A DNA stretch of 64,000 nt from a phage. Below the pieces are notes generated by a model. The model saw only the letters and a list, made by a program, of their open reading frames with translations. It did no database searches and was not told the DNA's origin. The translations under genes and the position numbers were made by a program. The stretch lies in sequence record OR896157.1, one strand, 5' to 3'. This document shows positions 1 through 64,000 of this stretch, one piece after another. Every line of letters starts with the position of its first letter. Position 1 is the stretch's first letter.

Positions 1-141
1 TTCTTCTTTAGAAGGTTCTTTGAACTTGCTATATACTACCATAGCGCCATCAGCGTATTGTTCAAAGTTTGCTTCTTCTGCCGATACGGGCGAGATTAAA
101 GTGGCTGCAAATAAAATCGCAGCCAATGCACGTAGAGTCAT
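1..141 (-). CDS. hypothetical secreted protein, 5' part only (gene runs off window start)
   Basis: ATG at 139-141 (minus); open to position 1; N-terminus MTLRALAAILFAATLISPVSA looks like a signal peptide. Confidence 0.3.
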   Translation of the reverse strand, partial: MTLRALAAILFAATLISPVSAEEANFEQYADGAMVVYSKFKEPSKEE

Positions 142-148
142 AAAAGCC

Positions 149-361
149 TCAGCGTTGTCCTGTATTAAGTTTGTGCTGAAGAACAGCCTTAACTTTATCG
201 AGGTATTTTTGCAGCTGGCGTTTACGCAAATAGTCTGGGCGTGCACCATGCTGGCGAAACTCTTCGTTTAGACTTGAGATAGCGTGGCCAATCTCGCACT
301 TAATTTCTTCCAGTTGAGATACACCAAGATTACGAAGTTGCTTATCGTTCAAATGCTTCAT
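149..361 (-). CDS. hypothetical protein
   Basis: 70-aa ORF in minus-strand early gene string. Confidence 0.4.
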   Translation of the reverse strand: MKHLNDKQLRNLGVSQLEEIKCEIGHAISSLNEEFRQHGARPDYLRKRQLQKYLDKVKAVLQHKLNTGQR

Positions 362-395
362 ACATACCTCATTAGTTAGTAATAGTATTTATAAA

Positions 396-411
396 GGGGA
401 GCATGCTCCCC
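396..411 (-). terminator. stem-loop ggggagcatgctcccc followed by T-run on minus strand
   Basis: perfect 16-nt palindrome immediately downstream of ORF 421..792. Confidence 0.45.
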
Positions 412-420
412 AATTTAACT

Positions 421-792
421 TTAGTCCCACAAAATTTGGCACAGACCTTTCTCATACTTACGAGCAGCCTTTTCGTCCCAATTATAGTCCGTATCGTTTC
501 TCAACGAGCGTTTGATTTCCATCTTGTGAAATACACGAGGAATCGGTGAAGCATAGCGCATCCAGCGCAGAGTCTTCCAGAATGAATCACGATGGCGCTT
601 TTTCATCATAGAAGCAAGCTCTAACGGTCTTTCCATGTTTTCTTTAATTTGCTTATCGATATATTCATTACGCCAAAGAGAAGTTCTCTCGTAGTCATAA
701 TCTTTGATATAAGCAAATGGGTTGTTCTTCTGGTCGTGCCATTTAGAAGAAGTGGTTACGTGCCAGCCTTTACGACGAATAGTTCTTGACAT
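421..792 (-). CDS. hypothetical protein
   Basis: 123-aa ORF, basic, no recognised motif. Confidence 0.5.
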   Translation of the reverse strand: MSRTIRRKGWHVTTSSKWHDQKNNPFAYIKDYDYERTSLWRNEYIDKQIKENMERPLELASMMKKRHRDSFWKTLRWMRYASPIPRVFHKMEIKRSLRNDTDYNWDEKAARKYEKGLCQILWD

Positions 793-848
793 ATCTACCT
801 CTTGAGTTAAAGTACCTCAATGGTAGTAAAATCCTGCTTTAAAATATT

Positions 849-959
849 TCATGGTGATACTTTCCCTTCAATTAAAATCTTTAAGAATCCAAGTAAAGCT
901 GCTATGATAAACCCAGCAGCTGGAAAAGCGAATAACCAAAATAATACATCAATAATCAT
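849..959 (-). CDS. small hydrophobic peptide (putative membrane protein)
   Basis: hand-translated MIIDVLFWLFAFPAAGFIIAALLGFLKILIEGKVSP; ATG overlaps upstream stop (ATGA); below ORF-track size cutoff. Confidence 0.25.
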   Translation of the reverse strand: MIIDVLFWLFAFPAAGFIIAALLGFLKILIEGKVSP

Positions 960-1087
960 CCTAATGTTACCTTGCATTTGCATTTTGGACATTCAACTTC
1001 TTTTACGCGAAGACGCTTTGTCTTCGAGCGCGGCGCTGTATCATGGTCATAAACATGAAGACATCGATAGCAAATGACTAATTTCAT
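956..1087 (-). CDS. small zinc-ribbon-like protein
   Basis: hand-translated MKLVICYRCLHVYDHDTAPRSKTKRLRVKEVECPKCKCKVTLG; CxxC..CxxC spacing. Confidence 0.3.
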   Translation of the reverse strand: MKLVICYRCLHVYDHDTAPRSKTKRLRVKEVECPKCKCKVTLG

Positions 1088-1114
1088 CAGTAGATAGCCT
1101 CGAAGATTTTTACA

Positions 1115-1699
1115 CTATTCATAAATACCAGTCATTTCACACCAATGTTTTCGACAGAGTGAGACGTATTTGTCTTCACCACCTAATTCAATAGTATCAC
1201 CTTCTACGATAGCATTTCCTTCTTGGTCAACACGAGCAACCATTGTTGCTTTACGACCACAATGGCAAACACCCTTCAGTTCGCAGAGTTTATCTGCAGT
1301 TGCCAGAAGAGCGGCAGAGCCCTTAAATAGGTTACCACGGAAATCTGTACGAAGTCCATAGGCCATCACTGGAGTATTATAGAGGTCAACAATTTGACAT
1401 AATTGAAGAACGTGAGACTGGGTCAAGAATTGAGCTTCGTCAACAAACACACAGTGAATATCTTTTTGAGTCTGCGCCCATTTGAAAAACTCAAGAATGT
1501 CCATGTCTTCAGTGATGGTATTTGCTTCAGCATGTAGACCAACACGAGATACAACTTCATTTGCTGAATCTCGCGTGTCAATAGCTGGCTTAAGAATGAG
1601 CGTTCCCATTCCACGCTCTTTATAGTTATGAGCTGCTGTAAGCAGAGATGCTGATTTACCAGCATTCATTGAAGCATAGTTAAAATAAAGCTGAGCCAT
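1115..1699 (-). CDS. tk: thymidine kinase
   Basis: P-loop MNAGKSASLL, C-terminal CxCGxxA...RxxWC zinc motif typical of TK; start taken at MAQLYF (ATG overlapping upstream stop, TAATG). Confidence 0.85.
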   Translation of the reverse strand: MAQLYFNYASMNAGKSASLLTAAHNYKERGMGTLILKPAIDTRDSANEVVSRVGLHAEANTITEDMDILEFFKWAQTQKDIHCVFVDEAQFLTQSHVLQLCQIVDLYNTPVMAYGLRTDFRGNLFKGSAALLATADKLCELKGVCHCGRKATMVARVDQEGNAIVEGDTIELGGEDKYVSLCRKHWCEMTGIYE

Positions 1700-2154
1700 T
1701 ATTCGCCGTCCCAATCAACTACAATAATATCAACATTTGGAGTGAACATATTAATTAATGCTTCAATCTTTTCCCAATCGCCACCAGCAATGCCGGCGCC
1801 AATGCGAGGAATATAAACATCCATTTTGAACAAAGAACCAGATAAGAATTTGTCCATTTTCTGAAAAGCATTAATTAATGCGCCATAATCAAGATTAGGA
1901 CCTGGTTCGTATTGAGTGTAAAGATTAAAGCAAGCACCACCATTTAATGCTAACGCTAAGCTAAAAGTTCCAAGCTTTTTATGGTCAGCATAATCTGTAG
2001 CTGCTTTGTCAGTTGACAAAATAACCGGAAATTTTGAAGCAAGTTGTCCTGCTACGCCAGCACCCATAGTATGGAAACAGTTACAACCATGAGCAATAAC
2101 TTTGCCTTCAGAATATAGCTTAACAATATCGCCTTTAATGTAATTTACAATCAT
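1699..2154 (-). CDS. macro-domain protein (putative ADP-ribose binding/hydrolase)
   Basis: GDIVK...IAHGCNC...GAGVAGQL and IPRIGAGIAGGDWE resemble macro-domain glycine-rich loops. Confidence 0.5.
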   Translation of the reverse strand: MIVNYIKGDIVKLYSEGKVIAHGCNCFHTMGAGVAGQLASKFPVILSTDKAATDYADHKKLGTFSLALALNGGACFNLYTQYEPGPNLDYGALINAFQKMDKFLSGSLFKMDVYIPRIGAGIAGGDWEKIEALINMFTPNVDIIVVDWDGE

Positions 2155-2570
2155 CTTTTCCTCAACTCAGGTATGCTTTTAAATTGATAAGTAGCGTAGT
2201 TTTCAAATTCATCGTAAACTCGTGCATAAATTTCTTCGCCACATGTTAACTTTTTGAAAGACTTCAAATCTCTTTCAGAAAAATCTATCGATACTCCGTT
2301 GATGATTCCGGAGGATTTGGCTCCGCAACCTCGAAAATGAATTGAACCACCCGGAATAATAGCTTGGTCTTCTTTGTTAGAGTAATTGTAAAATGATACA
2401 CCAAAAGCTTTCTTTTTAGGATAGTAAGAAACTTCAATATTCTTTTTAAACGAACCAGTTGTTTCAACTAGCTTACCATCAATAGCGTAGATATTATCAG
2501 GATAGCCTGGGAGTTTTTCCCAGGCATTTACCGATAATGGTAGAGCTAGCAGAAATGCTGCTATTTTCAC
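2151..2570 (-). CDS. hypothetical secreted protein
   Basis: N-terminal signal peptide MKIAAFLLALPLSVNA. Confidence 0.45.
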   Translation of the reverse strand: MKIAAFLLALPLSVNAWEKLPGYPDNIYAIDGKLVETTGSFKKNIEVSYYPKKKAFGVSFYNYSNKEDQAIIPGGSIHFRGCGAKSSGIINGVSIDFSERDLKSFKKLTCGEEIYARVYDEFENYATYQFKSIPELRKR

Positions 2571-2893
2571 TTAGATAATCCCGCTATATACACCCTCAAT
2601 AACGTATCACGATATTCTTCGCATACGTTTACATCAGGTGCATTATCACACAACGACTCAAGGTCTTTAGCCTTACGAGCCACCAAGGTAGACCATTTAA
2701 AGCGGCTACCAGAATCAGTTTGTCCTTCAGCATAAGTTTTGTCAAAGTCAAATGACAAAATGTTCAAACACTCTGTATTAGTCTTAGTGCAGAATTGCTT
2801 TGCTAATACTAAAGAATCATCTTGTTCAGTAGCAAAATCAACTTTACACCCAGATAGAGCAAAAACTATTAGAAGTACAAACAACTTTTTCAT
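2567..2893 (-). CDS. putative lipoprotein
   Basis: signal peptide with lipobox LSGC. Confidence 0.45.
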   Translation of the reverse strand: MKKLFVLLIVFALSGCKVDFATEQDDSLVLAKQFCTKTNTECLNILSFDFDKTYAEGQTDSGSRFKWSTLVARKAKDLESLCDNAPDVNVCEEYRDTLLRVYIAGLSK

Positions 2894-3441
2894 TATTCCA
2901 CCGTATAATGAAGTATTTTACGAGATTTCAAGTAATTCGCCTTTGCTAATACTTCAGAGGCGTACTTGTTGCCGGCTTTCCACTTGTTTCCTGCGTTGTA
3001 TGATGCTATGGCTTTTCTCATATCACCGTTATGACGGTCTAACCAATAACTTAACTCAATATACGCCCAAGCGGCGGAGTGCTTCCGGCTCTTTGCCATG
3101 CGGATGATTTCAGCGTCTGTCATTGACCATCCGGCTTGTTTAACTCTTTCCCTAAGTGTAGGAAGATAATTTTGAAATATCCCGTAAGCTTGATGCCCAT
3201 GTTTACCAGTTGTACGTAAGCCTGCAGAACTTTCCTGCCAGACTAGTGCAGCCATAATGTAACCAAGTCCATCATTGTCATAGCGCTTACTATGGTCTTT
3301 ATACTTCCCATTCTTCTGAAATTGTTCACCAAACGAATATGCGTATTGCAAATTGTCGAGTTGGACATTACTGAAGGTGTGTTCGGACGCGAATCCTAGA
3401 GACGAAACTAGGAGTAACGCCGCGCATAGAGCTTTTTTCAT
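2893..3441 (-). CDS. putative lytic transglycosylase (SLT-like), secreted
   Basis: signal peptide; WQESS...AYGIFQ resembles SLT catalytic ES..GLMQ motif. Confidence 0.45.
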   Translation of the reverse strand: MKKALCAALLLVSSLGFASEHTFSNVQLDNLQYAYSFGEQFQKNGKYKDHSKRYDNDGLGYIMAALVWQESSAGLRTTGKHGHQAYGIFQNYLPTLRERVKQAGWSMTDAEIIRMAKSRKHSAAWAYIELSYWLDRHNGDMRKAIASYNAGNKWKAGNKYASEVLAKANYLKSRKILHYTVE

Positions 3442-3459
3442 GTTTACCTCAAATTAAAG

Positions 3460-3924
3460 CTATAACTTGATAATCTTTGTGCTGATTTTACCTTTCAAGC
3501 GTTTATCATTTACGAATGCCATGCGACATTGCATGGAGTGACCGCGGAACGGATGTTCTGGGTTTGGTAGAGAGACAGTCATTCCAAGCCATAGAGTACC
3601 ATCTGTGATTTCCAGACGTTGAGGTCTGTACTCTACTTCTGGGTCAATTTCCGATGGGTCAATTGGAAGCATCGGCATTTCTAAGAACTCGTGAATTTCT
3701 GTTACATGGTTGTGTACTTTGTGGAACAGAGCGAACACATACTCTTCATCAATTTCTCGCTGGATAGCACGGTCCAGGAGGTGATTAGAATATTTAATAA
3801 AGAAAGCTGGAATACCAGCAGATGCGCAAGCACTACGTATAGAATCGTTTACACTCTTGAATTCAGTCTCAAAGCGGCGACGTAGCTTGTTTCGGCGGAT
3901 GAATACTTCTGGGTTAGTTGTCAT
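3460..3924 (-). CDS. regB: RegB-like endoribonuclease (tentative)
   Basis: about 154 aa, N-terminus MTTNPEVFIRRNKLRR; position between tk and e matches T4 order; start moved to ATG 3922-3924 behind AGGAG RBS. Confidence 0.45.
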   Translation of the reverse strand: MTTNPEVFIRRNKLRRRFETEFKSVNDSIRSACASAGIPAFFIKYSNHLLDRAIQREIDEEYVFALFHKVHNHVTEIHEFLEMPMLPIDPSEIDPEVEYRPQRLEITDGTLWLGMTVSLPNPEHPFRGHSMQCRMAFVNDKRLKGKISTKIIKL

Positions 3925-3980
3925 TTTCAATCTCCTTTGTTGATAGGGCTATAGTATCATAGCCCTTGGAGAAAGTAAAT
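3921..3980 (-). promoter_or_regulatory. conserved ~60-bp cassette, copy A (hairpin agggctat...atagccct plus AGGAG RBS)
   Basis: near-identical to 21113..21180; sits immediately upstream of regB-like ATG. Confidence 0.5.
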
Positions 3981-3982
3981 AG

Positions 3983-4255
3983 TCAGTAGTTATGGTCATC
4001 GTAGAACACTTGAAGCAGAACATTGCTACGCAGCTTCTTGGTGTCCGCGATGCGTTGACGGAGCTTTGAGATTTTGTCCTGAACAGCATTGAAAGCATCA
4101 GAAGTCTTAGGGTCATGAAGACCCATAGACTCATCCACAAGCTGCTCCATCTTTTCTTCCATAGCATTGATAGCTTCGGAGAAAGACTCGGAGACTTTGT
4201 TGCGGATAGACATTAATACTTTTCTTCTGGTTGAAATACTGAACGGCATGCCCAC
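3983..4255 (-). CDS. hypothetical protein
   Basis: 90-aa ORF; true start may be internal. Confidence 0.4.
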   Translation of the reverse strand: MGMPFSISTRRKVLMSIRNKVSESFSEAINAMEEKMEQLVDESMGLHDPKTSDAFNAVQDKISKLRQRIADTKKLRSNVLLQVFYDDHNY

Positions 4256-4494
4256 ATAGAAGCTTCTTTCAAACGATCAATTGCATTACGAATCTGAGTG
4301 ATTCTAGAATGAGCTAGATCGAATTCTTCGTCGCTTATAGTGTCAACATCCAAGTCCATGTAAACTTTGACATGCTCTTCTTCTAAGGCTTTGAAAATCA
4401 AGCCAAGACGTAATTCAGCATCTTTGATAGCGTTCACTTTACCAATTTTGTCATCAGTGTGTGGTTTATAGCCTTTGATATCTTCAATTGACAT
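4213..4494 (-). CDS. hypothetical protein
   Basis: 93-aa ORF, acidic. Confidence 0.45.
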   Translation of the reverse strand: MSIEDIKGYKPHTDDKIGKVNAIKDAELRLGLIFKALEEEHVKVYMDLDVDTISDEEFDLAHSRITQIRNAIDRLKEASMWACRSVFQPEEKY

Positions 4495-4856
4495 TACATT
4501 TCCTTAGTGAAAGTGCGTGAAATAACGTCGCGCTGTTGCTCTGGAGTTAGAGCATTAAAACGAACGGCATAGCCAGAAACACGAATAGTCAGCTGAGGAT
4601 ATTTTTCTGGATGTTGAACTGCATCTTCTAAAGTTTCTTTAGACAGCACGTTCACGTTCAAATGCTGTCCACCTTCAACTTTAACTGTAGGCTTGGTTTC
4701 AATTCCAATTTCACGAGATTCAAAACCAAAGAAAGTTTCTACATCAACTATAGAATCTTCTGGCAAAGTTTTAGATACAATCACACGGGCTTTATCACCA
4801 TCTTCAAGATAAATTGTGCCTTTATGAGTGCCGTTCAAAATTTGATATGCGTTCAT
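4494..4856 (-). CDS. hypothetical protein
   Basis: 120-aa ORF, stop/start overlap with neighbour. Confidence 0.5.
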
Positions 4857-4865
4857 AGTAGTTCC

Positions 4866-5102
4866 TTATGGGTATTGAATTTCTTCGTCAGTCTCTTTAT
4901 CATACTCACGAATTTTGATTGGTTCATTAATTCCGTAGCCACTTACAGTAAGACCAGTTTTAGCGTCTTCCCACTGTTTGGTTTCTTCATTCCACACACC
5001 GTTAGCATGCGCTTCCATTAAATCCTGTTCGCCTTGGTTTGAAAACCAGCCGCAGAAAGATTCAACCAGGTGGTCGGGGATGTCGATAATAATTTGCGCC
5101 AT
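4866..5102 (-). CDS. hypothetical protein
   Basis: 78-aa ORF. Confidence 0.4.
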   Translation of the reverse strand: MAQIIIDIPDHLVESFCGWFSNQGEQDLMEAHANGVWNEETKQWEDAKTGLTVSGYGINEPIKIREYDKETDEEIQYP

Positions 5103-5395
5103 GTTGGCTCCAAAGAAATGACCTTGCGGTCGTAAGTAATTAAGCTTGAAGTTTTAATGCCTTTGCATGGGCCAGAGATAAACTCTACTTCAAACCATGG
5201 ATGCTCATTCATCAGACCCACATCTGGCGAAGTGCAGAGGAACAACGAGCCTTTAAAAGGCCCATCTAAAAATCGATACAGCTTTGGCTCAAGAACTGCC
5301 CCATCTGAAAATTTGATATGCAGAATATTAATCAAAGATTCTACATTACATTTTCCAGTAGAACGCAAAAAGCGGATATATTCACCTGTAGTCAT
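5018..5395 (-). CDS. hypothetical protein
   Basis: ORF 5018..5437 trimmed to internal Met because a GGGCC-UUCG-GGCCC hairpin lies at 5401-5414. Confidence 0.35.
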   Translation of the reverse strand: MTTGEYIRFLRSTGKCNVESLINILHIKFSDGAVLEPKLYRFLDGPFKGSLFLCTSPDVGLMNEHPWFEVEFISGPCKGIKTSSLITYDRKVISLEPTWRKLLSTSPTTWLNLSAAGFQTKANRI

Positions 5396-5400
5396 TCTAA

Positions 5401-5414
5401 GGGCCCGAAGGCCC
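5401..5414 (-). other. C(UUCG)G stem-loop gggccuucgggccc
   Basis: 14-nt perfect hairpin just downstream of ORF 5434..6024. Confidence 0.5.
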
Positions 5415-5433
5415 TTATTAAAATTTTCTTTCA

Positions 5434-6024
5434 TCATTGCATTCCTATCACAAAGAATAATGGAATCATCTCTTCACCAGTAACGTGTGATTGATGAACA
5501 CATGCATAAAATGGACCTTTGAAATGGGCTTCATAGAACTTTTCCATTTCAGGGAGTTTCATTGGTTCTTCTATAATATACAAGATTCTGTTAAGCTTTC
5601 GACCGCGGGCCTTTGAACCACCATCGCTCAGAAAACTTCGCACAGTGTCCATGATAATCATGCGTTTGGCTTCATCTGGATTTGCTTGATGAATGAGTTC
5701 TTTCTCATAACAAGCTCTTATTAGTTTTGCGGTTTCTTCTGAATTTCGTTGATGAGTGCTAATAATCCATACAGTTCCGCCATCATGTAACCAATCTGCT
5801 GCAAATTCGGCAACAGCTTTAGTCTTGCCTGATTGACGTCCGCCATCGATTTTTAGCGTAGCATATTCGCGTAGAATATCTATAGGAGTGTAATGACTTT
5901 CTTTGAGGATTTCTATACAATCATCAGCACGGATTTTGAAGGCGTGCATCAGGGATAGATATGGGGCAAATAGAGATTTTATTTTCATTTTGTTTACCGT
6001 TAGTGAGGGCCTTCCATGGCTCAA
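5434..6024 (-). CDS. P-loop NTPase-like protein
   Basis: Walker A GGRQSGKT; alternative start at MKIKSL (5988). Confidence 0.45.
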   Translation of the reverse strand: MSHGRPSLTVNKMKIKSLFAPYLSLMHAFKIRADDCIEILKESHYTPIDILREYATLKIDGGRQSGKTKAVAEFAADWLHDGGTVWIISTHQRNSEETAKLIRACYEKELIHQANPDEAKRMIIMDTVRSFLSDGGSKARGRKLNRILYIIEEPMKLPEMEKFYEAHFKGPFYACVHQSHVTGEEMIPLFFVIGMQ

Positions 6025-6176
6025 GAATTTCCATCAGCTAGCGGGATTGCTAGGACCCTGATTGTAACTGGCTTTACCGCACTTGGGCTCGACCTTTTCA
6101 CAGGTACCAGAAGCTACTTCACTCAGAGGACACGACGTTCATGAGGAGAGGTCCAGGTTGGCTTTTTGATTGAAGA

Positions 6177-6473
6177 TTAACTAAACGGGTCGTGAAGCTT
6201 ATTACCAATACGACGGAACACTTTAGCTGCAAATTTATTGGAAGGGTTATCAACCATAATTTTGCGCATGTGACCGGTCGCGACTGTTCGAGCAGCCTTA
6301 TAACCAGCAATGTTATCTTTCAAAGTAATTCGACCTTTTCCTTTAGGGTCGTCAATGGTCACTTTGTAAGTTCCCATATCTTCGCCAGGCTTAATTTCTT
6401 CAATCCAGATATAACCACCTGGAACTCGCTTTTGTTCAGCTGCTTCATTTAAAAATTCATTATAGGTTTTCAT
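6177..6473 (-). CDS. internal head protein (IPII/IPIII-like)
   Basis: [11 protein letters not shown] capsid-targeting leader as in T4 internal proteins; start taken at this Met. Confidence 0.55.
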
Positions 6474-6954
6474 ATGCTTTCCATGTTCCAACTCGGAATG
6501 TTTCAATTACTCGTTTAGCACGATTTGGTGTCTGACGATACCACTTGGAATTAGCAAGCTCTTTTGCAGCCGCTTCCCATTGTTTTGATTTAAGCAGACG
6601 CATTGATGCTGGGAAACCAGCTACACCTGTTACGCCCATCTGAAACACCATATTAATAAGTGCAGCACGACGAACTCCATCAAGTACATCATATACTGGT
6701 TTTAATACAGCATTTCCGAGAATCCCTCGAGTTGCTTTATCGACGTCTTTCGCAAAAATAGCTTCTGCTTCAGCTTTTGTGATTTGACCATTACATGGAC
6801 GCCCCACAAGCTTATCAAGTTCTCGTTTAGCAGCATCAAGAGAAGGGTCACGTGTCAAAAGGTGACCGATACCGATTGTCCAAAAACCTTCAGTATCTTT
6901 ATAGATTTTAGAATCGTATCCTTCATCGATACGAAGCATGCCAAAAATGTCCAT
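6460..6954 (-). CDS. e: endolysin (T4-type lysozyme)
   Basis: 164 aa, very close to T4 lysozyme along full length (LRIDEG...YKDTEG...TIGIGHLL...NRAKRVI). Confidence 0.92.
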
Positions 6955-6987
6955 GAGGACCTCCTATCAGTTGATAGGAGTATTTAT

Positions 6988-7467
6988 TTAGCATTCCCAA
7001 AGAGCGTCTTGAATGACCTTTGGATAAAGTTTCTGCATAACAGAGAAAAGACTTGGGCCCATTACTACATTCCACATACGCGGCTGAATCAAAGCAAACG
7101 CATCGATTTCCGGAAATTCGTTTCCATCTTCGTCCGTATGATATGCCGTGCAAATACAATCTCTGAATTGAGAGTGTTCCACTGGGAACGGATATTCAAA
7201 GATATGTATATCTTTATTGCTAGCATAATCATGTCGGCCTAGGTCCACTAGATGTCCTGGATTATAATCAACGAATCCACTTTCTTCTCTGCATTCACGA
7301 ACTGCAGCTTCAAGAGGAGATTCACCTGGCTCGATATGACCCTTTGGAATGTCCCAGCGAGATGGTCCACCACCTAGTCCAGAATTAGTTACTCGACCCA
7401 TGAACAGTTCTTTGTCTTTTGTAAAGAACAGAATACCAGCAGAGACTTCTTTAATTTTCTTACTCAA
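6988..7467 (-). CDS. nudE: Nudix hydrolase
   Basis: Nudix box GHIEPGESPLEAAVRECREESG; position next to e. Confidence 0.75.
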   Translation of the reverse strand: MSKKIKEVSAGILFFTKDKELFMGRVTNSGLGGGPSRWDIPKGHIEPGESPLEAAVRECREESGFVDYNPGHLVDLGRHDYASNKDIHIFEYPFPVEHSQFRDCICTAYHTDEDGNEFPEIDAFALIQPRMWNVVMGPSLFSVMQKLYPKVIQDALWEC

Positions 7468-7694
7468 ATTTCACCCCAACTAATTTCACGAAGTCTTTGC
7501 ATGATTGACTCAACTTCTTCAATCATATCTTCATCGCAGTCAAATGAACCTTCTACCATCCAATCACTAATTGGAGTGAACATTTCAAGGTCCGTAGATA
7601 GACGATTACGAATATCATCTACTGATTCATTGTCGTTGAAGGAGTACAGGTAAGAATCAGCCGATTCAGATTTAACAAATACCGCAATACTCAT
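7464..7694 (-). CDS. hypothetical protein
   Basis: 76-aa acidic ORF. Confidence 0.45.
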   Translation of the reverse strand: MSIAVFVKSESADSYLYSFNDNESVDDIRNRLSTDLEMFTPISDWMVEGSFDCDEDMIEEVESIMQRLREISWGEI

Positions 7695-8002
7695 ACCTTT
7701 TCCTCTAAGAAGTCAGACAGTTTAAAATCTTTACGGTCCATCAGACCATAGTGAATGTTCTTCAGCGTATCGTACATGTCCCAGTACTTTTCTTTTAGCA
7801 TATTACCAAATGGTGGAATATAAAGCTTATCCCATTTAGCAGCTAACTCACCATTGCGCAGTTCTCCTGGAACATTTTCAACGATACGTAAAACTTTAGT
7901 TGCAACCTCATAATCGGATGGCGGAATCCATCCCCAATTATGATGTACTGAACCGTTAATTTCGCCATTCAGCGAAGTAAAAATCGTAGCTGGACAACTC
8001 AT
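7691..8002 (-). CDS. hypothetical protein
   Basis: 103-aa ORF. Confidence 0.45.
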   Translation of the reverse strand: MSCPATIFTSLNGEINGSVHHNWGWIPPSDYEVATKVLRIVENVPGELRNGELAAKWDKLYIPPFGNMLKEKYWDMYDTLKNIHYGLMDRKDFKLSDFLEEKV

Positions 8003-8361
8003 CGTGTACCTCTAATACCTTGAATAAAGTTTAAAGCATCTTCACCTGGTGGAACTTCTTTAGACTTAGATTTTCGTTTAAAGAGTTTCCACTCTTTCTT
8101 TTGGTCGAAGGTTCCACGTTGAACCTGCCCAAGATAAAATAACCACTTTCCAATCCAGTAGAATGGAGTTAAAATGCCAGCCATCCAGCCAACAAAAAGT
8201 AATTGTTCACCATACAAAGGACTAAAGAAGTACAATCCCCAATATGTTCCAAACCCATAAAGCATTGTGAACATAAAGCAAATAATTATTGTACAAACAG
8301 CCCATCCAAAATTATCATATGAACCAGCATCTTTGAATCCGCGAAATAATGTTTTAATCAT
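7999..8361 (-). CDS. hypothetical membrane protein
   Basis: two or more hydrophobic helices. Confidence 0.45.
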   Translation of the reverse strand: MIKTLFRGFKDAGSYDNFGWAVCTIIICFMFTMLYGFGTYWGLYFFSPLYGEQLLFVGWMAGILTPFYWIGKWLFYLGQVQRGTFDQKKEWKLFKRKSKSKEVPPGEDALNFIQGIRGTR

Positions 8362-8717
8362 CGTTTAATCCTGCATCTGGAGATAAAGTTCTCTAAATTT
8401 TGTTTGTCGTCGTAAATGGCCTTGGCTTTAGTAAACAATTTAACATGAATTTTACAATAACACCACTTAATAAAAGAAGCAACAACAATGACAACGAATA
8501 GTGAACATAATGCGCTTAGTGGTACAGAGATAATCATTTCAGCTACAAATCCATTGAACCACCAAACTACGAAATTTGATATGAAGACAGTAAGTATAAT
8601 AATTGCCCAACAAACGTCGTCTTCGTATTTCGACTTGAATCTATCTTCAATTTCTCGTTCAAAATGTCTGATATTCATTTTAGGATTGTATTTCATTTTT
8701 ACCTCGACATTCCGCAA
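8358..8717 (-). CDS. hypothetical membrane protein
   Basis: hydrophobic segments. Confidence 0.45.
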   Translation of the reverse strand: MRNVEVKMKYNPKMNIRHFEREIEDRFKSKYEDDVCWAIIILTVFISNFVVWWFNGFVAEMIISVPLSALCSLFVVIVVASFIKWCYCKIHVKLFTKAKAIYDDKQNLENFISRCRIKR

Positions 8718-9036
8718 TGAATTCTTCTGATTCTCGGATTATTCTATTACGAAGAACTTTAGCATTCTGTTCAGCTAAACGTTTATTTTCTGGTCGCATT
8801 ACCCACCAGATTGCAATATCATGAGTTTTAGGATGAGCCCAAATCATAAATGGAAGCGAAAGAAAAGTTGTAGTTGCAAACCAAATTGGAGCATATGGGT
8901 CTTCTAACAACAGTGACGGAATAAAAACGAAAAGTGACACAAATGTGCATAAAATTAAAACTGCCATTAAGTGCCAAAAGTCTACTTTAGCTTCAAATTC
9001 TCTTAATTTTAATTCAATCTTTGGCTGATATCCCAC
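8680..9036 (-). CDS. hypothetical membrane protein
   Basis: hydrophobic segments. Confidence 0.45.
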   Translation of the reverse strand: MGYQPKIELKLREFEAKVDFWHLMAVLILCTFVSLFVFIPSLLLEDPYAPIWFATTTFLSLPFMIWAHPKTHDIAIWWVMRPENKRLAEQNAKVLRNRIIRESEEFIAECRGKNEIQS

Positions 9037-9038
9037 GG

Positions 9039-16405: not shown

Positions 16406-16902
16406 CAGATACTTACCACAGTAATAGCTTCAGGAGCTTTAGGAATAACGATATCTTCTTCAATGTAGAAGAGCTTAAATGTTTCAGCTACACGCATAAA
16501 GTCAATATCATAACCGACTGGAGTTCCAATCAATTCTTGAATCTTATCCATCACTTTATACTGAACTTGATAGAAATCTTCAAGACGAGCATCGAATTCA
16601 TCTTCAGTATAATCACCTTCTGGGATTACAAAGCCAAGCACTTCTGAACAGAACTCTGGAGTGATTTCTTCATTTTCAACACAGTATTCAAAGAAAGCAT
16701 CACCGGAATAATCTTCATTACCCATTCCATTAGGGTCTGAATTATCAGATGCAAAACATTTAGCAACGGCACACCAACCTGAAACGTGTCTAGCATTTAC
16801 AGCATAAATCACATTCTCTTGATAATCATCGCCATCGTTTTCCCATGATACACATGATACTGCATAACCTTTAGGGATAGTTTGACCAAAGCGGAGTTCC
16901 AT
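16405..16902 (-). CDS. hypothetical strongly acidic protein
   Basis: 165 aa, about 23 percent Asp+Glu. Confidence 0.45.
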   Translation of the reverse strand: MELRFGQTIPKGYAVSCVSWENDGDDYQENVIYAVNARHVSGWCAVAKCFASDNSDPNGMGNEDYSGDAFFEYCVENEEITPEFCSEVLGFVIPEGDYTEDEFDARLEDFYQVQYKVMDKIQELIGTPVGYDIDFMRVAETFKLFYIEEDIVIPKAPEAITVVSI

Positions 16903-16912
16903 AATATTTCCT

Positions 16913-17287
16913 TCAATTAAATGGTGGAAGAGATTTCTTATATAAATCTATCATCATTCGCCATTTAGCAATTACTTTAGAATACGGAGATTTATGAGAG
17001 AATTGCGAAATGTCAGAATAATCAAGTTCAGGCAGTGGAGTTAAATGACCCATCAGCTCACGAGGAAATTGATGAAAACAATTCATCAAATCTTTGTAAA
17101 CATAATCAAGTAAGTCTTTAACATCAAAGAATTGGGTATTTAGTCCTTCTTTGGAATAACGATATTTCAAAAATTTCCAATGACCGGACTTAGAATCTTG
17201 AGTAAACGCGTAATCACTATGAAGCATGATATCGCGAACAAAATCTTCAGAAAAGAAGATGGAGTGAGTGCAACCATAATAAATCAT
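16913..17287 (-). CDS. hypothetical protein
   Basis: ORF 16913..17335 trimmed to MIYYGC because its 5' extension overlaps a tRNA. Confidence 0.4.
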   Translation of the reverse strand: MIYYGCTHSIFFSEDFVRDIMLHSDYAFTQDSKSGHWKFLKYRYSKEGLNTQFFDVKDLLDYVYKDLMNCFHQFPRELMGHLTPLPELDYSDISQFSHKSPYSKVIAKWRMMIDLYKKSLPPFN

Positions 17288-17305
17288 AATATTTTCCTCA
17301 GAATT

Positions 17306-17382
17306 TGGTGACCCCAGCAGGACTCGAACCTGCAACCTAGCGATTATGAGTCGCGTGCTCTAACCAATTGAGCTATAGGGCC
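17306..17382 (-). tRNA. tRNA-Ile2-like (CAU)
   Basis: anticodon loop cuCAUaa; body very similar to E. coli tRNA-Ile(LAU) as recalled. Confidence 0.55.
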
Positions 17383-17409
17383 AAAGTCCTCCTAAGAGGA
17401 CCGAGGGTA

Positions 17410-17634
17410 TTATTCAACCATGAAATCTGCTACTTCATCAAAGTCGTTATTGATGACAACAGTAAATGGCAGAGCTTCATCACTTGTTTTGATAGTCAGC
17501 TTAACAAAACCATCAACAGTTTCAACCAAACCAACGATTTTATCTGAACGCACTACAGCACGAGCTACGTCAACAATTTTACCAGTCATTGCAAATGTAG
17601 CGATTTGGTTAACTTCAACAACGATACGTTTCAT
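17410..17634 (-). CDS. hypothetical protein
   Basis: 74-aa ORF. Confidence 0.4.
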   Translation of the reverse strand: MKRIVVEVNQIATFAMTGKIVDVARAVVRSDKIVGLVETVDGFVKLTIKTSDEALPFTVVINNDFDEVADFMVE

Positions 17635-17695
17635 TCTTTTTCCTTAGTGGTTTTGATAAGGTAATTATATACTGAATTTTTAAAGCGTTTTCACT

Positions 17696-17730
17696 AAAAA
17701 GCCCCGTAACAGATTTCTCTGCTCGGGGCG
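17696..17730 (-). terminator. terminator-like hairpin plus U-run after tRNA sub-cluster
   Basis: gccccg...cggggc stem followed by uuuuu on minus strand. Confidence 0.4.
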
Positions 17731-17735
17731 TCATT

Positions 17736-17810
17736 TGGTGGGAAGTGTTGGAATCGAACCAACCTCTCATGCTCTTCAGGCACGCGCTAATCCATCTCAG
17801 CTAACTTCCC
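17736..17810 (-). tRNA. tRNA-Phe(GAA)
   Basis: anticodon stem cgugc/gcaug, loop cuGAAga. Confidence 0.6.
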
Positions 17811-17813
17811 GAT

Positions 17814-17890
17814 TGGTCGGTGCGGCAGGATTTGAACCTGCGACCCCTTGGTCCCAAACCAAGTGCTCTACCAAACTGAGCTACACACCG
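17814..17890 (-). tRNA. tRNA-Pro(UGG)
   Basis: anticodon stem cuugg/ccaag, loop uuUGGga. Confidence 0.65.
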
Positions 17891-17896
17891 TTAATT

Positions 17897-17971
17897 TGGA
17901 GCATCCAGAGAGAATCGAACTCTCATCTACTGGGTGGAAGCCAGTCATAATAGCCGCTATACGATGGATGC
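17897..17971 (-). tRNA. tRNA-Gly(UCC)
   Basis: anticodon loop cuUCCac. Confidence 0.6.
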
Positions 17972-17976
17972 AATTT

Positions 17977-18070
17977 GTACGGAACGCCTGGATTCGAACC
18001 AGGTTAAATTGCGATTGACGTCACAATTTATCTTATGAAGGCCATGCCTCTACCATATCCGAACGTTCCG
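17977..18070 (-). tRNA. tRNA-like element, anticodon unresolved (possible pseudo-tRNA)
   Basis: good acceptor cggaacg/cguuccg and T-arm ccugg-UUCGAAU-ccagg, but no clean anticodon stem; contains uuCAUaa and an 8-bp extra hairpin. Confidence 0.35.
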
Positions 18071-18121
18071 TCAAAAACGCTACTCGGCTTACGGCTTAGG
18101 CAATTCCTCGAACCGATAATT

Positions 18122-18195
18122 TGGCAGGCCCCGTAGGAATCGAACCCACGTCACTGAGGTTGGAGCTCAGGATAATACCACTATACGAGAGACCT
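18122..18195 (-). tRNA. tRNA-Trp(CCA)
   Basis: anticodon stem cugag/cucag, loop cuCCAac. Confidence 0.6.
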
Positions 18196-18199
18196 AAAA

Positions 18200-18293
18200 T
18201 GGAGGAAGCGGTGGGATTCGAACCCACGGACCGTATCACTACGGCCTCCGCATTTCAAGTGCGGTGCAATTAACCAGACTCTGCCACGCTTCC
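18200..18293 (-). tRNA. tRNA-Ser(UGA), class II
   Basis: 94 nt, anticodon stem ccgca/ugcgg, loop cuUGAaa, long variable arm. Confidence 0.65.
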
Positions 18294-18297
18294 GAAT

Positions 18298-18373
18298 TGG
18301 GGTGACCGATGGGAGTTGAACCCATGACTACGAGAATCACAATCTCGAGTTCTACCAACTGAACTACGGCCAC
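18298..18373 (-). tRNA. tRNA-His(GUG)
   Basis: anticodon stem cgaga/ucucg, loop uuGUGau. Confidence 0.6.
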
Positions 18374-18587
18374 ATCAATATTCACTCCAGCAATCATGAT
18401 GCCTTCACACGAAATTGAGAGAAGAGTGATCAGTTCAACCCTTGTAGACGCGTCAAGTAAATATTGATGTGACAGCTTATTTAAGAAGAGTGAGAGTCCC
18501 AGTCTTGTACGGAGTAACCATTTATGCATTGGCAGCTATCGCGCGGTTCGCACTTCCGATAAATGGACTTACCGTTACACTCTAATT

Positions 18588-18662
18588 TGGCTGGACTATC
18601 TGGATTCGAACCAGAGATACCGGAGTCAAAGGCCGGTGACTTAACCGCTTGTCTATAGTCCA
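18588..18662 (-). tRNA. tRNA-Gln(UUG)
   Basis: anticodon loop cuUUGac, one C-U mismatch at base of anticodon stem. Confidence 0.55.
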
Positions 18663-18668
18663 ATTGTT

Positions 18669-18743
18669 TGGAGGCGGGTGATGGACTCGAACCATCGCGT
18701 AACGGGATATGAACCCGTCATTCTACCAACTGAAGTTAACCCG
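18669..18743 (-). tRNA. initiator-like tRNA-Met(CAU)
   Basis: loop uuCAUau, GGG/CCC at bottom of anticodon stem, unpaired 1:72. Confidence 0.5.
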
Positions 18744-18898
18744 CATCTATCCGGATTCTTGAAGTACTAACAAGTAGCTTGATGTAGAACACGCTAAAGA
18801 TATAATCTTACGAATATAGAGCTTATTCCGTGGGAACAAACAGCTTCGTCCTCGGCATTATCTTACAGGACTCTGACTTATCTTCAAGAACTGCCTCG

Positions 18899-19363
18899 TT
18901 ATTTTATGAACTTATTTATGAATCGTCTAGCTTGAGTATGACTGACTCCAAGTTCATTTGCAAATTTTACTAATGCACCACGTTTTGTGAAATCAATAGA
19001 ATTATATAAATCTATTCTTAAAGCAATTTCATCTGCAGTGAATTTATGAGCATGATTTTCTGATATTTTTATTTTTGTTTCATCAGAATGATTATGTCCA
19101 GTAAAACCAGTAGATACGATTCTTCCATTTGCGCCAGCGTCTTTAGCATTTTGCGCATTAGTTGCGCAATAAATGTTATCCAAAGAATATGGTCCAACAT
19201 CTCCTTTACGACACATACAATAATTATCTGAGGCTCTACCGCGCAAATGATATTTGCCAGTAGCTTTCCACCATGATAGCCATTCATCAAATGTCAGTTT
19301 AAATTCAATACCTCTTGATTTAGCATGCACTTTTTGCATGCGATACTTTTCATAATCTTTCAT
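18899..19363 (-). CDS. homing endonuclease-like protein
   Basis: GHNHSDETKIKIS (NUMOD3-like) and C-terminal helix-turn-helix ELGVSHTQARRFINK; embedded in tRNA cluster. Confidence 0.5.
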   Translation of the reverse strand: MKDYEKYRMQKVHAKSRGIEFKLTFDEWLSWWKATGKYHLRGRASDNYCMCRKGDVGPYSLDNIYCATNAQNAKDAGANGRIVSTGFTGHNHSDETKIKISENHAHKFTADEIALRIDLYNSIDFTKRGALVKFANELGVSHTQARRFINKFIK

Positions 19364-19377
19364 ATTACTCTCATATT

Positions 19378-19454
19378 TGGCAGTGCTGACGGGTTTCGAA
19401 CCCGCGATCTCTCCCGTGACAGGGGAGTGTCTTGACCATCTCGACTACAGCACT
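19378..19454 (-). tRNA. tRNA-Asp(GUC)
   Basis: anticodon stem cuccc/gggag, loop cuGUCac. Confidence 0.6.
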
Positions 19455-19699
19455 ATAAATTTACTTTCGTGAGTATGGGATTACCCTCAAGCCTTCCGGA
19501 AAGCTGAATAGGCGTTATTGGCTCTCATATACCCGTGCACAGATATAATCTTCATTAACGCAATAACTTCATCAATATACTCCGAAAGTAAACTTTCGGC
19601 GCCGTATTTAATTTTGACTGTGTAGTTATCGTTGAGGGAACTCACAGACAGGGATTAAAGTGCCGACGACTTATCAGAACGTCTTCTGACTTCTACATT

Positions 19700-19784
19700 T
19701 GGCGGGCCGTGCAGGTATCGAACCTGCCTAGTCATTTCTGACACGGATTAACAGTCCGTCGCTTACCCTCTCAGCCAACGACCC
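19700..19784 (-). tRNA. tRNA with GUU anticodon (Asn) but class-II architecture
   Basis: anticodon arm acgga-cuGUUaa-uccgu, discriminator G, 3-bp D-stem, 15-nt variable arm guca-gaaa-ugac. Confidence 0.5.
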
Positions 19785-19789
19785 AAATT

Positions 19790-19864
19790 TGGTTCTCCGT
19801 AAGAGAATTGAACTCTTCTTTCCGACGTGAAAGGCCGGCGTCCTAACCGATAGACGAACGGAGA
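19790..19864 (-). tRNA. tRNA-Glu(UUC)
   Basis: anticodon loop cuUUCac. Confidence 0.55.
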
Positions 19865-19865
19865 T

Positions 19866-19943
19866 TGGTAGGACGTGAGGGAGTTGAACCCATCGACATT
19901 CCGATTAAAAGTCGGATGCTCTAACCAACTGAGCTAACGTCCT
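19866..19943 (-). tRNA. tRNA-Lys(UUU)
   Basis: anticodon stem uccga/ucgga, loop cuUUUaa. Confidence 0.6.
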
Positions 19944-19981
19944 GTAGATATTTATAATAACAAAAATATCTTTAAGCAAAT

Positions 19982-20057
19982 TGGTGGGAATAACTGGGCT
20001 CGAACCAGTGACCTAACGATTATCGGTCGTTTGCTCTACCAACTGAGCTATATTCCC
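19982..20057 (-). tRNA. tRNA-Ile(GAU)
   Basis: anticodon stem aacga/ucguu, loop ccGAUaa. Confidence 0.55.
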
Positions 20058-20063
20058 TGAATT

Positions 20064-20151
20064 TGGTGGGGAGTGATGGAGTCGAACCACCCGAGTCGCA
20101 ATGACAACAGATTTACAGTCTGCACCGCTACCTCTACGGAATTAACTCCCC
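20064..20151 (-). tRNA. tRNA-Tyr(GUA), class II
   Basis: 88 nt, loop cuGUAaa, discriminator A, long variable arm. Confidence 0.6.
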
Positions 20152-20156
20152 GAAAT

Positions 20157-20516
20157 TTATTTAAGAACTGTTGAGTTCATCGATTTAACCAAGAAAACTT
20201 GGTGCGGTGAACGAAGTGAACCTTCAATAGTGCGATGTTCTGGAAAATTGGTTGAAGTCTGAAAACCAGCTACACGGTAACCTTGCTCAGTCCATCCTAA
20301 AAGGATACCAACCATACAGCCAGAATATTTTCCGCTTTTATCCAAAGCTACAATATCACCAGGAGCAATTTCATTACCCATTGAATCAGGCTTAATCCAT
20401 TGTGGAGTAACCAGTTCTATAGGTATATTTATACCGCTTGAAAAGCTGTAATATTCGTCTGAACGTAAGCCCTGAATGCTTTTAAAGACTTTATGCCAAG
20501 TTTTGCTGATGCTCAT
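20157..20516 (-). CDS. hypothetical protein
   Basis: 119-aa ORF. Confidence 0.45.
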   Translation of the reverse strand: MSISKTWHKVFKSIQGLRSDEYYSFSSGINIPIELVTPQWIKPDSMGNEIAPGDIVALDKSGKYSGCMVGILLGWTEQGYRVAGFQTSTNFPEHRTIEGSLRSPHQVFLVKSMNSTVLK

Positions 20517-20742
20517 AATGTTCTCTCGCAGTGTTTTGGTGAATCAACGATAATTCATCGAAGATTGACTTCATTGCATTTTTCACAAAAATTTTTTCAG
20601 AAGGCTCCATCGACGTATTGTTGATGATTCTCGCCATTCGTTCTTTAAGCTTCTTTTTCCGATTCCGGACCGTCTCCTTGGAAGCGGTCCTCATGTGAGC
20701 AAGATTAGTCATCATGTTCCGTCGATAGATTAATAATATCAA
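20491..20742 (-). CDS. hypothetical protein
   Basis: 83-aa basic ORF. Confidence 0.4.
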   Translation of the reverse strand: MILLIYRRNMMTNLAHMRTASKETVRNRKKKLKERMARIINNTSMEPSEKIFVKNAMKSIFDELSLIHQNTAREHYEHQQNLA

Positions 20743-20758
20743 GTAACTCTTTAAGCAT

Positions 20759-20956
20759 TTAACCGCGTTTATACGCGTGATGAATCAAAATACCAAGTAC
20801 ACCACAAGAAACTATAACGCTTTTAATAACAGTTAAAACAACGCCAGTAGCAACGCCGATAAGAATCCAGTCAAACTTATTCATCGGAGAATCGACATCA
20901 TAAGTTTTCTTAACCCATGCTTTAGCTTTGGTGTACAGTTCTTTAATTTGGTTCAT
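20759..20956 (-). CDS. hypothetical membrane protein
   Basis: hydrophobic; start trimmed to MNQIKELY. Confidence 0.4.
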   Translation of the reverse strand: MNQIKELYTKAKAWVKKTYDVDSPMNKFDWILIGVATGVVLTVIKSVIVSCGVLGILIHHAYKRG

Positions 20957-21122
20957 TTGCAATTTTATCCATAACGAATGAAATGATACCAGCAACGAGT
21001 GTAAGTACTACGCTACTGATGAGTTCAGAATTTGAAAGGAACGGCCATCCGAAGATTGAAGTTCCAAGTGCTCCCAGGGTTACTACAGTAAAGATGTTTC
21101 CGATGATTTCGCAACGTTTCAT
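20943..21122 (-). CDS. small hydrophobic peptide
   Basis: hand-translated MKRCEIIGNIFTVVTLGALGTSIFGWPFLSNSELISSVVLTLVAGIISFVMDKIANEPN; ATG behind AGGAG RBS of cassette copy B. Confidence 0.3.
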   Translation of the reverse strand: MKRCEIIGNIFTVVTLGALGTSIFGWPFLSNSELISSVVLTLVAGIISFVMDKIANEPN

Positions 21123-21180
21123 TTTTAATCTCCTTGTGTTGATAGGGCTATAGTATCATAGCCCTCAAGGAAAGTAAACG
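21113..21180 (-). promoter_or_regulatory. conserved ~60-bp cassette, copy B (hairpin plus RBS)
   Basis: near-identical to 3921..3980. Confidence 0.5.
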
Positions 21181-21187
21181 GCTAAAA

Positions 21188-22198
<1,011 letters not shown>

Positions 22199-22202
<4 letters not shown>

Positions 22203-22927
22203 TTAATTACCTTTTCAATTTTAGAATAGAGGTCCTCTAAAGAACCATCGTTTGTTATTACAATATCACCGTCTCTGATTGGTAAACCAGCTTCAGTGAT
22301 GTGAGTATCTTGTGAACTTTCACTATCTGGACGAACTACATGAATTACTGTAGCACCCATCGCCCGAGCAGCATCGAGTTCATGGTCCTGACGAGTATCT
22401 GGAACAATGTAAAAATCCAGGTCGTCGTGGAAGCTATCGACATAATCAATAGCGAATAACTTCAACCAATACATGCGGTCAACCATGTTGCAGAAAATAT
22501 CAGTCCCAAGGGTCTGCATGAGACGACGTACTGTCCATGGTTTGGTATTTTTATTTATTAGGGCTTCAATCTTGGTATTTCCACTGAATGAAAAATCACC
22601 ATTGTCATGAATGAAGAACCCGTTTTCTCTTTTTCCAGCTTTTAATTTTCTGTCCAAAAGACGATAAACACACCGTTTCATGTAATCGATGACGTCTTTG
22701 TTATTCAGCAACAGAATCTGTTCGCGGTCATAACCTTTACCTTCAAAATCAAGGCGGTTCAAAGATACACCAGTTTTTTGGGTCAAATCTGGATTCCAGC
22801 AATCAGCTAATGTATCTTTAATTGGACCAGCAAGCTGGAACTTTTTAGTTTTGTAGTTATTCGCAAGATAGTCAGCGGTGGTATCTTTACCTGACCGTTT
22901 CTTACCTATGATGAAAATAAGTTTCAT
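22199..22927 (-). CDS. 1: dNMP kinase
   Basis: 242 aa, P-loop GKKRSGKDT, position. Confidence 0.8.
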
Positions 22928-22928
22928 A

Positions 22929-23519
22929 TTACCTCATAGAAGGATGCATTCCAACAGATGAACGAGACTGAGCAGCCTGTTCGATATTTTGTTTACCTAC
23001 TATGATTTTACCATCTTTTTCTATTTGCAAATACTTGAATGGGAACATTGCAGTGCAAATAACAGCTGGGTCAGTATCTTCAGTATAGCTGAATTCTACT
23101 TCGCCTAAATCAGAACACCAAGCTCCATAATAATGAAAACTCATTACAATTTTCTTCTTGGAGTTATCAAGCATATGCACAGAAACATGAGGTGGAACGA
23201 ATCCGGGTTTCCACGCTTGAGAGTTAAAATCTACGTAGTTGTTAATCGAAAGCATCCATTGATACATCTGAAGCCAAGAGTTTAGGTCTTCATCGACTAA
23301 AAAGCGTATGACCAGTGGGTCATGCTCAAAAGTTGAGCCTGGCAGTTGAGAACGTGCTAGACCACCTTGTCCAGATGGAGTTTCAGTGATAGGGATGCGT
23401 ATACCTGGTATATTAGCTGATTGCACGTTAAGCGTAAAAGCTTTTGTCAATCCAGCATCAGGAATATCTACTATAAAGTTAGTAATATTCGTTTGGTTAA
23501 AAAGTTGATTGGCGTCCAA
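22929..23519 (-). CDS. 3: gp3 tail completion / sheath stabiliser (by position)
   Basis: synteny 1-3-2-4. Confidence 0.55.
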   Translation of the reverse strand: MDANQLFNQTNITNFIVDIPDAGLTKAFTLNVQSANIPGIRIPITETPSGQGGLARSQLPGSTFEHDPLVIRFLVDEDLNSWLQMYQWMLSINNYVDFNSQAWKPGFVPPHVSVHMLDNSKKKIVMSFHYYGAWCSDLGEVEFSYTEDTDPAVICTAMFPFKYLQIEKDGKIIVGKQNIEQAAQSRSSVGMHPSMR

Positions 23520-23600
23520 TTCGCTTTCCTTCTGAAGTAGTTATAATGGTTTTGAGTTCTTCCGGAGCAATCAATATCAATCAATCCGGAAGAAGATGGA

Positions 23601-24443
23601 TTAAGATTTCCAAACAGCAGTAGCAGAATAACGTTTGCCTTTTGACATGAACTGTTGAGTTGGTAACATAACAACGTTAGCCCAGTCTGCTGGCTTAATT
23701 TCTACTAAACTTCCTTTGATATGACCAGGAAGATAAGCTTTAATCATCTTATCCGCGCCAGCGAAACCCTTAACTTGACTCCAATTAATCTTCAACTTAG
23801 TTTTGTTAGTAATAGTCGGAGTGTTAGCATATTGCTTTAGCAACTCTTCGAGAAACTGTTGTCGTGCTTTTGGTGGAATATAGTGCAAGTTCAAGCCATA
23901 CATCAACGTAGTTGAGCCTTGTTTACCCAATCCCAAATAAATAATCAATGGAAATCTATCCCAGAATGGAAGTGTGTCTTTATGTTTAGCATCATACATA
24001 TAAGCATAAAGTTTTCCTGGAGTAGGTTTTGATACCTGATGACCACGAATATTTTTCTTCATTGTCTCGTTGAACCAACGAGCTGACTTATTGTTAACAG
24101 CTGCGCCTTCGTTAGCAATCTTTTGACGAATGCTCTGACGGAAACTGTTAATCATCACAAGTTGTCTTTCTTGACGAGTAAGTTTCTTTGGATTCTTTCC
24201 TTCGAGTTTAGCAACTTGAACAGCTGTCTTAATTCTCGAAGAATATCTGCTCATAGCTTTTGTGAATGTAGCATATTTTATGCCTTTTTCTTCGGCAAAA
24301 GATTTGGCGGTGGCACCTTTCTTTTTCGCTTCAGCATATTCTACACCTATCTCTACCCATTTTCTTTCGTCTTTAGGGACTGTTCGAGCTATCGGTTGAG
24401 CACCTTCATTAAGCAATTCAAATATAGCCATTAGCCTTTCCAC
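23601..24443 (-). CDS. 2: gp2 DNA end protector (by position and size)
   Basis: 280 aa, basic, synteny. Confidence 0.65.
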
Positions 24444-24880
24444 CCTAATCTCTTCAGACCATCTTCTGTAAGCAATCTGAATTTGATGTTATTCTTTTCA
24501 GCAACCTTTTGAGCAGCTGTCCATTTATCCTGATTCACGCTCCACGTGTATATCTCATCGATATATCTTTTCTTTGCTGCTGTTGTAAGTTTAGCAGGCT
24601 TTGGAGGCGGTTGAGTCTCTTTCTTTGGTTTAACTTCAACAAAGAATTCTTGGCCATTTACATCTCTGAACCAAAAATCCATAAAGTATCTACGTTTTTT
24701 ACCATCCGCATTACAGAAATAAGGAATAACAACTTCTTCACTATTCCATTTAACTATTTCTGGATTTGCATCGAGCCATTTCATGAACCACGACTCCCAG
24801 GATGAGCGATATGTAATTTTACGAATATCACCCCTGTACTTTTCATGGTTCTTAGGCATGAATTTGCCGGAGTACGCCAT
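24431..24880 (-). CDS. 4: gp4 head completion protein
   Basis: 149 aa, divergent from gene 53, minus-strand TATAAATA upstream. Confidence 0.7.
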
Positions 24881-24908
24881 TTCATTTTCCTCTAATAAAT
24901 AATATTAC

Positions 24909-24916
24909 TATTTATA
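24909..24916 (-). promoter_or_regulatory. late promoter TATAAATA for gene 4
   Basis: exact motif on minus strand about 30 nt upstream of ATG. Confidence 0.5.
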
Positions 24917-24929
24917 AAGTGGAGGCTTT

Positions 24930-25505
24930 ATGTTATTCAGCTTTTTTGACCCTATTACATACACCGCTAAAACGGTTGATGAAAACGCTAAGCCTATTTC
25001 CATGACAGACATTTTCAGAAACTATAAAGCATACTTCAAAAGAGTTGCTGCTAACTATCGTCTGCGCACATATTATATCCAAGGTTCTCCACGACCTGAA
25101 GAGTTGTCTAACATCATTTATGGCAACCCTCAATTGTATTGGGTACTTCTGATGTGTAATGATAACTATGACCCTTACTACGGTTGGATTACAAGCCAAG
25201 AAGCGGCTTATAGAGCTTCTGAACAGAGATATGAAAATGCTGGTGGAAATCAGGTGTTGTACCATGTTGATGCTAAAGGAGAAAGATACTATAACTTAGT
25301 AGAATCTGAAACTAATCCAGGCACATGGTATGACAAAGGAGATACTCTTCAAGAACATCCTCAATATCAAGGTGCTTTAGCAGCTGTAGATGTTTATGAA
25401 GCAGCTATTCTTGAAAATGAAAAGAAACGTCAAATCAAAATTATTTCTCCTGCTGATATTGACACTTTTATTGCAGACTTAATCCGTGAGATGGAGATTG
25501 CATAA
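24930..25505 (+). CDS. 53: gp53 baseplate wedge protein
   Basis: 191 aa, immediately upstream of gene 5. Confidence 0.7.
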   Translation: MLFSFFDPITYTAKTVDENAKPISMTDIFRNYKAYFKRVAANYRLRTYYIQGSPRPEELSNIIYGNPQLYWVLLMCNDNYDPYYGWITSQEAAYRASEQRYENAGGNQVLYHVDAKGERYYNLVESETNPGTWYDKGDTLQEHPQYQGALAAVDVYEAAILENEKKRQIKIISPADIDTFIADLIREMEIA

Positions 25506-27241
25506 TGGAAATGATTAGTAACTCTCTTCAATGGTTCACAGGGGTTGTTGAAGATAGAATGGACCCGCTTAAGCGTGGTCGCGTACGCGTAAGAGTGCAT
25601 GGGCTTCATCCATTCCAGAAGACTCAAGGCCCTGTGATGGGTGTTCCAACTGAAGACCTTCCATGGATGAGTCCAATATTTCCAGTGACATCTGCAGCTA
25701 TTTCTGGCGTTGGCGGTTCAGTTACTGGCCCTGTTGAAGGAACTCACGTGTATGGTCATTTTTTAGACAAATACAGACAAAACGGAATTATTCTTGGAAC
25801 GTATGCAGCAAACGCAACTGCTCGTCCAAATAGAACTGAAGGATTCTCTGACCCGACTGGACAGTATCCTCGATATCTTGGTAATGACACTAACGCATTG
25901 AACCAAGGCGGAACCGAAGGCGACGATTATACAGCAAACATAGTTCAAGATAACAATCTTGACACCGGTATTAATCCAGATGATACCGACCTTGCTAATA
26001 TCCCAGAAGATAATAATCCTAACTATACGATTGAAGACATGATTCGCCGTGATGAAGGTCTTCGTTTGAAAGTTTACCGTGATTTAAACGGGCGCGGGTG
26101 GACAGTAGGGTTCGGTCACTATATTAGTGATAACCCAAATTTAACTAACGACCAAATAAATTCCGAATTATCTAAACAGGTTGGGAGAGAAGTAACTGGA
26201 AATCCAGGCTCTATTTCAATGGATGAAGCTTCAAAACTGTTTAAAGAAGATTTAGAAAAAGTTCAAAGAGACATGAGAAATAATGCAGCTGTTTCTCCAG
26301 TCTATATGAAAGTGAACAGATCTCGTCAAATGGCTCTTGAAAATATGAGTTTCCAGATGGGCATAGGCGGATTAGCCAAATTCACAAAAATGCTAGACGC
26401 CATGTTAATAGGCGATTGGAAAACTGCCTATAATGAAGCAAGAAATTCTCGTTGGTTCCAACAGACCAAAGGACGAGCATCTCGTGTTTCAATGATTATA
26501 TTGACCGGTAACTTGGAGTCATATGGTATTCCAGTATCTCCTCCAAGCCCAAAAAGTTTATCAGCGGCTGCTGTAGCTATGGCAACTGGGTCATCTGACC
26601 CGTGGGGACCACCAGTTCCTCAAACCGGAAGAATACTTTTTAAAGAACCGCCATCGTCATATAACGGTCAATATCCATATGTCCATACAATGGAAACTGA
26701 GTCTGGACATATTCAAGAATTTGATGATACTCCAGGATATGAACGTTATCGTATTGTTCATCCAACCGGAACATACGAAGAAGTTGCTCCTGACGGACGA
26801 AGAACAAGAAAAACTGTAGGCGACCTTTATGATATGACCGGTGGTGACGGAAATATTTTAATTTCAGGCGATAAGAAAGTCAACGTCGGTGGTGATGAAA
26901 CTTATTACAATATGGCTAATAAGATTAATCAAATCGATGGAAACAATACTCTCTTTATTCGTGGTGATGAAACTAAAACTATTGAAGGCGACGGAACCCT
27001 TTATGTGAAGGGTAATATCAAAATTGTTGTTGATGGAAATGCTGATATTCTTGTGAAGGGCGATGCAAAAACACAAGTTGAAGGCAACCACGACTACACT
27101 GTCAATGGTAATGTCACTTGGTCTGTTAAAGGTAACGTGTCAATGAATGTCACCGGAAACTGGGCTGAAACTATGCAGACAATGAGTTCTAAAGCATCTG
27201 GTCAGTACACTGTCGACGGTTCACGTATCGATATCGGTTGA
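25505..27241 (+). CDS. 5: gp5 baseplate hub / tail lysozyme
   Basis: 578 aa; internal lysozyme block RRDEGLRLKVYRDLNGRGWTVGFGHY; C-terminal beta-helix repeats. Confidence 0.9.
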   Translation: MEMISNSLQWFTGVVEDRMDPLKRGRVRVRVHGLHPFQKTQGPVMGVPTEDLPWMSPIFPVTSAAISGVGGSVTGPVEGTHVYGHFLDKYRQNGIILGTYAANATARPNRTEGFSDPTGQYPRYLGNDTNALNQGGTEGDDYTANIVQDNNLDTGINPDDTDLANIPEDNNPNYTIEDMIRRDEGLRLKVYRDLNGRGWTVGFGHYISDNPNLTNDQINSELSKQVGREVTGNPGSISMDEASKLFKEDLEKVQRDMRNNAAVSPVYMKVNRSRQMALENMSFQMGIGGLAKFTKMLDAMLIGDWKTAYNEARNSRWFQQTKGRASRVSMIILTGNLESYGIPVSPPSPKSLSAAAVAMATGSSDPWGPPVPQTGRILFKEPPSSYNGQYPYVHTMETESGHIQEFDDTPGYERYRIVHPTGTYEEVAPDGRRTRKTVGDLYDMTGGDGNILISGDKKVNVGGDETYYNMANKINQIDGNNTLFIRGDETKTIEGDGTLYVKGNIKIVVDGNADILVKGDAKTQVEGNHDYTVNGNVTWSVKGNVSMNVTGNWAETMQTMSSKASGQYTVDGSRIDIG

Positions 27242-27248
27242 GGTAATA

Positions 27249-27752
27249 ATGGTTGACATACTTCCAGTAAACACTGAGCTGCCTGATATTCAAGAAGGCG
27301 GTTCAGTTAATCAAACATTCACGGCTCAATTAGAAGCAACAGACACATTAGAGTCTATAAATATAATTGATTTTCAACCTACTCCTGGGATTACGGTTTC
27401 AGGAGCCAATTACAGCGGCGTATATGAAAGCGTCTTTTCCTTTGGAGGAGATGCTCTTAAATATCGAGAAGGTGATGAATTTAAAGTAGCCCAATCGTGG
27501 GAATCTTTACCACCTTCTGGTACAGCCGATTTATACCTCTGGAAAGCCCCCTCTAAACTTGAGAGGACCTTTACATACACAGTTAAGGTTATATATTGGA
27601 GACAAGGTGAAGACACTACAGGACCATCTGGTGAACCTGTCACACCTCCTCCAGTTAAAATGGAAATGACCAAAACTTATTCTCAGTTAGTGTATGGTAA
27701 TTGGAGCAAATGGGCTGAACAACTTCGTTCATACGTATATGCGAGACCATAA
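27249..27752 (+). CDS. gp5.1-like hypothetical protein
   Basis: position between 5 and 5.4. Confidence 0.5.
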
Positions 27753-28048
27753 TGGCCGGATTAAGTTATGACAAAGCTTTAACTGCAGGCCACTCTGCTT
27801 ATCCTCCAACGCAAGTAAATGCGACACAGGGAAAAGTATTTGTTGGTGGAATTGCAGTTCTAGTAGATGGAGACCAAATAACTCCTCATACTAAAACAGT
27901 TAAACCCTACGACACTCACGGGGGTTCTGTTCAACCTCGTACAAGTAAAGTGTTCGTTACAGGAAAGAAAGCCGTTCAAATGGCTGACCCTATTTCTTGC
28001 GGTGACACTGTAGCCGAATCGAGTAACAAAGTATTCATTCACGGATAA
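27752..28048 (+). CDS. 5.4: gp5.4 PAAR-repeat spike tip protein
   Basis: 98 aa, PAAR-like repeats, position. Confidence 0.75.
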
Positions 28049-28052
28049 AACA

Positions 28053-29999
28053 ATGGCAACTACTGAACCCTTTAACTATCAATTAAAAAGAACCGCGAAT
28101 GCGATTCCTGAAGTTTTCATCGGCGGCACGTTCCAAGAAATTAAAAAGAACTTCGTTGACTGGCTGCGCGGCCAAAATGAGTTTTTAGATTATGATTTCG
28201 AAGGTTCACGCATGAACGTACTGCTGGACCTCTTAGCATACAACACTCTTTACATTCAGCAATTCGGTAATAGCGCAGTGTATGAATCATTCATGCGTAC
28301 TGCCAACCTCAGAAGCTCAGTTGTTCAAGCAGCTCAAGATAATGGATATCTTCCATCTTCTCGTTCGGCAGCTAAAACACAAATCATGCTGGAATGTACT
28401 CATGCATTGAATGAAAACAGTTTAAGAATTCCTCGCGGAACAAGATTCCTTGCATACGCTCGAGACACAAGCGCTGACCCGTATCCATTCGTAACTACTG
28501 AAGACGTAATTGCGTTAAAAGACCAAAACAACCTGTATTTCCCTCGTGTTAAATTAGCACAAGGTCGTATTGTTCGCACTGAATTAAAATACAATAAGTT
28601 GAAACCAATTATCATCAGGGACGAAAATATCGACCGGTCAGAGGTTCGTTTGTTCGTTGATGGTGCAGAATGGACTAACTGGACTTACAAGTCAATGGTA
28701 CATGCTGGTTCTACATCAACAATTTATTACATGCGCGAAACTGTAGATGGTCACACCGAATTCTTCTTTGGAGAAGGTGAGCAATCTGTTTCCGTCGCTG
28801 GCGCAGCTTTAGAAGCTAACTACATCGGCGGGTTAAAACCTATTCAAGACCAAACTATCGTTATTGAATATATTCGTACTGATGGTGAACGAGCAAACGG
28901 TGCTACTGAATTTTCTTATGCTGATACACTCCCGTATATAAGTGTACAGAAAATCTACGAAAACCCAGATGATTCTCCAGATTACGTTGGTGCTGATGGT
29001 GGTGGTGACCCTGAAGATATTGAACGTATTCGCGAACTCGGAACTATTAAAAGAGAAGCTCAAGCTCGTTGCGTAACCGCAACTGACTATGATACTTTCG
29101 TTTCAGAGCGTTTCGGTTCAATAGTTCAAGCTGTACAGACATTTACTGACCAATATAAACCTGGCTATGCATTTATTGCAATTAAACCAAAATCTGGACT
29201 GTACTTAACTTCTGTTCAAAGAGAAGACATTCAGAACTATCTGAAGCCATTTAACTTGGCTACGATTACTCCATCTGTTATTTCTCCGAACTATTTGTTC
29301 TTGAAGCATAAAATTAAAGTTACTTATGCTTTAAACAAACTTCAAGAATCAGAGCAGTGGTTACATGGACAAATCATCGATAAAATTGATGAGTATTACA
29401 CCAATGAAGTTGAAATTTTCAATGCTCAATTTGCTAAGTCAAGAATGTTGACTTATGTTGACAGAGCAGACCATTCAATTATCGGTTCATCTGCCGAAAT
29501 TGAAATGATTCGTGAAGTTCAAAACTTCTTTGAAACTCCATCTTCAGGTATTAAATACTATAACCAGATTACTCCACGCAGTTTAAAATCAAGCGAATTC
29601 AAATTCATTAAAGGCTCTTCATCTTACATGGTACGTTTAGCTGGTACTGTCGGTGATGGCAAAAAAGGTAAAATTGTTCTTGGGCCATTTAAAGCCGGGG
29701 ATTTAGCAGCTACTCCAGCCGCTCCAATTTATACCGGTAGTGATTTTGAAAAGCTTCCAGTAACTGATGGAAGAAATACATATTTCGTTGTTGGTGAAGT
29801 AGATTATCCATCTGATTATATCTATTGGAATATCGCAGCTCTTAATATTAACTCAAGTTTATTTGACGTTCAATCAATTGAGCTTTATTCTTCACCAAAA
29901 GAAAACAACATTTTCACTAAAGATGGTTCATTGATTGTATTTGAGAATGATCTTCGTCCTCAATACACGACCATCACATTGGAGCCTATTGCACAATGA
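28053..29999 (+). CDS. 6: gp6 baseplate wedge protein
   Basis: 648 aa, synteny. Confidence 0.8.
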   Translation: MATTEPFNYQLKRTANAIPEVFIGGTFQEIKKNFVDWLRGQNEFLDYDFEGSRMNVLLDLLAYNTLYIQQFGNSAVYESFMRTANLRSSVVQAAQDNGYLPSSRSAAKTQIMLECTHALNENSLRIPRGTRFLAYARDTSADPYPFVTTEDVIALKDQNNLYFPRVKLAQGRIVRTELKYNKLKPIIIRDENIDRSEVRLFVDGAEWTNWTYKSMVHAGSTSTIYYMRETVDGHTEFFFGEGEQSVSVAGAALEANYIGGLKPIQDQTIVIEYIRTDGERANGATEFSYADTLPYISVQKIYENPDDSPDYVGADGGGDPEDIERIRELGTIKREAQARCVTATDYDTFVSERFGSIVQAVQTFTDQYKPGYAFIAIKPKSGLYLTSVQREDIQNYLKPFNLATITPSVISPNYLFLKHKIKVTYALNKLQESEQWLHGQIIDKIDEYYTNEVEIFNAQFAKSRMLTYVDRADHSIIGSSAEIEMIREVQNFFETPSSGIKYYNQITPRSLKSSEFKFIKGSSSYMVRLAGTVGDGKKGKIVLGPFKAGDLAATPAAPIYTGSDFEKLPVTDGRNTYFVVGEVDYPSDYIYWNIAALNINSSLFDVQSIELYSSPKENNIFTKDGSLIVFENDLRPQYTTITLEPIAQ

Positions 30000-32900
30000 C
30001 TGTAAAAGCACCTTCTGTTACAAGTCTCAGAATAACAAAACTATCTGCAAACCAAGTTCAAATTAAGTGGGATGACGTTGGTGCTAACTTCTTCTATTTT
30101 GTTGAACTTGCAGAGACTCGTAACCAAAACGGGGAGATTATACTCCCCGAAAATTATCAATGGAGAAATTTAGGCTATACTGCCGAAAATGAATTTTTCG
30201 AAGACAACTACATTCGTCCATTAAGTTATTATGTTATGCGTGTAGCTGTGGCTGCTGAAGGGTTTGAGCAATCAAATTGGAAAATGACTGAAGAATTTCA
30301 GACGTTTGAAACGAACGTTTATACGTTTGAAATGATGCGTCAGATGACTTTATCTAAGCAGTTCATTGAAGAAAAATTCACTAAAGATAACCAAGATTTT
30401 GTGAATTTTAACCGTGATACTATCATGGCATCTTTGATGGATGAAACATTCCAATTTTCTCCTGAATATCGCACGGCTTCTTCTGTTAACAATTTTATTC
30501 TTAAAGAAGATGAATACCATGAAATTCAAGGCGACATAGCTAAAATCTGTAAAGATAAAGAGCGTGTAATGCTTATGGAATCTGAGGGAGTTCTTTATCT
30601 CTTTGAAAGATTCCAGAATATCGTTAAAGTATCAAACGATAAAGGACAGACTTGGAAGGCCGTACGATTACTCAATGATCGCGTAGGGAACCCAGTATCA
30701 AAAAATGTATATTACCAAACGCGGAACACTACGTATCTCCTGGGATACGACAGGGTCTTCTACGGACGTAAGAGTAATGACATTCGTTGGTCGGCAGATG
30801 ACGTAAAATTTAGTTCACAGGATGTTACGTTTGCTAAAATTGGTGACCAACTTAAACTCGGATTTGATGTAGAAATTTTTGGTACTTATGCTCGGCTTCC
30901 ATTAGCAGTTCAGAAATATGCTGAAGCTATCACAGCAACAGATAGTATGATTTATGTTGCTGGTCGTGATGTTGTTTACAGAGCTAAGACTAGAAATGCT
31001 CCTATCGACCAAGACCCATTATCACCTACGTTTGGTGAAAAACTGTTCGATAATTGGACTTCAAGAATCACTGGTAATTCAAAAGCAGTTTGTCATAACT
31101 TAGTTTCCGTAGATGGTGTAACTTTAGCATTAATCACTGGTGAAGTTAGAAACGAATTAGACGATCGTACTATTCCAGATAATGTTATCGATTCAGAATC
31201 TAAAGGTGTTTATCTTTTAGAAGGGGATAACTGGGTAAGAGTCTTTGGAAACACTGCAGAAGAACGTAGACGTATAGAACATGGTTATACTTCAATGTCT
31301 ACTAATGGAACTGATATTTTCTTCAGTTCAAGTAACTTTAAGTTTCTGGACTCTAATGTGGTACCAGACCCAGAAACAACTGCAAAATATGGTCTTTTAG
31401 GCGCTGTTAAGTATGAATTCACAAGAGAATGGTTGTCTGACAAACATTATCATATGATGAGTTTCAGAACCAATTCTAAGAGCGGATTTAAAACTTTTGT
31501 TCCAGGCGCGATGAATTACTACGCTGAACCATTCTTTAACTGGTCTCGTAAATCAAAAACTCGTTGCTGGATTGACACATCATACAGAATTGCGGTTGTT
31601 TATTCTGATATCACTCACTCTAAAGTCATTGATATTAATGGCTCGGGTTCTCCTGACCGAGTGTTGCATGAATACTGGGATAAAGGCACTTGTACAGTAA
31701 CAAGTCCTAACATTCAGTTTGACAATTTCACAAAATATGCTTCTGGTATTTTATTCCACAAAATGTCAGGTGAAATCATTTCATACTTCGAATTTGATTA
31801 TCGAGTTCGTGATGAAGTGTCTATCATATGGAAACCATCTGAAATTTTCTTAAAAGCATATCTTCAGAACCAAGAAAGAGTTGTTCCTTGGACTCCAGAC
31901 AATCGTGACGGACTTAAAGACCCTGATTTGCGTCCATTACTGAATACAATGATGCCAGATAGCTATTTGTTAGAAGAAAGCAACTTTGAGGCTTTCTGCG
32001 AAGCTTATATTCAGTACCTGTCAGATGGGTATGGAACTCAGTACAACAATTTGCTGAATTTAATTCGTAACAAATATCCTCGTGAAAAAGACGCTTGGGA
32101 ATATTTGTGGTCTGAAGTTTATAAGCGCAATATCTATTTGAATCCAGATAAACGAGATGCTGTCTCAAGATTCTTTGAAGCTCGTAAGTCTGATTTTTAT
32201 TCAACTAAAGGTATTGAAGCTTCTTATCAATTCTTGTTCAAATTGTTATACAATGAAAACGTTGAAATTGAAATTGAATCAAATCCTGGAACAGAATACG
32301 ATATTATCATTGAATCTGATTCAGTGAACGACGATTTAGTTGGTCATACAATTTATACAGCGACCGGGCGTACAAACGTTACTTATGTTGAACGTCACTA
32401 TAATGAAGGTCGTTTGCAATGGCGAATCACAATTCACAACCTTTTAGGTCGTTTAATTGTGGGACAAGAGATTAAAGCGGAGCGTATGCCCGGATTTAGT
32501 GGAACAATTGTCCAAGGCGTTCGTGGTAAAGAATTGGTTGAAAATACCATCGAGTATATCAACCGTAACCGTTCTTACTATGTGATGAAAATTAAATCAA
32601 ATCTTCCTACGTCAAGATACAGAAATGATGTTTTAAGATTTGTTCATCCAGTCGGTTTTGGATTTATTGGTATCACGTTATTGACTATGTTCATTAACGT
32701 TGGTTTGACCCTTAAACACGTTCAAACTATAATCAATAAATACAAAAACTACAAATGGGATGCAGGACTTCCACTTATTTGGCCTGACCGAGTAGCTCAA
32801 TTAGATTCAAATGGAAATATCGAGCATAACGATGTTACTGGAGAGGCTCTTTATTTACCTCATCCAAGAGCAAACGAAGACTTTGATATTCCTGACGACT

Positions 32901-33094
32901 ATGATGCTGAAAACAATAACTCAGTAATAGCTGGTCAGCTTCCATCGGAAAGACGAAAACCAATGAGCCCTACATTCGACCAAAGTGCAGTAACATTCTC
33001 CAATTGGAGAGATTTGGTTAATTCAAGACTTATTGATAAAGTTAATATCCCTCGTGACCCGGCTAATCCAACACAGGTTAAGATTAATGAATGA
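29996..33094 (+). CDS. 7: gp7 baseplate wedge initiator
   Basis: 1032 aa, same length as T4 gp7. Confidence 0.85.
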   Translation: MTVKAPSVTSLRITKLSANQVQIKWDDVGANFFYFVELAETRNQNGEIILPENYQWRNLGYTAENEFFEDNYIRPLSYYVMRVAVAAEGFEQSNWKMTEEFQTFETNVYTFEMMRQMTLSKQFIEEKFTKDNQDFVNFNRDTIMASLMDETFQFSPEYRTASSVNNFILKEDEYHEIQGDIAKICKDKERVMLMESEGVLYLFERFQNIVKVSNDKGQTWKAVRLLNDRVGNPVSKNVYYQTRNTTYLLGYDRVFYGRKSNDIRWSADDVKFSSQDVTFAKIGDQLKLGFDVEIFGTYARLPLAVQKYAEAITATDSMIYVAGRDVVYRAKTRNAPIDQDPLSPTFGEKLFDNWTSRITGNSKAVCHNLVSVDGVTLALITGEVRNELDDRTIPDNVIDSESKGVYLLEGDNWVRVFGNTAEERRRIEHGYTSMSTNGTDIFFSSSNFKFLDSNVVPDPETTAKYGLLGAVKYEFTREWLSDKHYHMMSFRTNSKSGFKTFVPGAMNYYAEPFFNWSRKSKTRCWIDTSYRIAVVYSDITHSKVIDINGSGSPDRVLHEYWDKGTCTVTSPNIQFDNFTKYASGILFHKMSGEIISYFEFDYRVRDEVSIIWKPSEIFLKAYLQNQERVVPWTPDNRDGLKDPDLRPLLNTMMPDSYLLEESNFEAFCEAYIQYLSDGYGTQYNNLLNLIRNKYPREKDAWEYLWSEVYKRNIYLNPDKRDAVSRFFEARKSDFYSTKGIEASYQFLFKLLYNENVEIEIESNPGTEYDIIIESDSVNDDLVGHTIYTATGRTNVTYVERHYNEGRLQWRITIHNLLGRLIVGQEIKAERMPGFSGTIVQGVRGKELVENTIEYINRNRSYYVMKIKSNLPTSRYRNDVLRFVHPVGFGFIGITLLTMFINVGLTLKHVQTIINKYKNYKWDAGLPLIWPDRVAQLDSNGNIEHNDVTGEALYLPHPRANEDFDIPDDYDAENNNSVIAGQLPSERRKPMSPTFDQSAVTFSNWRDLVNSRLIDKVNIPRDPANPTQVKINE

Positions 33095-34097
33095 TTCAAG
33101 CGTAATCTATCGTTCCATAGTGACTTCAAAATTCCGTACTGAAAAGATGCTGAATTTTTATGAGTCAATTGGTGATGGCGATAATCAAAACACAATTTAC
33201 ATCACATTCGGACGAAGTGAACCTTGGTCAGATAACGAATCGGAGGTGGGGTTCGCCCCACCATATCCAGTAGATAATACACAAGGCGTTGAAGATATGT
33301 GGACTCATATGATGGGTTCAGTAAAAGTAATGCCTTCTATGCTGGACGCAATTATTCCCCGTAAAGATTGGGGAGATATTCGTTATCCTAACCCAAGAAA
33401 CTTTTCAATTGGTGAAATTGTTGTTGTAAACAGTGCTCCATATAACGCCACAGAAGTAGGTAGTGGCTGGTTGGTATATCGTTGTATTGATATTCCTGAT
33501 GCAGGCACATGCTCAATTAATACTATCAAAAATAAAGAAGAGTGTATTAAGCTCGGTGGTAAATGGACTTCTTCTGTTCAATCAGCATTTCCTCCAAGAG
33601 GACGTGGCGATGCAATAAACGATAATAAGATTGATATGAAAGACGGATATCTTTGGGAATATCTTTATGAGATTCCACCTGATGTTTCTATCAACCGTTG
33701 CACAAACGAATATATTGTCGTTCCTTGGCCTGATGAAGTTAAAGAAGACCCAGAACGTTGGGGTTACAACAATAACTTGGAATGGGAACACGACGCGTAT
33801 GGAATTATCTATCGCGTAAAAGCATATACTATTCGATTTAAAGCATATTTCGATTCAGTATATTTCCCAGAAGCAGCTTTACCTGGTAACAAAGGCTTCC
33901 GTCAAATTTCAGTTATTACTAATCCATTAGAAGCTAAAAAGATACCTTCTGAGCCAAATAAAAAGGCTAAGAATTTATGGTACAACCCTATTGATTTAAG
34001 CCGTCATTCCGGTGAAATGATTTACATGGAAAACAGGCCTCCTATCATTATGGCTATGGACCAAACCGAAGAAATTAACATCATCTTCGAATTCTAA
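33087..34097 (+). CDS. 8: gp8 baseplate wedge protein
   Basis: start at MNDSS (ATGAATGA overlap with gene 7 stop); about 336 aa. Confidence 0.8.
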   Translation: MNDSSVIYRSIVTSKFRTEKMLNFYESIGDGDNQNTIYITFGRSEPWSDNESEVGFAPPYPVDNTQGVEDMWTHMMGSVKVMPSMLDAIIPRKDWGDIRYPNPRNFSIGEIVVVNSAPYNATEVGSGWLVYRCIDIPDAGTCSINTIKNKEECIKLGGKWTSSVQSAFPPRGRGDAINDNKIDMKDGYLWEYLYEIPPDVSINRCTNEYIVVPWPDEVKEDPERWGYNNNLEWEHDAYGIIYRVKAYTIRFKAYFDSVYFPEAALPGNKGFRQISVITNPLEAKKIPSEPNKKAKNLWYNPIDLSRHSGEMIYMENRPPIIMAMDQTEEINIIFEF

Positions 34098-34099
34098 TG

Positions 34100-34123
34100 C
34101 GGGAGCCTGAGGGCTCCCATTTT
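34100..34123 (+). terminator. hairpin gggagcc-ugag-ggcuccc plus U-run
   Basis: directly after gene 8 and before gene 9 late promoter. Confidence 0.5.
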
Positions 34124-34124
34124 T

Positions 34125-34132
34125 GTATAAAT
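34125..34132 (+). promoter_or_regulatory. late promoter TATAAATA for gene 9
   Basis: exact motif about 25 nt upstream of ATG. Confidence 0.6.
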
Positions 34133-34157
34133 AGCATATATCAATAGAGGACTTATT

Positions 34158-35066
34158 ATGTTCGAACAAGAAGCAAAGCAACTAATTGACGTCGGTGAAA
34201 TTGGTAACGCATCGACCGGTGATATTTTGTTCGATGGCGGTAACAAAATTAACAACAACTTCAACGGCATTTATAATGCATTTGGCGACCAAAGAAAAAT
34301 GGCCTTAGACAATGGCCAAGGTTCTGGAGTTGGACAAGTAATTCATGCTACTGGCTATTGGCAGAAATCAAATGACCCATTGGAATTTACCACTCCAGTT
34401 CCTAACGGCTCTCAATATGATATTGACACTTCAGGTGGAGCTGTACAAGTTACTTTAAGTAAAGGCGTTCGTGGGGAAGCAGTATTTTTCTGCAACAGCA
34501 ATGGCTCATTCTCTCCAACTAACCCATTGACTATTGACGCAAACGACACATTTGCAACTGTAACAGGTTCATTAAGAATTACGTCTCCTTATGTATTTGT
34601 AAAATGCTGGTGTATTTCTGATGAAGGCGGCCGTTCTGTTTGGGATTATTCAGTAGAAAGTATGTTTGGTGAAAAACATATTCCAACTGATGGCACTTGG
34701 CAATTAGGAGCTGTTGGTACTTCTGTAGATATTCCGTTGTTCCATAATACTGAATTTACTATAGCGAAATATCTTATTACTGCGGAAACCAGCAATGGTT
34801 CAAAAGCCAAAAGTTGCGAAATAAATATTCACATAGACAGAATTAAGAGAGAAGTTAATAGTGTAGAATATGCAGTAATTCGAATTGGAGCAGTTGACAC
34901 TCCAGCTACTTCTACAACTCCTGAAGTGATAGACAAAATTTTCGTTCCGTCATTTTCTATTAACCCTACCACAGGATATGTAGTCCTGACATTAACGCCA
35001 GGAGTCGCTGGTTTGAGAGCGGCAGTTAAAGCTATCGCTACACAGAAAATTGGGAATCCAAGATGA
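34158..35066 (+). CDS. 9: gp9 baseplate wedge / long tail-fibre socket
   Basis: N-terminus LIDVGEIGNASTGDILFDGGNKINNNFN very close to T4 gp9. Confidence 0.85.
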   Translation: MFEQEAKQLIDVGEIGNASTGDILFDGGNKINNNFNGIYNAFGDQRKMALDNGQGSGVGQVIHATGYWQKSNDPLEFTTPVPNGSQYDIDTSGGAVQVTLSKGVRGEAVFFCNSNGSFSPTNPLTIDANDTFATVTGSLRITSPYVFVKCWCISDEGGRSVWDYSVESMFGEKHIPTDGTWQLGAVGTSVDIPLFHNTEFTIAKYLITAETSNGSKAKSCEINIHIDRIKREVNSVEYAVIRIGAVDTPATSTTPEVIDKIFVPSFSINPTTGYVVLTLTPGVAGLRAAVKAIATQKIGNPR

Positions 35067-36871
35067 AGCAAGATATTAAAATTGGTCAAGCTGTTGATGA
35101 CGGCTCCGGCGACTACCTGCGTAAGGGTGGTCAAAAAATTAATGATAACTTTGACGAGTTGTATTACGAGCTTGGCGATGGAGATGTTCCGTTTGCTGCT
35201 GGCGCGTGGAAAAACCACAAGACTTCTACAGCAGCCACGTTAAACGCTGAATGGGGTAAAGCTTATGTGCTTGATACTTCAACTGGTCGTTTAAATGTGC
35301 GTCTTCCTAAAGGTACTGCGAATGATTATAATAAAGTCATTCGTTTACGAGACGTTTATGCAACTTGGCAAGTTAACCCTATAACTATTATTCCTGGTTC
35401 AGGAGATACTTTAAAAGGTGATTCTCGTCCAAGAGAAATTCGCACTCAATTCGCTGACTTGGAAATGGTGTATTGCCCTCCAGGCCGTTGGGAATATGTT
35501 GAAAATAAGCAAATCAACAGAATTTCAAATAGTGAATTGAGCACAGTAGTTCGTAAAGAGTTTTTAGTTAAAACTAACGGACAAACTGATTTCCCTGATG
35601 TGTTCAGTGGAACAGAATATAACATTGGAAATACCCAAGTATTCCATCGTGGTAACATTCTGTATTACGGTGAGAAATTCAGTGCAACTGATTCTGATTT
35701 TGGTTCAATTGGACCAAATGGAACAAGAGTTGCTCTTGATGGTAAAAGCATTAAGCTGAAAAACCCGGCTAATGCAGGTGATACTGTAATTGTAGTATCT
35801 TACTTAGATGGTATTTCTCAATTCCGTAGTTCTTATAATAGACGATCAGTCACTTTGAGAGATTCATCTAAAACTAACCAGACATCTATTGAAGGTTCAT
35901 TGTTAGTTGACGATTTAAAAACTCTTAGATATTTCCCATTAAGTGCATTTGGTATTGATAGTTTCTCTCCTGTAAACCATCAATCTATGGAAGTTCGTTT
36001 TAATGGAATACTTCAGAACGAAGCTGGTACTGCAGGTCTTCCATTAGCTCGTTGTATTGATGCTATTGCAGATGACGCATTTACATGTCAGGCTCTTGGC
36101 GGAACTTGGCAAAACAGTAAACTTGACTATGTTCTTGATATCGATGACAATAATAAATTGATTGGTATCGAAACAGACCGTGAAATGGAAGATGGCGACA
36201 TTATTACTTTAACTTGGTACAACAACCAAATTGGTACAGTAATGGAGCTTGAAGACATTCTTAATGAAACTGACGCAAAATATGTATCTAAAGGCGAAGT
36301 TCTCAATCTCACTGGTCAAGTACGTATTACTAACCAAAACAAACCAGGTTGGCCTAATGTTGCTCCTGAACCAGCTGCTGCTGTTGAAGTAAATAATGTT
36401 CAAAACTTATTTGATTTGGTTTATCCGATTGGAACAATTTACGAAAACGCAGTAAACCCTAATAACCCAGCAACATATATGGGATTTGGTACTTGGGTTC
36501 TGTGGGGACAAGGTAAAGTTGTTGCTGGCTGGAATAACGATACAACCGACCCTAATTTCGCAATGAACAATAACGATTTGGATGTAAATGGTAATCCAAG
36601 TCATACCGCTGGTGGAACTGGTGGTGTAATTAGCAATGAATTAGAAAACGCTCAAATTCCTGCTTCTCAAACAACTGAAAAAGTTTTAGTAGTTGACCCT
36701 AATGGACCTATTGTCGTTGGCGGATGTCAATTTGACCCAGATGAACAAGGGCCTGCTTATACTAAATATCGTGAATCGGTTGCTAACATCAATCCAACTC
36801 ACACACCTCCAAAATCAGTAACTAATATTCAGCCATATGTTACCGCATATCGTTGGTTAAGGGTTTCTTAA
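35063..36871 (+). CDS. 10: gp10 baseplate wedge and tail pin
   Basis: 602 aa, same length as T4 gp10. Confidence 0.85.
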   Translation: MKQDIKIGQAVDDGSGDYLRKGGQKINDNFDELYYELGDGDVPFAAGAWKNHKTSTAATLNAEWGKAYVLDTSTGRLNVRLPKGTANDYNKVIRLRDVYATWQVNPITIIPGSGDTLKGDSRPREIRTQFADLEMVYCPPGRWEYVENKQINRISNSELSTVVRKEFLVKTNGQTDFPDVFSGTEYNIGNTQVFHRGNILYYGEKFSATDSDFGSIGPNGTRVALDGKSIKLKNPANAGDTVIVVSYLDGISQFRSSYNRRSVTLRDSSKTNQTSIEGSLLVDDLKTLRYFPLSAFGIDSFSPVNHQSMEVRFNGILQNEAGTAGLPLARCIDAIADDAFTCQALGGTWQNSKLDYVLDIDDNNKLIGIETDREMEDGDIITLTWYNNQIGTVMELEDILNETDAKYVSKGEVLNLTGQVRITNQNKPGWPNVAPEPAAAVEVNNVQNLFDLVYPIGTIYENAVNPNNPATYMGFGTWVLWGQGKVVAGWNNDTTDPNFAMNNNDLDVNGNPSHTAGGTGGVISNELENAQIPASQTTEKVLVVDPNGPIVVGGCQFDPDEQGPAYTKYRESVANINPTHTPPKSVTNIQPYVTAYRWLRVS

Positions 36872-37533
36872 TGATTAGTGTATCTTCTTCAAAGGCGGGA
36901 CTTAAGTCCCGCAATGCAGATTTCTTGCAATATGAAATCGCCCCAGGCAGTATTGATGTTATGAATACTCAGCCAATTGGGTCAAATACGATTTCACAAA
37001 AATATAAAGGTGTTGATTTTCCAAATGTTCAATCAGCGATAGAAGATGTTCGTGGATTCGCTATTCTTCCAATTGGAACAATTGTAATTAACGATACTGG
37101 CGTTTCTCCTGAAGGTATTCAACAAATTGATGATTGGACTTTTACCGGAACAGTAGCAGTTGATGGAAAATCTGAAGGTGAATCAGTTTTAGTTGATGTA
37201 TACGGATTTATGGTTCCGGCTTTAATTGGTGACACTGACACTGAATTTGCCGCGAAAGTTAAATTGGTTCTTGAGGACGCTATTACTGCTGGAGATGTAA
37301 TTTCTTCAGTTGAAGTATCTACATCTGCCGGTAATATTTTAAATGTTAAATATATCGACAACCAAGAACATATTCTTCCCTCATATTCTTCATGTGGAGT
37401 TTCCATCTCTGCTTCAATCCAGTCTCCTTCTAAGGTTGGTTATGGGTCATGGGATTTAATCGGTCGTCAATCGTTAACTTTCGATGGAGCTACTTCACCG
37501 ACAGTTTTACAATACTTTAAGAGAATGGGTTAA
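36871..37533 (+). CDS. 11: gp11 baseplate wedge and tail pin
   Basis: start at MISVSS (TAATG overlap); KAGLKSRNADFL and VSPEGIQQ match T4 gp11. Confidence 0.85.
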   Translation: MISVSSSKAGLKSRNADFLQYEIAPGSIDVMNTQPIGSNTISQKYKGVDFPNVQSAIEDVRGFAILPIGTIVINDTGVSPEGIQQIDDWTFTGTVAVDGKSEGESVLVDVYGFMVPALIGDTDTEFAAKVKLVLEDAITAGDVISSVEVSTSAGNILNVKYIDNQEHILPSYSSCGVSISASIQSPSKVGYGSWDLIGRQSLTFDGATSPTVLQYFKRMG

Positions 37534-39083
37534 TGGCTACTAATACTCTAAACCACATAAGTGACGAATCAAAATATAAAACGTTTAACCCGGCTGGAAC
37601 TAGTTTTCCAGCCAACATAACAAACGTTCAATCGGCATTAGCCGCATTAAAGCCAATAGCAGTTAACGGCGTTCCTGACGCAACTGAAACTGTTAAAGGG
37701 ATAATTCGCATTGCTACCCAACAAGAAGTTAATGATGGTGATTCAGCTAATACTGTAGTTACTCCAAAAACTTTAAAAGAACGTCTTGGTAATCCACAAG
37801 CTTCTACTACAGTAATTGGCTTAACTCGATATGCTACTACAGCTGAAGCTACTGCAGGGTCTATTGGCAATGCTGCTGTTGTTCCAACAGGGTTAAAAGC
37901 TTCAATTGATAATGCGTTTGCTACTCGTATTTCTAAAGAGTCAGTTTTAGGTGTAATTAAAATTGCTACAGTTGCAATGGCTGAAGCCGGTACTGATGAT
38001 ACCTCGGCAATGACTCCATTGAAAACCCAAAGAGCAATTGCAAAAGCAACAGCAGTTCTTCCAGTTTATGGACCAGCGACAGAATCAGTAAGTGGTACTG
38101 TGCGTATTGCTACTAACGGGCAAGTTGCTCAAGGAACTCTAAGAGACGGGTATGCCGTATCTCCAAGTGGATTAGCCTCTTTAACAGCTACATCTTCTCG
38201 CAGAGGTTTAGCTCGTTCCGCTACTATCGCCGAAGTTAATGCAAATACCGCCGGAGATATTTTTGTTACTCCAAATGGATTGAACCAAAGAGTTGGTACT
38301 ACTTCAACAAAAGGTCTTGTTAAATTAACTACTACTGTAGGCTCAGGTGACGCAAATACTGCATTAGCATATAACGCTGACGTTGTTCATACTCGCGGCG
38401 GACAAACAATTAATGGAACCACAACGTTTGGTGCTGCGCGAGTAAATGGTCGTCTTGATGTTGGTTCTGGTTTTATTAACAACCAGCAAATTGCTACAGT
38501 AAACATGTTAGTTGATTCCGTTCCAATTGGAACAATTATCATGTGGCCAGGACATAACCCTCCAAACTCAGATTGGATGCATTGTCATGGAGCGTTATTG
38601 AATAAAGGGGATTCTCAATATTCTACTTTATACAGCATTATTGGCACTATATATGGTGGAGACGCTACTCGGTTCGCTCTTCCTGATATGCGCGGTATGT
38701 TCCCTCGTGGTGTTGGTAAGTCAAACATCATGAACCAGTATTCAGGAAACGATTCAAAAGGTAAACCTGGTTTAGGAGCTGGTTGTGGTAATGCTTCATT
38801 AGGTCAATCAATGCCGCAATCTGTTCGTAAACACAAACATGAATCAGGATGGGGTGAACACTATAAGCGTTCAGATGCAAGAAATGGATGTACTGTACGT
38901 AATGGTTACTTAGGTGCTAATCGTTCAGATTATGATAACTATAAGTATTTTACTAATGATGGTGCTGAAGTTGAAGCAGCTAATATTCGTGATTCATTCG
39001 GTACTATGAATACTGATGGATTAATGGGTGATGAAAACCGTCCTTGGTCAATTGCTCTAAACTTTGTAATAAAAGTAAGATAA
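37533..39083 (+). CDS. 12: gp12 short tail fibre
   Basis: N-terminal and C-terminal blocks (YFTNDG..., NRPWSIALNFVIKV) match T4 gp12. Confidence 0.9.
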   Translation: MATNTLNHISDESKYKTFNPAGTSFPANITNVQSALAALKPIAVNGVPDATETVKGIIRIATQQEVNDGDSANTVVTPKTLKERLGNPQASTTVIGLTRYATTAEATAGSIGNAAVVPTGLKASIDNAFATRISKESVLGVIKIATVAMAEAGTDDTSAMTPLKTQRAIAKATAVLPVYGPATESVSGTVRIATNGQVAQGTLRDGYAVSPSGLASLTATSSRRGLARSATIAEVNANTAGDIFVTPNGLNQRVGTTSTKGLVKLTTTVGSGDANTALAYNADVVHTRGGQTINGTTTFGAARVNGRLDVGSGFINNQQIATVNMLVDSVPIGTIIMWPGHNPPNSDWMHCHGALLNKGDSQYSTLYSIIGTIYGGDATRFALPDMRGMFPRGVGKSNIMNQYSGNDSKGKPGLGAGCGNASLGQSMPQSVRKHKHESGWGEHYKRSDARNGCTVRNGYLGANRSDYDNYKYFTNDGAEVEAANIRDSFGTMNTDGLMGDENRPWSIALNFVIKVR

Positions 39084-39091
39084 GGAAAAAT

Positions 39092-40504
39092 ATGTCAACT
39101 ATTGATTTAACTCCCCTTCCTTACGTCAACGGCCTTCCGGATGAAGGCCAATCTCGTGTGAACTGGATTAAAAATGGCGAGGAATTAACAGGAGCATCCA
39201 CCAAGAATGGTGTAGACGGTAATTTGAACCGTGGACCGGTACAGGTCCAACAAAACGTGGAAGTGCTCGACGGGAATATCGTAGTTGTCCGTGATTCTCT
39301 TGAGCAATCAAATGTAAGAATTAAGAATGTCGAGGATGCCCTAGGAGTCATTGGGGATGTCGATGTTGTCAAACAAATAGGTATTAACACATCTGCAATT
39401 AAAGTTCTCCAGAGTGACACAGAGGGACTTAAAACCACATCAGATGACCATGGTCTGCGTATAACTCACATCGAAGAAGATGTAGGTGAATATGACCCGT
39501 CACGTGATTCTGTTTATCGTCCAGTTCGTGAAGACTTGCTTTGGATTAAAACTGAGTTAGGCGCTTATCCAGGCCAAGACATCAACGGTATGTCTATTCC
39601 TATGGCCCCTGCGTTAGGTTTGAAGAAGCGTGTTATTGACACTGCTAAAGTTGTAAATGATAACTCAATTCGTATCGCTAATATTGAAAAACAATTCAAT
39701 GACTCAGATGTTGGTTCATTAACGATTGAAGTCCAAAACCTTCGAAATGAAATGGGTTCAAGAGCATCTGCTGGTATTGATAGTGTTTACGTTCGTTTGA
39801 ACAAAATGAATGGAACTATCAGTACTTTAGCAATGGACATGGAAAATGTTTTAGATTCGATTGGGTATAACAATGGAGTTATCGATTTACACAACTTGGT
39901 TGTAATAAACCGCGATGCAATCACCGAGGTTAATCGTAAATTAAGTGACCCTACAATAGGATTAATTCCTCGTGTAGATTTAATTGAATCAGCTATCGGA
40001 AAAGATTCTCAGCCGTCAAGCATCAACGGAAGAATTAAAATTAACCGCGATGAAATTACAGCTCTGAAATCTATTGTTGGTGCAGATACTTCGTCTGGTT
40101 TACGTGGACAAGTTGCATGGATTAACCAAGTAGTTGGTATTAATGAAAGCGGAACTCCTGCTCCGTCTAATTCTTTAATTGGACAAATTAATACTTTGAC
40201 TACCATGCAAAACCAAATGGCTAATACCATTCAGGATATCCAGGTAGATATTGGTAACAATAACGAAGGTTTAAAAGGCCAAGTAATTCGTTTAAATAGT
40301 CTTGTAATGGGTACAAACCCTAACGGTGCTACTGTTGAAGAAAGAGGACTTTTAAACGTAGCAAAAACTCAAGACACTGATATTTCAAATATTAAAACCG
40401 AACTTCAAAACTTAATTCCAGAAGCTCCTCGTGATGGAAAAGCTTATGTTCGTAAAGACGGTGCTTGGGTCGACTTAGACACCATTCTTAATCCTACTCC
40501 ATAA
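39092..40504 (+). CDS. wac: fibritin (whisker)
   Basis: start at MSTIDLTPLP; GQSRVNWIKNGEE and C-terminal foldon IPEAPRDGKAYVRKDGAWV. Confidence 0.9.
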   Translation: MSTIDLTPLPYVNGLPDEGQSRVNWIKNGEELTGASTKNGVDGNLNRGPVQVQQNVEVLDGNIVVVRDSLEQSNVRIKNVEDALGVIGDVDVVKQIGINTSAIKVLQSDTEGLKTTSDDHGLRITHIEEDVGEYDPSRDSVYRPVREDLLWIKTELGAYPGQDINGMSIPMAPALGLKKRVIDTAKVVNDNSIRIANIEKQFNDSDVGSLTIEVQNLRNEMGSRASAGIDSVYVRLNKMNGTISTLAMDMENVLDSIGYNNGVIDLHNLVVINRDAITEVNRKLSDPTIGLIPRVDLIESAIGKDSQPSSINGRIKINRDEITALKSIVGADTSSGLRGQVAWINQVVGINESGTPAPSNSLIGQINTLTTMQNQMANTIQDIQVDIGNNNEGLKGQVIRLNSLVMGTNPNGATVEERGLLNVAKTQDTDISNIKTELQNLIPEAPRDGKAYVRKDGAWVDLDTILNPTP

Positions 40505-40508
40505 TAAA

Positions 40509-40522
40509 GGGCCTTCGGGCCC
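40509..40522 (+). other. C(UUCG)G stem-loop gggccuucgggccc
   Basis: perfect hairpin after wac. Confidence 0.5.
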
Positions 40523-40534
40523 TTAGAGGTTTAT

Positions 40535-41473
40535 ATGGCCGCAAATACCGCACGCAATCCAAAAGAATTAAAAGATGTTATTTTGCGTCGTCTTGGCGCA
40601 CCAATCATTAACGTTGAATTAACCGAAGATATGATTTATGATTGTATCCAACGAGCTTTAGAGCTATTCGGTGAATATCATTATGACGGCTTAAATAAAG
40701 GCTATCAAGTAATTCATATTGGCGATGACGAAATCGGTCGTGGTCAATTCAAAAATGGTGTGTTTGATTTTTCAGACCGCAACATTTTCGCAGTCACACA
40801 AATTGTTCGTACTAACGTTGGTTCACTGACAAGTATGGACGGTAATGCTACTTATCCATGGTTCACTGATTTCCTATTAGGAATGGCTGGAATTAATGGC
40901 GGTATGGGTAGCTCTTGTAATAAAGCTTATGGACCAAATGCATTTGGAGCTGATCTTGGCTATTTCACTCAGCTCACAACTTATTGGTCAATGATGCAAG
41001 ACATGCTCGCTCCATTACCAGACTTTTGGTTCAACGATGCTACCGGCCAGCTTAAAATTATGGGCAACTTCCAGTTAGGCGATGTAATTGTAGTTGAATG
41101 CTGGACTAAATCTTATATTGACGTGGACAAAATGGTTGGAAATAAAGCTGGATATGGAACAGCAGGCCCAGAAACATCTTGGGCTCTTCCTGATGTGTAT
41201 GATAATCCAGATAAGCGTTTGACTGGTTACAGGGCTGGTGAAGAACTTTCAATTGTTCAAGGCTCTTATAACAATCGTTGGGTAAAAGATTATGCTCATA
41301 TTCTGGCAAAAGAATTACTTGGTCAAGTATTAGCTCGTCACCAAGGCATGCAGCTTCCAGGTGGTGTCACATTAAATGGTGAACGTTTAATTGAAGAAGC
41401 TCGATTAGAAAAAGAATATGCTTTAGAACAGCTTTACTTACTTGACCCTCCAACAGGAGTACTTGTAGGATGA
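40535..41473 (+). CDS. 13: gp13 neck protein
   Basis: 312 aa, synteny. Confidence 0.8.
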
Positions 41474-42270
41474 TGAATAAAAATTTGTTCGCGAAGCTCG
41501 AGAACAAATCAGGTTATTCACGCACTAATGAAGAGGAAGTTCTCAATCCATATGTGAACTTCCACAATCATTTTAACACCCAAGCTCTGTTTGATACTCT
41601 TGTGGCTGAAAGTATTCAAATGCGTGGGGTTAAATGTTACTATGTTCCGCGTGAATATGTAAAACCTGACTACGTCTTTGGTGAAGACCTTCAGTCCAAG
41701 TTCACTAAAGCTTGGCAATTTGCAGCTTACATTAACTCATTTGAGGGTTATGAAGGAGCAAATACATTTTATAGCAAGTTCGGAATGCAGGTTAATGATG
41801 AAGTTACTTTGTCAATTAACCCAGGTCTCTTTAAGCATCAAGTAAATGGGCAAGAACCTAAGGAAGGAGACTTAATTTACTTTCCGATGGACAACAGCTT
41901 GTTTGAAATTTCTTGGGTAGAGCCGTATGACCCATTCTATCAAGCTGGACGAAATGCTATTCGTAAGATTACAGCAGAAAAATTCATTTACTCTGGCGAG
42001 CAGCTTAAACCTGAGCTTCAGCGTAATGATGGAATTAACATTCCTGAATTCAGTGAGCTTGATTTAGACCCTATTCATGAATTAGATGGTCTTTCTGATA
42101 TCAATGAAGTTCCGTATCAAGAAGTAGACCAAATGAATGATGAAGCTGATAAAGACGTTAAGCAATATGAAGTCGTTAATGGTACCGGTTCACCCAAGGT
42201 AGAACCACCAAGAAACAGACCACCTGCTAACCATGTAGCATCTCCATTTGATGATGGTTTTATGCTATAA
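41470..42270 (+). CDS. 14: gp14 neck protein
   Basis: 266 aa, synteny. Confidence 0.8.
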
Positions 42271-42274
42271 ATAG
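42267..42274 (+). promoter_or_regulatory. late promoter TATAAATA for gene 15
   Basis: exact motif. Confidence 0.55.
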
Positions 42275-42315
42275 TTAAAAGCATATACGGCTCTTCGGAG
42301 CCGTTAGGAGAAACA

Positions 42316-43145
42316 ATGTTCGGATATTTTTATAACTCGTCTTTGCGCAGATACATCCTAATGCTGGGTGACTTGTTCTCCAATATTCAAGTTCAGAGAG
42401 TGCGCGAAGACATAGGCAAGACATATATCAGAGTTCCAATTACTTATGCTTCTAAAGAACATTTTATGATGAAGCTGAATAAATGGACTTCTGTTAATAA
42501 TGAAGATGGTCCTGCGAAAGTAGAGACAATTCTTCCGCGTATCAACCTTCATTTAGTTGATATGATGTACAACCCAACTTATAAGACTGGACAACTTAAT
42601 CGTTCAGCAATGAGCAATCCTAATTCGAAGACTGGGACTATTTCTCAATACAACCCAACTCCGATTAAAATGATTTTTGAGCTTGGAATTTTTACTCGTC
42701 ACCAGGACGATATGTTTCAAATTGTAGAGCAAATTATGCCCTACTTCCAACCTCATTTTAACACCACAATGACTGAACTATTCGAAAACGAAATTACATT
42801 TGAAAGAGATATAAGAATAACTTTCCAATCTATTTCAATTGACGAACAAATCGATGGAGACAAACAATCTAGAAGAAGATTAGAATGGTCCATCATGTTT
42901 GAAGTGAATGGTTGGCTTTACCCTCCAGCTTTCGATTTAAGTGGTGAAATCCGTACAATTTATCTTGATTTCCATGCTAACAGTCGTGAATTGGTAAATG
43001 AAGGTGTATTTGAATCTGTGGATTCTGAAGTAGACCCGCGCGATGTTGAAATTGAAGATTGGGACGGAAAATCTATTCAGAAATATGACAGCGATTCAAC
43101 TCCAATTCCAAAAGAGCCTGAACCGCCTGGGCCACGAGGTGTATA

Positions 43146-43146
<1 letters not shown>
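42316..43146 (+). CDS. 15: gp15 tail sheath stabiliser / terminator
   Basis: 276 aa, synteny. Confidence 0.8.
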
Positions 43147-45462
<2,316 letters not shown>

Positions 45463-45492
45463 TACTAAAGCACACATGTAGAGGAATTCTTA

Positions 45493-47475
45493 ATGGCTTT
45501 ATTATCTCCGGGCGTTGAGCTCAAAGAAACTAGTGTACAAAGCACTATTGTTAATAATGCTACTGGGCGTGCGGCCCTGGCTGGTAAATTCCAGTGGGGT
45601 CCGGTTGGTCAAGTTGTTCAAGTGACTAACGAAGTCGAATTAGTCGATATTTTCGGCACTCCAGATAGCGAAACTGCTGATTACTTTATGTCAGCAATGA
45701 ACTTCCTGCAATATGGCAATGATCTTCGTATTTCTCGTGCAGTAAATCGCGAAGTAGCTAAAAACTCATCTCCAATTGCTGGGAACGTTGAAATTACCAT
45801 TTCTGCTGCGGGTTCAAACTATGCTGTAGGCGATACCGTTCGAGTTAAATACAACGTAAACGTTATTGAATCAGCTGGTAAAGTTACTGCGGTTGATGGT
45901 AACGGTGGTATTGTTTCAGTTTCAGTACCAAGCGCAAAAATTATTGCATACGCAAAATCAATTAATCAATACCCTGGCCTTGGAGCAAACTGGACTGCTG
46001 AAGTTACTTCTGCATCTTCTGGCGTAGCTGCAACTCTGACTGTTGGAAAAATTGTAACTGATTCTGGTGTTCTTTTAACTGAGCCAGAAACTGCTACTGA
46101 GCAAATGACTTCGGTCGAATTCCAAGCTGCTTTGAAAACTTATGGCATGCCAGGTGTCGCTGCTCTTTATCCGGGTGAACTTGGTTCTCAATTAGAACTT
46201 GAAATTGTCTCTAAAGCTGGATTTGAACAGGGCGCTGCTACACAGCTTCCAATTTACCCTGCTGGCGGAACTCGTGTTTCTACTGCTCGTGCAGTATTTG
46301 GATACGGTCCTCAGTCAGATGACCAATATTGCATTATCGTTCGTCGTGACGGAGCAATTGTAGAAAGCTTTGTTCTTTCAACTAAACGCGGTTCTAAGGA
46401 CGTTTACGGAAATAACATCTTCATTGATGATTTCTTCTCTAAGGGTTCAAGCAATTATATCTTCGCTACTGCTGAAGGCTGGCCAACTGGATTCTCCGGT
46501 ATTGTTCAGTTGTCCGGTGGTGTATCTGCAAACGAATCAGTTACAGCTGGTGATGTAATGCAGGCATGGGATTTATTTGCTGACCGTGAAGCTCTGCATG
46601 TTAATCTCTTGATTGCAGGTGCATGTGCTGGTGAAGATGACGAATTTGCATCTACTGTTCAAAAACACGTAGTATCAATTGCTGATGAACGGCAAGACTG
46701 TCTGGCTCTTATTTCTCCTCCACGTAGTGTGTTGGTAAATATTCCTCTGACTCGTGCAATTGATAACTTAGTCGATTGGCGTACAGGTACTGGAACTTAT
46801 GCAGATGCAAATATGAACATCAGTTCTACTTACGCATCTATTGACGGTAACTACAAATATCAGTATGACAAATACAATGATGTTAACCGTTGGGTTCCGT
46901 TAGCTGCTGATATGGCTGGTCTGTGTGCTCGTACTGATAATGTCAGTCAACCTTGGATGTCTCCAGCTGGTTATAACCGTGGACAGATTCTGAACGTCAT
47001 TAAATTGGCAATCGAACCTCGTCAGAGCCAACGTGACCGTCTGTATCAGGAAGCAATTAACCCTGTTACTGGCACCGGTGGTGACGGATTCGTTCTGTTC
47101 GGCGATAAGACTGCAACCAAAGTTCCTACTCCGTTTGACCGCATCAACGTACGTCGTCTGTTCAACATGCTGAAAACGAATATTGGAAACGCTTCTAAAT
47201 ATCGTCTGTTCGAGATGAACGACAACTTCACTCGTTCAAGCTTCCGTATGGAAACTTCTCAGTACCTGTCTGGAATTAAATCTCTGGGTGGTGTATATGA
47301 ATTCCGTGTGGTATGTGATACTACGAACAACACGCCTGCTGTAATCGACCGCAATGAGTTTGTTGCGTCGTTCTACATCAAGCCAGCTCGTTCTATCAAC
47401 TACATCACTCTGAACTTCGTTGCTACTGCTACGGGTGCTGATTTCGATGAACTGATTGGACCACAAGCTCAATAA
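45493..47475 (+). CDS. 18: tail sheath protein
   Basis: 660 aa, synteny. Confidence 0.9.
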   Translation: MALLSPGVELKETSVQSTIVNNATGRAALAGKFQWGPVGQVVQVTNEVELVDIFGTPDSETADYFMSAMNFLQYGNDLRISRAVNREVAKNSSPIAGNVEITISAAGSNYAVGDTVRVKYNVNVIESAGKVTAVDGNGGIVSVSVPSAKIIAYAKSINQYPGLGANWTAEVTSASSGVAATLTVGKIVTDSGVLLTEPETATEQMTSVEFQAALKTYGMPGVAALYPGELGSQLELEIVSKAGFEQGAATQLPIYPAGGTRVSTARAVFGYGPQSDDQYCIIVRRDGAIVESFVLSTKRGSKDVYGNNIFIDDFFSKGSSNYIFATAEGWPTGFSGIVQLSGGVSANESVTAGDVMQAWDLFADREALHVNLLIAGACAGEDDEFASTVQKHVVSIADERQDCLALISPPRSVLVNIPLTRAIDNLVDWRTGTGTYADANMNISSTYASIDGNYKYQYDKYNDVNRWVPLAADMAGLCARTDNVSQPWMSPAGYNRGQILNVIKLAIEPRQSQRDRLYQEAINPVTGTGGDGFVLFGDKTATKVPTPFDRINVRRLFNMLKTNIGNASKYRLFEMNDNFTRSSFRMETSQYLSGIKSLGGVYEFRVVCDTTNNTPAVIDRNEFVASFYIKPARSINYITLNFVATATGADFDELIGPQAQ

Positions 47476-47569
47476 TTCTAAGACACTTAGGGACCTTCGA
47501 GAGGAGGTCCATAAATACAATCATCTTAGGAAAACTAATTCATCTCGGCCGTTCTGGTGAATCAGAACG

Positions 47570-47577
47570 GTATAAAT
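47570..47577 (+). promoter_or_regulatory. late promoter TATAAATA for gene 19
   Basis: exact motif. Confidence 0.6.
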
Positions 47578-47593
47578 ATAACAGGAACTCACA

Positions 47594-48085
47594 ATGGAAT
47601 TAACAGATCTCACGAGAGCATTCGAATCCGGTGATTTCGCGCGTCCTAACTTGTTTGAGGTAGAAATTCCTTATCTCGGTAAGAACTTCAGCTTCAAATG
47701 TAAAGCAGCTCCACTGCCTGCTGGTATCGTTGAAAAAATTCCGGTCGGTTATATGAACCGTAAACTTAACGTTGCCGGTGACCGTACATTCGACGATTGG
47801 ACCGTGACTATCTATAACGATGATGCTCATAATACTCGTCAAGCTATTGTTGAATGGCAGGGTATCGCAGCAGGTCAGGGTAATGAAATTACTGGTGGCT
47901 CGCCTGCAGAGTATAAGAAAAAAGCAATTGTCCGTCAATTCGCACGTGATAGTAAAACAATTACTCGTGAAATTGAAATTACGGGCGTTTGGCCAACTAA
48001 CGTTGGTGAAGTCCAGCTCGACTGGGATTCAAACAACGAAGTTGAGACCTTTGAAGTAACATTCTGTCTCGACTGGTGGTTGTAA
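47594..48085 (+). CDS. 19: tail tube protein
   Basis: 163 aa, synteny. Confidence 0.9.
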   Translation: MELTDLTRAFESGDFARPNLFEVEIPYLGKNFSFKCKAAPLPAGIVEKIPVGYMNRKLNVAGDRTFDDWTVTIYNDDAHNTRQAIVEWQGIAAGQGNEITGGSPAEYKKKAIVRQFARDSKTITREIEITGVWPTNVGEVQLDWDSNNEVETFEVTFCLDWWL

Positions 48086-48090
48086 AATGT

Positions 48091-48104
48091 GGGCCTTCGG
48101 GCCC
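48091..48104 (+). other. C(UUCG)G stem-loop gggccuucgggccc
   Basis: perfect hairpin after gene 19. Confidence 0.5.
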
Positions 48105-48105
48105 A

Positions 48106-48113
48106 TATAAATA
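48106..48113 (+). promoter_or_regulatory. late promoter TATAAATA for gene 20
   Basis: exact motif. Confidence 0.6.
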
Positions 48114-48133
48114 TTAGTATGCTTTAACCCTTA

Positions 48134-49714
48134 TTGGAGACTCTAATGAAATTTGACGTCTTAAGTTTGTTCGCGCCGTGGGCCAAAGTCGACGAACAGG
48201 AATACGACCAGCAGCTAAATAATAATTTAGAGTCTATCACGGCCCCTAAATTTGATGACGGCGCGACAGAGATTGAATCGGAACGTGGAGACATTGCAGG
48301 CGCTGGATTATTCCAGAGAATGTACGGTCAAAATGAACCGGGAATGAAAAACACCAGGGAGCTTATCGATACTTACCGTCAGTTAATGAATAACTACGAA
48401 GTAGATAACGCTGTCCAAGAAATCGTCTTAGATGCAATTGTATACGAAGATGATCATCCAGTTGTTTCATTGGATTTAGATAACACTGATTTTAGCCAGG
48501 CGATTAAAGACCGTTTACAAGAAGAATTTAACGAAGTTCTTACTTGTCTGAATTTTGAAAGAAAGGGTCTTGACCATTTCCGTCGCTGGTATGTCGATTC
48601 TCGTATCTTCTTCCATAAAATTATTAACCCTAAAAAACCGAAAGAAGGTATTCAAGAGCTTCGTCGTTTAGACCCTCGCAATATTCAGTTCGTTCGTGAA
48701 GTTATCACTGACACTGAAGCGGGCGTGAAAATTGTTAAAGGCTACAAAGAATATTTCGTTTATAACACCGGTCACGAGTCTTATCAATGTGACGGTCGAA
48801 TTTACGACGCTGGAACGAAAATTAAAATTCCAAAGGCTGCAGTTGTTTATGCACACTCTGGATTAGTTGATTGTTCAGGAAGAAACATCATCGGTTATTT
48901 GCACCGAGCTGTTAAACCTGCTAACCAGCTTAAACTGCTTGAAGACGCAATGGTGATTTATCGTATTACACGTGCGCCAGACCGTCGAGTATTTTACATT
49001 GACACAGGGAACATGCCTTCCCGTAAAGCTGCTGCTCATATGCAACACATCATGAACACCATGAAAAACCGTGTGGTATATGATGCGTCTACTGGTAAAA
49101 TTAAAAACCAGCAGCACAATATGTCAATGACAGAAGATTATTGGTTACAGCGCCGCGATGGTAAAGCTGTTACTGAAATTGATAATATGCCTGGTGCTTC
49201 AGGCATGAACGAAATGGACGATGTCCGTTGGTTCAAGAACAACCTTTACCAAGCATTACGTGTTCCACTGTCTCGTATCCCGAATGACCAACAAAGTGGA
49301 GTTCAGTTTGATGCTGGAACTGGAATTACACGTGACGAGTTACAATTTGCTAAATTCATTCGTGAACTGCAGCATAAGTTTGAAGAAATTTTCCTCGACC
49401 CTCTTAAAACAAACCTTATTTTGAAAGGCGTAATGAGCGAAGATGATTGGAAAGATGAAATAAATAACATTAAGATAGTATTTCATCGTGACAGTTACTT
49501 CACTGAACTTAAAGATGCTGAAGTCACTGAACGCAGATTCAATATGCTTCAAATGGCCGAACCGTTTATCGGTAAGTATATTTCTCATCAGACTGCAATG
49601 AAGACTATTCTTCAAATGACTGATGAACAAATTGACCAAGAGGCTAAGCAAATTGAGCTAGAGTCTAAAGAGGCTCGTTTCCAAGACCCAGACCAAGAAC
49701 AAGAGGATTTCTAA
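48134..49714 (+). CDS. 20: portal vertex protein
   Basis: 526 aa, synteny. Confidence 0.9.
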
Positions 49715-49962
49715 TGGAAGATTTCATCTCCGCACTCAAATCCAACGACCTCGTTAAAGCTAAGAAAGCCTTTGGTGCTATTATGCTTGAACAGACCGCT
49801 GATTTGATTAGCCAACGTCGTGTTGAGATTGCCCAATCTATTATGATTGAAGGCGAAGAAAAAGAAGACGACGAAGACGAGAATGATGATTCTGAAGATG
49901 AAGGTAAAGAAAAACCTGAATCTAAAGATGAAAAAGATTCTGAAGACGAAGACGAAGAATAA
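49714..49962 (+). CDS. 67: prohead core protein gp67
   Basis: 82 aa with acidic C-terminus. Confidence 0.75.
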   Translation: MEDFISALKSNDLVKAKKAFGAIMLEQTADLISQRRVEIAQSIMIEGEEKEDDEDENDDSEDEGKEKPESKDEKDSEDEDEE

Positions 49963-49971
49963 GGAGTCGCA

Positions 49972-50397
49972 ATGCTGATTGTTCCTGATGAGTACGAAGT
50001 CGTACTTGAAAACATCGAAGCAGCTATTCCTGAAGCCGAATCTCGTTTTAAGCAGTTGTCAGAAGCTCTCGATAAAGCAGACATAAATACAATTGTAGAA
50101 AACATGTTGCCAATTGAACCTGAAGTAGCAATTGCTATGGGTTCACTGAATGAAGAAATGCAGCTCAATGAATTTATCGTTAAGCATGTTTCTTCTCGTG
50201 GAGAAATTACGCGTACTAAAGACCGTAAAACCCGCGAGCGCCAAGCATTCCAAACAACTGGTTTATCTAAAGCTAAACGTCGCGCTATCGCTCGAAAAGT
50301 CGTTAAGTCCAAACGCGCTAATCCGTCTGGTACTGTACGAGGCAACCGCAAACGTAAGAAAGCTATGAAACGTCGTCAGGCGTTAGGATTAAGCTAA
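49972..50397 (+). CDS. 68: prohead core protein gp68
   Basis: 141 aa, basic C-terminus. Confidence 0.75.
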
Positions 50398-51038
50398 TGA
50401 ATGAACCCCAATTACTCATTGAGCATTGGGGTCAACCCGGCGAAATTTTGAATGGCGTACCGATGCTTGAGTCATACGATGGCTCAGATGCAGGGCTAAA
50501 ACCTGGATTATACATCGAAGGCGTGTTCATGCAAGCCGAAGTAGTTAACCGAAACAAGCGTCTTTATCCAAAGAGAGTATTGGAAAAAGCCGTAGCTAAT
50601 TATATTAAAGAGCAGGTTTCTACTAAACAAGCACTTGGAGAATTAAATCACCCACCACGTGCTAACGTTGACCCGATGCAAGCCGCAATCATCATCGAAG
50701 ATATGTGGTGGAAAGGAAACGATGTTTATGGACGAGCTCGTATTATTGAAGGTGACCATGGTCCTGGAGATAAACTCGCTGCAAACATTCGTGCTGGCTG
50801 GATTCCTGGAGTATCTAGTCGTGGACTAGGCTCATTAACGGAAACCAATAAAGGCTACCGTATCGTAAACGAAGGATTTAAACTCACCGTTGGCGTTGAT
50901 GCTGTGTGGGGACCTTCTGCACCAGATGCTTGGGTAACTCCGAAGCAGATTTCGGAATCCGCTGAGGCGCAAGTCGCCAAAAAGAATGACGATGAGTCAT
51001 TTAAAGCTCTCGTAGAGAGTCTCGAAAAAGCATTATAA
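50397..51038 (+). CDS. 21: prohead core protein / protease gp21
   Basis: [12 protein letters not shown]...NHPPRANVDPMQAAIIIEDMWW very close to T4 gp21. Confidence 0.9.
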   Translation: MNEPQLLIEHWGQPGEILNGVPMLESYDGSDAGLKPGLYIEGVFMQAEVVNRNKRLYPKRVLEKAVANYIKEQVSTKQALGELNHPPRANVDPMQAAIIIEDMWWKGNDVYGRARIIEGDHGPGDKLAANIRAGWIPGVSSRGLGSLTETNKGYRIVNEGFKLTVGVDAVWGPSAPDAWVTPKQISESAEAQVAKKNDDESFKALVESLEKAL

Positions 51039-51041
51039 ATA
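51034..51041 (+). promoter_or_regulatory. late promoter TATAAATA for gene 22
   Basis: exact motif overlapping gene 21 stop. Confidence 0.55.
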
Positions 51042-51071
51042 ATAATGTAACTTAACAACAGGACTAACAAA

Positions 51072-51887
51072 ATGCTGAAAGACATCCTGCTCCAGGAAGC
51101 TCAGAATATTGAAGCTACCGTAGCTGTGGACAGTATTTTCGAATCGGTCGAGCTTTCTCCGGAAGTAAAAGCGAAGTTCGAAACTGTATTCGAAGCAACT
51201 GTAAAGAAACATGCCGTTGAATTGGCTGAATCCCACATTACCAAAATTGCTGAAATGGCTGACGAAAAGCTGAAAGACGCTAAAGAAGAAGCCGAAGAAA
51301 AAGCTGAAAAGAAACTGACCGAACATGCTTCACGTTTCTTCAATCACATCGCTCAAGAATGGATGAACGAAAACAAACTGGCTGTTGATAAAGGCATCAA
51401 AGCTGAACTGTTTGAATCCATGTTCGCTGGTATGAAAGAACTGTTCGTTGAACACAACGTTGTTCTGCCAGAAGAATCAGTTGATGTAGTTGCTGAAATG
51501 GAAGAAGAACTGGCTGAAGCTCGTGAAGAAATCAGCAATCTGTTCGAAGGTATTTCTGCTCGCGACGAAAAAATTAATACCATGCTGCGTGAAAGCGCTG
51601 TAATGGAATCAACTAAAGACTTGACCGACGTTCAGAAAGAGAAAGTAGCTTCTCTGACCGAAGGTATGGAATATTCCGACGAATTCTCAAGTAAGCTGTC
51701 TGCCATCGTCGAAATGGTTAAAGGCTCCGTCGAGAAAGAGGTAGTAAATGAAAGCATAAATACTACCGACAATGATGCTGACGGTCTCAACTTCATTACT
51801 GAAGAACACATTGAGCCAGAAGAAAAAGTATCAAAACAGCCATCGATGATGGACGCATACGTAGCCTCTGCGGCACGTCTTTCTTAA
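51072..51887 (+). CDS. 22: prohead scaffold protein gp22
   Basis: 271 aa, Glu/Lys-rich helical. Confidence 0.85.
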   Translation: MLKDILLQEAQNIEATVAVDSIFESVELSPEVKAKFETVFEATVKKHAVELAESHITKIAEMADEKLKDAKEEAEEKAEKKLTEHASRFFNHIAQEWMNENKLAVDKGIKAELFESMFAGMKELFVEHNVVLPEESVDVVAEMEEELAEAREEISNLFEGISARDEKINTMLRESAVMESTKDLTDVQKEKVASLTEGMEYSDEFSSKLSAIVEMVKGSVEKEVVNESINTTDNDADGLNFITEEHIEPEEKVSKQPSMMDAYVASAARLS

Positions 51888-51909
51888 TTTTTAAAAGGTT
51901 ATAAAACAC

Positions 51910-53472
51910 ATGAAAAAGATTAATCCGTTAGTAGAAAAATGGACTCCGCTGCTTGAGAACGAAGCACTGCCTGAAATCGTTGGTGCTGGTAAAAAAGCTC
52001 TGATTGCAAAAATCATGGAAAACCAGGAATCAGCTATTAAAACTGAACCTGCATTCCGTGATGAAAAAATCGCTGAAGCATTTGGTTCGTTCCTGACTGA
52101 AGCAGAAATTGGTGGTGACCACGGTTATGATGCTCAAAACATCGCTGCTGGCCAGACATCAGGCGCAGTAACTCAGATTGGACCAGCTGTTATGGGCATG
52201 GTACGTCGTGCAATTCCTAACCTGATTGCTTTCGACATCTGCGGTGTTCAGCCAATGAGTTCTCCAACCGGACAGGTATTCGCTCTGCGTGCTGTTTACG
52301 GTAAAGACCCTCTGGCCGCTGGTGCTAAAGAAGCATTCCACCCAATGTACGCTCCAGATGCAATGTTCTCTGGTCAGGGTGCTGCTCAGAAATTCGCTCC
52401 TGTAAAAGCTGCTGACGTTCTGACTGTTGGTACTATCGTAGTTCACGATTTCGCTGACGTTGGTCGCGCTTACTTCCAGGTTGCTGAAGGTTTCACCGTA
52501 GACGCTGGTGCTACCGATGCTGAAAAACTGGATAAAGCAGTTAAAGCTGCTGAAGAAGCTGGTCAGCTGGTAGAAATCGCTGAAGGTATGGCTACCTCCG
52601 TAGCTGAACTGCAGGAAAACTTCAACGGTTCTACTGATAACCCATGGAATGAAATGGGCTTCCGTATCGATAAGCAAGTTATCGAAGCTAAATCTCGTCA
52701 GCTGAAAGCTCAGTACTCTATTGAACTGGCTCAAGACTTACGTGCTGTTCATGGTATGGACGCGGATGCTGAACTGTCTGGTATTCTGGCTACCGAAATC
52801 ATGCTGGAAATCAACCGTGAAGTTGTAGACTGGATTAACTACTCTGCGCAACTGGGTAAAACCGGTATGACTCAGACCGTTGGTTCTAAAGCTGGTGTAT
52901 TTGACTTCCAGGACCCAGTAGATATTCGTGGCGCTCGTTGGGCAGGTGAAAGCTTCAAAGCTCTTCTGTTCCAAATCGATAAAGAAGCTGCTGAAATCGC
53001 ACGTCAGACTGGTCGTGGTGCTGGTAACTTCATCATCGCTTCTCGTAACGTAGTTAACGCTCTGGCAGCTGTTGACACTGGCGTTACTCCTGCTGCTCAG
53101 GGTCTGGGTCAAGGCTTCAATGCTGATACCACTAAGACTGTGTTCGCAGGTATTCTGGGCGGTCGTTATAAAGTATACATCGACCAGTACGCTCGTCAGG
53201 ACTACTTCACCATTGGTTACAAAGGTGCTAACGAGATGGATGCTGGTATCTACTACGCTCCATACGTTGCTCTGACTCCACTGCGTGGTTCCGACCCGAA
53301 AAACTTCCAGCCGGTCATGGGGTTCAAAACCCGTTACGGTATTGGTATCAACCCGTTTGCTGATAGTGCATCACAGCAGCCGAATGCTCGCATTCAGTCT
53401 GGTATGCCTTCTATCGTCAACTCCGTTGGTAAGAACGCGTACTTCCGTCGCATCTGGGTTAAAGGTCTGTAA
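51910..53472 (+). CDS. 23: major capsid protein gp23
   Basis: near-identical blocks to T4 gp23 (IGGDHGY, QIGPAVMGMVRRAIPNLIAFDICGVQPM, DPKNFQPVMGFKTRYGIGINPFA). Confidence 0.95.
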   Translation: MKKINPLVEKWTPLLENEALPEIVGAGKKALIAKIMENQESAIKTEPAFRDEKIAEAFGSFLTEAEIGGDHGYDAQNIAAGQTSGAVTQIGPAVMGMVRRAIPNLIAFDICGVQPMSSPTGQVFALRAVYGKDPLAAGAKEAFHPMYAPDAMFSGQGAAQKFAPVKAADVLTVGTIVVHDFADVGRAYFQVAEGFTVDAGATDAEKLDKAVKAAEEAGQLVEIAEGMATSVAELQENFNGSTDNPWNEMGFRIDKQVIEAKSRQLKAQYSIELAQDLRAVHGMDADAELSGILATEIMLEINREVVDWINYSAQLGKTGMTQTVGSKAGVFDFQDPVDIRGARWAGESFKALLFQIDKEAAEIARQTGRGAGNFIIASRNVVNALAAVDTGVTPAAQGLGQGFNADTTKTVFAGILGGRYKVYIDQYARQDYFTIGYKGANEMDAGIYYAPYVALTPLRGSDPKNFQPVMGFKTRYGIGINPFADSASQQPNARIQSGMPSIVNSVGKNAYFRRIWVKGL

Positions 53473-53483
53473 TCCAATTAAAT

Positions 53484-53501
53484 GGGAGCCGCAAGGCTCC
53501 C
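53484..53501 (+). terminator. hairpin gggagcc-gcaa-ggcuccc plus U-rich tail
   Basis: after gene 23. Confidence 0.5.
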
Positions 53502-53557
53502 ATTGTTGTTTCTACGGATGATAAATAAAAGTATAATCCACTAGAGGAAAAGCGACG

Positions 53558-54841
53558 ATGGCTAACATCCATGACCTTCTGCGCGAATCAACTACAACGA
53601 CGAGTTCAATTTCTGCCCGTCCTAGCCTCGTTGCATTGACTCGCGCTACTACTAAATTAATTTACTCTGATATTGTAGCTACTCAGCGTACTACTCAACC
53701 TACTGCTGCTTTCTATGGTATCAAATACTTGAACCCTAACAAAGAATTAACGTTCCTTACTGGTGCTACCTACGCAGGTCAAACTGGTACTGAGGACCGT
53801 AAGTCTATTGAAACATTAACTGCTTCAAATAAAGATTCATTTGGCAAGGGCGATTTATTCAAATACAATGACATTGTTTACAAAGTACTTGTAGATAATC
53901 CATTTGACCAGATTACTGAAACTGATTTAGAAGTTGTAATTCAGATTTCTCTGGTTAAACTCACTACTCGTTTAATGTCTGATGCTGCTATCACTTCCAA
54001 GTTTGAAACTGCTGGAGCTGATATCGCTGAAGCTAAATTCCAAATTGATAAATGGCAGACTCAGGTTAAATCTCGTAAACTTAAAACGAGTTTGACTGTT
54101 GAATTGGCCCAGGACCTTGAAGCTAACGGCTTTGATGCTTCTAATTTTATCGATGATTTACTGGCTACTGAAATGGCCGATGAAATTAACAAAGACATTT
54201 TACAAAGTCTTGTGACAGTTTCAAAACGATATAAAGTTGAAGGTATCACAGATACTGGATTCATCGATTTATCTTATGCATCTGCTCCAGAAGCTGGTCG
54301 TTCTCTGTATCGCATGGTATGCGAAATGGTTTCTCATATTCAGCGTTCAACATCCTTTACTGCAACGTTTGCTGTAGCATCTACTCGTGCTGCTGCTGTT
54401 CTTGCTGCATCAGGTTGGTTGAAGCACCAAGCTGGTGACGATGAATATCTGTCAGAGAATGCCTATGGTTTCCTGGCGAATGGTTTGCCTCTGTATTGCG
54501 ATACTAACACTCCACTTGATTATGTAATTGTCGGTGTAGTAGAAGATATTGGTGATAAAGAAGTTGTATCGAGTATTTTCTATGCTCCATACACTGAAGG
54601 TATCGACCTTGATGACCCGGAACATGTTGGTGCATTTAAAGTAATTGTTGACCCAGAAAGCTTACAGCCTTCTGTAGCTTTACTCGTTCGTTATGCACTG
54701 TCTGCTAACCCGTATACTGTAGCTAAAGATGAAAAGGAAGCTCGAATCATTGATGGCGGGGATATGGATAAGATGGCAGGACGTTCTGATTTATCAGTTC
54801 TTCTTGGTGTTAAGTTACCAAAAATCATCATTGAAGACTAA
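53558..54841 (+). CDS. 24: head vertex protein gp24
   Basis: 427 aa, gp23 paralogue-like. Confidence 0.9.
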   Translation: MANIHDLLRESTTTTSSISARPSLVALTRATTKLIYSDIVATQRTTQPTAAFYGIKYLNPNKELTFLTGATYAGQTGTEDRKSIETLTASNKDSFGKGDLFKYNDIVYKVLVDNPFDQITETDLEVVIQISLVKLTTRLMSDAAITSKFETAGADIAEAKFQIDKWQTQVKSRKLKTSLTVELAQDLEANGFDASNFIDDLLATEMADEINKDILQSLVTVSKRYKVEGITDTGFIDLSYASAPEAGRSLYRMVCEMVSHIQRSTSFTATFAVASTRAAAVLAASGWLKHQAGDDEYLSENAYGFLANGLPLYCDTNTPLDYVIVGVVEDIGDKEVVSSIFYAPYTEGIDLDDPEHVGAFKVIVDPESLQPSVALLVRYALSANPYTVAKDEKEARIIDGGDMDKMAGRSDLSVLLGVKLPKIIIED

Positions 54842-54844
54842 AAG

Positions 54845-54870
54845 AAAGGGAACCTCACGGTTCCCTTTTG
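54845..54870. terminator. bidirectional hairpin aagggaacc-ucac-gguucccuu
   Basis: between convergent gene 24 and ORF 54874..55419. Confidence 0.5.
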
Positions 54871-54873
54871 TAG

Positions 54874-55419
54874 TTATAAAGCAAATATATCGAATGTTGG
54901 CGCGTACTTGTCTTTGAATCTCTGATAGATTTCCTTTTCATACAGATTGTAGCAAGGTATCCCATGACGCTTAGCTATATCAACGGCCACTCGTGTCCCT
55001 CCAGTAACGCTAGAGAGTTTTATTGGAGCATAGAATAGTACCATATCCACGGGTGACTGGCAGTCCTCTCCGAGCACCTGAAGTGCATTGCGGGCAAATA
55101 AAGTCTTCACTATATCCCGGCACTCATCCCAGTAACTTGTCACTTCTCTTACTTTAATTACACTCCTGATTCTCACTTCATTTGGAAAATCTTTCCACAC
55201 CTTTACTCCAACTCCGGTTTTAAGACCATTGAAGCCTTCGTATGGTATGATACGTAATGAACGCTCACGGTCGTATCTACTGAGCCATGATTCATCTGCA
55301 CCAGGAGCTCCTCCCGAATACGAAAAATGGCCCGACTCCGAAAGAGCCTGACCAGTTAATGACATGACATCTAAAACACGACGTGGCGTCTCTCGAGAAC
55401 CGATTAACGCCAAACGCAT
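54874..55419 (-). CDS. DprA/Smf-like (SLOG-type Rossmann) protein, tentative
   Basis: LIGSRETP...SGGAPGADE resembles DprA-family nucleotide-binding motif. Confidence 0.35.
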   Translation of the reverse strand: MRLALIGSRETPRRVLDVMSLTGQALSESGHFSYSGGAPGADESWLSRYDRERSLRIIPYEGFNGLKTGVGVKVWKDFPNEVRIRSVIKVREVTSYWDECRDIVKTLFARNALQVLGEDCQSPVDMVLFYAPIKLSSVTGGTRVAVDIAKRHGIPCYNLYEKEIYQRFKDKYAPTFDIFAL

Positions 55420-56423
55420 TAGTTACTTACCAGTTCAATCCAAACTGGACGAATTACGCCTTGCACGTAATTGACAAGTTCTTTCTTGACTACATCAGGA
55501 TTGTCTGCATCGGTAATGAAGATTTCTTCACGACCAGCTTCTTCCAGAATGTCCTGGACAGTAAGACCCATAACTTTGCCAAAGTCTTTTGGACCAACTT
55601 GACCAATCTTACTGATAACGTTATTGACTCGGTTCAGAGTAGCATAAGCTGCCAGGGTGGAGAAAGTTACCTTATCAACATCAGTCAGTTCAACCTTAGC
55701 TTTAATAGGCTTATCGGATTTAGCTTTCTCAGAGAACTTGGAGTTCTTGCATTTAATAGCTACACGAGAACCGTTAGGGAAGAATTTAGGGTAGCATGGT
55801 TTCAGAACGTAGCCTTCGGCAACATTTTCATTTGATACTACAGCATCGTATGTTGCGGTATTAGCAATTTCCAAACCTGCATCTCTTACAATATCATTAT
55901 AATAATTTACAACTACGGATAAATCGTTTGGAATTTTAGCAAGGTCATCGAATTTACCACGACCCAGTAATGGAGCCATTTTAAACCCAAAAACATTACA
56001 CATGCGTTCCATCATGAAATCATCGACATAAGACGATTCACCGGATTCGGTAGTCACTTTAATATCAAAGACATAGAAGTCTTTTTCACCGTAATCAACA
56101 CCTTTCTGAATTCCGCCACCAGCAAATTCACCAAAGATTTGATAAGCTACAGTAGCACCAGTCAGTGCAGCTTGAACAGCTTTAAATGACTCGTTATAGC
56201 GACCCATGATAACCATATAGCCAAAGAAGTCTTCTGCTGGCAGAATAGGACCAGTACGCTTGGCAGGCTGAATTGAATCTTTAGTTACGATAACAGAGAA
56301 GTTAGTGCCGTGAATTTTCTCACGCGCTACCCAAGTTTCAGAGACATCAAAACCAGCATTACGAATACGCTCAATGAATTTACCGTTGTAGTGGTTCTCG
56401 AGCGTTGAATATTTCTCAAACAT
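55419..56423 (-). CDS. rnlB: RNA ligase 2
   Basis: 334 aa; [12 protein letters not shown] (KxHGxN), [26 protein letters not shown] very close to T4 Rnl2. Confidence 0.95.
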
Positions 56424-56431
56424 ATTTCACC

Positions 56432-56689
56432 TTAGAATTTAATTTTGAAAGACTGACCTTGATAGTCAGCATTGAACTCATATGAGAAGCCATTTTTAGA
56501 AAAGAATACTTTCATAGCTTCTACATTATTGCTCCATTTTTCTGGAACAATATAAAACGTTTCAAACTTACCACGTTGTGCTGCGTTCCGCAGGTTATCT
56601 TTAATATGAGCTTTAATATCTTCTGGTAGTTCATCACGCACACCCTGTGCCAATGCTCTGTATTCTTGAGCTAGACTCATTATAATCAC
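56432..56689 (-). CDS. hypothetical protein
   Basis: 85-aa ORF. Confidence 0.45.
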   Translation of the reverse strand: MIIMSLAQEYRALAQGVRDELPEDIKAHIKDNLRNAAQRGKFETFYIVPEKWSNNVEAMKVFFSKNGFSYEFNADYQGQSFKIKF

Positions 56690-56794
56690 CGTATAAATAT
56701 CAATAATTAGGGAGGGTTCTATCCTTCTATGGTCAAGCGTATGTACTAGAAAGAATCCGTGAAACCATTATACCACGCGGATTCTTTAAGCATA

Positions 56795-57148
56795 TTATAG
56801 AGGGATTACTTTATACTTCTTATTGCCACGAGCATCACGCTTACAAACTAATTTGCACTTCGTACCGCTTGCGATAGTGTAGTCTTCATCAACCTTCATC
56901 CGCATCCAGTCTAATACCATTCCAGATGGGTTAAAAGATTTTTCAACTTCAACCATAATCTTCGTTCCAGATTTATAGAACTTCGATTCTTGTTGTACAT
57001 GGTCAGCCAATGCTCGAGAAAATGCAGACGGACTCAGGAATTTGTTATAACCATGAGCTGCAGCTACAAATGTGTTATCTAATGCATGCTGAATGTTTTT
57101 GATAACTACCTTAGAATATCCAAGGTGTTTTTCAGGATACTGATTCAT
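56795..57148 (-). CDS. hypothetical protein
   Basis: 117-aa ORF. Confidence 0.45.
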   Translation of the reverse strand: MNQYPEKHLGYSKVVIKNIQHALDNTFVAAAHGYNKFLSPSAFSRALADHVQQESKFYKSGTKIMVEVEKSFNPSGMVLDWMRMKVDEDYTIASGTKCKLVCKRDARGNKKYKVIPL

Positions 57149-57374
57149 TAAATCCCCTCATATGTTTTACGAGTTGTTGATGACGAGATTCTACATCAGT
57201 ATTAGATAAGCGTTTACGATAGACGATGATTTCTCTTCGTTTAACTCGTGACCGAGCGGCTTCAACCTTTGCGTAATGCAGTGCAGCTTCTTCTGGCTTA
57301 ATGCCAGCTTCTCGAGCGATTTCAATAAAGCTCATGCCGTTTTCATGCTTAAAATGAATCTCAATCGGTGTCAT
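57132..57374 (-). CDS. hypothetical protein
   Basis: 80-aa ORF. Confidence 0.4.
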   Translation of the reverse strand: MTPIEIHFKHENGMSFIEIAREAGIKPEEAALHYAKVEAARSRVKRREIIVYRKRLSNTDVESRHQQLVKHMRGFNESVS

Positions 57375-57427
57375 TACTTTATCCTACAGTGAAAGTTGTT
57401 GGTATAATACCACTCTCTAGAAAAAGC

Positions 57428-57451
57428 AAAAGGAGCCCGAAGGCTCCTTTT
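57428..57451 (-). terminator. hairpin aaaaggagcc-uucg-ggcuccuuuu
   Basis: 10-bp stem with UUCG loop and flanking A/U runs, downstream of hoc. Confidence 0.55.
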
Positions 57452-58853
57452 AATAGATGATGCCAGCTTCTAAAGCTGAACGATGAACAATACGTCCATT
57501 CCGTGATTCTTGCACATCAACTTCTGGATAATCATCTAGCATTTTAGCTAGTGTATATCGGTGCAAGTAATAATCGCTGTCGGTGTCATCAAGTTTCCAA
57601 TCTTTTCCTGCGACAGTCATTTCTTGGATTTCATCCATGACCCACCAACCACACCAGATATAGGCTGTTCCTCGGAATGGCAGAGGATGAATATACGGAA
57701 GTTCTCCATCAGGGGCAGGAGCTACCCTTTTAGTAATAGTTACATCACCAGTTGTAGTGACTGTAACAGGAGTGTAATCTTCTGCGGAAACATCAACAGA
57801 AACACCAATCACTTGGGACCCTATATCAGACGTGTCAATCACTAAAGTGCTAGTAGAACCTTCTACAGGAGAACCATCTTTAGTCCAAGAATAAACCCCA
57901 GTTGCACCTTCAGGAGCACCGATAACATTGGCTTTAAAAGACGCCTCAGACCCCTGCTCGGTCGTAATAGACTCAGGAGTCAAAGTAACTGAAACCCCGC
58001 TCATGGTCTTTTTGGTAATCGTTACATTACCGGTTTTAGTAACTGTAACGGGTTTATAATCTGGAGCAGAAACAACAGCAGAAACCTCAATTGCCTGCGA
58101 CCCGATAGTGGATGTATCAATTTCTAGCGTACTTGTTGAGCCTTCTATAGGAGAACCGTCTTTGGCCCATGAGTAAGCTACAGATGCTCCCGCCGGCGCT
58201 CCAGTAACATCGGCTTTAAAAGATGCTTCTGCTCCCTTTTCAGCGGTAATTGAACTAGGCGTCAGAGTAACAGAAACACCACTCATGGTCTTTTTAGTGA
58301 TGGTTACGCTAGCACCTTTGCTTACAGTCACTGGATTGTAATCTGGTGCAGAAACTGTTGCTTCACAATTCAGAGTATAATTAGCCTCTGCTGACTCAGT
58401 TATGGTAATCGTTTTAGCAGTCTGACCTTCAATAACGACAGTACCACGCTTCCAAACATAAGCAATGCTTGCACCTTCTGGAGCACCAACAACGTTAGCC
58501 GTAACTACCTGAGACTGGCCAATTTCTTTAGAAACAGAAGTCGGGCTCAAAGTTAAAGTAATCGCAGGCATAGTTTTGTTCTGAACTGTAAGAGTGGTTT
58601 CTGCCTCAGCAGTTTCTGCCTCACCCTCTGCTGGGGTAACAGTAGCAACTACTTTAACAGTCTTACTGCCGGCAGGTCCTGCAGCAACATAATTCATAGC
58701 TGCGGTGACAGAAGATTGTTTTACGCCATTTACTGTCCATACAAACGTTTCTGTGCCTTCAGCTGCGGCTCCAGAAGTTGTTGCAGTAAAATTGGTTGTT
58801 GCTCCAATGACTGCCGAAGCAGCCAAAGGAGCAATAGATACGCTATAAGCCAT
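57450..58853 (-). CDS. hoc: Hoc-like outer capsid protein with tandem Ig-like domains
   Basis: repeated ~90-aa Ig-like units (KKTMSGVSVTLTP...) and C-terminal capsid-binding-like domain; position between rnlB and uvsW. Confidence 0.75.
   Translation of the reverse strand: MAYSVSIAPLAASAVIGATTNFTATTSGAAAEGTETFVWTVNGVKQSSVTAAMNYVAAGPAGSKTVKVVATVTPAEGEAETAEAETTLTVQNKTMPAITLTLSPTSVSKEIGQSQVVTANVVGAPEGASIAYVWKRGTVVIEGQTAKTITITESAEANYTLNCEATVSAPDYNPVTVSKGASVTITKKTMSGVSVTLTPSSITAEKGAEASFKADVTGAPAGASVAYSWAKDGSPIEGSTSTLEIDTSTIGSQAIEVSAVVSAPDYKPVTVTKTGNVTITKKTMSGVSVTLTPESITTEQGSEASFKANVIGAPEGATGVYSWTKDGSPVEGSTSTLVIDTSDIGSQVIGVSVDVSAEDYTPVTVTTTGDVTITKRVAPAPDGELPYIHPLPFRGTAYIWCGWWVMDEIQEMTVAGKDWKLDDTDSDYYLHRYTLAKMLDDYPEVDVQESRNGRIVHRSALEAGIIY
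57740..58300 (-). repeat. two tandem near-identical ~273-bp repeat units inside hoc
   Basis: DNA units beginning actcatggtcttttt... repeated; they encode the duplicated Ig-like domains. Confidence 0.6.
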
Positions 58854-58862
58854 AGGTGTTCC

Positions 58863-59618
58863 TTATTTTAAAGTTACAAATGAAGAATTACGTGTTTCAC
58901 GAATCATAACAGACCCGTTTCTTTTGATGTAATAAATTAAACTGAACAGTGTCTGGTGTGCTGATGGGTGTCCAAACGATGTTGGACGAGATTTCCAATC
59001 AGGATTGTCTTTAATCCATTGGTAAATCCACCAAGGAAGAGTAACATATCCTGGATTCTTACCTAACAATTGGGTGTTTGGACTAAAGTTTTCAGGAAGT
59101 TCAACAATTTCTTCATTGTTAATAATTTTAACAGCCTTATCCATTTCTTCATTAAACTTTTCTTGGGTGATTGCAGTCACTGGAATAGTATGAACTTTAT
59201 CATCTGCAACTGTAATCACGGAATCACCGATTGGGGCTTCAAGAATAACGCCTTTAACCGGGTCCATTGGCTTACCAAAATGAGGGTCGATATCAGTTAC
59301 TTTCACTTGTGGCGCATCAGAAGATACAGAATCAATCAATAGACGAGCTTCTTCTTTAGCCTCATCTTTAAAAATAGCAGTGCCTTTGGCCTCGTCGTCA
59401 GCTTGAATAAGGTCATAGATTGAAAGACCGTCATTCTGCTCTGGCATGGGTTCATTAGCAAGTTTGGCCAATTCGACTTCAAGGTCAGCGACCATATTGT
59501 CAAAGGCTTTAGTTTTCTTCAGCTTGATGCCGAAGGTTTCAGCGTACTCGGCAAGCTTTTCTTTGGCTTCTTTTTTCTCAAGTGCACCGATTTCAGCAAT
59601 ATAATCTTTATCTAACAT
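58863..59618 (-). CDS. inh: Inh-like protein (inhibitor of prohead protease), by position
   Basis: start taken at MLDKDYIAEI; lies between hoc and uvsW as in T4. Confidence 0.45.
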   Translation of the reverse strand: MLDKDYIAEIGALEKKEAKEKLAEYAETFGIKLKKTKAFDNMVADLEVELAKLANEPMPEQNDGLSIYDLIQADDEAKGTAIFKDEAKEEARLLIDSVSSDAPQVKVTDIDPHFGKPMDPVKGVILEAPIGDSVITVADDKVHTIPVTAITQEKFNEEMDKAVKIINNEEIVELPENFSPNTQLLGKNPGYVTLPWWIYQWIKDNPDWKSRPTSFGHPSAHQTLFSLIYYIKRNGSVMIRETRNSSFVTLK

Positions 59619-59633
59619 AGTAGCCTCGTTGTG

Positions 59634-59641
59634 TATAAATA
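59634..59641 (+). promoter_or_regulatory. late promoter TATAAATA for uvsW
   Basis: exact motif; a second TATAAATA on minus strand at 59648-59655 faces inh. Confidence 0.55.
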
Positions 59642-59670
59642 TAAATGTATTTATAACTAAGGAATCGGCA

Positions 59671-61173
59671 ATGCACGATATCAATGTAAAATTTCATGAT
59701 TTTAGTCATGTGTTTATTGAGTGTGATGAATCCACATTCCATGAACTAAGAGACTATTTTAGTTTTGAAGCTGATGGCTACAAATTCAATCCAAAGTATC
59801 GTTATGGACATTGGGATGGACGTATTCGTCTTCTGAACTATGACCGTCTGTTACCGTTCGGCCTAGTCGGACAAATCCGTAAATTCGCAAATAGCATGGG
59901 TTATTCAGTTTACTTCGAACCGAAGATTTTTGAGACTGAAGAAATAACTCGCAAAGATTTTGATGACTGGCTTGGTAATCTCAATATTTACTCTGGGAGT
60001 AAAAAGATTGAGCCTCACTGGTATCAGAAAGATGCTGTGTTTGAAGGGTTAGTGAATCGTCGTCGAATTTTGAACCTTCCAACATCTGCTGGTAAATCTT
60101 TAATCCAATGCTTACTTGCGCGTTATTATGTTGAGAACTATGAAGGTAAAATTTTAATCATCGTTCCAACAACAGCATTAGTTGACCAGATGATTAATGA
60201 CTTCTGTGATTATCGTCTGTTTGGCAAACAACATTGTCTTGGTATTCGCTCAGGTACAAAGCGCGATTCAGATGCAATGATTTATGTTGCCACCTGGCAG
60301 ACAGCCGTTAAACAACCAAAAGAATGGTTTCACCAATTCGGCATGATGATGAATGACGAATGTCATCTGGCTACTGGCAAATCTATTTCAACTATCGTTG
60401 CTGGTTTAAATAATTGCATGTTTAAGTTCGGCTTGTCTGGTTCATTAAAAGACGGCAAAGCTAACGTGATGCAGTATGTTGGAATGTTCGGTGAAATTTT
60501 CCGTCCAGTTTCAACATCTCAGCTCATGGAAGATGGTCAAGTAACTGACTTAAAAATTAACTCAATCTTCCTTCGTTACCCAGACGAATTCACCACTAAA
60601 ATGAAAGGTAAAACTTACCAAGAAGAAATCAAGGTAATTACCAGCGCAAAACGTCGTAACAAATGGGTAGCTAATTTAGCTGTAAAACTGGCCAAAAGAA
60701 ATGAAAACGCGTTCTTGATGTTCAAACATGTTGCTCATGGTAAAGAGCTGTTTGAAATGATTAAAGAACTTGGACATGAGAAGGTGTATTACGTTTCAGG
60801 CGAAGTATCAACTGAAGTTCGTAACGCATTGAAGGTAATGGCTGAAAACGGTACGGGGATTATTGTAGTTGCATCTTACGGTGTATTCTCTACTGGTATT
60901 TCCGTTAAGAATCTTCACCATGTTATTTTAGCTCATCCAGTTAAGTCTAAAATTATCGTTCTGCAGACTATCGGTCGTGTACTTCGTAAGCATGATTCTA
61001 AATCAATTGCTACAGTATGGGATATCATCGATGATATGGGTGTTAAACCAAAATCAGCAAATGCCAAGAAGAAATACGTTCATTTGAACTATGCTTTAAA
61101 GCACGCGCTGGAGCGCATTCAGAGATATGCAGACGAAAAATTCAATTACGTAATGAAACAAATCGATATTTGA
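59671..61173 (+). CDS. uvsW: UvsW helicase
   Basis: start at MHDINVKFHDF; near-identical blocks to T4 UvsW (RRILNLPTSAGKS, MMNDECH, TIGRVLR). Confidence 0.95.
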   Translation: MHDINVKFHDFSHVFIECDESTFHELRDYFSFEADGYKFNPKYRYGHWDGRIRLLNYDRLLPFGLVGQIRKFANSMGYSVYFEPKIFETEEITRKDFDDWLGNLNIYSGSKKIEPHWYQKDAVFEGLVNRRRILNLPTSAGKSLIQCLLARYYVENYEGKILIIVPTTALVDQMINDFCDYRLFGKQHCLGIRSGTKRDSDAMIYVATWQTAVKQPKEWFHQFGMMMNDECHLATGKSISTIVAGLNNCMFKFGLSGSLKDGKANVMQYVGMFGEIFRPVSTSQLMEDGQVTDLKINSIFLRYPDEFTTKMKGKTYQEEIKVITSAKRRNKWVANLAVKLAKRNENAFLMFKHVAHGKELFEMIKELGHEKVYYVSGEVSTEVRNALKVMAENGTGIIVVASYGVFSTGISVKNLHHVILAHPVKSKIIVLQTIGRVLRKHDSKSIATVWDIIDDMGVKPKSANAKKKYVHLNYALKHALERIQRYADEKFNYVMKQIDI

Positions 61174-61180
61174 GGAAGCT

Positions 61181-61420
61181 ATGAGCAATCTTAAAACTTT
61201 TGAACAAATCATTTACGAGGCATCGATTGATAACTTCATGAGCAAAATTAATTCTTGTCAGACTTTAGATGGTTTGAAAGAGCTTGAGAAGTATTATGAG
61301 AAGCGCTCAAAAGAAGCTGAGCTGGCTGATTCTGATGACATCAGTGTACGGGATGCTTTGGCGGGGCGTCGAGCTGAACTCGAAGCTGCAGATGATTCTG
61401 AGTCGGAAGAAGACTTCTAA
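61181..61420 (+). CDS. UvsW.1-like small protein
   Basis: 79 aa downstream of uvsW. Confidence 0.5.
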   Translation: MSNLKTFEQIIYEASIDNFMSKINSCQTLDGLKELEKYYEKRSKEAELADSDDISVRDALAGRRAELEAADDSESEEDF

Positions 61421-61427
61421 TAAAAAG

Positions 61428-61445
61428 GCCCCTCGAAAGAGGGGC
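61428..61445. terminator. bidirectional hairpin gccccuc-gaaa-gaggggc
   Basis: between convergent genes. Confidence 0.5.
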
Positions 61446-61472
61446 AAACCACAAGTGGCATAAAACACTAGG

Positions 61473-61664
61473 CTACATTAAAAGTTGCGTTTCATTTAAT
61501 TGCTCTTCTGCGCTTTCGCTTACCGGCAATTCAATCGCATAATTATAACAAGCACCTGGATGAACAGGGCCTTTATCTGTTTCAACAACCAACGCCGAAT
61601 CAATCGGTTGCTTACAGACAGCACAAATCTTTTCAGACATGATTGTCTCCTCAGTTATTAACAA
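61473..61664 (-). CDS. hypothetical small Cys-containing protein
   Basis: 63 aa, CxxC plus two further Cys/His. Confidence 0.45.
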   Translation of the reverse strand: MLITEETIMSEKICAVCKQPIDSALVVETDKGPVHPGACYNYAIELPVSESAEEQLNETQLLM

Positions 61665-61673
61665 TTCTATTTA

Positions 61674-62093
61674 TTAGTCACCTGCTTCAAACCTACGCAT
61701 ATCAATAATATGCTTGATTGAGAATCCACGAGATTTGATAGCATCCATCGCATCACGACAGAACTCCAACAAAATACCCCAATATTGCAAACTTGTATCA
61801 ATACGAAGAACTTCTTTATCAGCAGACAGAACAGTCTTCATTTCGGACTTTTCATAACGGTCCATGCTGAACTCGTCACCATCGCCTCTGCCTGTGTAAT
61901 AATCCAACTTCTGCTTTAACGCGGACTTCTTCGAAGCCTCGATGCGAAGCATTTCTTTACGAATAGCAGACAATTTTGTCAACCATTTACCATAAAGAAC
62001 TGGATTATTAGCTGCTTCATACTGCAATTTAGTTGAATCAATAATCAAATCTTGTTTCAACTCTTCCTGTAAATCTTCAAGCTTCATAATCAC
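61674..62093 (-). CDS. uvsY: UvsY recombination mediator
   Basis: LEDLQEELK...TKLQYEAANN...FSMDRYEKSEMKTVLSADK very close to T4 UvsY. Confidence 0.95.
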   Translation of the reverse strand: MIMKLEDLQEELKQDLIIDSTKLQYEAANNPVLYGKWLTKLSAIRKEMLRIEASKKSALKQKLDYYTGRGDGDEFSMDRYEKSEMKTVLSADKEVLRIDTSLQYWGILLEFCRDAMDAIKSRGFSIKHIIDMRRFEAGD

Positions 62094-62163
62094 CTTTCTT
62101 TGTTCAATTTGTTACTCTAGCAAGGAACTCAAAACCATTATAACCATCTTGAAATGAAAGCGA

Positions 62164-62562
62164 TTAGTTACGGCTTGAGCTTGCCAACTGAAGCTTAATC
62201 TGCTCAAGGTCGTCCGGGTTGTCAACTACAGAGAACCGAACTTCAACGATAAGCGTATGGTCATCGTAAACCGGAGTAACATTCACTTGTAGACGACGGA
62301 CTCGCGGTTCATAGTTTCTTATAGCAGATATGATATTTCGTTCTACTGTATCAGCTGTCAGAGGAGTCATGTTCTCGAAAAGCTGGTCTTGTAAATCACA
62401 CCCAAAGTTAGGGTCGAATGGACGGCTTCCCTTTCTTGTTGTTATAATACCTAAAAGAGAGTTTTTAATTGCTCGTAACCCACGAGCACGTGCCACGTCT
62501 TTGGACCAATCCATTTTAAGTTCAGGGTCCAAATCCGAATAAAGGTCATTTATATTTGCCAT
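62164..62562 (-). CDS. 25: gp25 baseplate wedge protein
   Basis: 132 aa; SLLGIITTRKGSRPFDP.FGCDL..QLFENMTPLTADTVERNI nearly identical to T4 gp25. Confidence 0.95.
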   Translation of the reverse strand: MANINDLYSDLDPELKMDWSKDVARARGLRAIKNSLLGIITTRKGSRPFDPNFGCDLQDQLFENMTPLTADTVERNIISAIRNYEPRVRRLQVNVTPVYDDHTLIVEVRFSVVDNPDDLEQIKLQLASSSRN

Positions 62563-63191
62563 TACAGATACCTGAAGAATTCTTTAAGGCCTTTAATCAC
62601 TTCAACGTGAGTTGCTCCGCATTTCTGACATTTCACAGGAACTGCTAGATAAACGGTAGGCTTTAAAAGCATATTTTTGATGCGGATAATATCCTCTTCA
62701 GTGATAGCTGAGTAAAGGTCATCGATTTCTTTGTCATTCAAATCTTCGATTGAAATGGTTTCACCATTCACATAGATGTACTCGATGCACGTAGCAATCA
62801 TCTGTGCGATGTTCTTATCATCGAATAATTTTGGATAACGAAGCTTAAGTTTAAAATTCGCTAGAGGATACCAGAGTTCCTCTGGTTCATCGATTTGTGC
62901 AGATGTAAAGTTAATCGGTGTTAATGTTTCGTGACCTTCTGGACATATCCAGATGTTCTCATGATTAACCTCACCTAATGAGTGAGACCATAACTGAATC
63001 AGCAGAAGTTCTGATTCTTGCTTGTTAAGGTTTTTCGCTGATGTACAATTATTAATCAGCCGTTTTACTACTTCATCAATGTTTCCATTGATTTTGCCAT
63101 CGATGAGCTCTTTGTATTCTTCTAACGTAAAAGCTCTGCATTGAATATCAGAGCCATTAATCTGGACTTCAAATTTGTAATCGTAGTTCAT
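62562..63191 (-). CDS. 26: gp26 baseplate hub protein
   Basis: 209 aa, synteny. Confidence 0.75.
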   Translation of the reverse strand: MNYDYKFEVQINGSDIQCRAFTLEEYKELIDGKINGNIDEVVKRLINNCTSAKNLNKQESELLLIQLWSHSLGEVNHENIWICPEGHETLTPINFTSAQIDEPEELWYPLANFKLKLRYPKLFDDKNIAQMIATCIEYIYVNGETISIEDLNDKEIDDLYSAITEEDIIRIKNMLLKPTVYLAVPVKCQKCGATHVEVIKGLKEFFRYL

Positions 63192-63208
63192 ATTAGCTCC
63201 TTACGGAC

Positions 63209-63220
63209 TATTTATAAATA
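63209..63220. promoter_or_regulatory. divergent overlapping late promoters (TATAAATA on both strands)
   Basis: ctatttataaata contains the motif in both orientations between genes 26 and 51. Confidence 0.55.
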
Positions 63221-63240
63221 TTTCAATAAAGGAGACCTCT

Positions 63241-63993
63241 ATGGCCAATATAATTCGTTGTGTACTACCGGACGGGGTCCATCGTTTTAAACCCTTCACG
63301 GTAGCTGATTACAGAGATTTTCTTCTGGTTCGTAACGACATGCAACACAAAACTTACGAAGAGCAGAAGGTGATTATAAAAGAACTTTTAGCTGATTACT
63401 TTGGTGAATATCCAGAGACTTTACGTCCATACATGTTCATGAAGGTATTCACTGGCTCAATCGGTAAAACAAAAATTCCGGTGGCTTTCACTTGTCCGAC
63501 TTGCGAAAAACAAAAGCAAGTTCTGTTTGATATCAGTCAAGAGGATTTGGTTGAACCGACAATCGAAGTAGCTGGAATCACAATAGCTTTTAAATTTCCT
63601 GAGAGGGAATATGAAGATAAAGCTGCAATGATTTACGATTGCATTAAAGCAATTAAATACAACAATCAATGGTATCCTTGGAAAGAGATGTCAGAAGACA
63701 ACCAAATCCAAGTAATAGAAGCAATTGACTTCACAACGTTTGAAAAGATTTACACTCAATTAACTCCGATGAGATTTGAGCTTAAGATGAAATGTTGTGA
63801 GTTGAGAACAAACGTGTATGAAGACATTTTATCAGTCTTTAAGCTTCTGATAAACCCGGATGAAATTTTTAGCTTCTACCAAATCAATCACACTCTTGTT
63901 AAAAGTTCATACGATTTGAATAGTATAATGGGTATGATTCCAATCGAGCGAAGCATCGCCCTTTCGTTAGTAGAGAAGGACAATAAGAAATGA
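63241..63993 (+). CDS. 51: gp51 baseplate hub assembly protein
   Basis: 250 aa, synteny. Confidence 0.7.
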   Translation: MANIIRCVLPDGVHRFKPFTVADYRDFLLVRNDMQHKTYEEQKVIIKELLADYFGEYPETLRPYMFMKVFTGSIGKTKIPVAFTCPTCEKQKQVLFDISQEDLVEPTIEVAGITIAFKFPEREYEDKAAMIYDCIKAIKYNNQWYPWKEMSEDNQIQVIEAIDFTTFEKIYTQLTPMRFELKMKCCELRTNVYEDILSVFKLLINPDEIFSFYQINHTLVKSSYDLNSIMGMIPIERSIALSLVEKDNKK

Positions 63994-64000
63994 CAGTACT

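Follow-up and report, generated by a model that had tools for sequence, protein, structure and literature searches.

A repeated stem-loop cassette, probably of the T4 immediate-early type, upstream of trna.4 in a Karamvirus phage

The segment preceding the trna.4 homologue in phage record OR896157.1 is a repeated cassette, conserved across genera, in which a predicted early promoter overlaps a covarying hairpin and is followed by a ribosome-binding site. It probably acts as an immediate-early PeSL (promoter-early stem-loop) element of the T4 type, giving the gene its own transcript and masking its ribosome-binding site on RNA that reads through from upstream. The window, that is, the whole stretch of 64,000 nucleotides analysed, holds this cassette (copy B) and a near-identical one ahead of regB (copy A). 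The features concerned are as follows.

21188..21190, minus strand: stop codon TAG of ip7, from the open reading frame list (gene at 21188-21496; ip7 is its name in CC31)
21173..21179, minus strand: -35 element GTTTACT, hexamer TTTACT at 21178-21173, from the sequence; fits the T4/PST PeSL consensus
21166..21173, minus strand: outer-helix 5' arm UUUCCUUG, i.e. the last T of the -35 hexamer plus spacer TTCCTTG; complementary to the Shine-Dalgarno region
21156..21172, minus strand: 17-nt spacer, its 3' end TG (21158-21157) forming an extended -10, from the sequence
21144..21165, minus strand: inner hairpin of 8 bp, AGGGCTAT (21165-21158), loop GATACT, ATAGCCCT (21151-21144), from folding and covariation
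21150..21155, minus strand: -10 hexamer TACTAT, overlapping the inner-hairpin loop and 3' arm
21143, minus strand: predicted transcription start, A of ATCAAC, 7 nt past the -10 hexamer, from promoter geometry (+/-1-2 nt)
21130..21137, minus strand: Shine-Dalgarno region CAAGGAGA, the outer-helix 3' arm (AAGGAG at 21135-21130, GGAG at 21133-21130)
20943..21122, minus strand: 59-aa open reading frame, T4 trna.4 homologue, ATG at 21122, AAGGAG at 7-nt spacing
14804..20151, minus strand: tRNA array of about 20 genes, following trna.4 and three more small open reading frames
3922..3980, minus strand: copy A cassette, predicted to drive regB
Copy A parts, minus strand: -35 at 3979-3974, -10 at 3956-3951, hairpin at 3966-3945, GGAG at 3935-3932, ATG at 3924

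The window belongs to a T4-like Karamvirus with about 99.7% identity to Enterobacter phage CC31 at the copy B locus, where the surrounding genes are carried on the minus strand. The upstream gene, ip7, encodes a protein matching phrog_2667 (internal head protein, E = 1.8e-42). Its stop codon lies 9 nt from the -35 hexamer of copy B and 8 nt from G21179 of GTTTAC, and the TAG (21190-21188) sits inside AATAAAATAGTTTTA, the A/T-rich 5' end of the cassette. Copy B adjoins the hypervariable internal-protein (IP) locus, and the upstream gene was different in each genus examined. Synteny with T4 is kept at this locus, with ipI, trna.4 and the tRNA genes in order; the gene order of both T4 and JS98 is likewise IP gene, trna.4, trna.3, trna.2 and tRNAs.

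On comparative grounds the 59-aa reading frame is a real gene. It matches phrog_1692 over its full length (E = 3.7e-26), and its homologues, 59-61 aa long, are conserved at both ends (MKRCE(L/I)I and ISF(V/I)MDKI) and have two hydrophobic segments, so that the product is predicted to be a small membrane protein. The earlier note had recognized a small hydrophobic gene here with a ribosome-binding site ahead of the ATG, and both observations hold, the site being a strong one. A nearby transcript start, which the note also looked for, is to be expected from the predicted promoter. It had also treated the gene as unannotated, which is incorrect, given that the gene is already CC31p145 'tRNA.4' in the CC31 annotation.

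The 29-nt core at 21139-21165 is identical to 3940-3966, for which the chance expectation is 0, and the identity includes the whole inner-hairpin stretch (21144-21165, equivalent to 3945-3966 in copy A). TTGATAGGGCTATAGTATCATAGCCCT was found exactly twice in the window, at 3940-3966 and 21139-21165, and gave no match in 100 dinucleotide-preserving shuffles with up to 3 mismatches permitted. A chance repeat was rejected on this basis, and the site was rightly described before as the second copy of a regulatory cassette. The repeat search paired copies A and B over 42 nt at 90% identity; in pairwise alignment near-identity spans the -35 box to the ATG and the flanks are unrelated. Copy B extends from G21179 of GTTTAC through the ATG at 21122-21120, to which the interval first proposed for it, 21113-21180, corresponds well. 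The protein encoded downstream of copy A matches PF10715 REGB_T4 (E = 9.3e-70). Two more diverged cassettes are present in the window at 13189 and 13515, and CC31 has a third cassette copy upstream of cef. A covariance-model search of Rfam returned no family for the cassette, the top hit, snoZ159, being a sub-threshold chance match (18.6 bits, gathering score 39, E = 0.43). Copies in the same genome do not consistently evolve in concert, as the stems of K65 differ between regB and trna.4 and the regB cassette of STP4a has no inner hairpin.

Judged from its sequence, copy B appears to contain a complete T4-type early sigma-70 promoter (GTTTACT, 17 nt, TGa, TACTAT). The consensus given for T4/PST PeSL promoters in PMC4122927, TTTACW-N17-TAYWAT, occurs three times on the minus strand of the window compared with 0.16 expected for both strands combined. 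T4 early promoters have a UP/-35/TGn/-10 architecture (PMC2988021); upstream of the promoter, copy B has a modest A/T-rich region and copy A a weak one. 'ATCA' stands at the predicted start position in 29 of 50 related cassettes. The same architecture is common to the upstream regions of T4 regB, denV, trna.4, ipI-III, e.6-e.8 and mobD.5, and the design of copy B equals that of the denV and mobD.5 promoters, at which 5' ends were shown by primer extension (PMC1702504, Fig. 5 legend). The T4 records NC_000866 and AF158101 hold no promoter features, and the orthologous T4 promoters thus lack direct annotation there. A generic sigma-70 scan flagged no promoter at the cassette, which has 8 of the 12 TTGACA/TATAAT positions compared with 9 required, so the promoter call rests on the T4-specific consensus. 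A middle promoter was rejected, the MotA box TGCTT being absent, as was a late promoter, there being no TATAAATA in 21113-21200. By analogy with the orthologous T4 regB early promoter (PMC3014915), transcription from copy B would start right after infection.

No further minus-strand match to TTKAC-N17-19-TAnnAT was found between 21150 and 13515, and the tRNA array is probably the distal cargo of transcripts initiated at copy B, co-transcribed with trna.4. In T4 the tRNAs and RegB are early products (PMC9697503).

Folding confirms the hairpin claimed by the earlier note. The 61-nt cassette RNA of copy B folds at -21.6 kcal/mol (z = -5.6), with none of 200 shuffles as stable, and that of copy A at -18.6 kcal/mol (z = -4.1); the 44-nt segment of copy B from -35 to +15 gives -13.1 kcal/mol (z = -4.9). 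Fifty T4-like cassettes showed a mean fold of -8.6 kcal/mol (z = -2.7), whereas 12 unrelated promoters with the same promoter pattern, used as a negative control, averaged -3.1 kcal/mol (z = -0.3). The weak folding of these unrelated promoters compared with the T4-like cassettes indicates that promoter sequence alone does not give rise to the hairpin. The control set consisted of 12 distinct sequences pooled from promoter-pattern hits in metagenomes and IMG/VR. The metagenome scan with the promoter pattern gave 29 matches, all of them unrelated promoters without the hairpin and none a homologue, and the IMG/VR scan with a promoter-only pattern gave one match, also unrelated.

Comparison between genera also shows covariation in the inner stem, with one pair occurring as CG in 7 and UA in 6 sequences and a second as UA in 9, AU in 2 and CG in 2. 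The score for this covariation, from a small set of 15 sequences related to one another, was 0.248 compared with 0.139 after shuffling (reached in 0 of 500) and at most 0.11 when the pairing partners were slid. The stem variants GGGCTAT/ATAGCCC, GGGTTAT/ATAACCC and GGGCCAT/ATGGCCC all occur in one register.

Because the loop and 3' arm of the hairpin share sequence with the -10 box, the gene's own transcript would begin 3' of the hairpin, at about A21143. The hairpin would then lie outside the leader of the small gene and form only in read-through RNA or in DNA. The earlier note had labelled the segment 'hairpin-plus-RBS'; both parts are present, but the early promoter (TTTACT, 17 nt, TGa, TACTAT) was missed. 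Its implied reading, in which no promoter lies in the cassette and the hairpin forms within the gene's own 5' leader as a stabiliser or translational element, draws on the adjacency and joint conservation of hairpin and ribosome site and on the silence of the generic sigma-70 scan. It is nevertheless highly improbable, considering that the hairpin is overlapped by a full T4-type -35/TGn/-10 set, spaced by 17 nt, whose -10 box falls in the loop and 3' arm, that the same design is found at the T4 regB, denV and mobD.5 promoters with mapped 5' ends (PMC3014915, PMC1702504), and that the predicted fold of read-through RNA pairs the ribosome site instead of exposing it.

This last pairing is due to an outer helix, present in the minimum free energy structures, in which the promoter spacer pairs with the Shine-Dalgarno sequence. 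In read-through RNA, GGAG has a predicted probability of being unpaired of 0.005 (copy B) or 0.004 (copy A), compared with 0.41 and 0.38, respectively, in promoter-initiated RNA. When the -35 box and spacer were shuffled, the mean probability climbed from 0.005 to 0.42, and equally low values were reached by 1.3% (copy B) and 3% (copy A) of spacer shuffles. Across the 50 cassettes the median was 0.107 for read-through and 0.573 for promoter-initiated RNA (Wilcoxon p = 1e-7). The 5' arms paired better with their own leaders (mean -14.0 kcal/mol) than when cross-paired (-10.1 kcal/mol; permutation P < 1e-4), and the outer-helix arms are lineage-specific: CCTCTTGACTG/CAGTTAAGAGG in T4 regB, TCTCCTGTAG/CTACAGGAGA in denV and CCTCG/TGAGG in PhiKR8. 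The folding model therefore suggests masking of the Shine-Dalgarno sequence by the outer helix in read-through RNA. The outer helix of copy A has only 5 bp, and its duplex energy ranks 14 of 19. The helix is not universal: T4, JS98 and LYE-01 lack it in their trna.4 cassettes, and the IP-gene cassettes have no more than the inner hairpin. The T/C-rich anti-Shine-Dalgarno run of the spacer could partly reflect the promoter consensus, and a ribosome terminating at the ip7 stop, so close to the -35 hexamer, might perturb the outer helix.

The stem-loop could instead serve chiefly as a terminator or attenuator of ip7/57B transcription, after which the promoter restarts. This is the description of the PeSL stem-loop in the relevant parts of PMC2839356 and PMC4122927, and the role first suggested for such structures there; according to the former, one PeSL stem-loop of RB49 cut downstream lacZ expression about as strongly as rrnB T1. 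The stability of the structure and the beginning of the cassette 9 nt past the ip7 stop codon agree with such a role. An intrinsic (Rho-independent) terminator was rejected because no U-tract follows either helix, AUCAACA coming after the inner stem and UUAAAAAUG after the outer helix. A scan for terminators found none at the cassette, G-C pairs are fewer in this stem than in the G4/C4 stems described for RB49, and termination alone leaves unexplained the specific, covarying pairing between the 5' arm and the Shine-Dalgarno sequence. A mainly terminating function thus seems unlikely. An RNase III site was also considered for the cassette and found no support.

The inverted repeat may otherwise act as DNA, either as a cruciform or palindromic site that shuts the early promoter or as a preferred recombination site by which cassettes are moved or homogenised (PeSL-mediated shuffling). 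The palindrome and the -10 box overlap, the shut-off of early promoters is incompletely understood (PMC3014915), and PMC2839356, citing Mosig 1998, mentions GGGC/GCCC inverted repeats at the end points of T4 deletions. Cassettes that are nearly identical stand ahead of unrelated genes, namely trna.4 and regB in the window and cef in CC31 and in Gelderlandvirus phages; the regB cassette is a different one in CkP1, which shares the genus of the present phage; and copy B borders the hypervariable IP locus, where the upstream gene varies by genus. K65, however, holds two self-complementary stems, GGGCTAT at trna.4 and GGGCCAT at regB, and two variants in one genome argue against a single sequence-specific protein. 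The sense strand of copy B folds at -21.6 kcal/mol compared with about -17.7 to -17.9 for the antisense, sense being more stable across the cassette set as well (p = 0.024), and this stronger fold together with G-U pairs on the sense strand favours RNA. Nor is it obvious what the participation of the Shine-Dalgarno sequence in the outer helix would mean for DNA. A DNA-level function as the main explanation is considered quite improbable, and a recombination role would in any case be compatible with read-through masking and not exclusive of it.

The 21-nt leader of copy B, AUCAACACAAGGAGAUUAAAAAUG, contains AAGGAG with a RegB-type GGAG and, in its promoter-initiated form, folds at 0 kcal/mol, i.e. 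is unstructured, leaving the GGAG unpaired in the prediction. The consensus for strong RegB/S1 sites is GGAGRAYARAA (PMC3014915, PMC1702504; Durand et al. 2006). The candidate site of copy B, GGAGATTAAAA, agrees at 10 of 11 positions, T replacing the favoured A at position 6, and that of copy A, GGAGATTGAAA, at 9 of 11, with G at position 8. In T4 regB the GGAG is the Shine-Dalgarno sequence and is cut by RegB (PMC3014915).

Taken with the promoter, these features suggest how the cassette may work. Host sigma-70 RNA polymerase would recognise GTTTACT/17 nt/TGa/TACTAT and start at about A21143, and the short unstructured leader with its strong Shine-Dalgarno sequence would allow translation of the 59-aa Trna.4; transcription would probably run on into the three small reading frames and the tRNA array. 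The inverted repeat, lying upstream of the predicted start, would exist as RNA only in ip7/57B read-through transcripts. There a two-tier helix, with an inner hairpin of 8 bp whose loop includes some of the -10 box and an outer UUUCCUUG/CAAGGAGA pairing, would mask both the ribosome site and the RegB site. Such masking would limit translation of trna.4 (and regB) to transcripts from the local early promoter. At the DNA level, the conserved cassette of about 60 bp may also supply a patch of homology. It was also observed that regB, which encodes RegB, itself has the sister cassette, copy A.

A broader proposal, which is possible if not quite probable, is that a specific set of genes in many Tevenvirinae has early promoters which carry a leader-covarying anti-Shine-Dalgarno arm right after the -35 and which double as translational insulators, only RNA started locally being translated and exposed to RegB. 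The proposed set comprises regB, denV and trna.4/cef (in Karam-, Moon- and Gelderlandvirus and Klebsiella phages). If this is true, the insulated genes would stay silent on read-through RNA, late RNA included, and this would explain why RegB, DenV and the small membrane proteins are not made later from read-through transcripts; PeSL stem-loops would also gain a testable translational function other than termination. For annotation, the analysis supplies a small gene that is real, together with a predicted early promoter and a probable start, upstream of an unusually large tRNA array, and points to one regulatory cassette common to regB, trna.4 and, in CC31, cef. The cassette may further be regarded as a compact natural part with a predicted strong promoter, insulating hairpin and ribosome-binding site in about 60 bp.

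By its sequence, copy B is a cassette of the PeSL type of T4-type phages, a kind already described, as its match with published PeSL cassettes and T4 early promoters indicates. In the PeSL sections of Arbiol et al. 2010 (PMC2839356) and Comeau et al. 2014 (PMC4122927), the layout shared with the present cassette is an upstream stop in an A/T-rich stretch, a sigma-70-type early promoter, a stem-loop that either lies between the promoter boxes or overlaps the -10, and then a Shine-Dalgarno sequence and ATG; a 17-nt-spaced consensus promoter, repetition in the genome, a position at the border of variable genes and differing downstream genes are also shared. For PeSLs, promoter and terminator activity and recombination between copies (mini-circles) were addressed by reporter assays and inverse PCR in PMC2839356. 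Copy B carries the promoter, the stem-loop, the Shine-Dalgarno/ATG with an upstream stop, and the repetition near a variable region. The G4/C4 stems reported there for RB49 differ from GGGCTAT/ATAGCCC, which has no U-tract after it, and the PeSL passages searched in the two papers do not mention an outer helix between spacer and Shine-Dalgarno sequence. No prior description of PeSLs in the CC31/Karamvirus lineage was found.

The T4 early promoters of regB, denV, trna.4 and ipI, of which regB and trna.4 are the orthologous positions here, share with the cassette the GTTTAC -35, the 17-nt spacer, TGn, TAnnAT and the start 'ATCA'; their helix arms likewise straddle the -10 box and their GGAG is likewise the Shine-Dalgarno sequence. 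Their helix sequences are lineage-specific and unlike those of the cassette. The T4 trna.4 cassette has the hairpin only, in another register and without Shine-Dalgarno masking, and the regB and trna.4 cassettes, nearly identical in this phage, are not so in T4. RegB/S1 sites resemble the candidate sites proposed here from sequence in having GGAG in the Shine-Dalgarno sequence of early genes followed by A/U-rich sequence, and differ in the T at position 6 of the cassettes and, in copy A, also in the G at position 8.

The predicted masking follows the logic of T4 e, soc, 49 and I-TevI, in which a hairpin hides the ribosome site in long transcripts and a promoter lies inside the hairpin (PMC3014915; McPheeters 1986), so that a local start loses the 5' arm and permits translation. 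As its internal promoter is of the early type and it has no TATAAATA, the cassette would behave like these hairpins and is not a member of their class. In the T4 genes the internal promoter is late and masking delays translation, whereas here the promoter is early and masking would keep translation within the early period, the reverse of what the T4 lysozyme (e) hairpin does.

The 27-nt sequence TTGATAGGGCTATAGTATCATAGCCCT was found exactly twice in the window, at 3940-3966 and 21139-21165, with no match in 100 shuffles even when up to 3 mismatches were permitted, and a search with its 20-nt core returned only those two sites. An earlier note had proposed 21113-21180 (copy B) as a second copy of the cassette at 3921-3980 (copy A), and this was borne out: the two loci are nearly identical between the -35 box and the ATG, both included, and their flanks are unrelated. 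Both regions are 99.7-99.9% identical to those of CC31-group Enterobacter phages (Karamvirus, Tevenvirinae). The minus-strand order in CC31 is gene 3, 1, 57A, 57B, ip7, 'tRNA.4', three small ORFs and tRNA genes, and T4 shares it with ipI replacing ip7; all genes at copy B are thus minus-strand genes, and the cassette has to be read as the reverse complement of the strand first described. The gene upstream of copy B differs (ip7 in the window, ipI in T4, Ip8-like in Merlin, other genes elsewhere), and the cassette lies at the edge of a hypervariable internal-protein locus.

Copy A is followed by regB (PF10715, E = 9.3e-70). The 59-aa ORF beginning at ATG 21122 (20943-21122, minus strand), which the earlier note had also put forward, is a real, known conserved gene, annotated as CC31p145 'tRNA.4' in CC31 and 'similar to Trna.4' in S16, and matching phrog_1692 end to end (E = 3.7e-26). 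The T4, STP4-a, Merlin and Klebsiella phage homologues (59-61 aa) have two hydrophobic segments and the conserved termini MKRCE(L/I)I and ISF(V/I)MDKI.

Features of copy B, copy A and further cassettes
21190-21188, minus: ip7 stop codon TAG
21179-21173, minus: -35 element GTTTACT
21172-21156, minus: spacer, 17 nt
21165-21158, minus: inner hairpin 5' arm AGGGCTAT
21158-21157, minus: extended -10, TG
21157-21152, minus: inner hairpin loop GATACT
21155-21150, minus: -10 hexamer TACTAT
21151-21144, minus: inner hairpin 3' arm ATAGCCCT
21143, minus: predicted start A
21135-21130, minus: Shine-Dalgarno AAGGAG
21122-21120, minus: start codon ATG
3979-3974 (-35), 3956-3951 (-10), 3924 (ATG), minus: copy A, geometry as in copy B
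13161-13189 and 13488-13515, minus: further early-promoter cassettes with this layout

The -10 box is shared with the hairpin loop and 3' arm, and the promoter's transcript would therefore start just 3' of the hairpin, without it. The original label of hairpin plus RBS was partly right, but overlooked the promoter and misplaced the hairpin relative to the transcript.

Copy B fits TTTACW-N17-TAYWAT, the consensus published for promoter-early stem-loop (PeSL) promoters of the T4/PST pair (PMC4122927), and has in addition a TGn element; T4 early promoters are of the UP/-35/TGn/-10 type with additional consensus regions (PMC2988021). The window contains three matches to this pattern, all of them on the coding strand, where 0.16 would be expected for both strands combined. 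A generic E. coli promoter scan did not call copy B because only 8 of the 12 hexamer positions match. The same design was found upstream of T4 regB, denV, trna.4, ipI, ipII, ipIII, e.6, e.7, e.8 and mobD.5, and ahead of homologues in JS98, STP4-a, a Klebsiella phage and a dozen other Tevenvirinae; 5' ends have been observed by primer extension for the T4 denV and mobD.5 promoters (PMC1702504). Of 50 non-redundant cassettes, 29 read 'ATCA' at predicted positions +1 to +4. Both in the window and at related loci, cassettes also carry CCTATCAA across the start and 'TTAACCG' or 'AAAGTTG' directly 5' of the -35 box, and these motifs, with 'ATCA', may correspond to the 'additional regions of consensus' of T4 early promoters.

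The helix is not explained by the promoter pattern itself and is probably under selection. For comparison, 12 distinct promoters of the same pattern but of unrelated origin, taken from IMG/VR and metagenome scans, gave a mean fold of -3.1 kcal/mol (z = -0.3); the same test gave a mean of -8.6 kcal/mol (z = -2.7) for 50 T4-like cassettes, -13.1 kcal/mol (z = -4.9) for copy B and -13.0 kcal/mol (z = -5.4) for copy A. In a gap-free alignment of 15 cassettes the stem register is constant while its sequence varies (GGGCTAT/ATAGCCC, GGGTTAT/ATAACCC, GGGCCAT/ATGGCCC, GAGGTA/TACCTC): pair 18-31 is CG in seven sequences and UA in six, and pair 19-30 is UA in nine, AU in two and CG in two. The covariation score of 0.248 (0.139 shuffled; 0/500 shuffles as high; <=0.11 with partners slid) is supporting evidence and not proof, since the set is small and its sequences related.

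The cassette RNA, -35 box through ATG, is predicted to fold in two tiers: UUUCCUUG, immediately 3' of the -35 box, pairs with the Shine-Dalgarno sequence CAAGGAGA and encloses the inner hairpin (copy B, -21.6 kcal/mol, z = -5.6; copy A, -18.6 kcal/mol, z = -4.1). No structure is predicted for the 24-nt leader that begins at the proposed start. In a 169-nt RNA reading through from upstream, GGAG is unpaired with a mean predicted probability of 0.005 (copy B) and 0.004 (copy A), compared with 0.41 and 0.38 in promoter-initiated RNA; when the -35 box and spacer were shuffled, only 1.3% (B) and 3% (A) of the shuffled sequences reached such low values. Medians over 50 cassettes were 0.107 for read-through and 0.573 for the own promoter (Wilcoxon p = 1e-7). 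Within this set the predicted masking is gene-specific: it is present in all regB and denV cassettes examined, and in trna.4/cef cassettes of the Karam-, Moon- and Gelderlandvirus genera and Klebsiella phages, but absent from the T4, JS98 and LYE-01 trna.4 cassettes and from internal-protein genes. The arms vary by lineage with complementarity kept (T4 regB, CCTCTTGACTG/CAGTTAAGAGG; denV, TCTCCTGTAG/CTACAGGAGA; CkP1 regB, CCTCCTCTTTTTG/CAAAAGAGGAGAG; PhiKR8, CCTCG/TGAGG), own-arm duplexes averaging -14.0 kcal/mol and cross-paired ones -10.1 (permutation P < 1e-4). G-U pairs on the sense strand and the better sense fold (copy B, -21.6 against -17.7 kcal/mol antisense; p = 0.024 over the set) mildly favour an RNA-level role. 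The PeSL and T4 review passages searched make no mention of an anti-Shine-Dalgarno arm, and this predicted, covarying arm in some early promoters is the one feature going beyond that literature.

Arbiol et al. described PeSLs as an upstream stop in A/T-rich sequence, an early promoter, a stem-loop and a Shine-Dalgarno sequence with ATG (PMC2839356), and Comeau et al. extended the description to T4/PST and KVP40/nt-1 (PMC4122927). Every sequence-level element of this layout was found at copy B which, judged by sequence, is a PeSL-type T4 early promoter cassette. The literature search found no paper on such cassettes in the CC31 lineage. A near-identical cassette stands before trna.4 and regB in the window and, in CC31, before cef, a modifier of suppressor tRNAs (GGGCTAT/ATAGCCC, NC_014662 8685-8626, outside the window); in this lineage a single promoter cassette is thus common to cef, regB and trna.4. 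Two of these three genes are linked to tRNA biology. The cef cassette of two Gelderlandvirus phages is identical or nearly so to the S16/STP4-a trna.4 cassette, and the regB cassette of CkP1 (Karamvirus) is different. Nearly the same cassette before different genes is consistent with shuffling, and the GGGC...GCCC stem of copy B resembles inverted repeats reported where T4 deletions end (Mosig 1998, cited in PMC2839356). Of the further cassettes, that at 13189 has the stem GATGAGGTA/TACCTCATC, with arms as in the T4 ipI promoter hairpin (-17.9 kcal/mol); that at 13515 has only a weak hairpin, with an 86-aa ORF downstream (13195-13455). Behind the 13189 cassette lie a 30-aa ORF (MKFNTSTIHE...) and, in another frame, a 38-aa ORF; the Salmonella phage STP4-a homologue of the former has 66 aa (MAKFNTVTID...), and the region (12927-13125, minus) may be a frameshifted or decaying gene.

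The terminator role published for PeSLs finds no sequence support at copy B, where a terminator scan gave no match and neither helix is followed by a U-tract. Unlike the cassette hairpin, GGGAGCC-loop-GGCTCCC hairpins with T-runs on the plus strand (34101-34126, 53484-53509, 54848-54873) look like canonical intrinsic terminators of the late-gene region. A 282-nt tandem unit at 57728-58504 (two to three copies, 70-74% identity) is probably a repeated domain within a structural gene. A 45-nt repeat (6429-6473 and 21452-21496, minus; 78% identity) spans codons 1-15 of ip7 and of another gene; it encodes the N-terminus that the two share, MKTYQEFI..., which is typical of internal head proteins. 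The tRNA array (14804-20151, minus) holds about 20 genes, compared with 8 each in CC31 and T4; the tRNA at 20067-20151 was detected by Rfam only (39 bits; CC31 counterpart tRNA-Tyr), and a 95-nt 'tRNA-Met' (17977-18071) by ARAGORN only. A 154-aa ORF (MKDYEKYRMQKVHAKSRGIEFKL...) within it (18899-19363, minus) has a position comparable to that of the homing endonuclease segB in T4.

Alongside the observed anatomy, repetition, conservation and covariation of the cassette, a course of events may be proposed. Host RNA polymerase would start at about 21143 immediately after infection, and the short open leader would be translated into Trna.4. Transcription would probably continue via the three small ORFs into the tRNA array; no further match to the promoter pattern occurs on the minus strand from 21150 to 13515, and T4 tRNAs are early products (PMC9697503). 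GGAGATTAAAA fits the RegB/S1 strong-site consensus GGAGRAYARAA (PMC3014915, PMC1702504) at 10 of 11 positions (copy A, 9 of 11), so RegB probably inactivates the early mRNA from copy B. In T4-related phages RegB is known to cleave the Shine-Dalgarno sequence of its own gene (PMC3014915). The helix would mask the ribosome site in RNA that reads through from ip7/57B and, because secondary structure blocks RegB (PMC3014915), the RegB site too; translation would thereby be limited to locally started early transcripts. The hairpins of T4 e, soc, 49 and I-TevI follow the same logic, with a promoter within the helix (PMC3014915), but their internal promoter is late whereas that of copy B is early.

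Follow-up and report, generated by a model that had tools for sequence, protein, structure and literature searches.

The hoc gene of the window (i.e., the whole stretch of 64,000 nucleotides under analysis) very probably encodes an ordinary, functional Hoc whose array of Ig-like domains was imported from a Jiaodavirus-like phage into a Karamvirus genome, and whose third and fourth domains (D3 and D4) derive from an old duplication. What was observed directly is the number of domains, the extent to which the repeat units have diverged, and the mosaic structure of the locus. The gene product is Hoc, a non-essential protein that decorates the outer capsid of T4-like phages, here in the form D1-D2-D3-D4-CT, i.e., four Ig-like domains followed by a C-terminal capsid-binding domain (CT). 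By homology with T4 Hoc, the CT would insert into the middle of every hexamer of the major capsid protein. As suggested by T4 and by the phage PMBT63, the chain of Ig domains might project as a fibre that adheres weakly to glycans or to the surface of cells, and this fibre would exceed that of the three-Ig form by one domain.

The hoc coding sequence (57450..58853, minus strand) is a single ORF of 467 codons. Its attribution to Hoc, already proposed by the sequence-only reading, is confirmed by the match of the whole product with PHROG 1149 ("Hoc-like head decoration", E 3.8e-129) and by that with T4 Hoc (PDB 5vf3_Z, 376 aa; E 7e-150), the latter being the sole match disclosed by phmmer among the PDB sequences, where RB49 Hoc was not found. 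The last 62 residues (406-467) also match PHROG 21694 (E 2.9e-37). The gene contains 91 codons more than T4 hoc, in agreement with the ~90 previously estimated on the basis of a T4 protein of ~376 aa, and the N-terminus MAYSVSI is common to the 467-aa protein and its homologues, which points to the same start.

Upstream of hoc lies inh (58863..59618, minus strand; PHROG 1051, E 3e-92), coding for a prohead protease inhibitor, whose ATG start was taken from the annotation of relatives; the 251-aa Inh homologue encoded by an independent contig (L006, see below) is matched by the Pfam families Phage_Inh_N/C. The two genes are probably co-transcribed. A T4-type late-promoter motif, TATAAATA, is located upstream of them (59648..59655, minus strand) and is the predicted late promoter for inh-hoc; across the window this motif has 17 matches, versus 4.2 expected. 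On the other side, a terminator-like hairpin with an 11-pair stem (57452-57427) followed by CTTTTT (57421..57452 in all, minus strand) is found directly after the hoc stop codon. The remaining neighbours are, upstream, a divergent gene for a UvsW-type helicase and, downstream, small ORFs and RNA ligase 2. The location of hoc next to inh and between uvsW and rnlB is characteristic of this gene, the neighbourhood being shared with T4 (uvsW, inh, hoc, small ORFs, rnlB), and the gene order around hoc is identical in SonariX, PG7, TNG87, and KPV15. No second Hoc-like gene was retrieved from the 64-kb window by tblastn with the CT, D1, and D3 units; therefore, these 64 kb do not contain the additional Hoc-like protein, fused to a lipase, that has been described in PG7 (PMC10385173).

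The domains follow one another on the minus strand as D1 (58569..58853, aa 1-95), which aligns to T4 Hoc domain 1; D2 (58284..58568, aa 96-190), a copy of the repeat unit that has diverged; D3 (58002..58283, aa 191-284), the first of a 282-nt pair and the unit missing in three-Ig alleles; D4 (57720..58001, aa 285-378), the second of the pair; and a CT of Karamvirus type (57453..57719, aa 379-467). The CT aligns to residues 285-373 of T4 Hoc, with the majority of residues identical, as expected for the Hoc capsid-binding domain. According to HMMER, residues 1-282 of T4 Hoc align to residues 1-282 of the query and residues 114-373 to residues 209-467; domain 3 of T4 Hoc aligns twice, to 191-282 and to 285-378, and is thus the counterpart of D3 as well as of D4. 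The presence of duplicated Ig-like domains, as previously proposed, is borne out by this alignment and by the one Ig domain in excess over T4 Hoc. In terms of amino acid identity, T4 domain 3 shares 58% with D3 and 57% with D4, and D3 and D4 share 73% with each other.

The Ig-like nature of the N-terminal string, a distinctive feature of Hoc, is supported by Pfam (I-set for D3, E 2.3e-9; Ig_3 for D4, E 4.8e-8) and by structure prediction. The AlphaFold2 model, for which 31 four-Ig homologues were used (mean pLDDT 84), predicts four all-beta (beta-sandwich) domains with pLDDT 83-96 (83-93 for the D1 sandwich) and a CT of low confidence (43-63). The best Foldseek matches in the PDB were four-Ig fragments of DCC, Sidekick, and Dscam (E ~1e-13, probability 1.00), aligned over ~420 columns. 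The global TM-scores are low (0.17-0.35) because the Hoc model is extended and the four-Ig targets are bent, and the local similarity of the Ig string alone was taken as evidence.

Mosaicism is a familiar phenomenon among T4-like phages. As far as the backbone is concerned, the window belongs to Karamvirus, the Enterobacter phage PG7 group: positions 40000-60000 are 97.9% identical to the Enterobacter phages SonariX, vB_Ecl_id4496, and vB_VIPECLOM01, and 97.2% identical to PG7, the type species of the genus. In these four phages hoc is 1122 nt long (373 aa, three Ig). Two other Karamvirus-like phages, KaAlpha and VPA32, were isolated on Klebsiella. When the whole hoc gene of the window is considered, the best DNA matches are the Klebsiella Jiaodavirus phages AShe-2020a (91%) and KP185 (90%), whose hoc is 1401 nt long.

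The hoc gene and 1.5 kb on each side were aligned with two Karamvirus and three Jiaodavirus loci and compared by sliding-window identity. In the flanks, the identity is 97-100% with Karamvirus and 45-85% with Jiaodavirus; from ~58960 to 57750, that with Karamvirus drops to 73-92%, and one or another of the Jiaodavirus phages (AShe-2020a, TNG87, KPV15) reaches 93-100%. More specifically, D1 is 100% identical in nucleotide sequence to that of AShe-2020a, D2 is 95-100% identical to the KPV15 allele, and D3-D4 are 94-98% identical to AShe-2020a and TNG87 (D3 alone 94-97% to AShe-2020a, TNG87, and M21a); the CT is 98-100% identical to that of SonariX/PG7 and 82-90% identical to that of Jiaodavirus. 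The genus-informative sites tell the same story, with one clean Jiaodavirus-type block and Karamvirus-type sites on either side; neither a CT nor a genome context of Jiaodavirus type was found here, since both the CT and the two flanks are of Karamvirus type.

On the basis of the sliding-window identities and the informative sites, the Jiaodavirus-like recombinant patch embedded in the Karamvirus backbone spans ~1.25 kb (57715..58980), with breakpoint intervals at 58959-58980 (3' end of inh) and 57681-57746 (D4/CT boundary), and takes in the final ~100-120 nt of inh and all four Ig domains. The breakpoints are blurred because hoc is less divergent between the two genera (82-92% identity in D1 and CT) than its flanking genes. 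None of the phages in the database matches the patch over its full length, so that the donor is either unsampled or itself mosaic. The four-Ig array and the last ~100 nt of inh very probably came from a Klebsiella phage of Jiaodavirus-like type through homologous recombination, with crossovers in the 3' end of inh and at the D4/CT boundary, so that the native capsid-binding domain was retained. In other words, the array appears to have arrived within the Jiaodavirus-like patch rather than to have been made in this genome, and to have replaced a native three-Ig array over a capsid-binding domain that stayed native. Keeping the native CT would be functionally sensible if the domain has to match the major capsid protein of the recipient phage.

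Two other readings of the mosaic have to be weighed. It might be argued that the four-Ig form is ancestral in Karamvirus and that the other members of the genus lost D3 by a deletion between linker repeats, with no transfer between genera. The three-Ig alleles do lack exactly one 282-nt unit, the alignment gap opening at the conserved linker KKTMSG, and a deletion has also been proposed for the Jiaodavirus phage Kpn5N (PMC9960720). However, D1, D2, D4, and the 3' end of inh, which lie outside the missing unit, are also 93-100% identical to Jiaodavirus and 73-92% identical to Karamvirus, and both flanks are 97-100% identical to Karamvirus, a pattern that a deletion leaves unexplained. Besides, the third Ig domain of Karamvirus is no simple D3-D4 fusion: at the D3/D4-informative sites it is D4-like, then D3-like (~nt 140-240), then D4-like again. 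This D4/D3/D4 arrangement points to conversion between units or alleles. No D3-type unit was found in the Karamvirus records of the phage collection, where D3 matches only the third domain of these phages (82-84%). The ancestral four-Ig form is very unlikely; as for a simple deletion of D3 in Karamvirus, it is rejected, since the divergence runs through D1, D2, and D4.

Comparably improbable is the possibility that the assembler joined reads of a Jiaodavirus present in the same material to a Karamvirus contig via the conserved parts of hoc, the two genera being 82-92% identical at the edges of the gene, where assemblers can switch. Against such a chimera, the patch is intact and in frame, it matches no one known Jiaodavirus throughout, and the same junctions are found in the Logan assembly ERR10682451, which is a distinct sequence, since it differs from the window at 14 positions out of 8405. 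Over these 8405 nt, the contig in question (ERR10682451_826, herein L006) and the window share 99.8% identity, with only one of the differences falling in hoc; L006 encodes the same 467-aa Hoc (protein P0005) with a single P-to-L change, the same number of units, and the same junctions. Since a matching allele occurs in L006, an artefact confined to a single assembly is discounted. The exact Hoc of the window is absent from the assembly collection, in which the one-residue variant P0005 alone is on record, and among the best 120 protein clusters the combination of four Ig domains and a Karamvirus-type CT is shown only by the window and P0005.

A seed-and-extend repeat search revealed two adjacent 282-nt copies, at 57728-58009 and 58010-58291, sharing 74% identity, and a 54-nt core occurring three times with spacings of 282 and 285 nt. 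In a scan of hoc against itself, an offset of 282 gave 73% identity (best 270-nt window), versus 51% at 567, 48% at 285, and at most ~43% at unrelated offsets. The adjacent internal DNA repeat described by the sequence-only reading is thus real and far above background; its period had been put at ~273 bp and is 282 nt (94 codons), and the units, which had been called near-identical and the outcome of a recent duplication, turn out to be neither. D3 and D4 share 74% of their nucleotides in the register of the repeat search and 71% in the domain register (73% in protein); the Nei-Gojobori method gives a dN of 0.17 and a dS of 1.54, the latter being saturated. Exact matches between the two extend to 12 nt within the units and to 14 nt in the linker. 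Tandem Repeats Finder, run on 57000-59300 with a minimum score of 30, reported no repeat; only the seed-and-extend search and the offset scan make it visible. The 14-nt linker repeat, AAAAAGACCATGAG, encodes KKTMS and is located at the D2/D3 junction (58282..58295, minus strand), where the gaps of the three-Ig alleles open in the alignment, and again at the D3/D4 junction (58000..58013, minus strand), the 70-nt regions around the two junctions being 76% identical. The other units are more distant, D2 sharing ~60% of its nucleotides and 39-47% of its amino acids with D3/D4, and D1 ~50% of its nucleotides with D3/D4 and 20-26% of its amino acids with D2-D4.

D3 and D4 are paralogues, derived from an old tandem duplication of a unit resembling T4 domain 3, and both have been retained under purifying selection. 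An old duplication follows from the 71-74% identity and the saturated dS. In 74 alleles of 467/468 aa, the two domains show much the same amino acid identity with each other (median 74.5%, range 70-80%, with one exception), and the duplication is therefore older than their diversification; the 73% identity of D3 and D4, compared with 57-58% to T4 domain 3, implies in turn that it postdates the split from the T4 lineage. A recent tandem duplication in situ, yielding near-identical repeats and a number of units unstable within the phage population, is extremely unlikely, and for this allele is refuted by these divergence figures, because, even though a 282-nt direct repeat does exist, relatives do vary in unit number, and one allele (P0082) carries two D3-type units 96.8% identical in protein, the units of the window are this divergent, with exact runs of at most 12-14 nt and no repeat for Tandem Repeats Finder, the same diverged D3/D4 pair occurs in ~80 protein clusters, and the near-identical independent contig has an equal number of units.

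The long exact homology and very high identity that mark unstable tandem repeats (contingency-type loci) were not observed in this gene. Since the exact homologies are of 12-14 nt only, a high-frequency heterogeneity in unit number within one phage stock would not be expected for this allele. The earlier suggestion of a potential for repeat-number variation holds, in contrast, at another level, since alleles with three, four, and five Ig domains exist in relatives.

The 120 best homologous clusters were examined and their units typed by clustering. Their lengths fall into three classes, 373-377 aa (n = 33), 467-472 aa (n = 83), and 563-565 aa (n = 4). The most populated architecture is D1-D2-D3-D4-CT, with 80 clusters; the window, in which units of D2, D3, and D4 type are present in this order, groups with the 79 others. 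It is followed by D1-D2-D4-CT (~31 clusters), by the four five-Ig proteins, arranged as D1-D2-D2'-D3-D4-CT, and by three architectures represented by one cluster each, namely D1-D2-D3-CT (P0093), D1-D2-D2'-D4-CT (P0079), and D1-D2-D3-D3'-CT (the above-mentioned P0082). In the locus alignment, D3 is missing from SonariX, PG7, and KPV15. The number and the content of the units thus do change in this clade, on an evolutionary time scale.

It is tempting, albeit still rather doubtful, to regard the Hoc Ig arrays as exchangeable cassettes, in which the arrays cross genera, the CT stays, and the 282-nt units change at the KKTMSGVSVTLTP linker by gain, loss, conversion, or duplication of single units. 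If so, the co-circulating phages of Klebsiella and Enterobacter would share a repertoire of capsid adhesins of varied length and specificity, including three-, four-, and five-Ig forms, D3-D3' forms, and mosaic units, and the window would represent an inter-genus transfer of recent date. In T4-like phages, Hoc is the principal protein that is exposed on the surface, immunogenic, and adherent to mucus, as well as a widely used display scaffold; because of these properties, its length and domain content could affect the immunogenicity and the gut retention of therapeutic Klebsiella/Enterobacter phages. The wholesale replacement of an Ig array between genera, with the capsid anchor kept, would provide a natural precedent for engineering, and it also suggests caution, in that the type of Hoc should not be inferred from the genus.

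Part of this picture was already available. In the Jiaodavirus phages Kpn5N and Kpn6N, Hoc is 373 aa long with three Ig domains and 468 aa long with four, respectively, a difference for which a central deletion has been invoked, the larger form being explained by a duplication (PMC9960720, 2023). The 468-aa Hoc of PMBT63 has been modelled with four Ig-like domains, and the number of Hoc domains noted as variable (PMC13435897, 2026); this phage showed an enhanced retention on mucin, a result that refers to the whole phage, with no Hoc knockout (PMC13435897). As to T4, the structure of Hoc and its binding to gp23* hexamers, one monomer at each centre, have been described, together with homologues carrying up to 10 Ig domains (PMC10385173, 2023). 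The four-Ig architecture, its difference from T4, and the 3/4-domain (373/468-aa) polymorphism are thus known from the literature, and the repeat units have diverged too far for the locus to be unstable; for these reasons, what is seen here is for the most part confirmation. The literature search found neither a four-Ig allele in Karamvirus nor an inter-genus transfer of a hoc patch, and for Karamvirus and Hoc it gave incidental word matches only.

The Hoc of the Klebsiella Jiaodavirus phages (PMBT63, Kpn6N, KP185, and AShe-2020a; 468 aa) has the same D1-D2-D3-D4-CT architecture as that of the window, with identities of 91-95% in protein (91% for PMBT63), 88-91% in whole-gene DNA, and 93-100% in the Ig-encoding part; the two differ at the very end, the window protein terminating in ...GIIY (467 aa) and the Jiaodavirus one in ...GIIYP. 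T4 Hoc (376 aa; PDB 5vf3, 8t1x) is a clear homologue with a conserved capsid-binding domain, but has three Ig domains instead of four. A far larger array, from a distant phage, is that of the Serratia phage Muldoon, whose Hoc of 1174 aa contains 10 Ig-like domains (PMC10385173) and is similar, by description, in combining a conserved capsid-binding domain with a variable Ig count. The Hoc of Karamvirus (PG7, SonariX, and vB-EclM_KMB19; 373 aa) is encoded at the same locus as in the window, between inh and the rnlB-side genes, in a shared backbone (97-98%) and with a CT of the same type; it differs in having three Ig domains, D1 and D2 being 73-92% identical to those of the window and the third being the D4/D3/D4 mosaic. 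In PG7, hoc is annotated as split, owing to one extra base.

[quoted passage not shown] Either a unit was duplicated recently, or D4 was converted by D3. The sequence-only reading had pictured this very situation, i.e., a recent duplication with near-identical repeats, for the hoc gene of the window; it is found instead in this allele of a different phage, the D3 and D4 repeats of the window being 71–74% identical at the nucleotide level. A perfect 111-nt in-frame tandem duplication is embedded within D3 of the hoc gene (505 aa) of Klebsiella phage TNG87 (locus L004, about 2105–2326; columns 605–715 of A1, the alignment of hoc loci), doubling 37 residues of the Ig domain; either it arose very recently or it is an artefact of the assembly.

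In Karamvirus Hoc, the third Ig domain (SonariX, locus L001, 2071–2352) is a mosaic at the sites that discriminate between D3 (58002–58283) and D4 (57720–58001) of the window: its 5′ half is D4-like, the stretch at about nt 140–240 is D3-like, and the last 40 nt are again D4-like. This pattern suggests that the domain derives from gene conversion between units or alleles. D2 of the window (58284–58568) shares 44% of its amino acids with domain 3 of T4 Hoc and 33% with domain 2, and a domain-3-like unit may have been the common ancestor of D2, D3, and D4. The location of the “extra” Ig domain differs between published accounts, being placed at residues 109–209 in PMC13435897 and regarded as an N-terminal duplication in PMC9960720.

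When hoc (57450–58853) was compared with its flanks (56000–57400 and 59000–60350), D1 and CT exhibited 82–92% identity between Karamvirus and Jiaodavirus, versus 45–85% for the neighbouring genes; this difference hints that hoc has been swapped more than once between the two genera.

The “split” hoc of Enterobacter phage PG7 (locus L002, 1501–2623) corresponds to that of SonariX plus one extra C near locus position 1935 (GGCCAAACCAGC versus GGCCAAA-CAGC in SonariX; A1, about column 435). PMC10385173 treats the 233-aa “short Hoc” of PG7 as a separate Hoc-like protein; it looks instead like the 3′ portion of a three-Ig hoc frameshifted because of this extra C, which could reflect a sequencing error or a pseudogene.

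The C-terminal ~60 aa of the prohead-protease inhibitor Inh (58863–59060, minus strand) bear a weak likeness to the Hoc capsid-binding domain (BLASTP of Hoc CT against Inh, E 0.012), with the motifs WW..., DWK, and E(S/T)RN in common; Inh residues 161–266 are matched by PHROG 1149 (E 2.3e-5). The neighbouring genes inh and hoc may have a capsid-binding module in common.

The divergent genes inh and uvsW are separated by 52 nt (59619–59670), where TATAAATA occurs at 59634–59641 (plus strand) and 59648–59655 (minus strand). The mechanically listed TTG starts at 59684 (inh) and 59629 (uvsW) overlap each other and are probably wrong; the ATG codons at 59618 (inh) and 59671 (uvsW) are consistent with the gene lengths annotated in relatives, i.e., 251 aa (L006, a Logan contig with a near-identical locus) or 239 aa (SonariX and PG7) for inh and 500 aa for uvsW.
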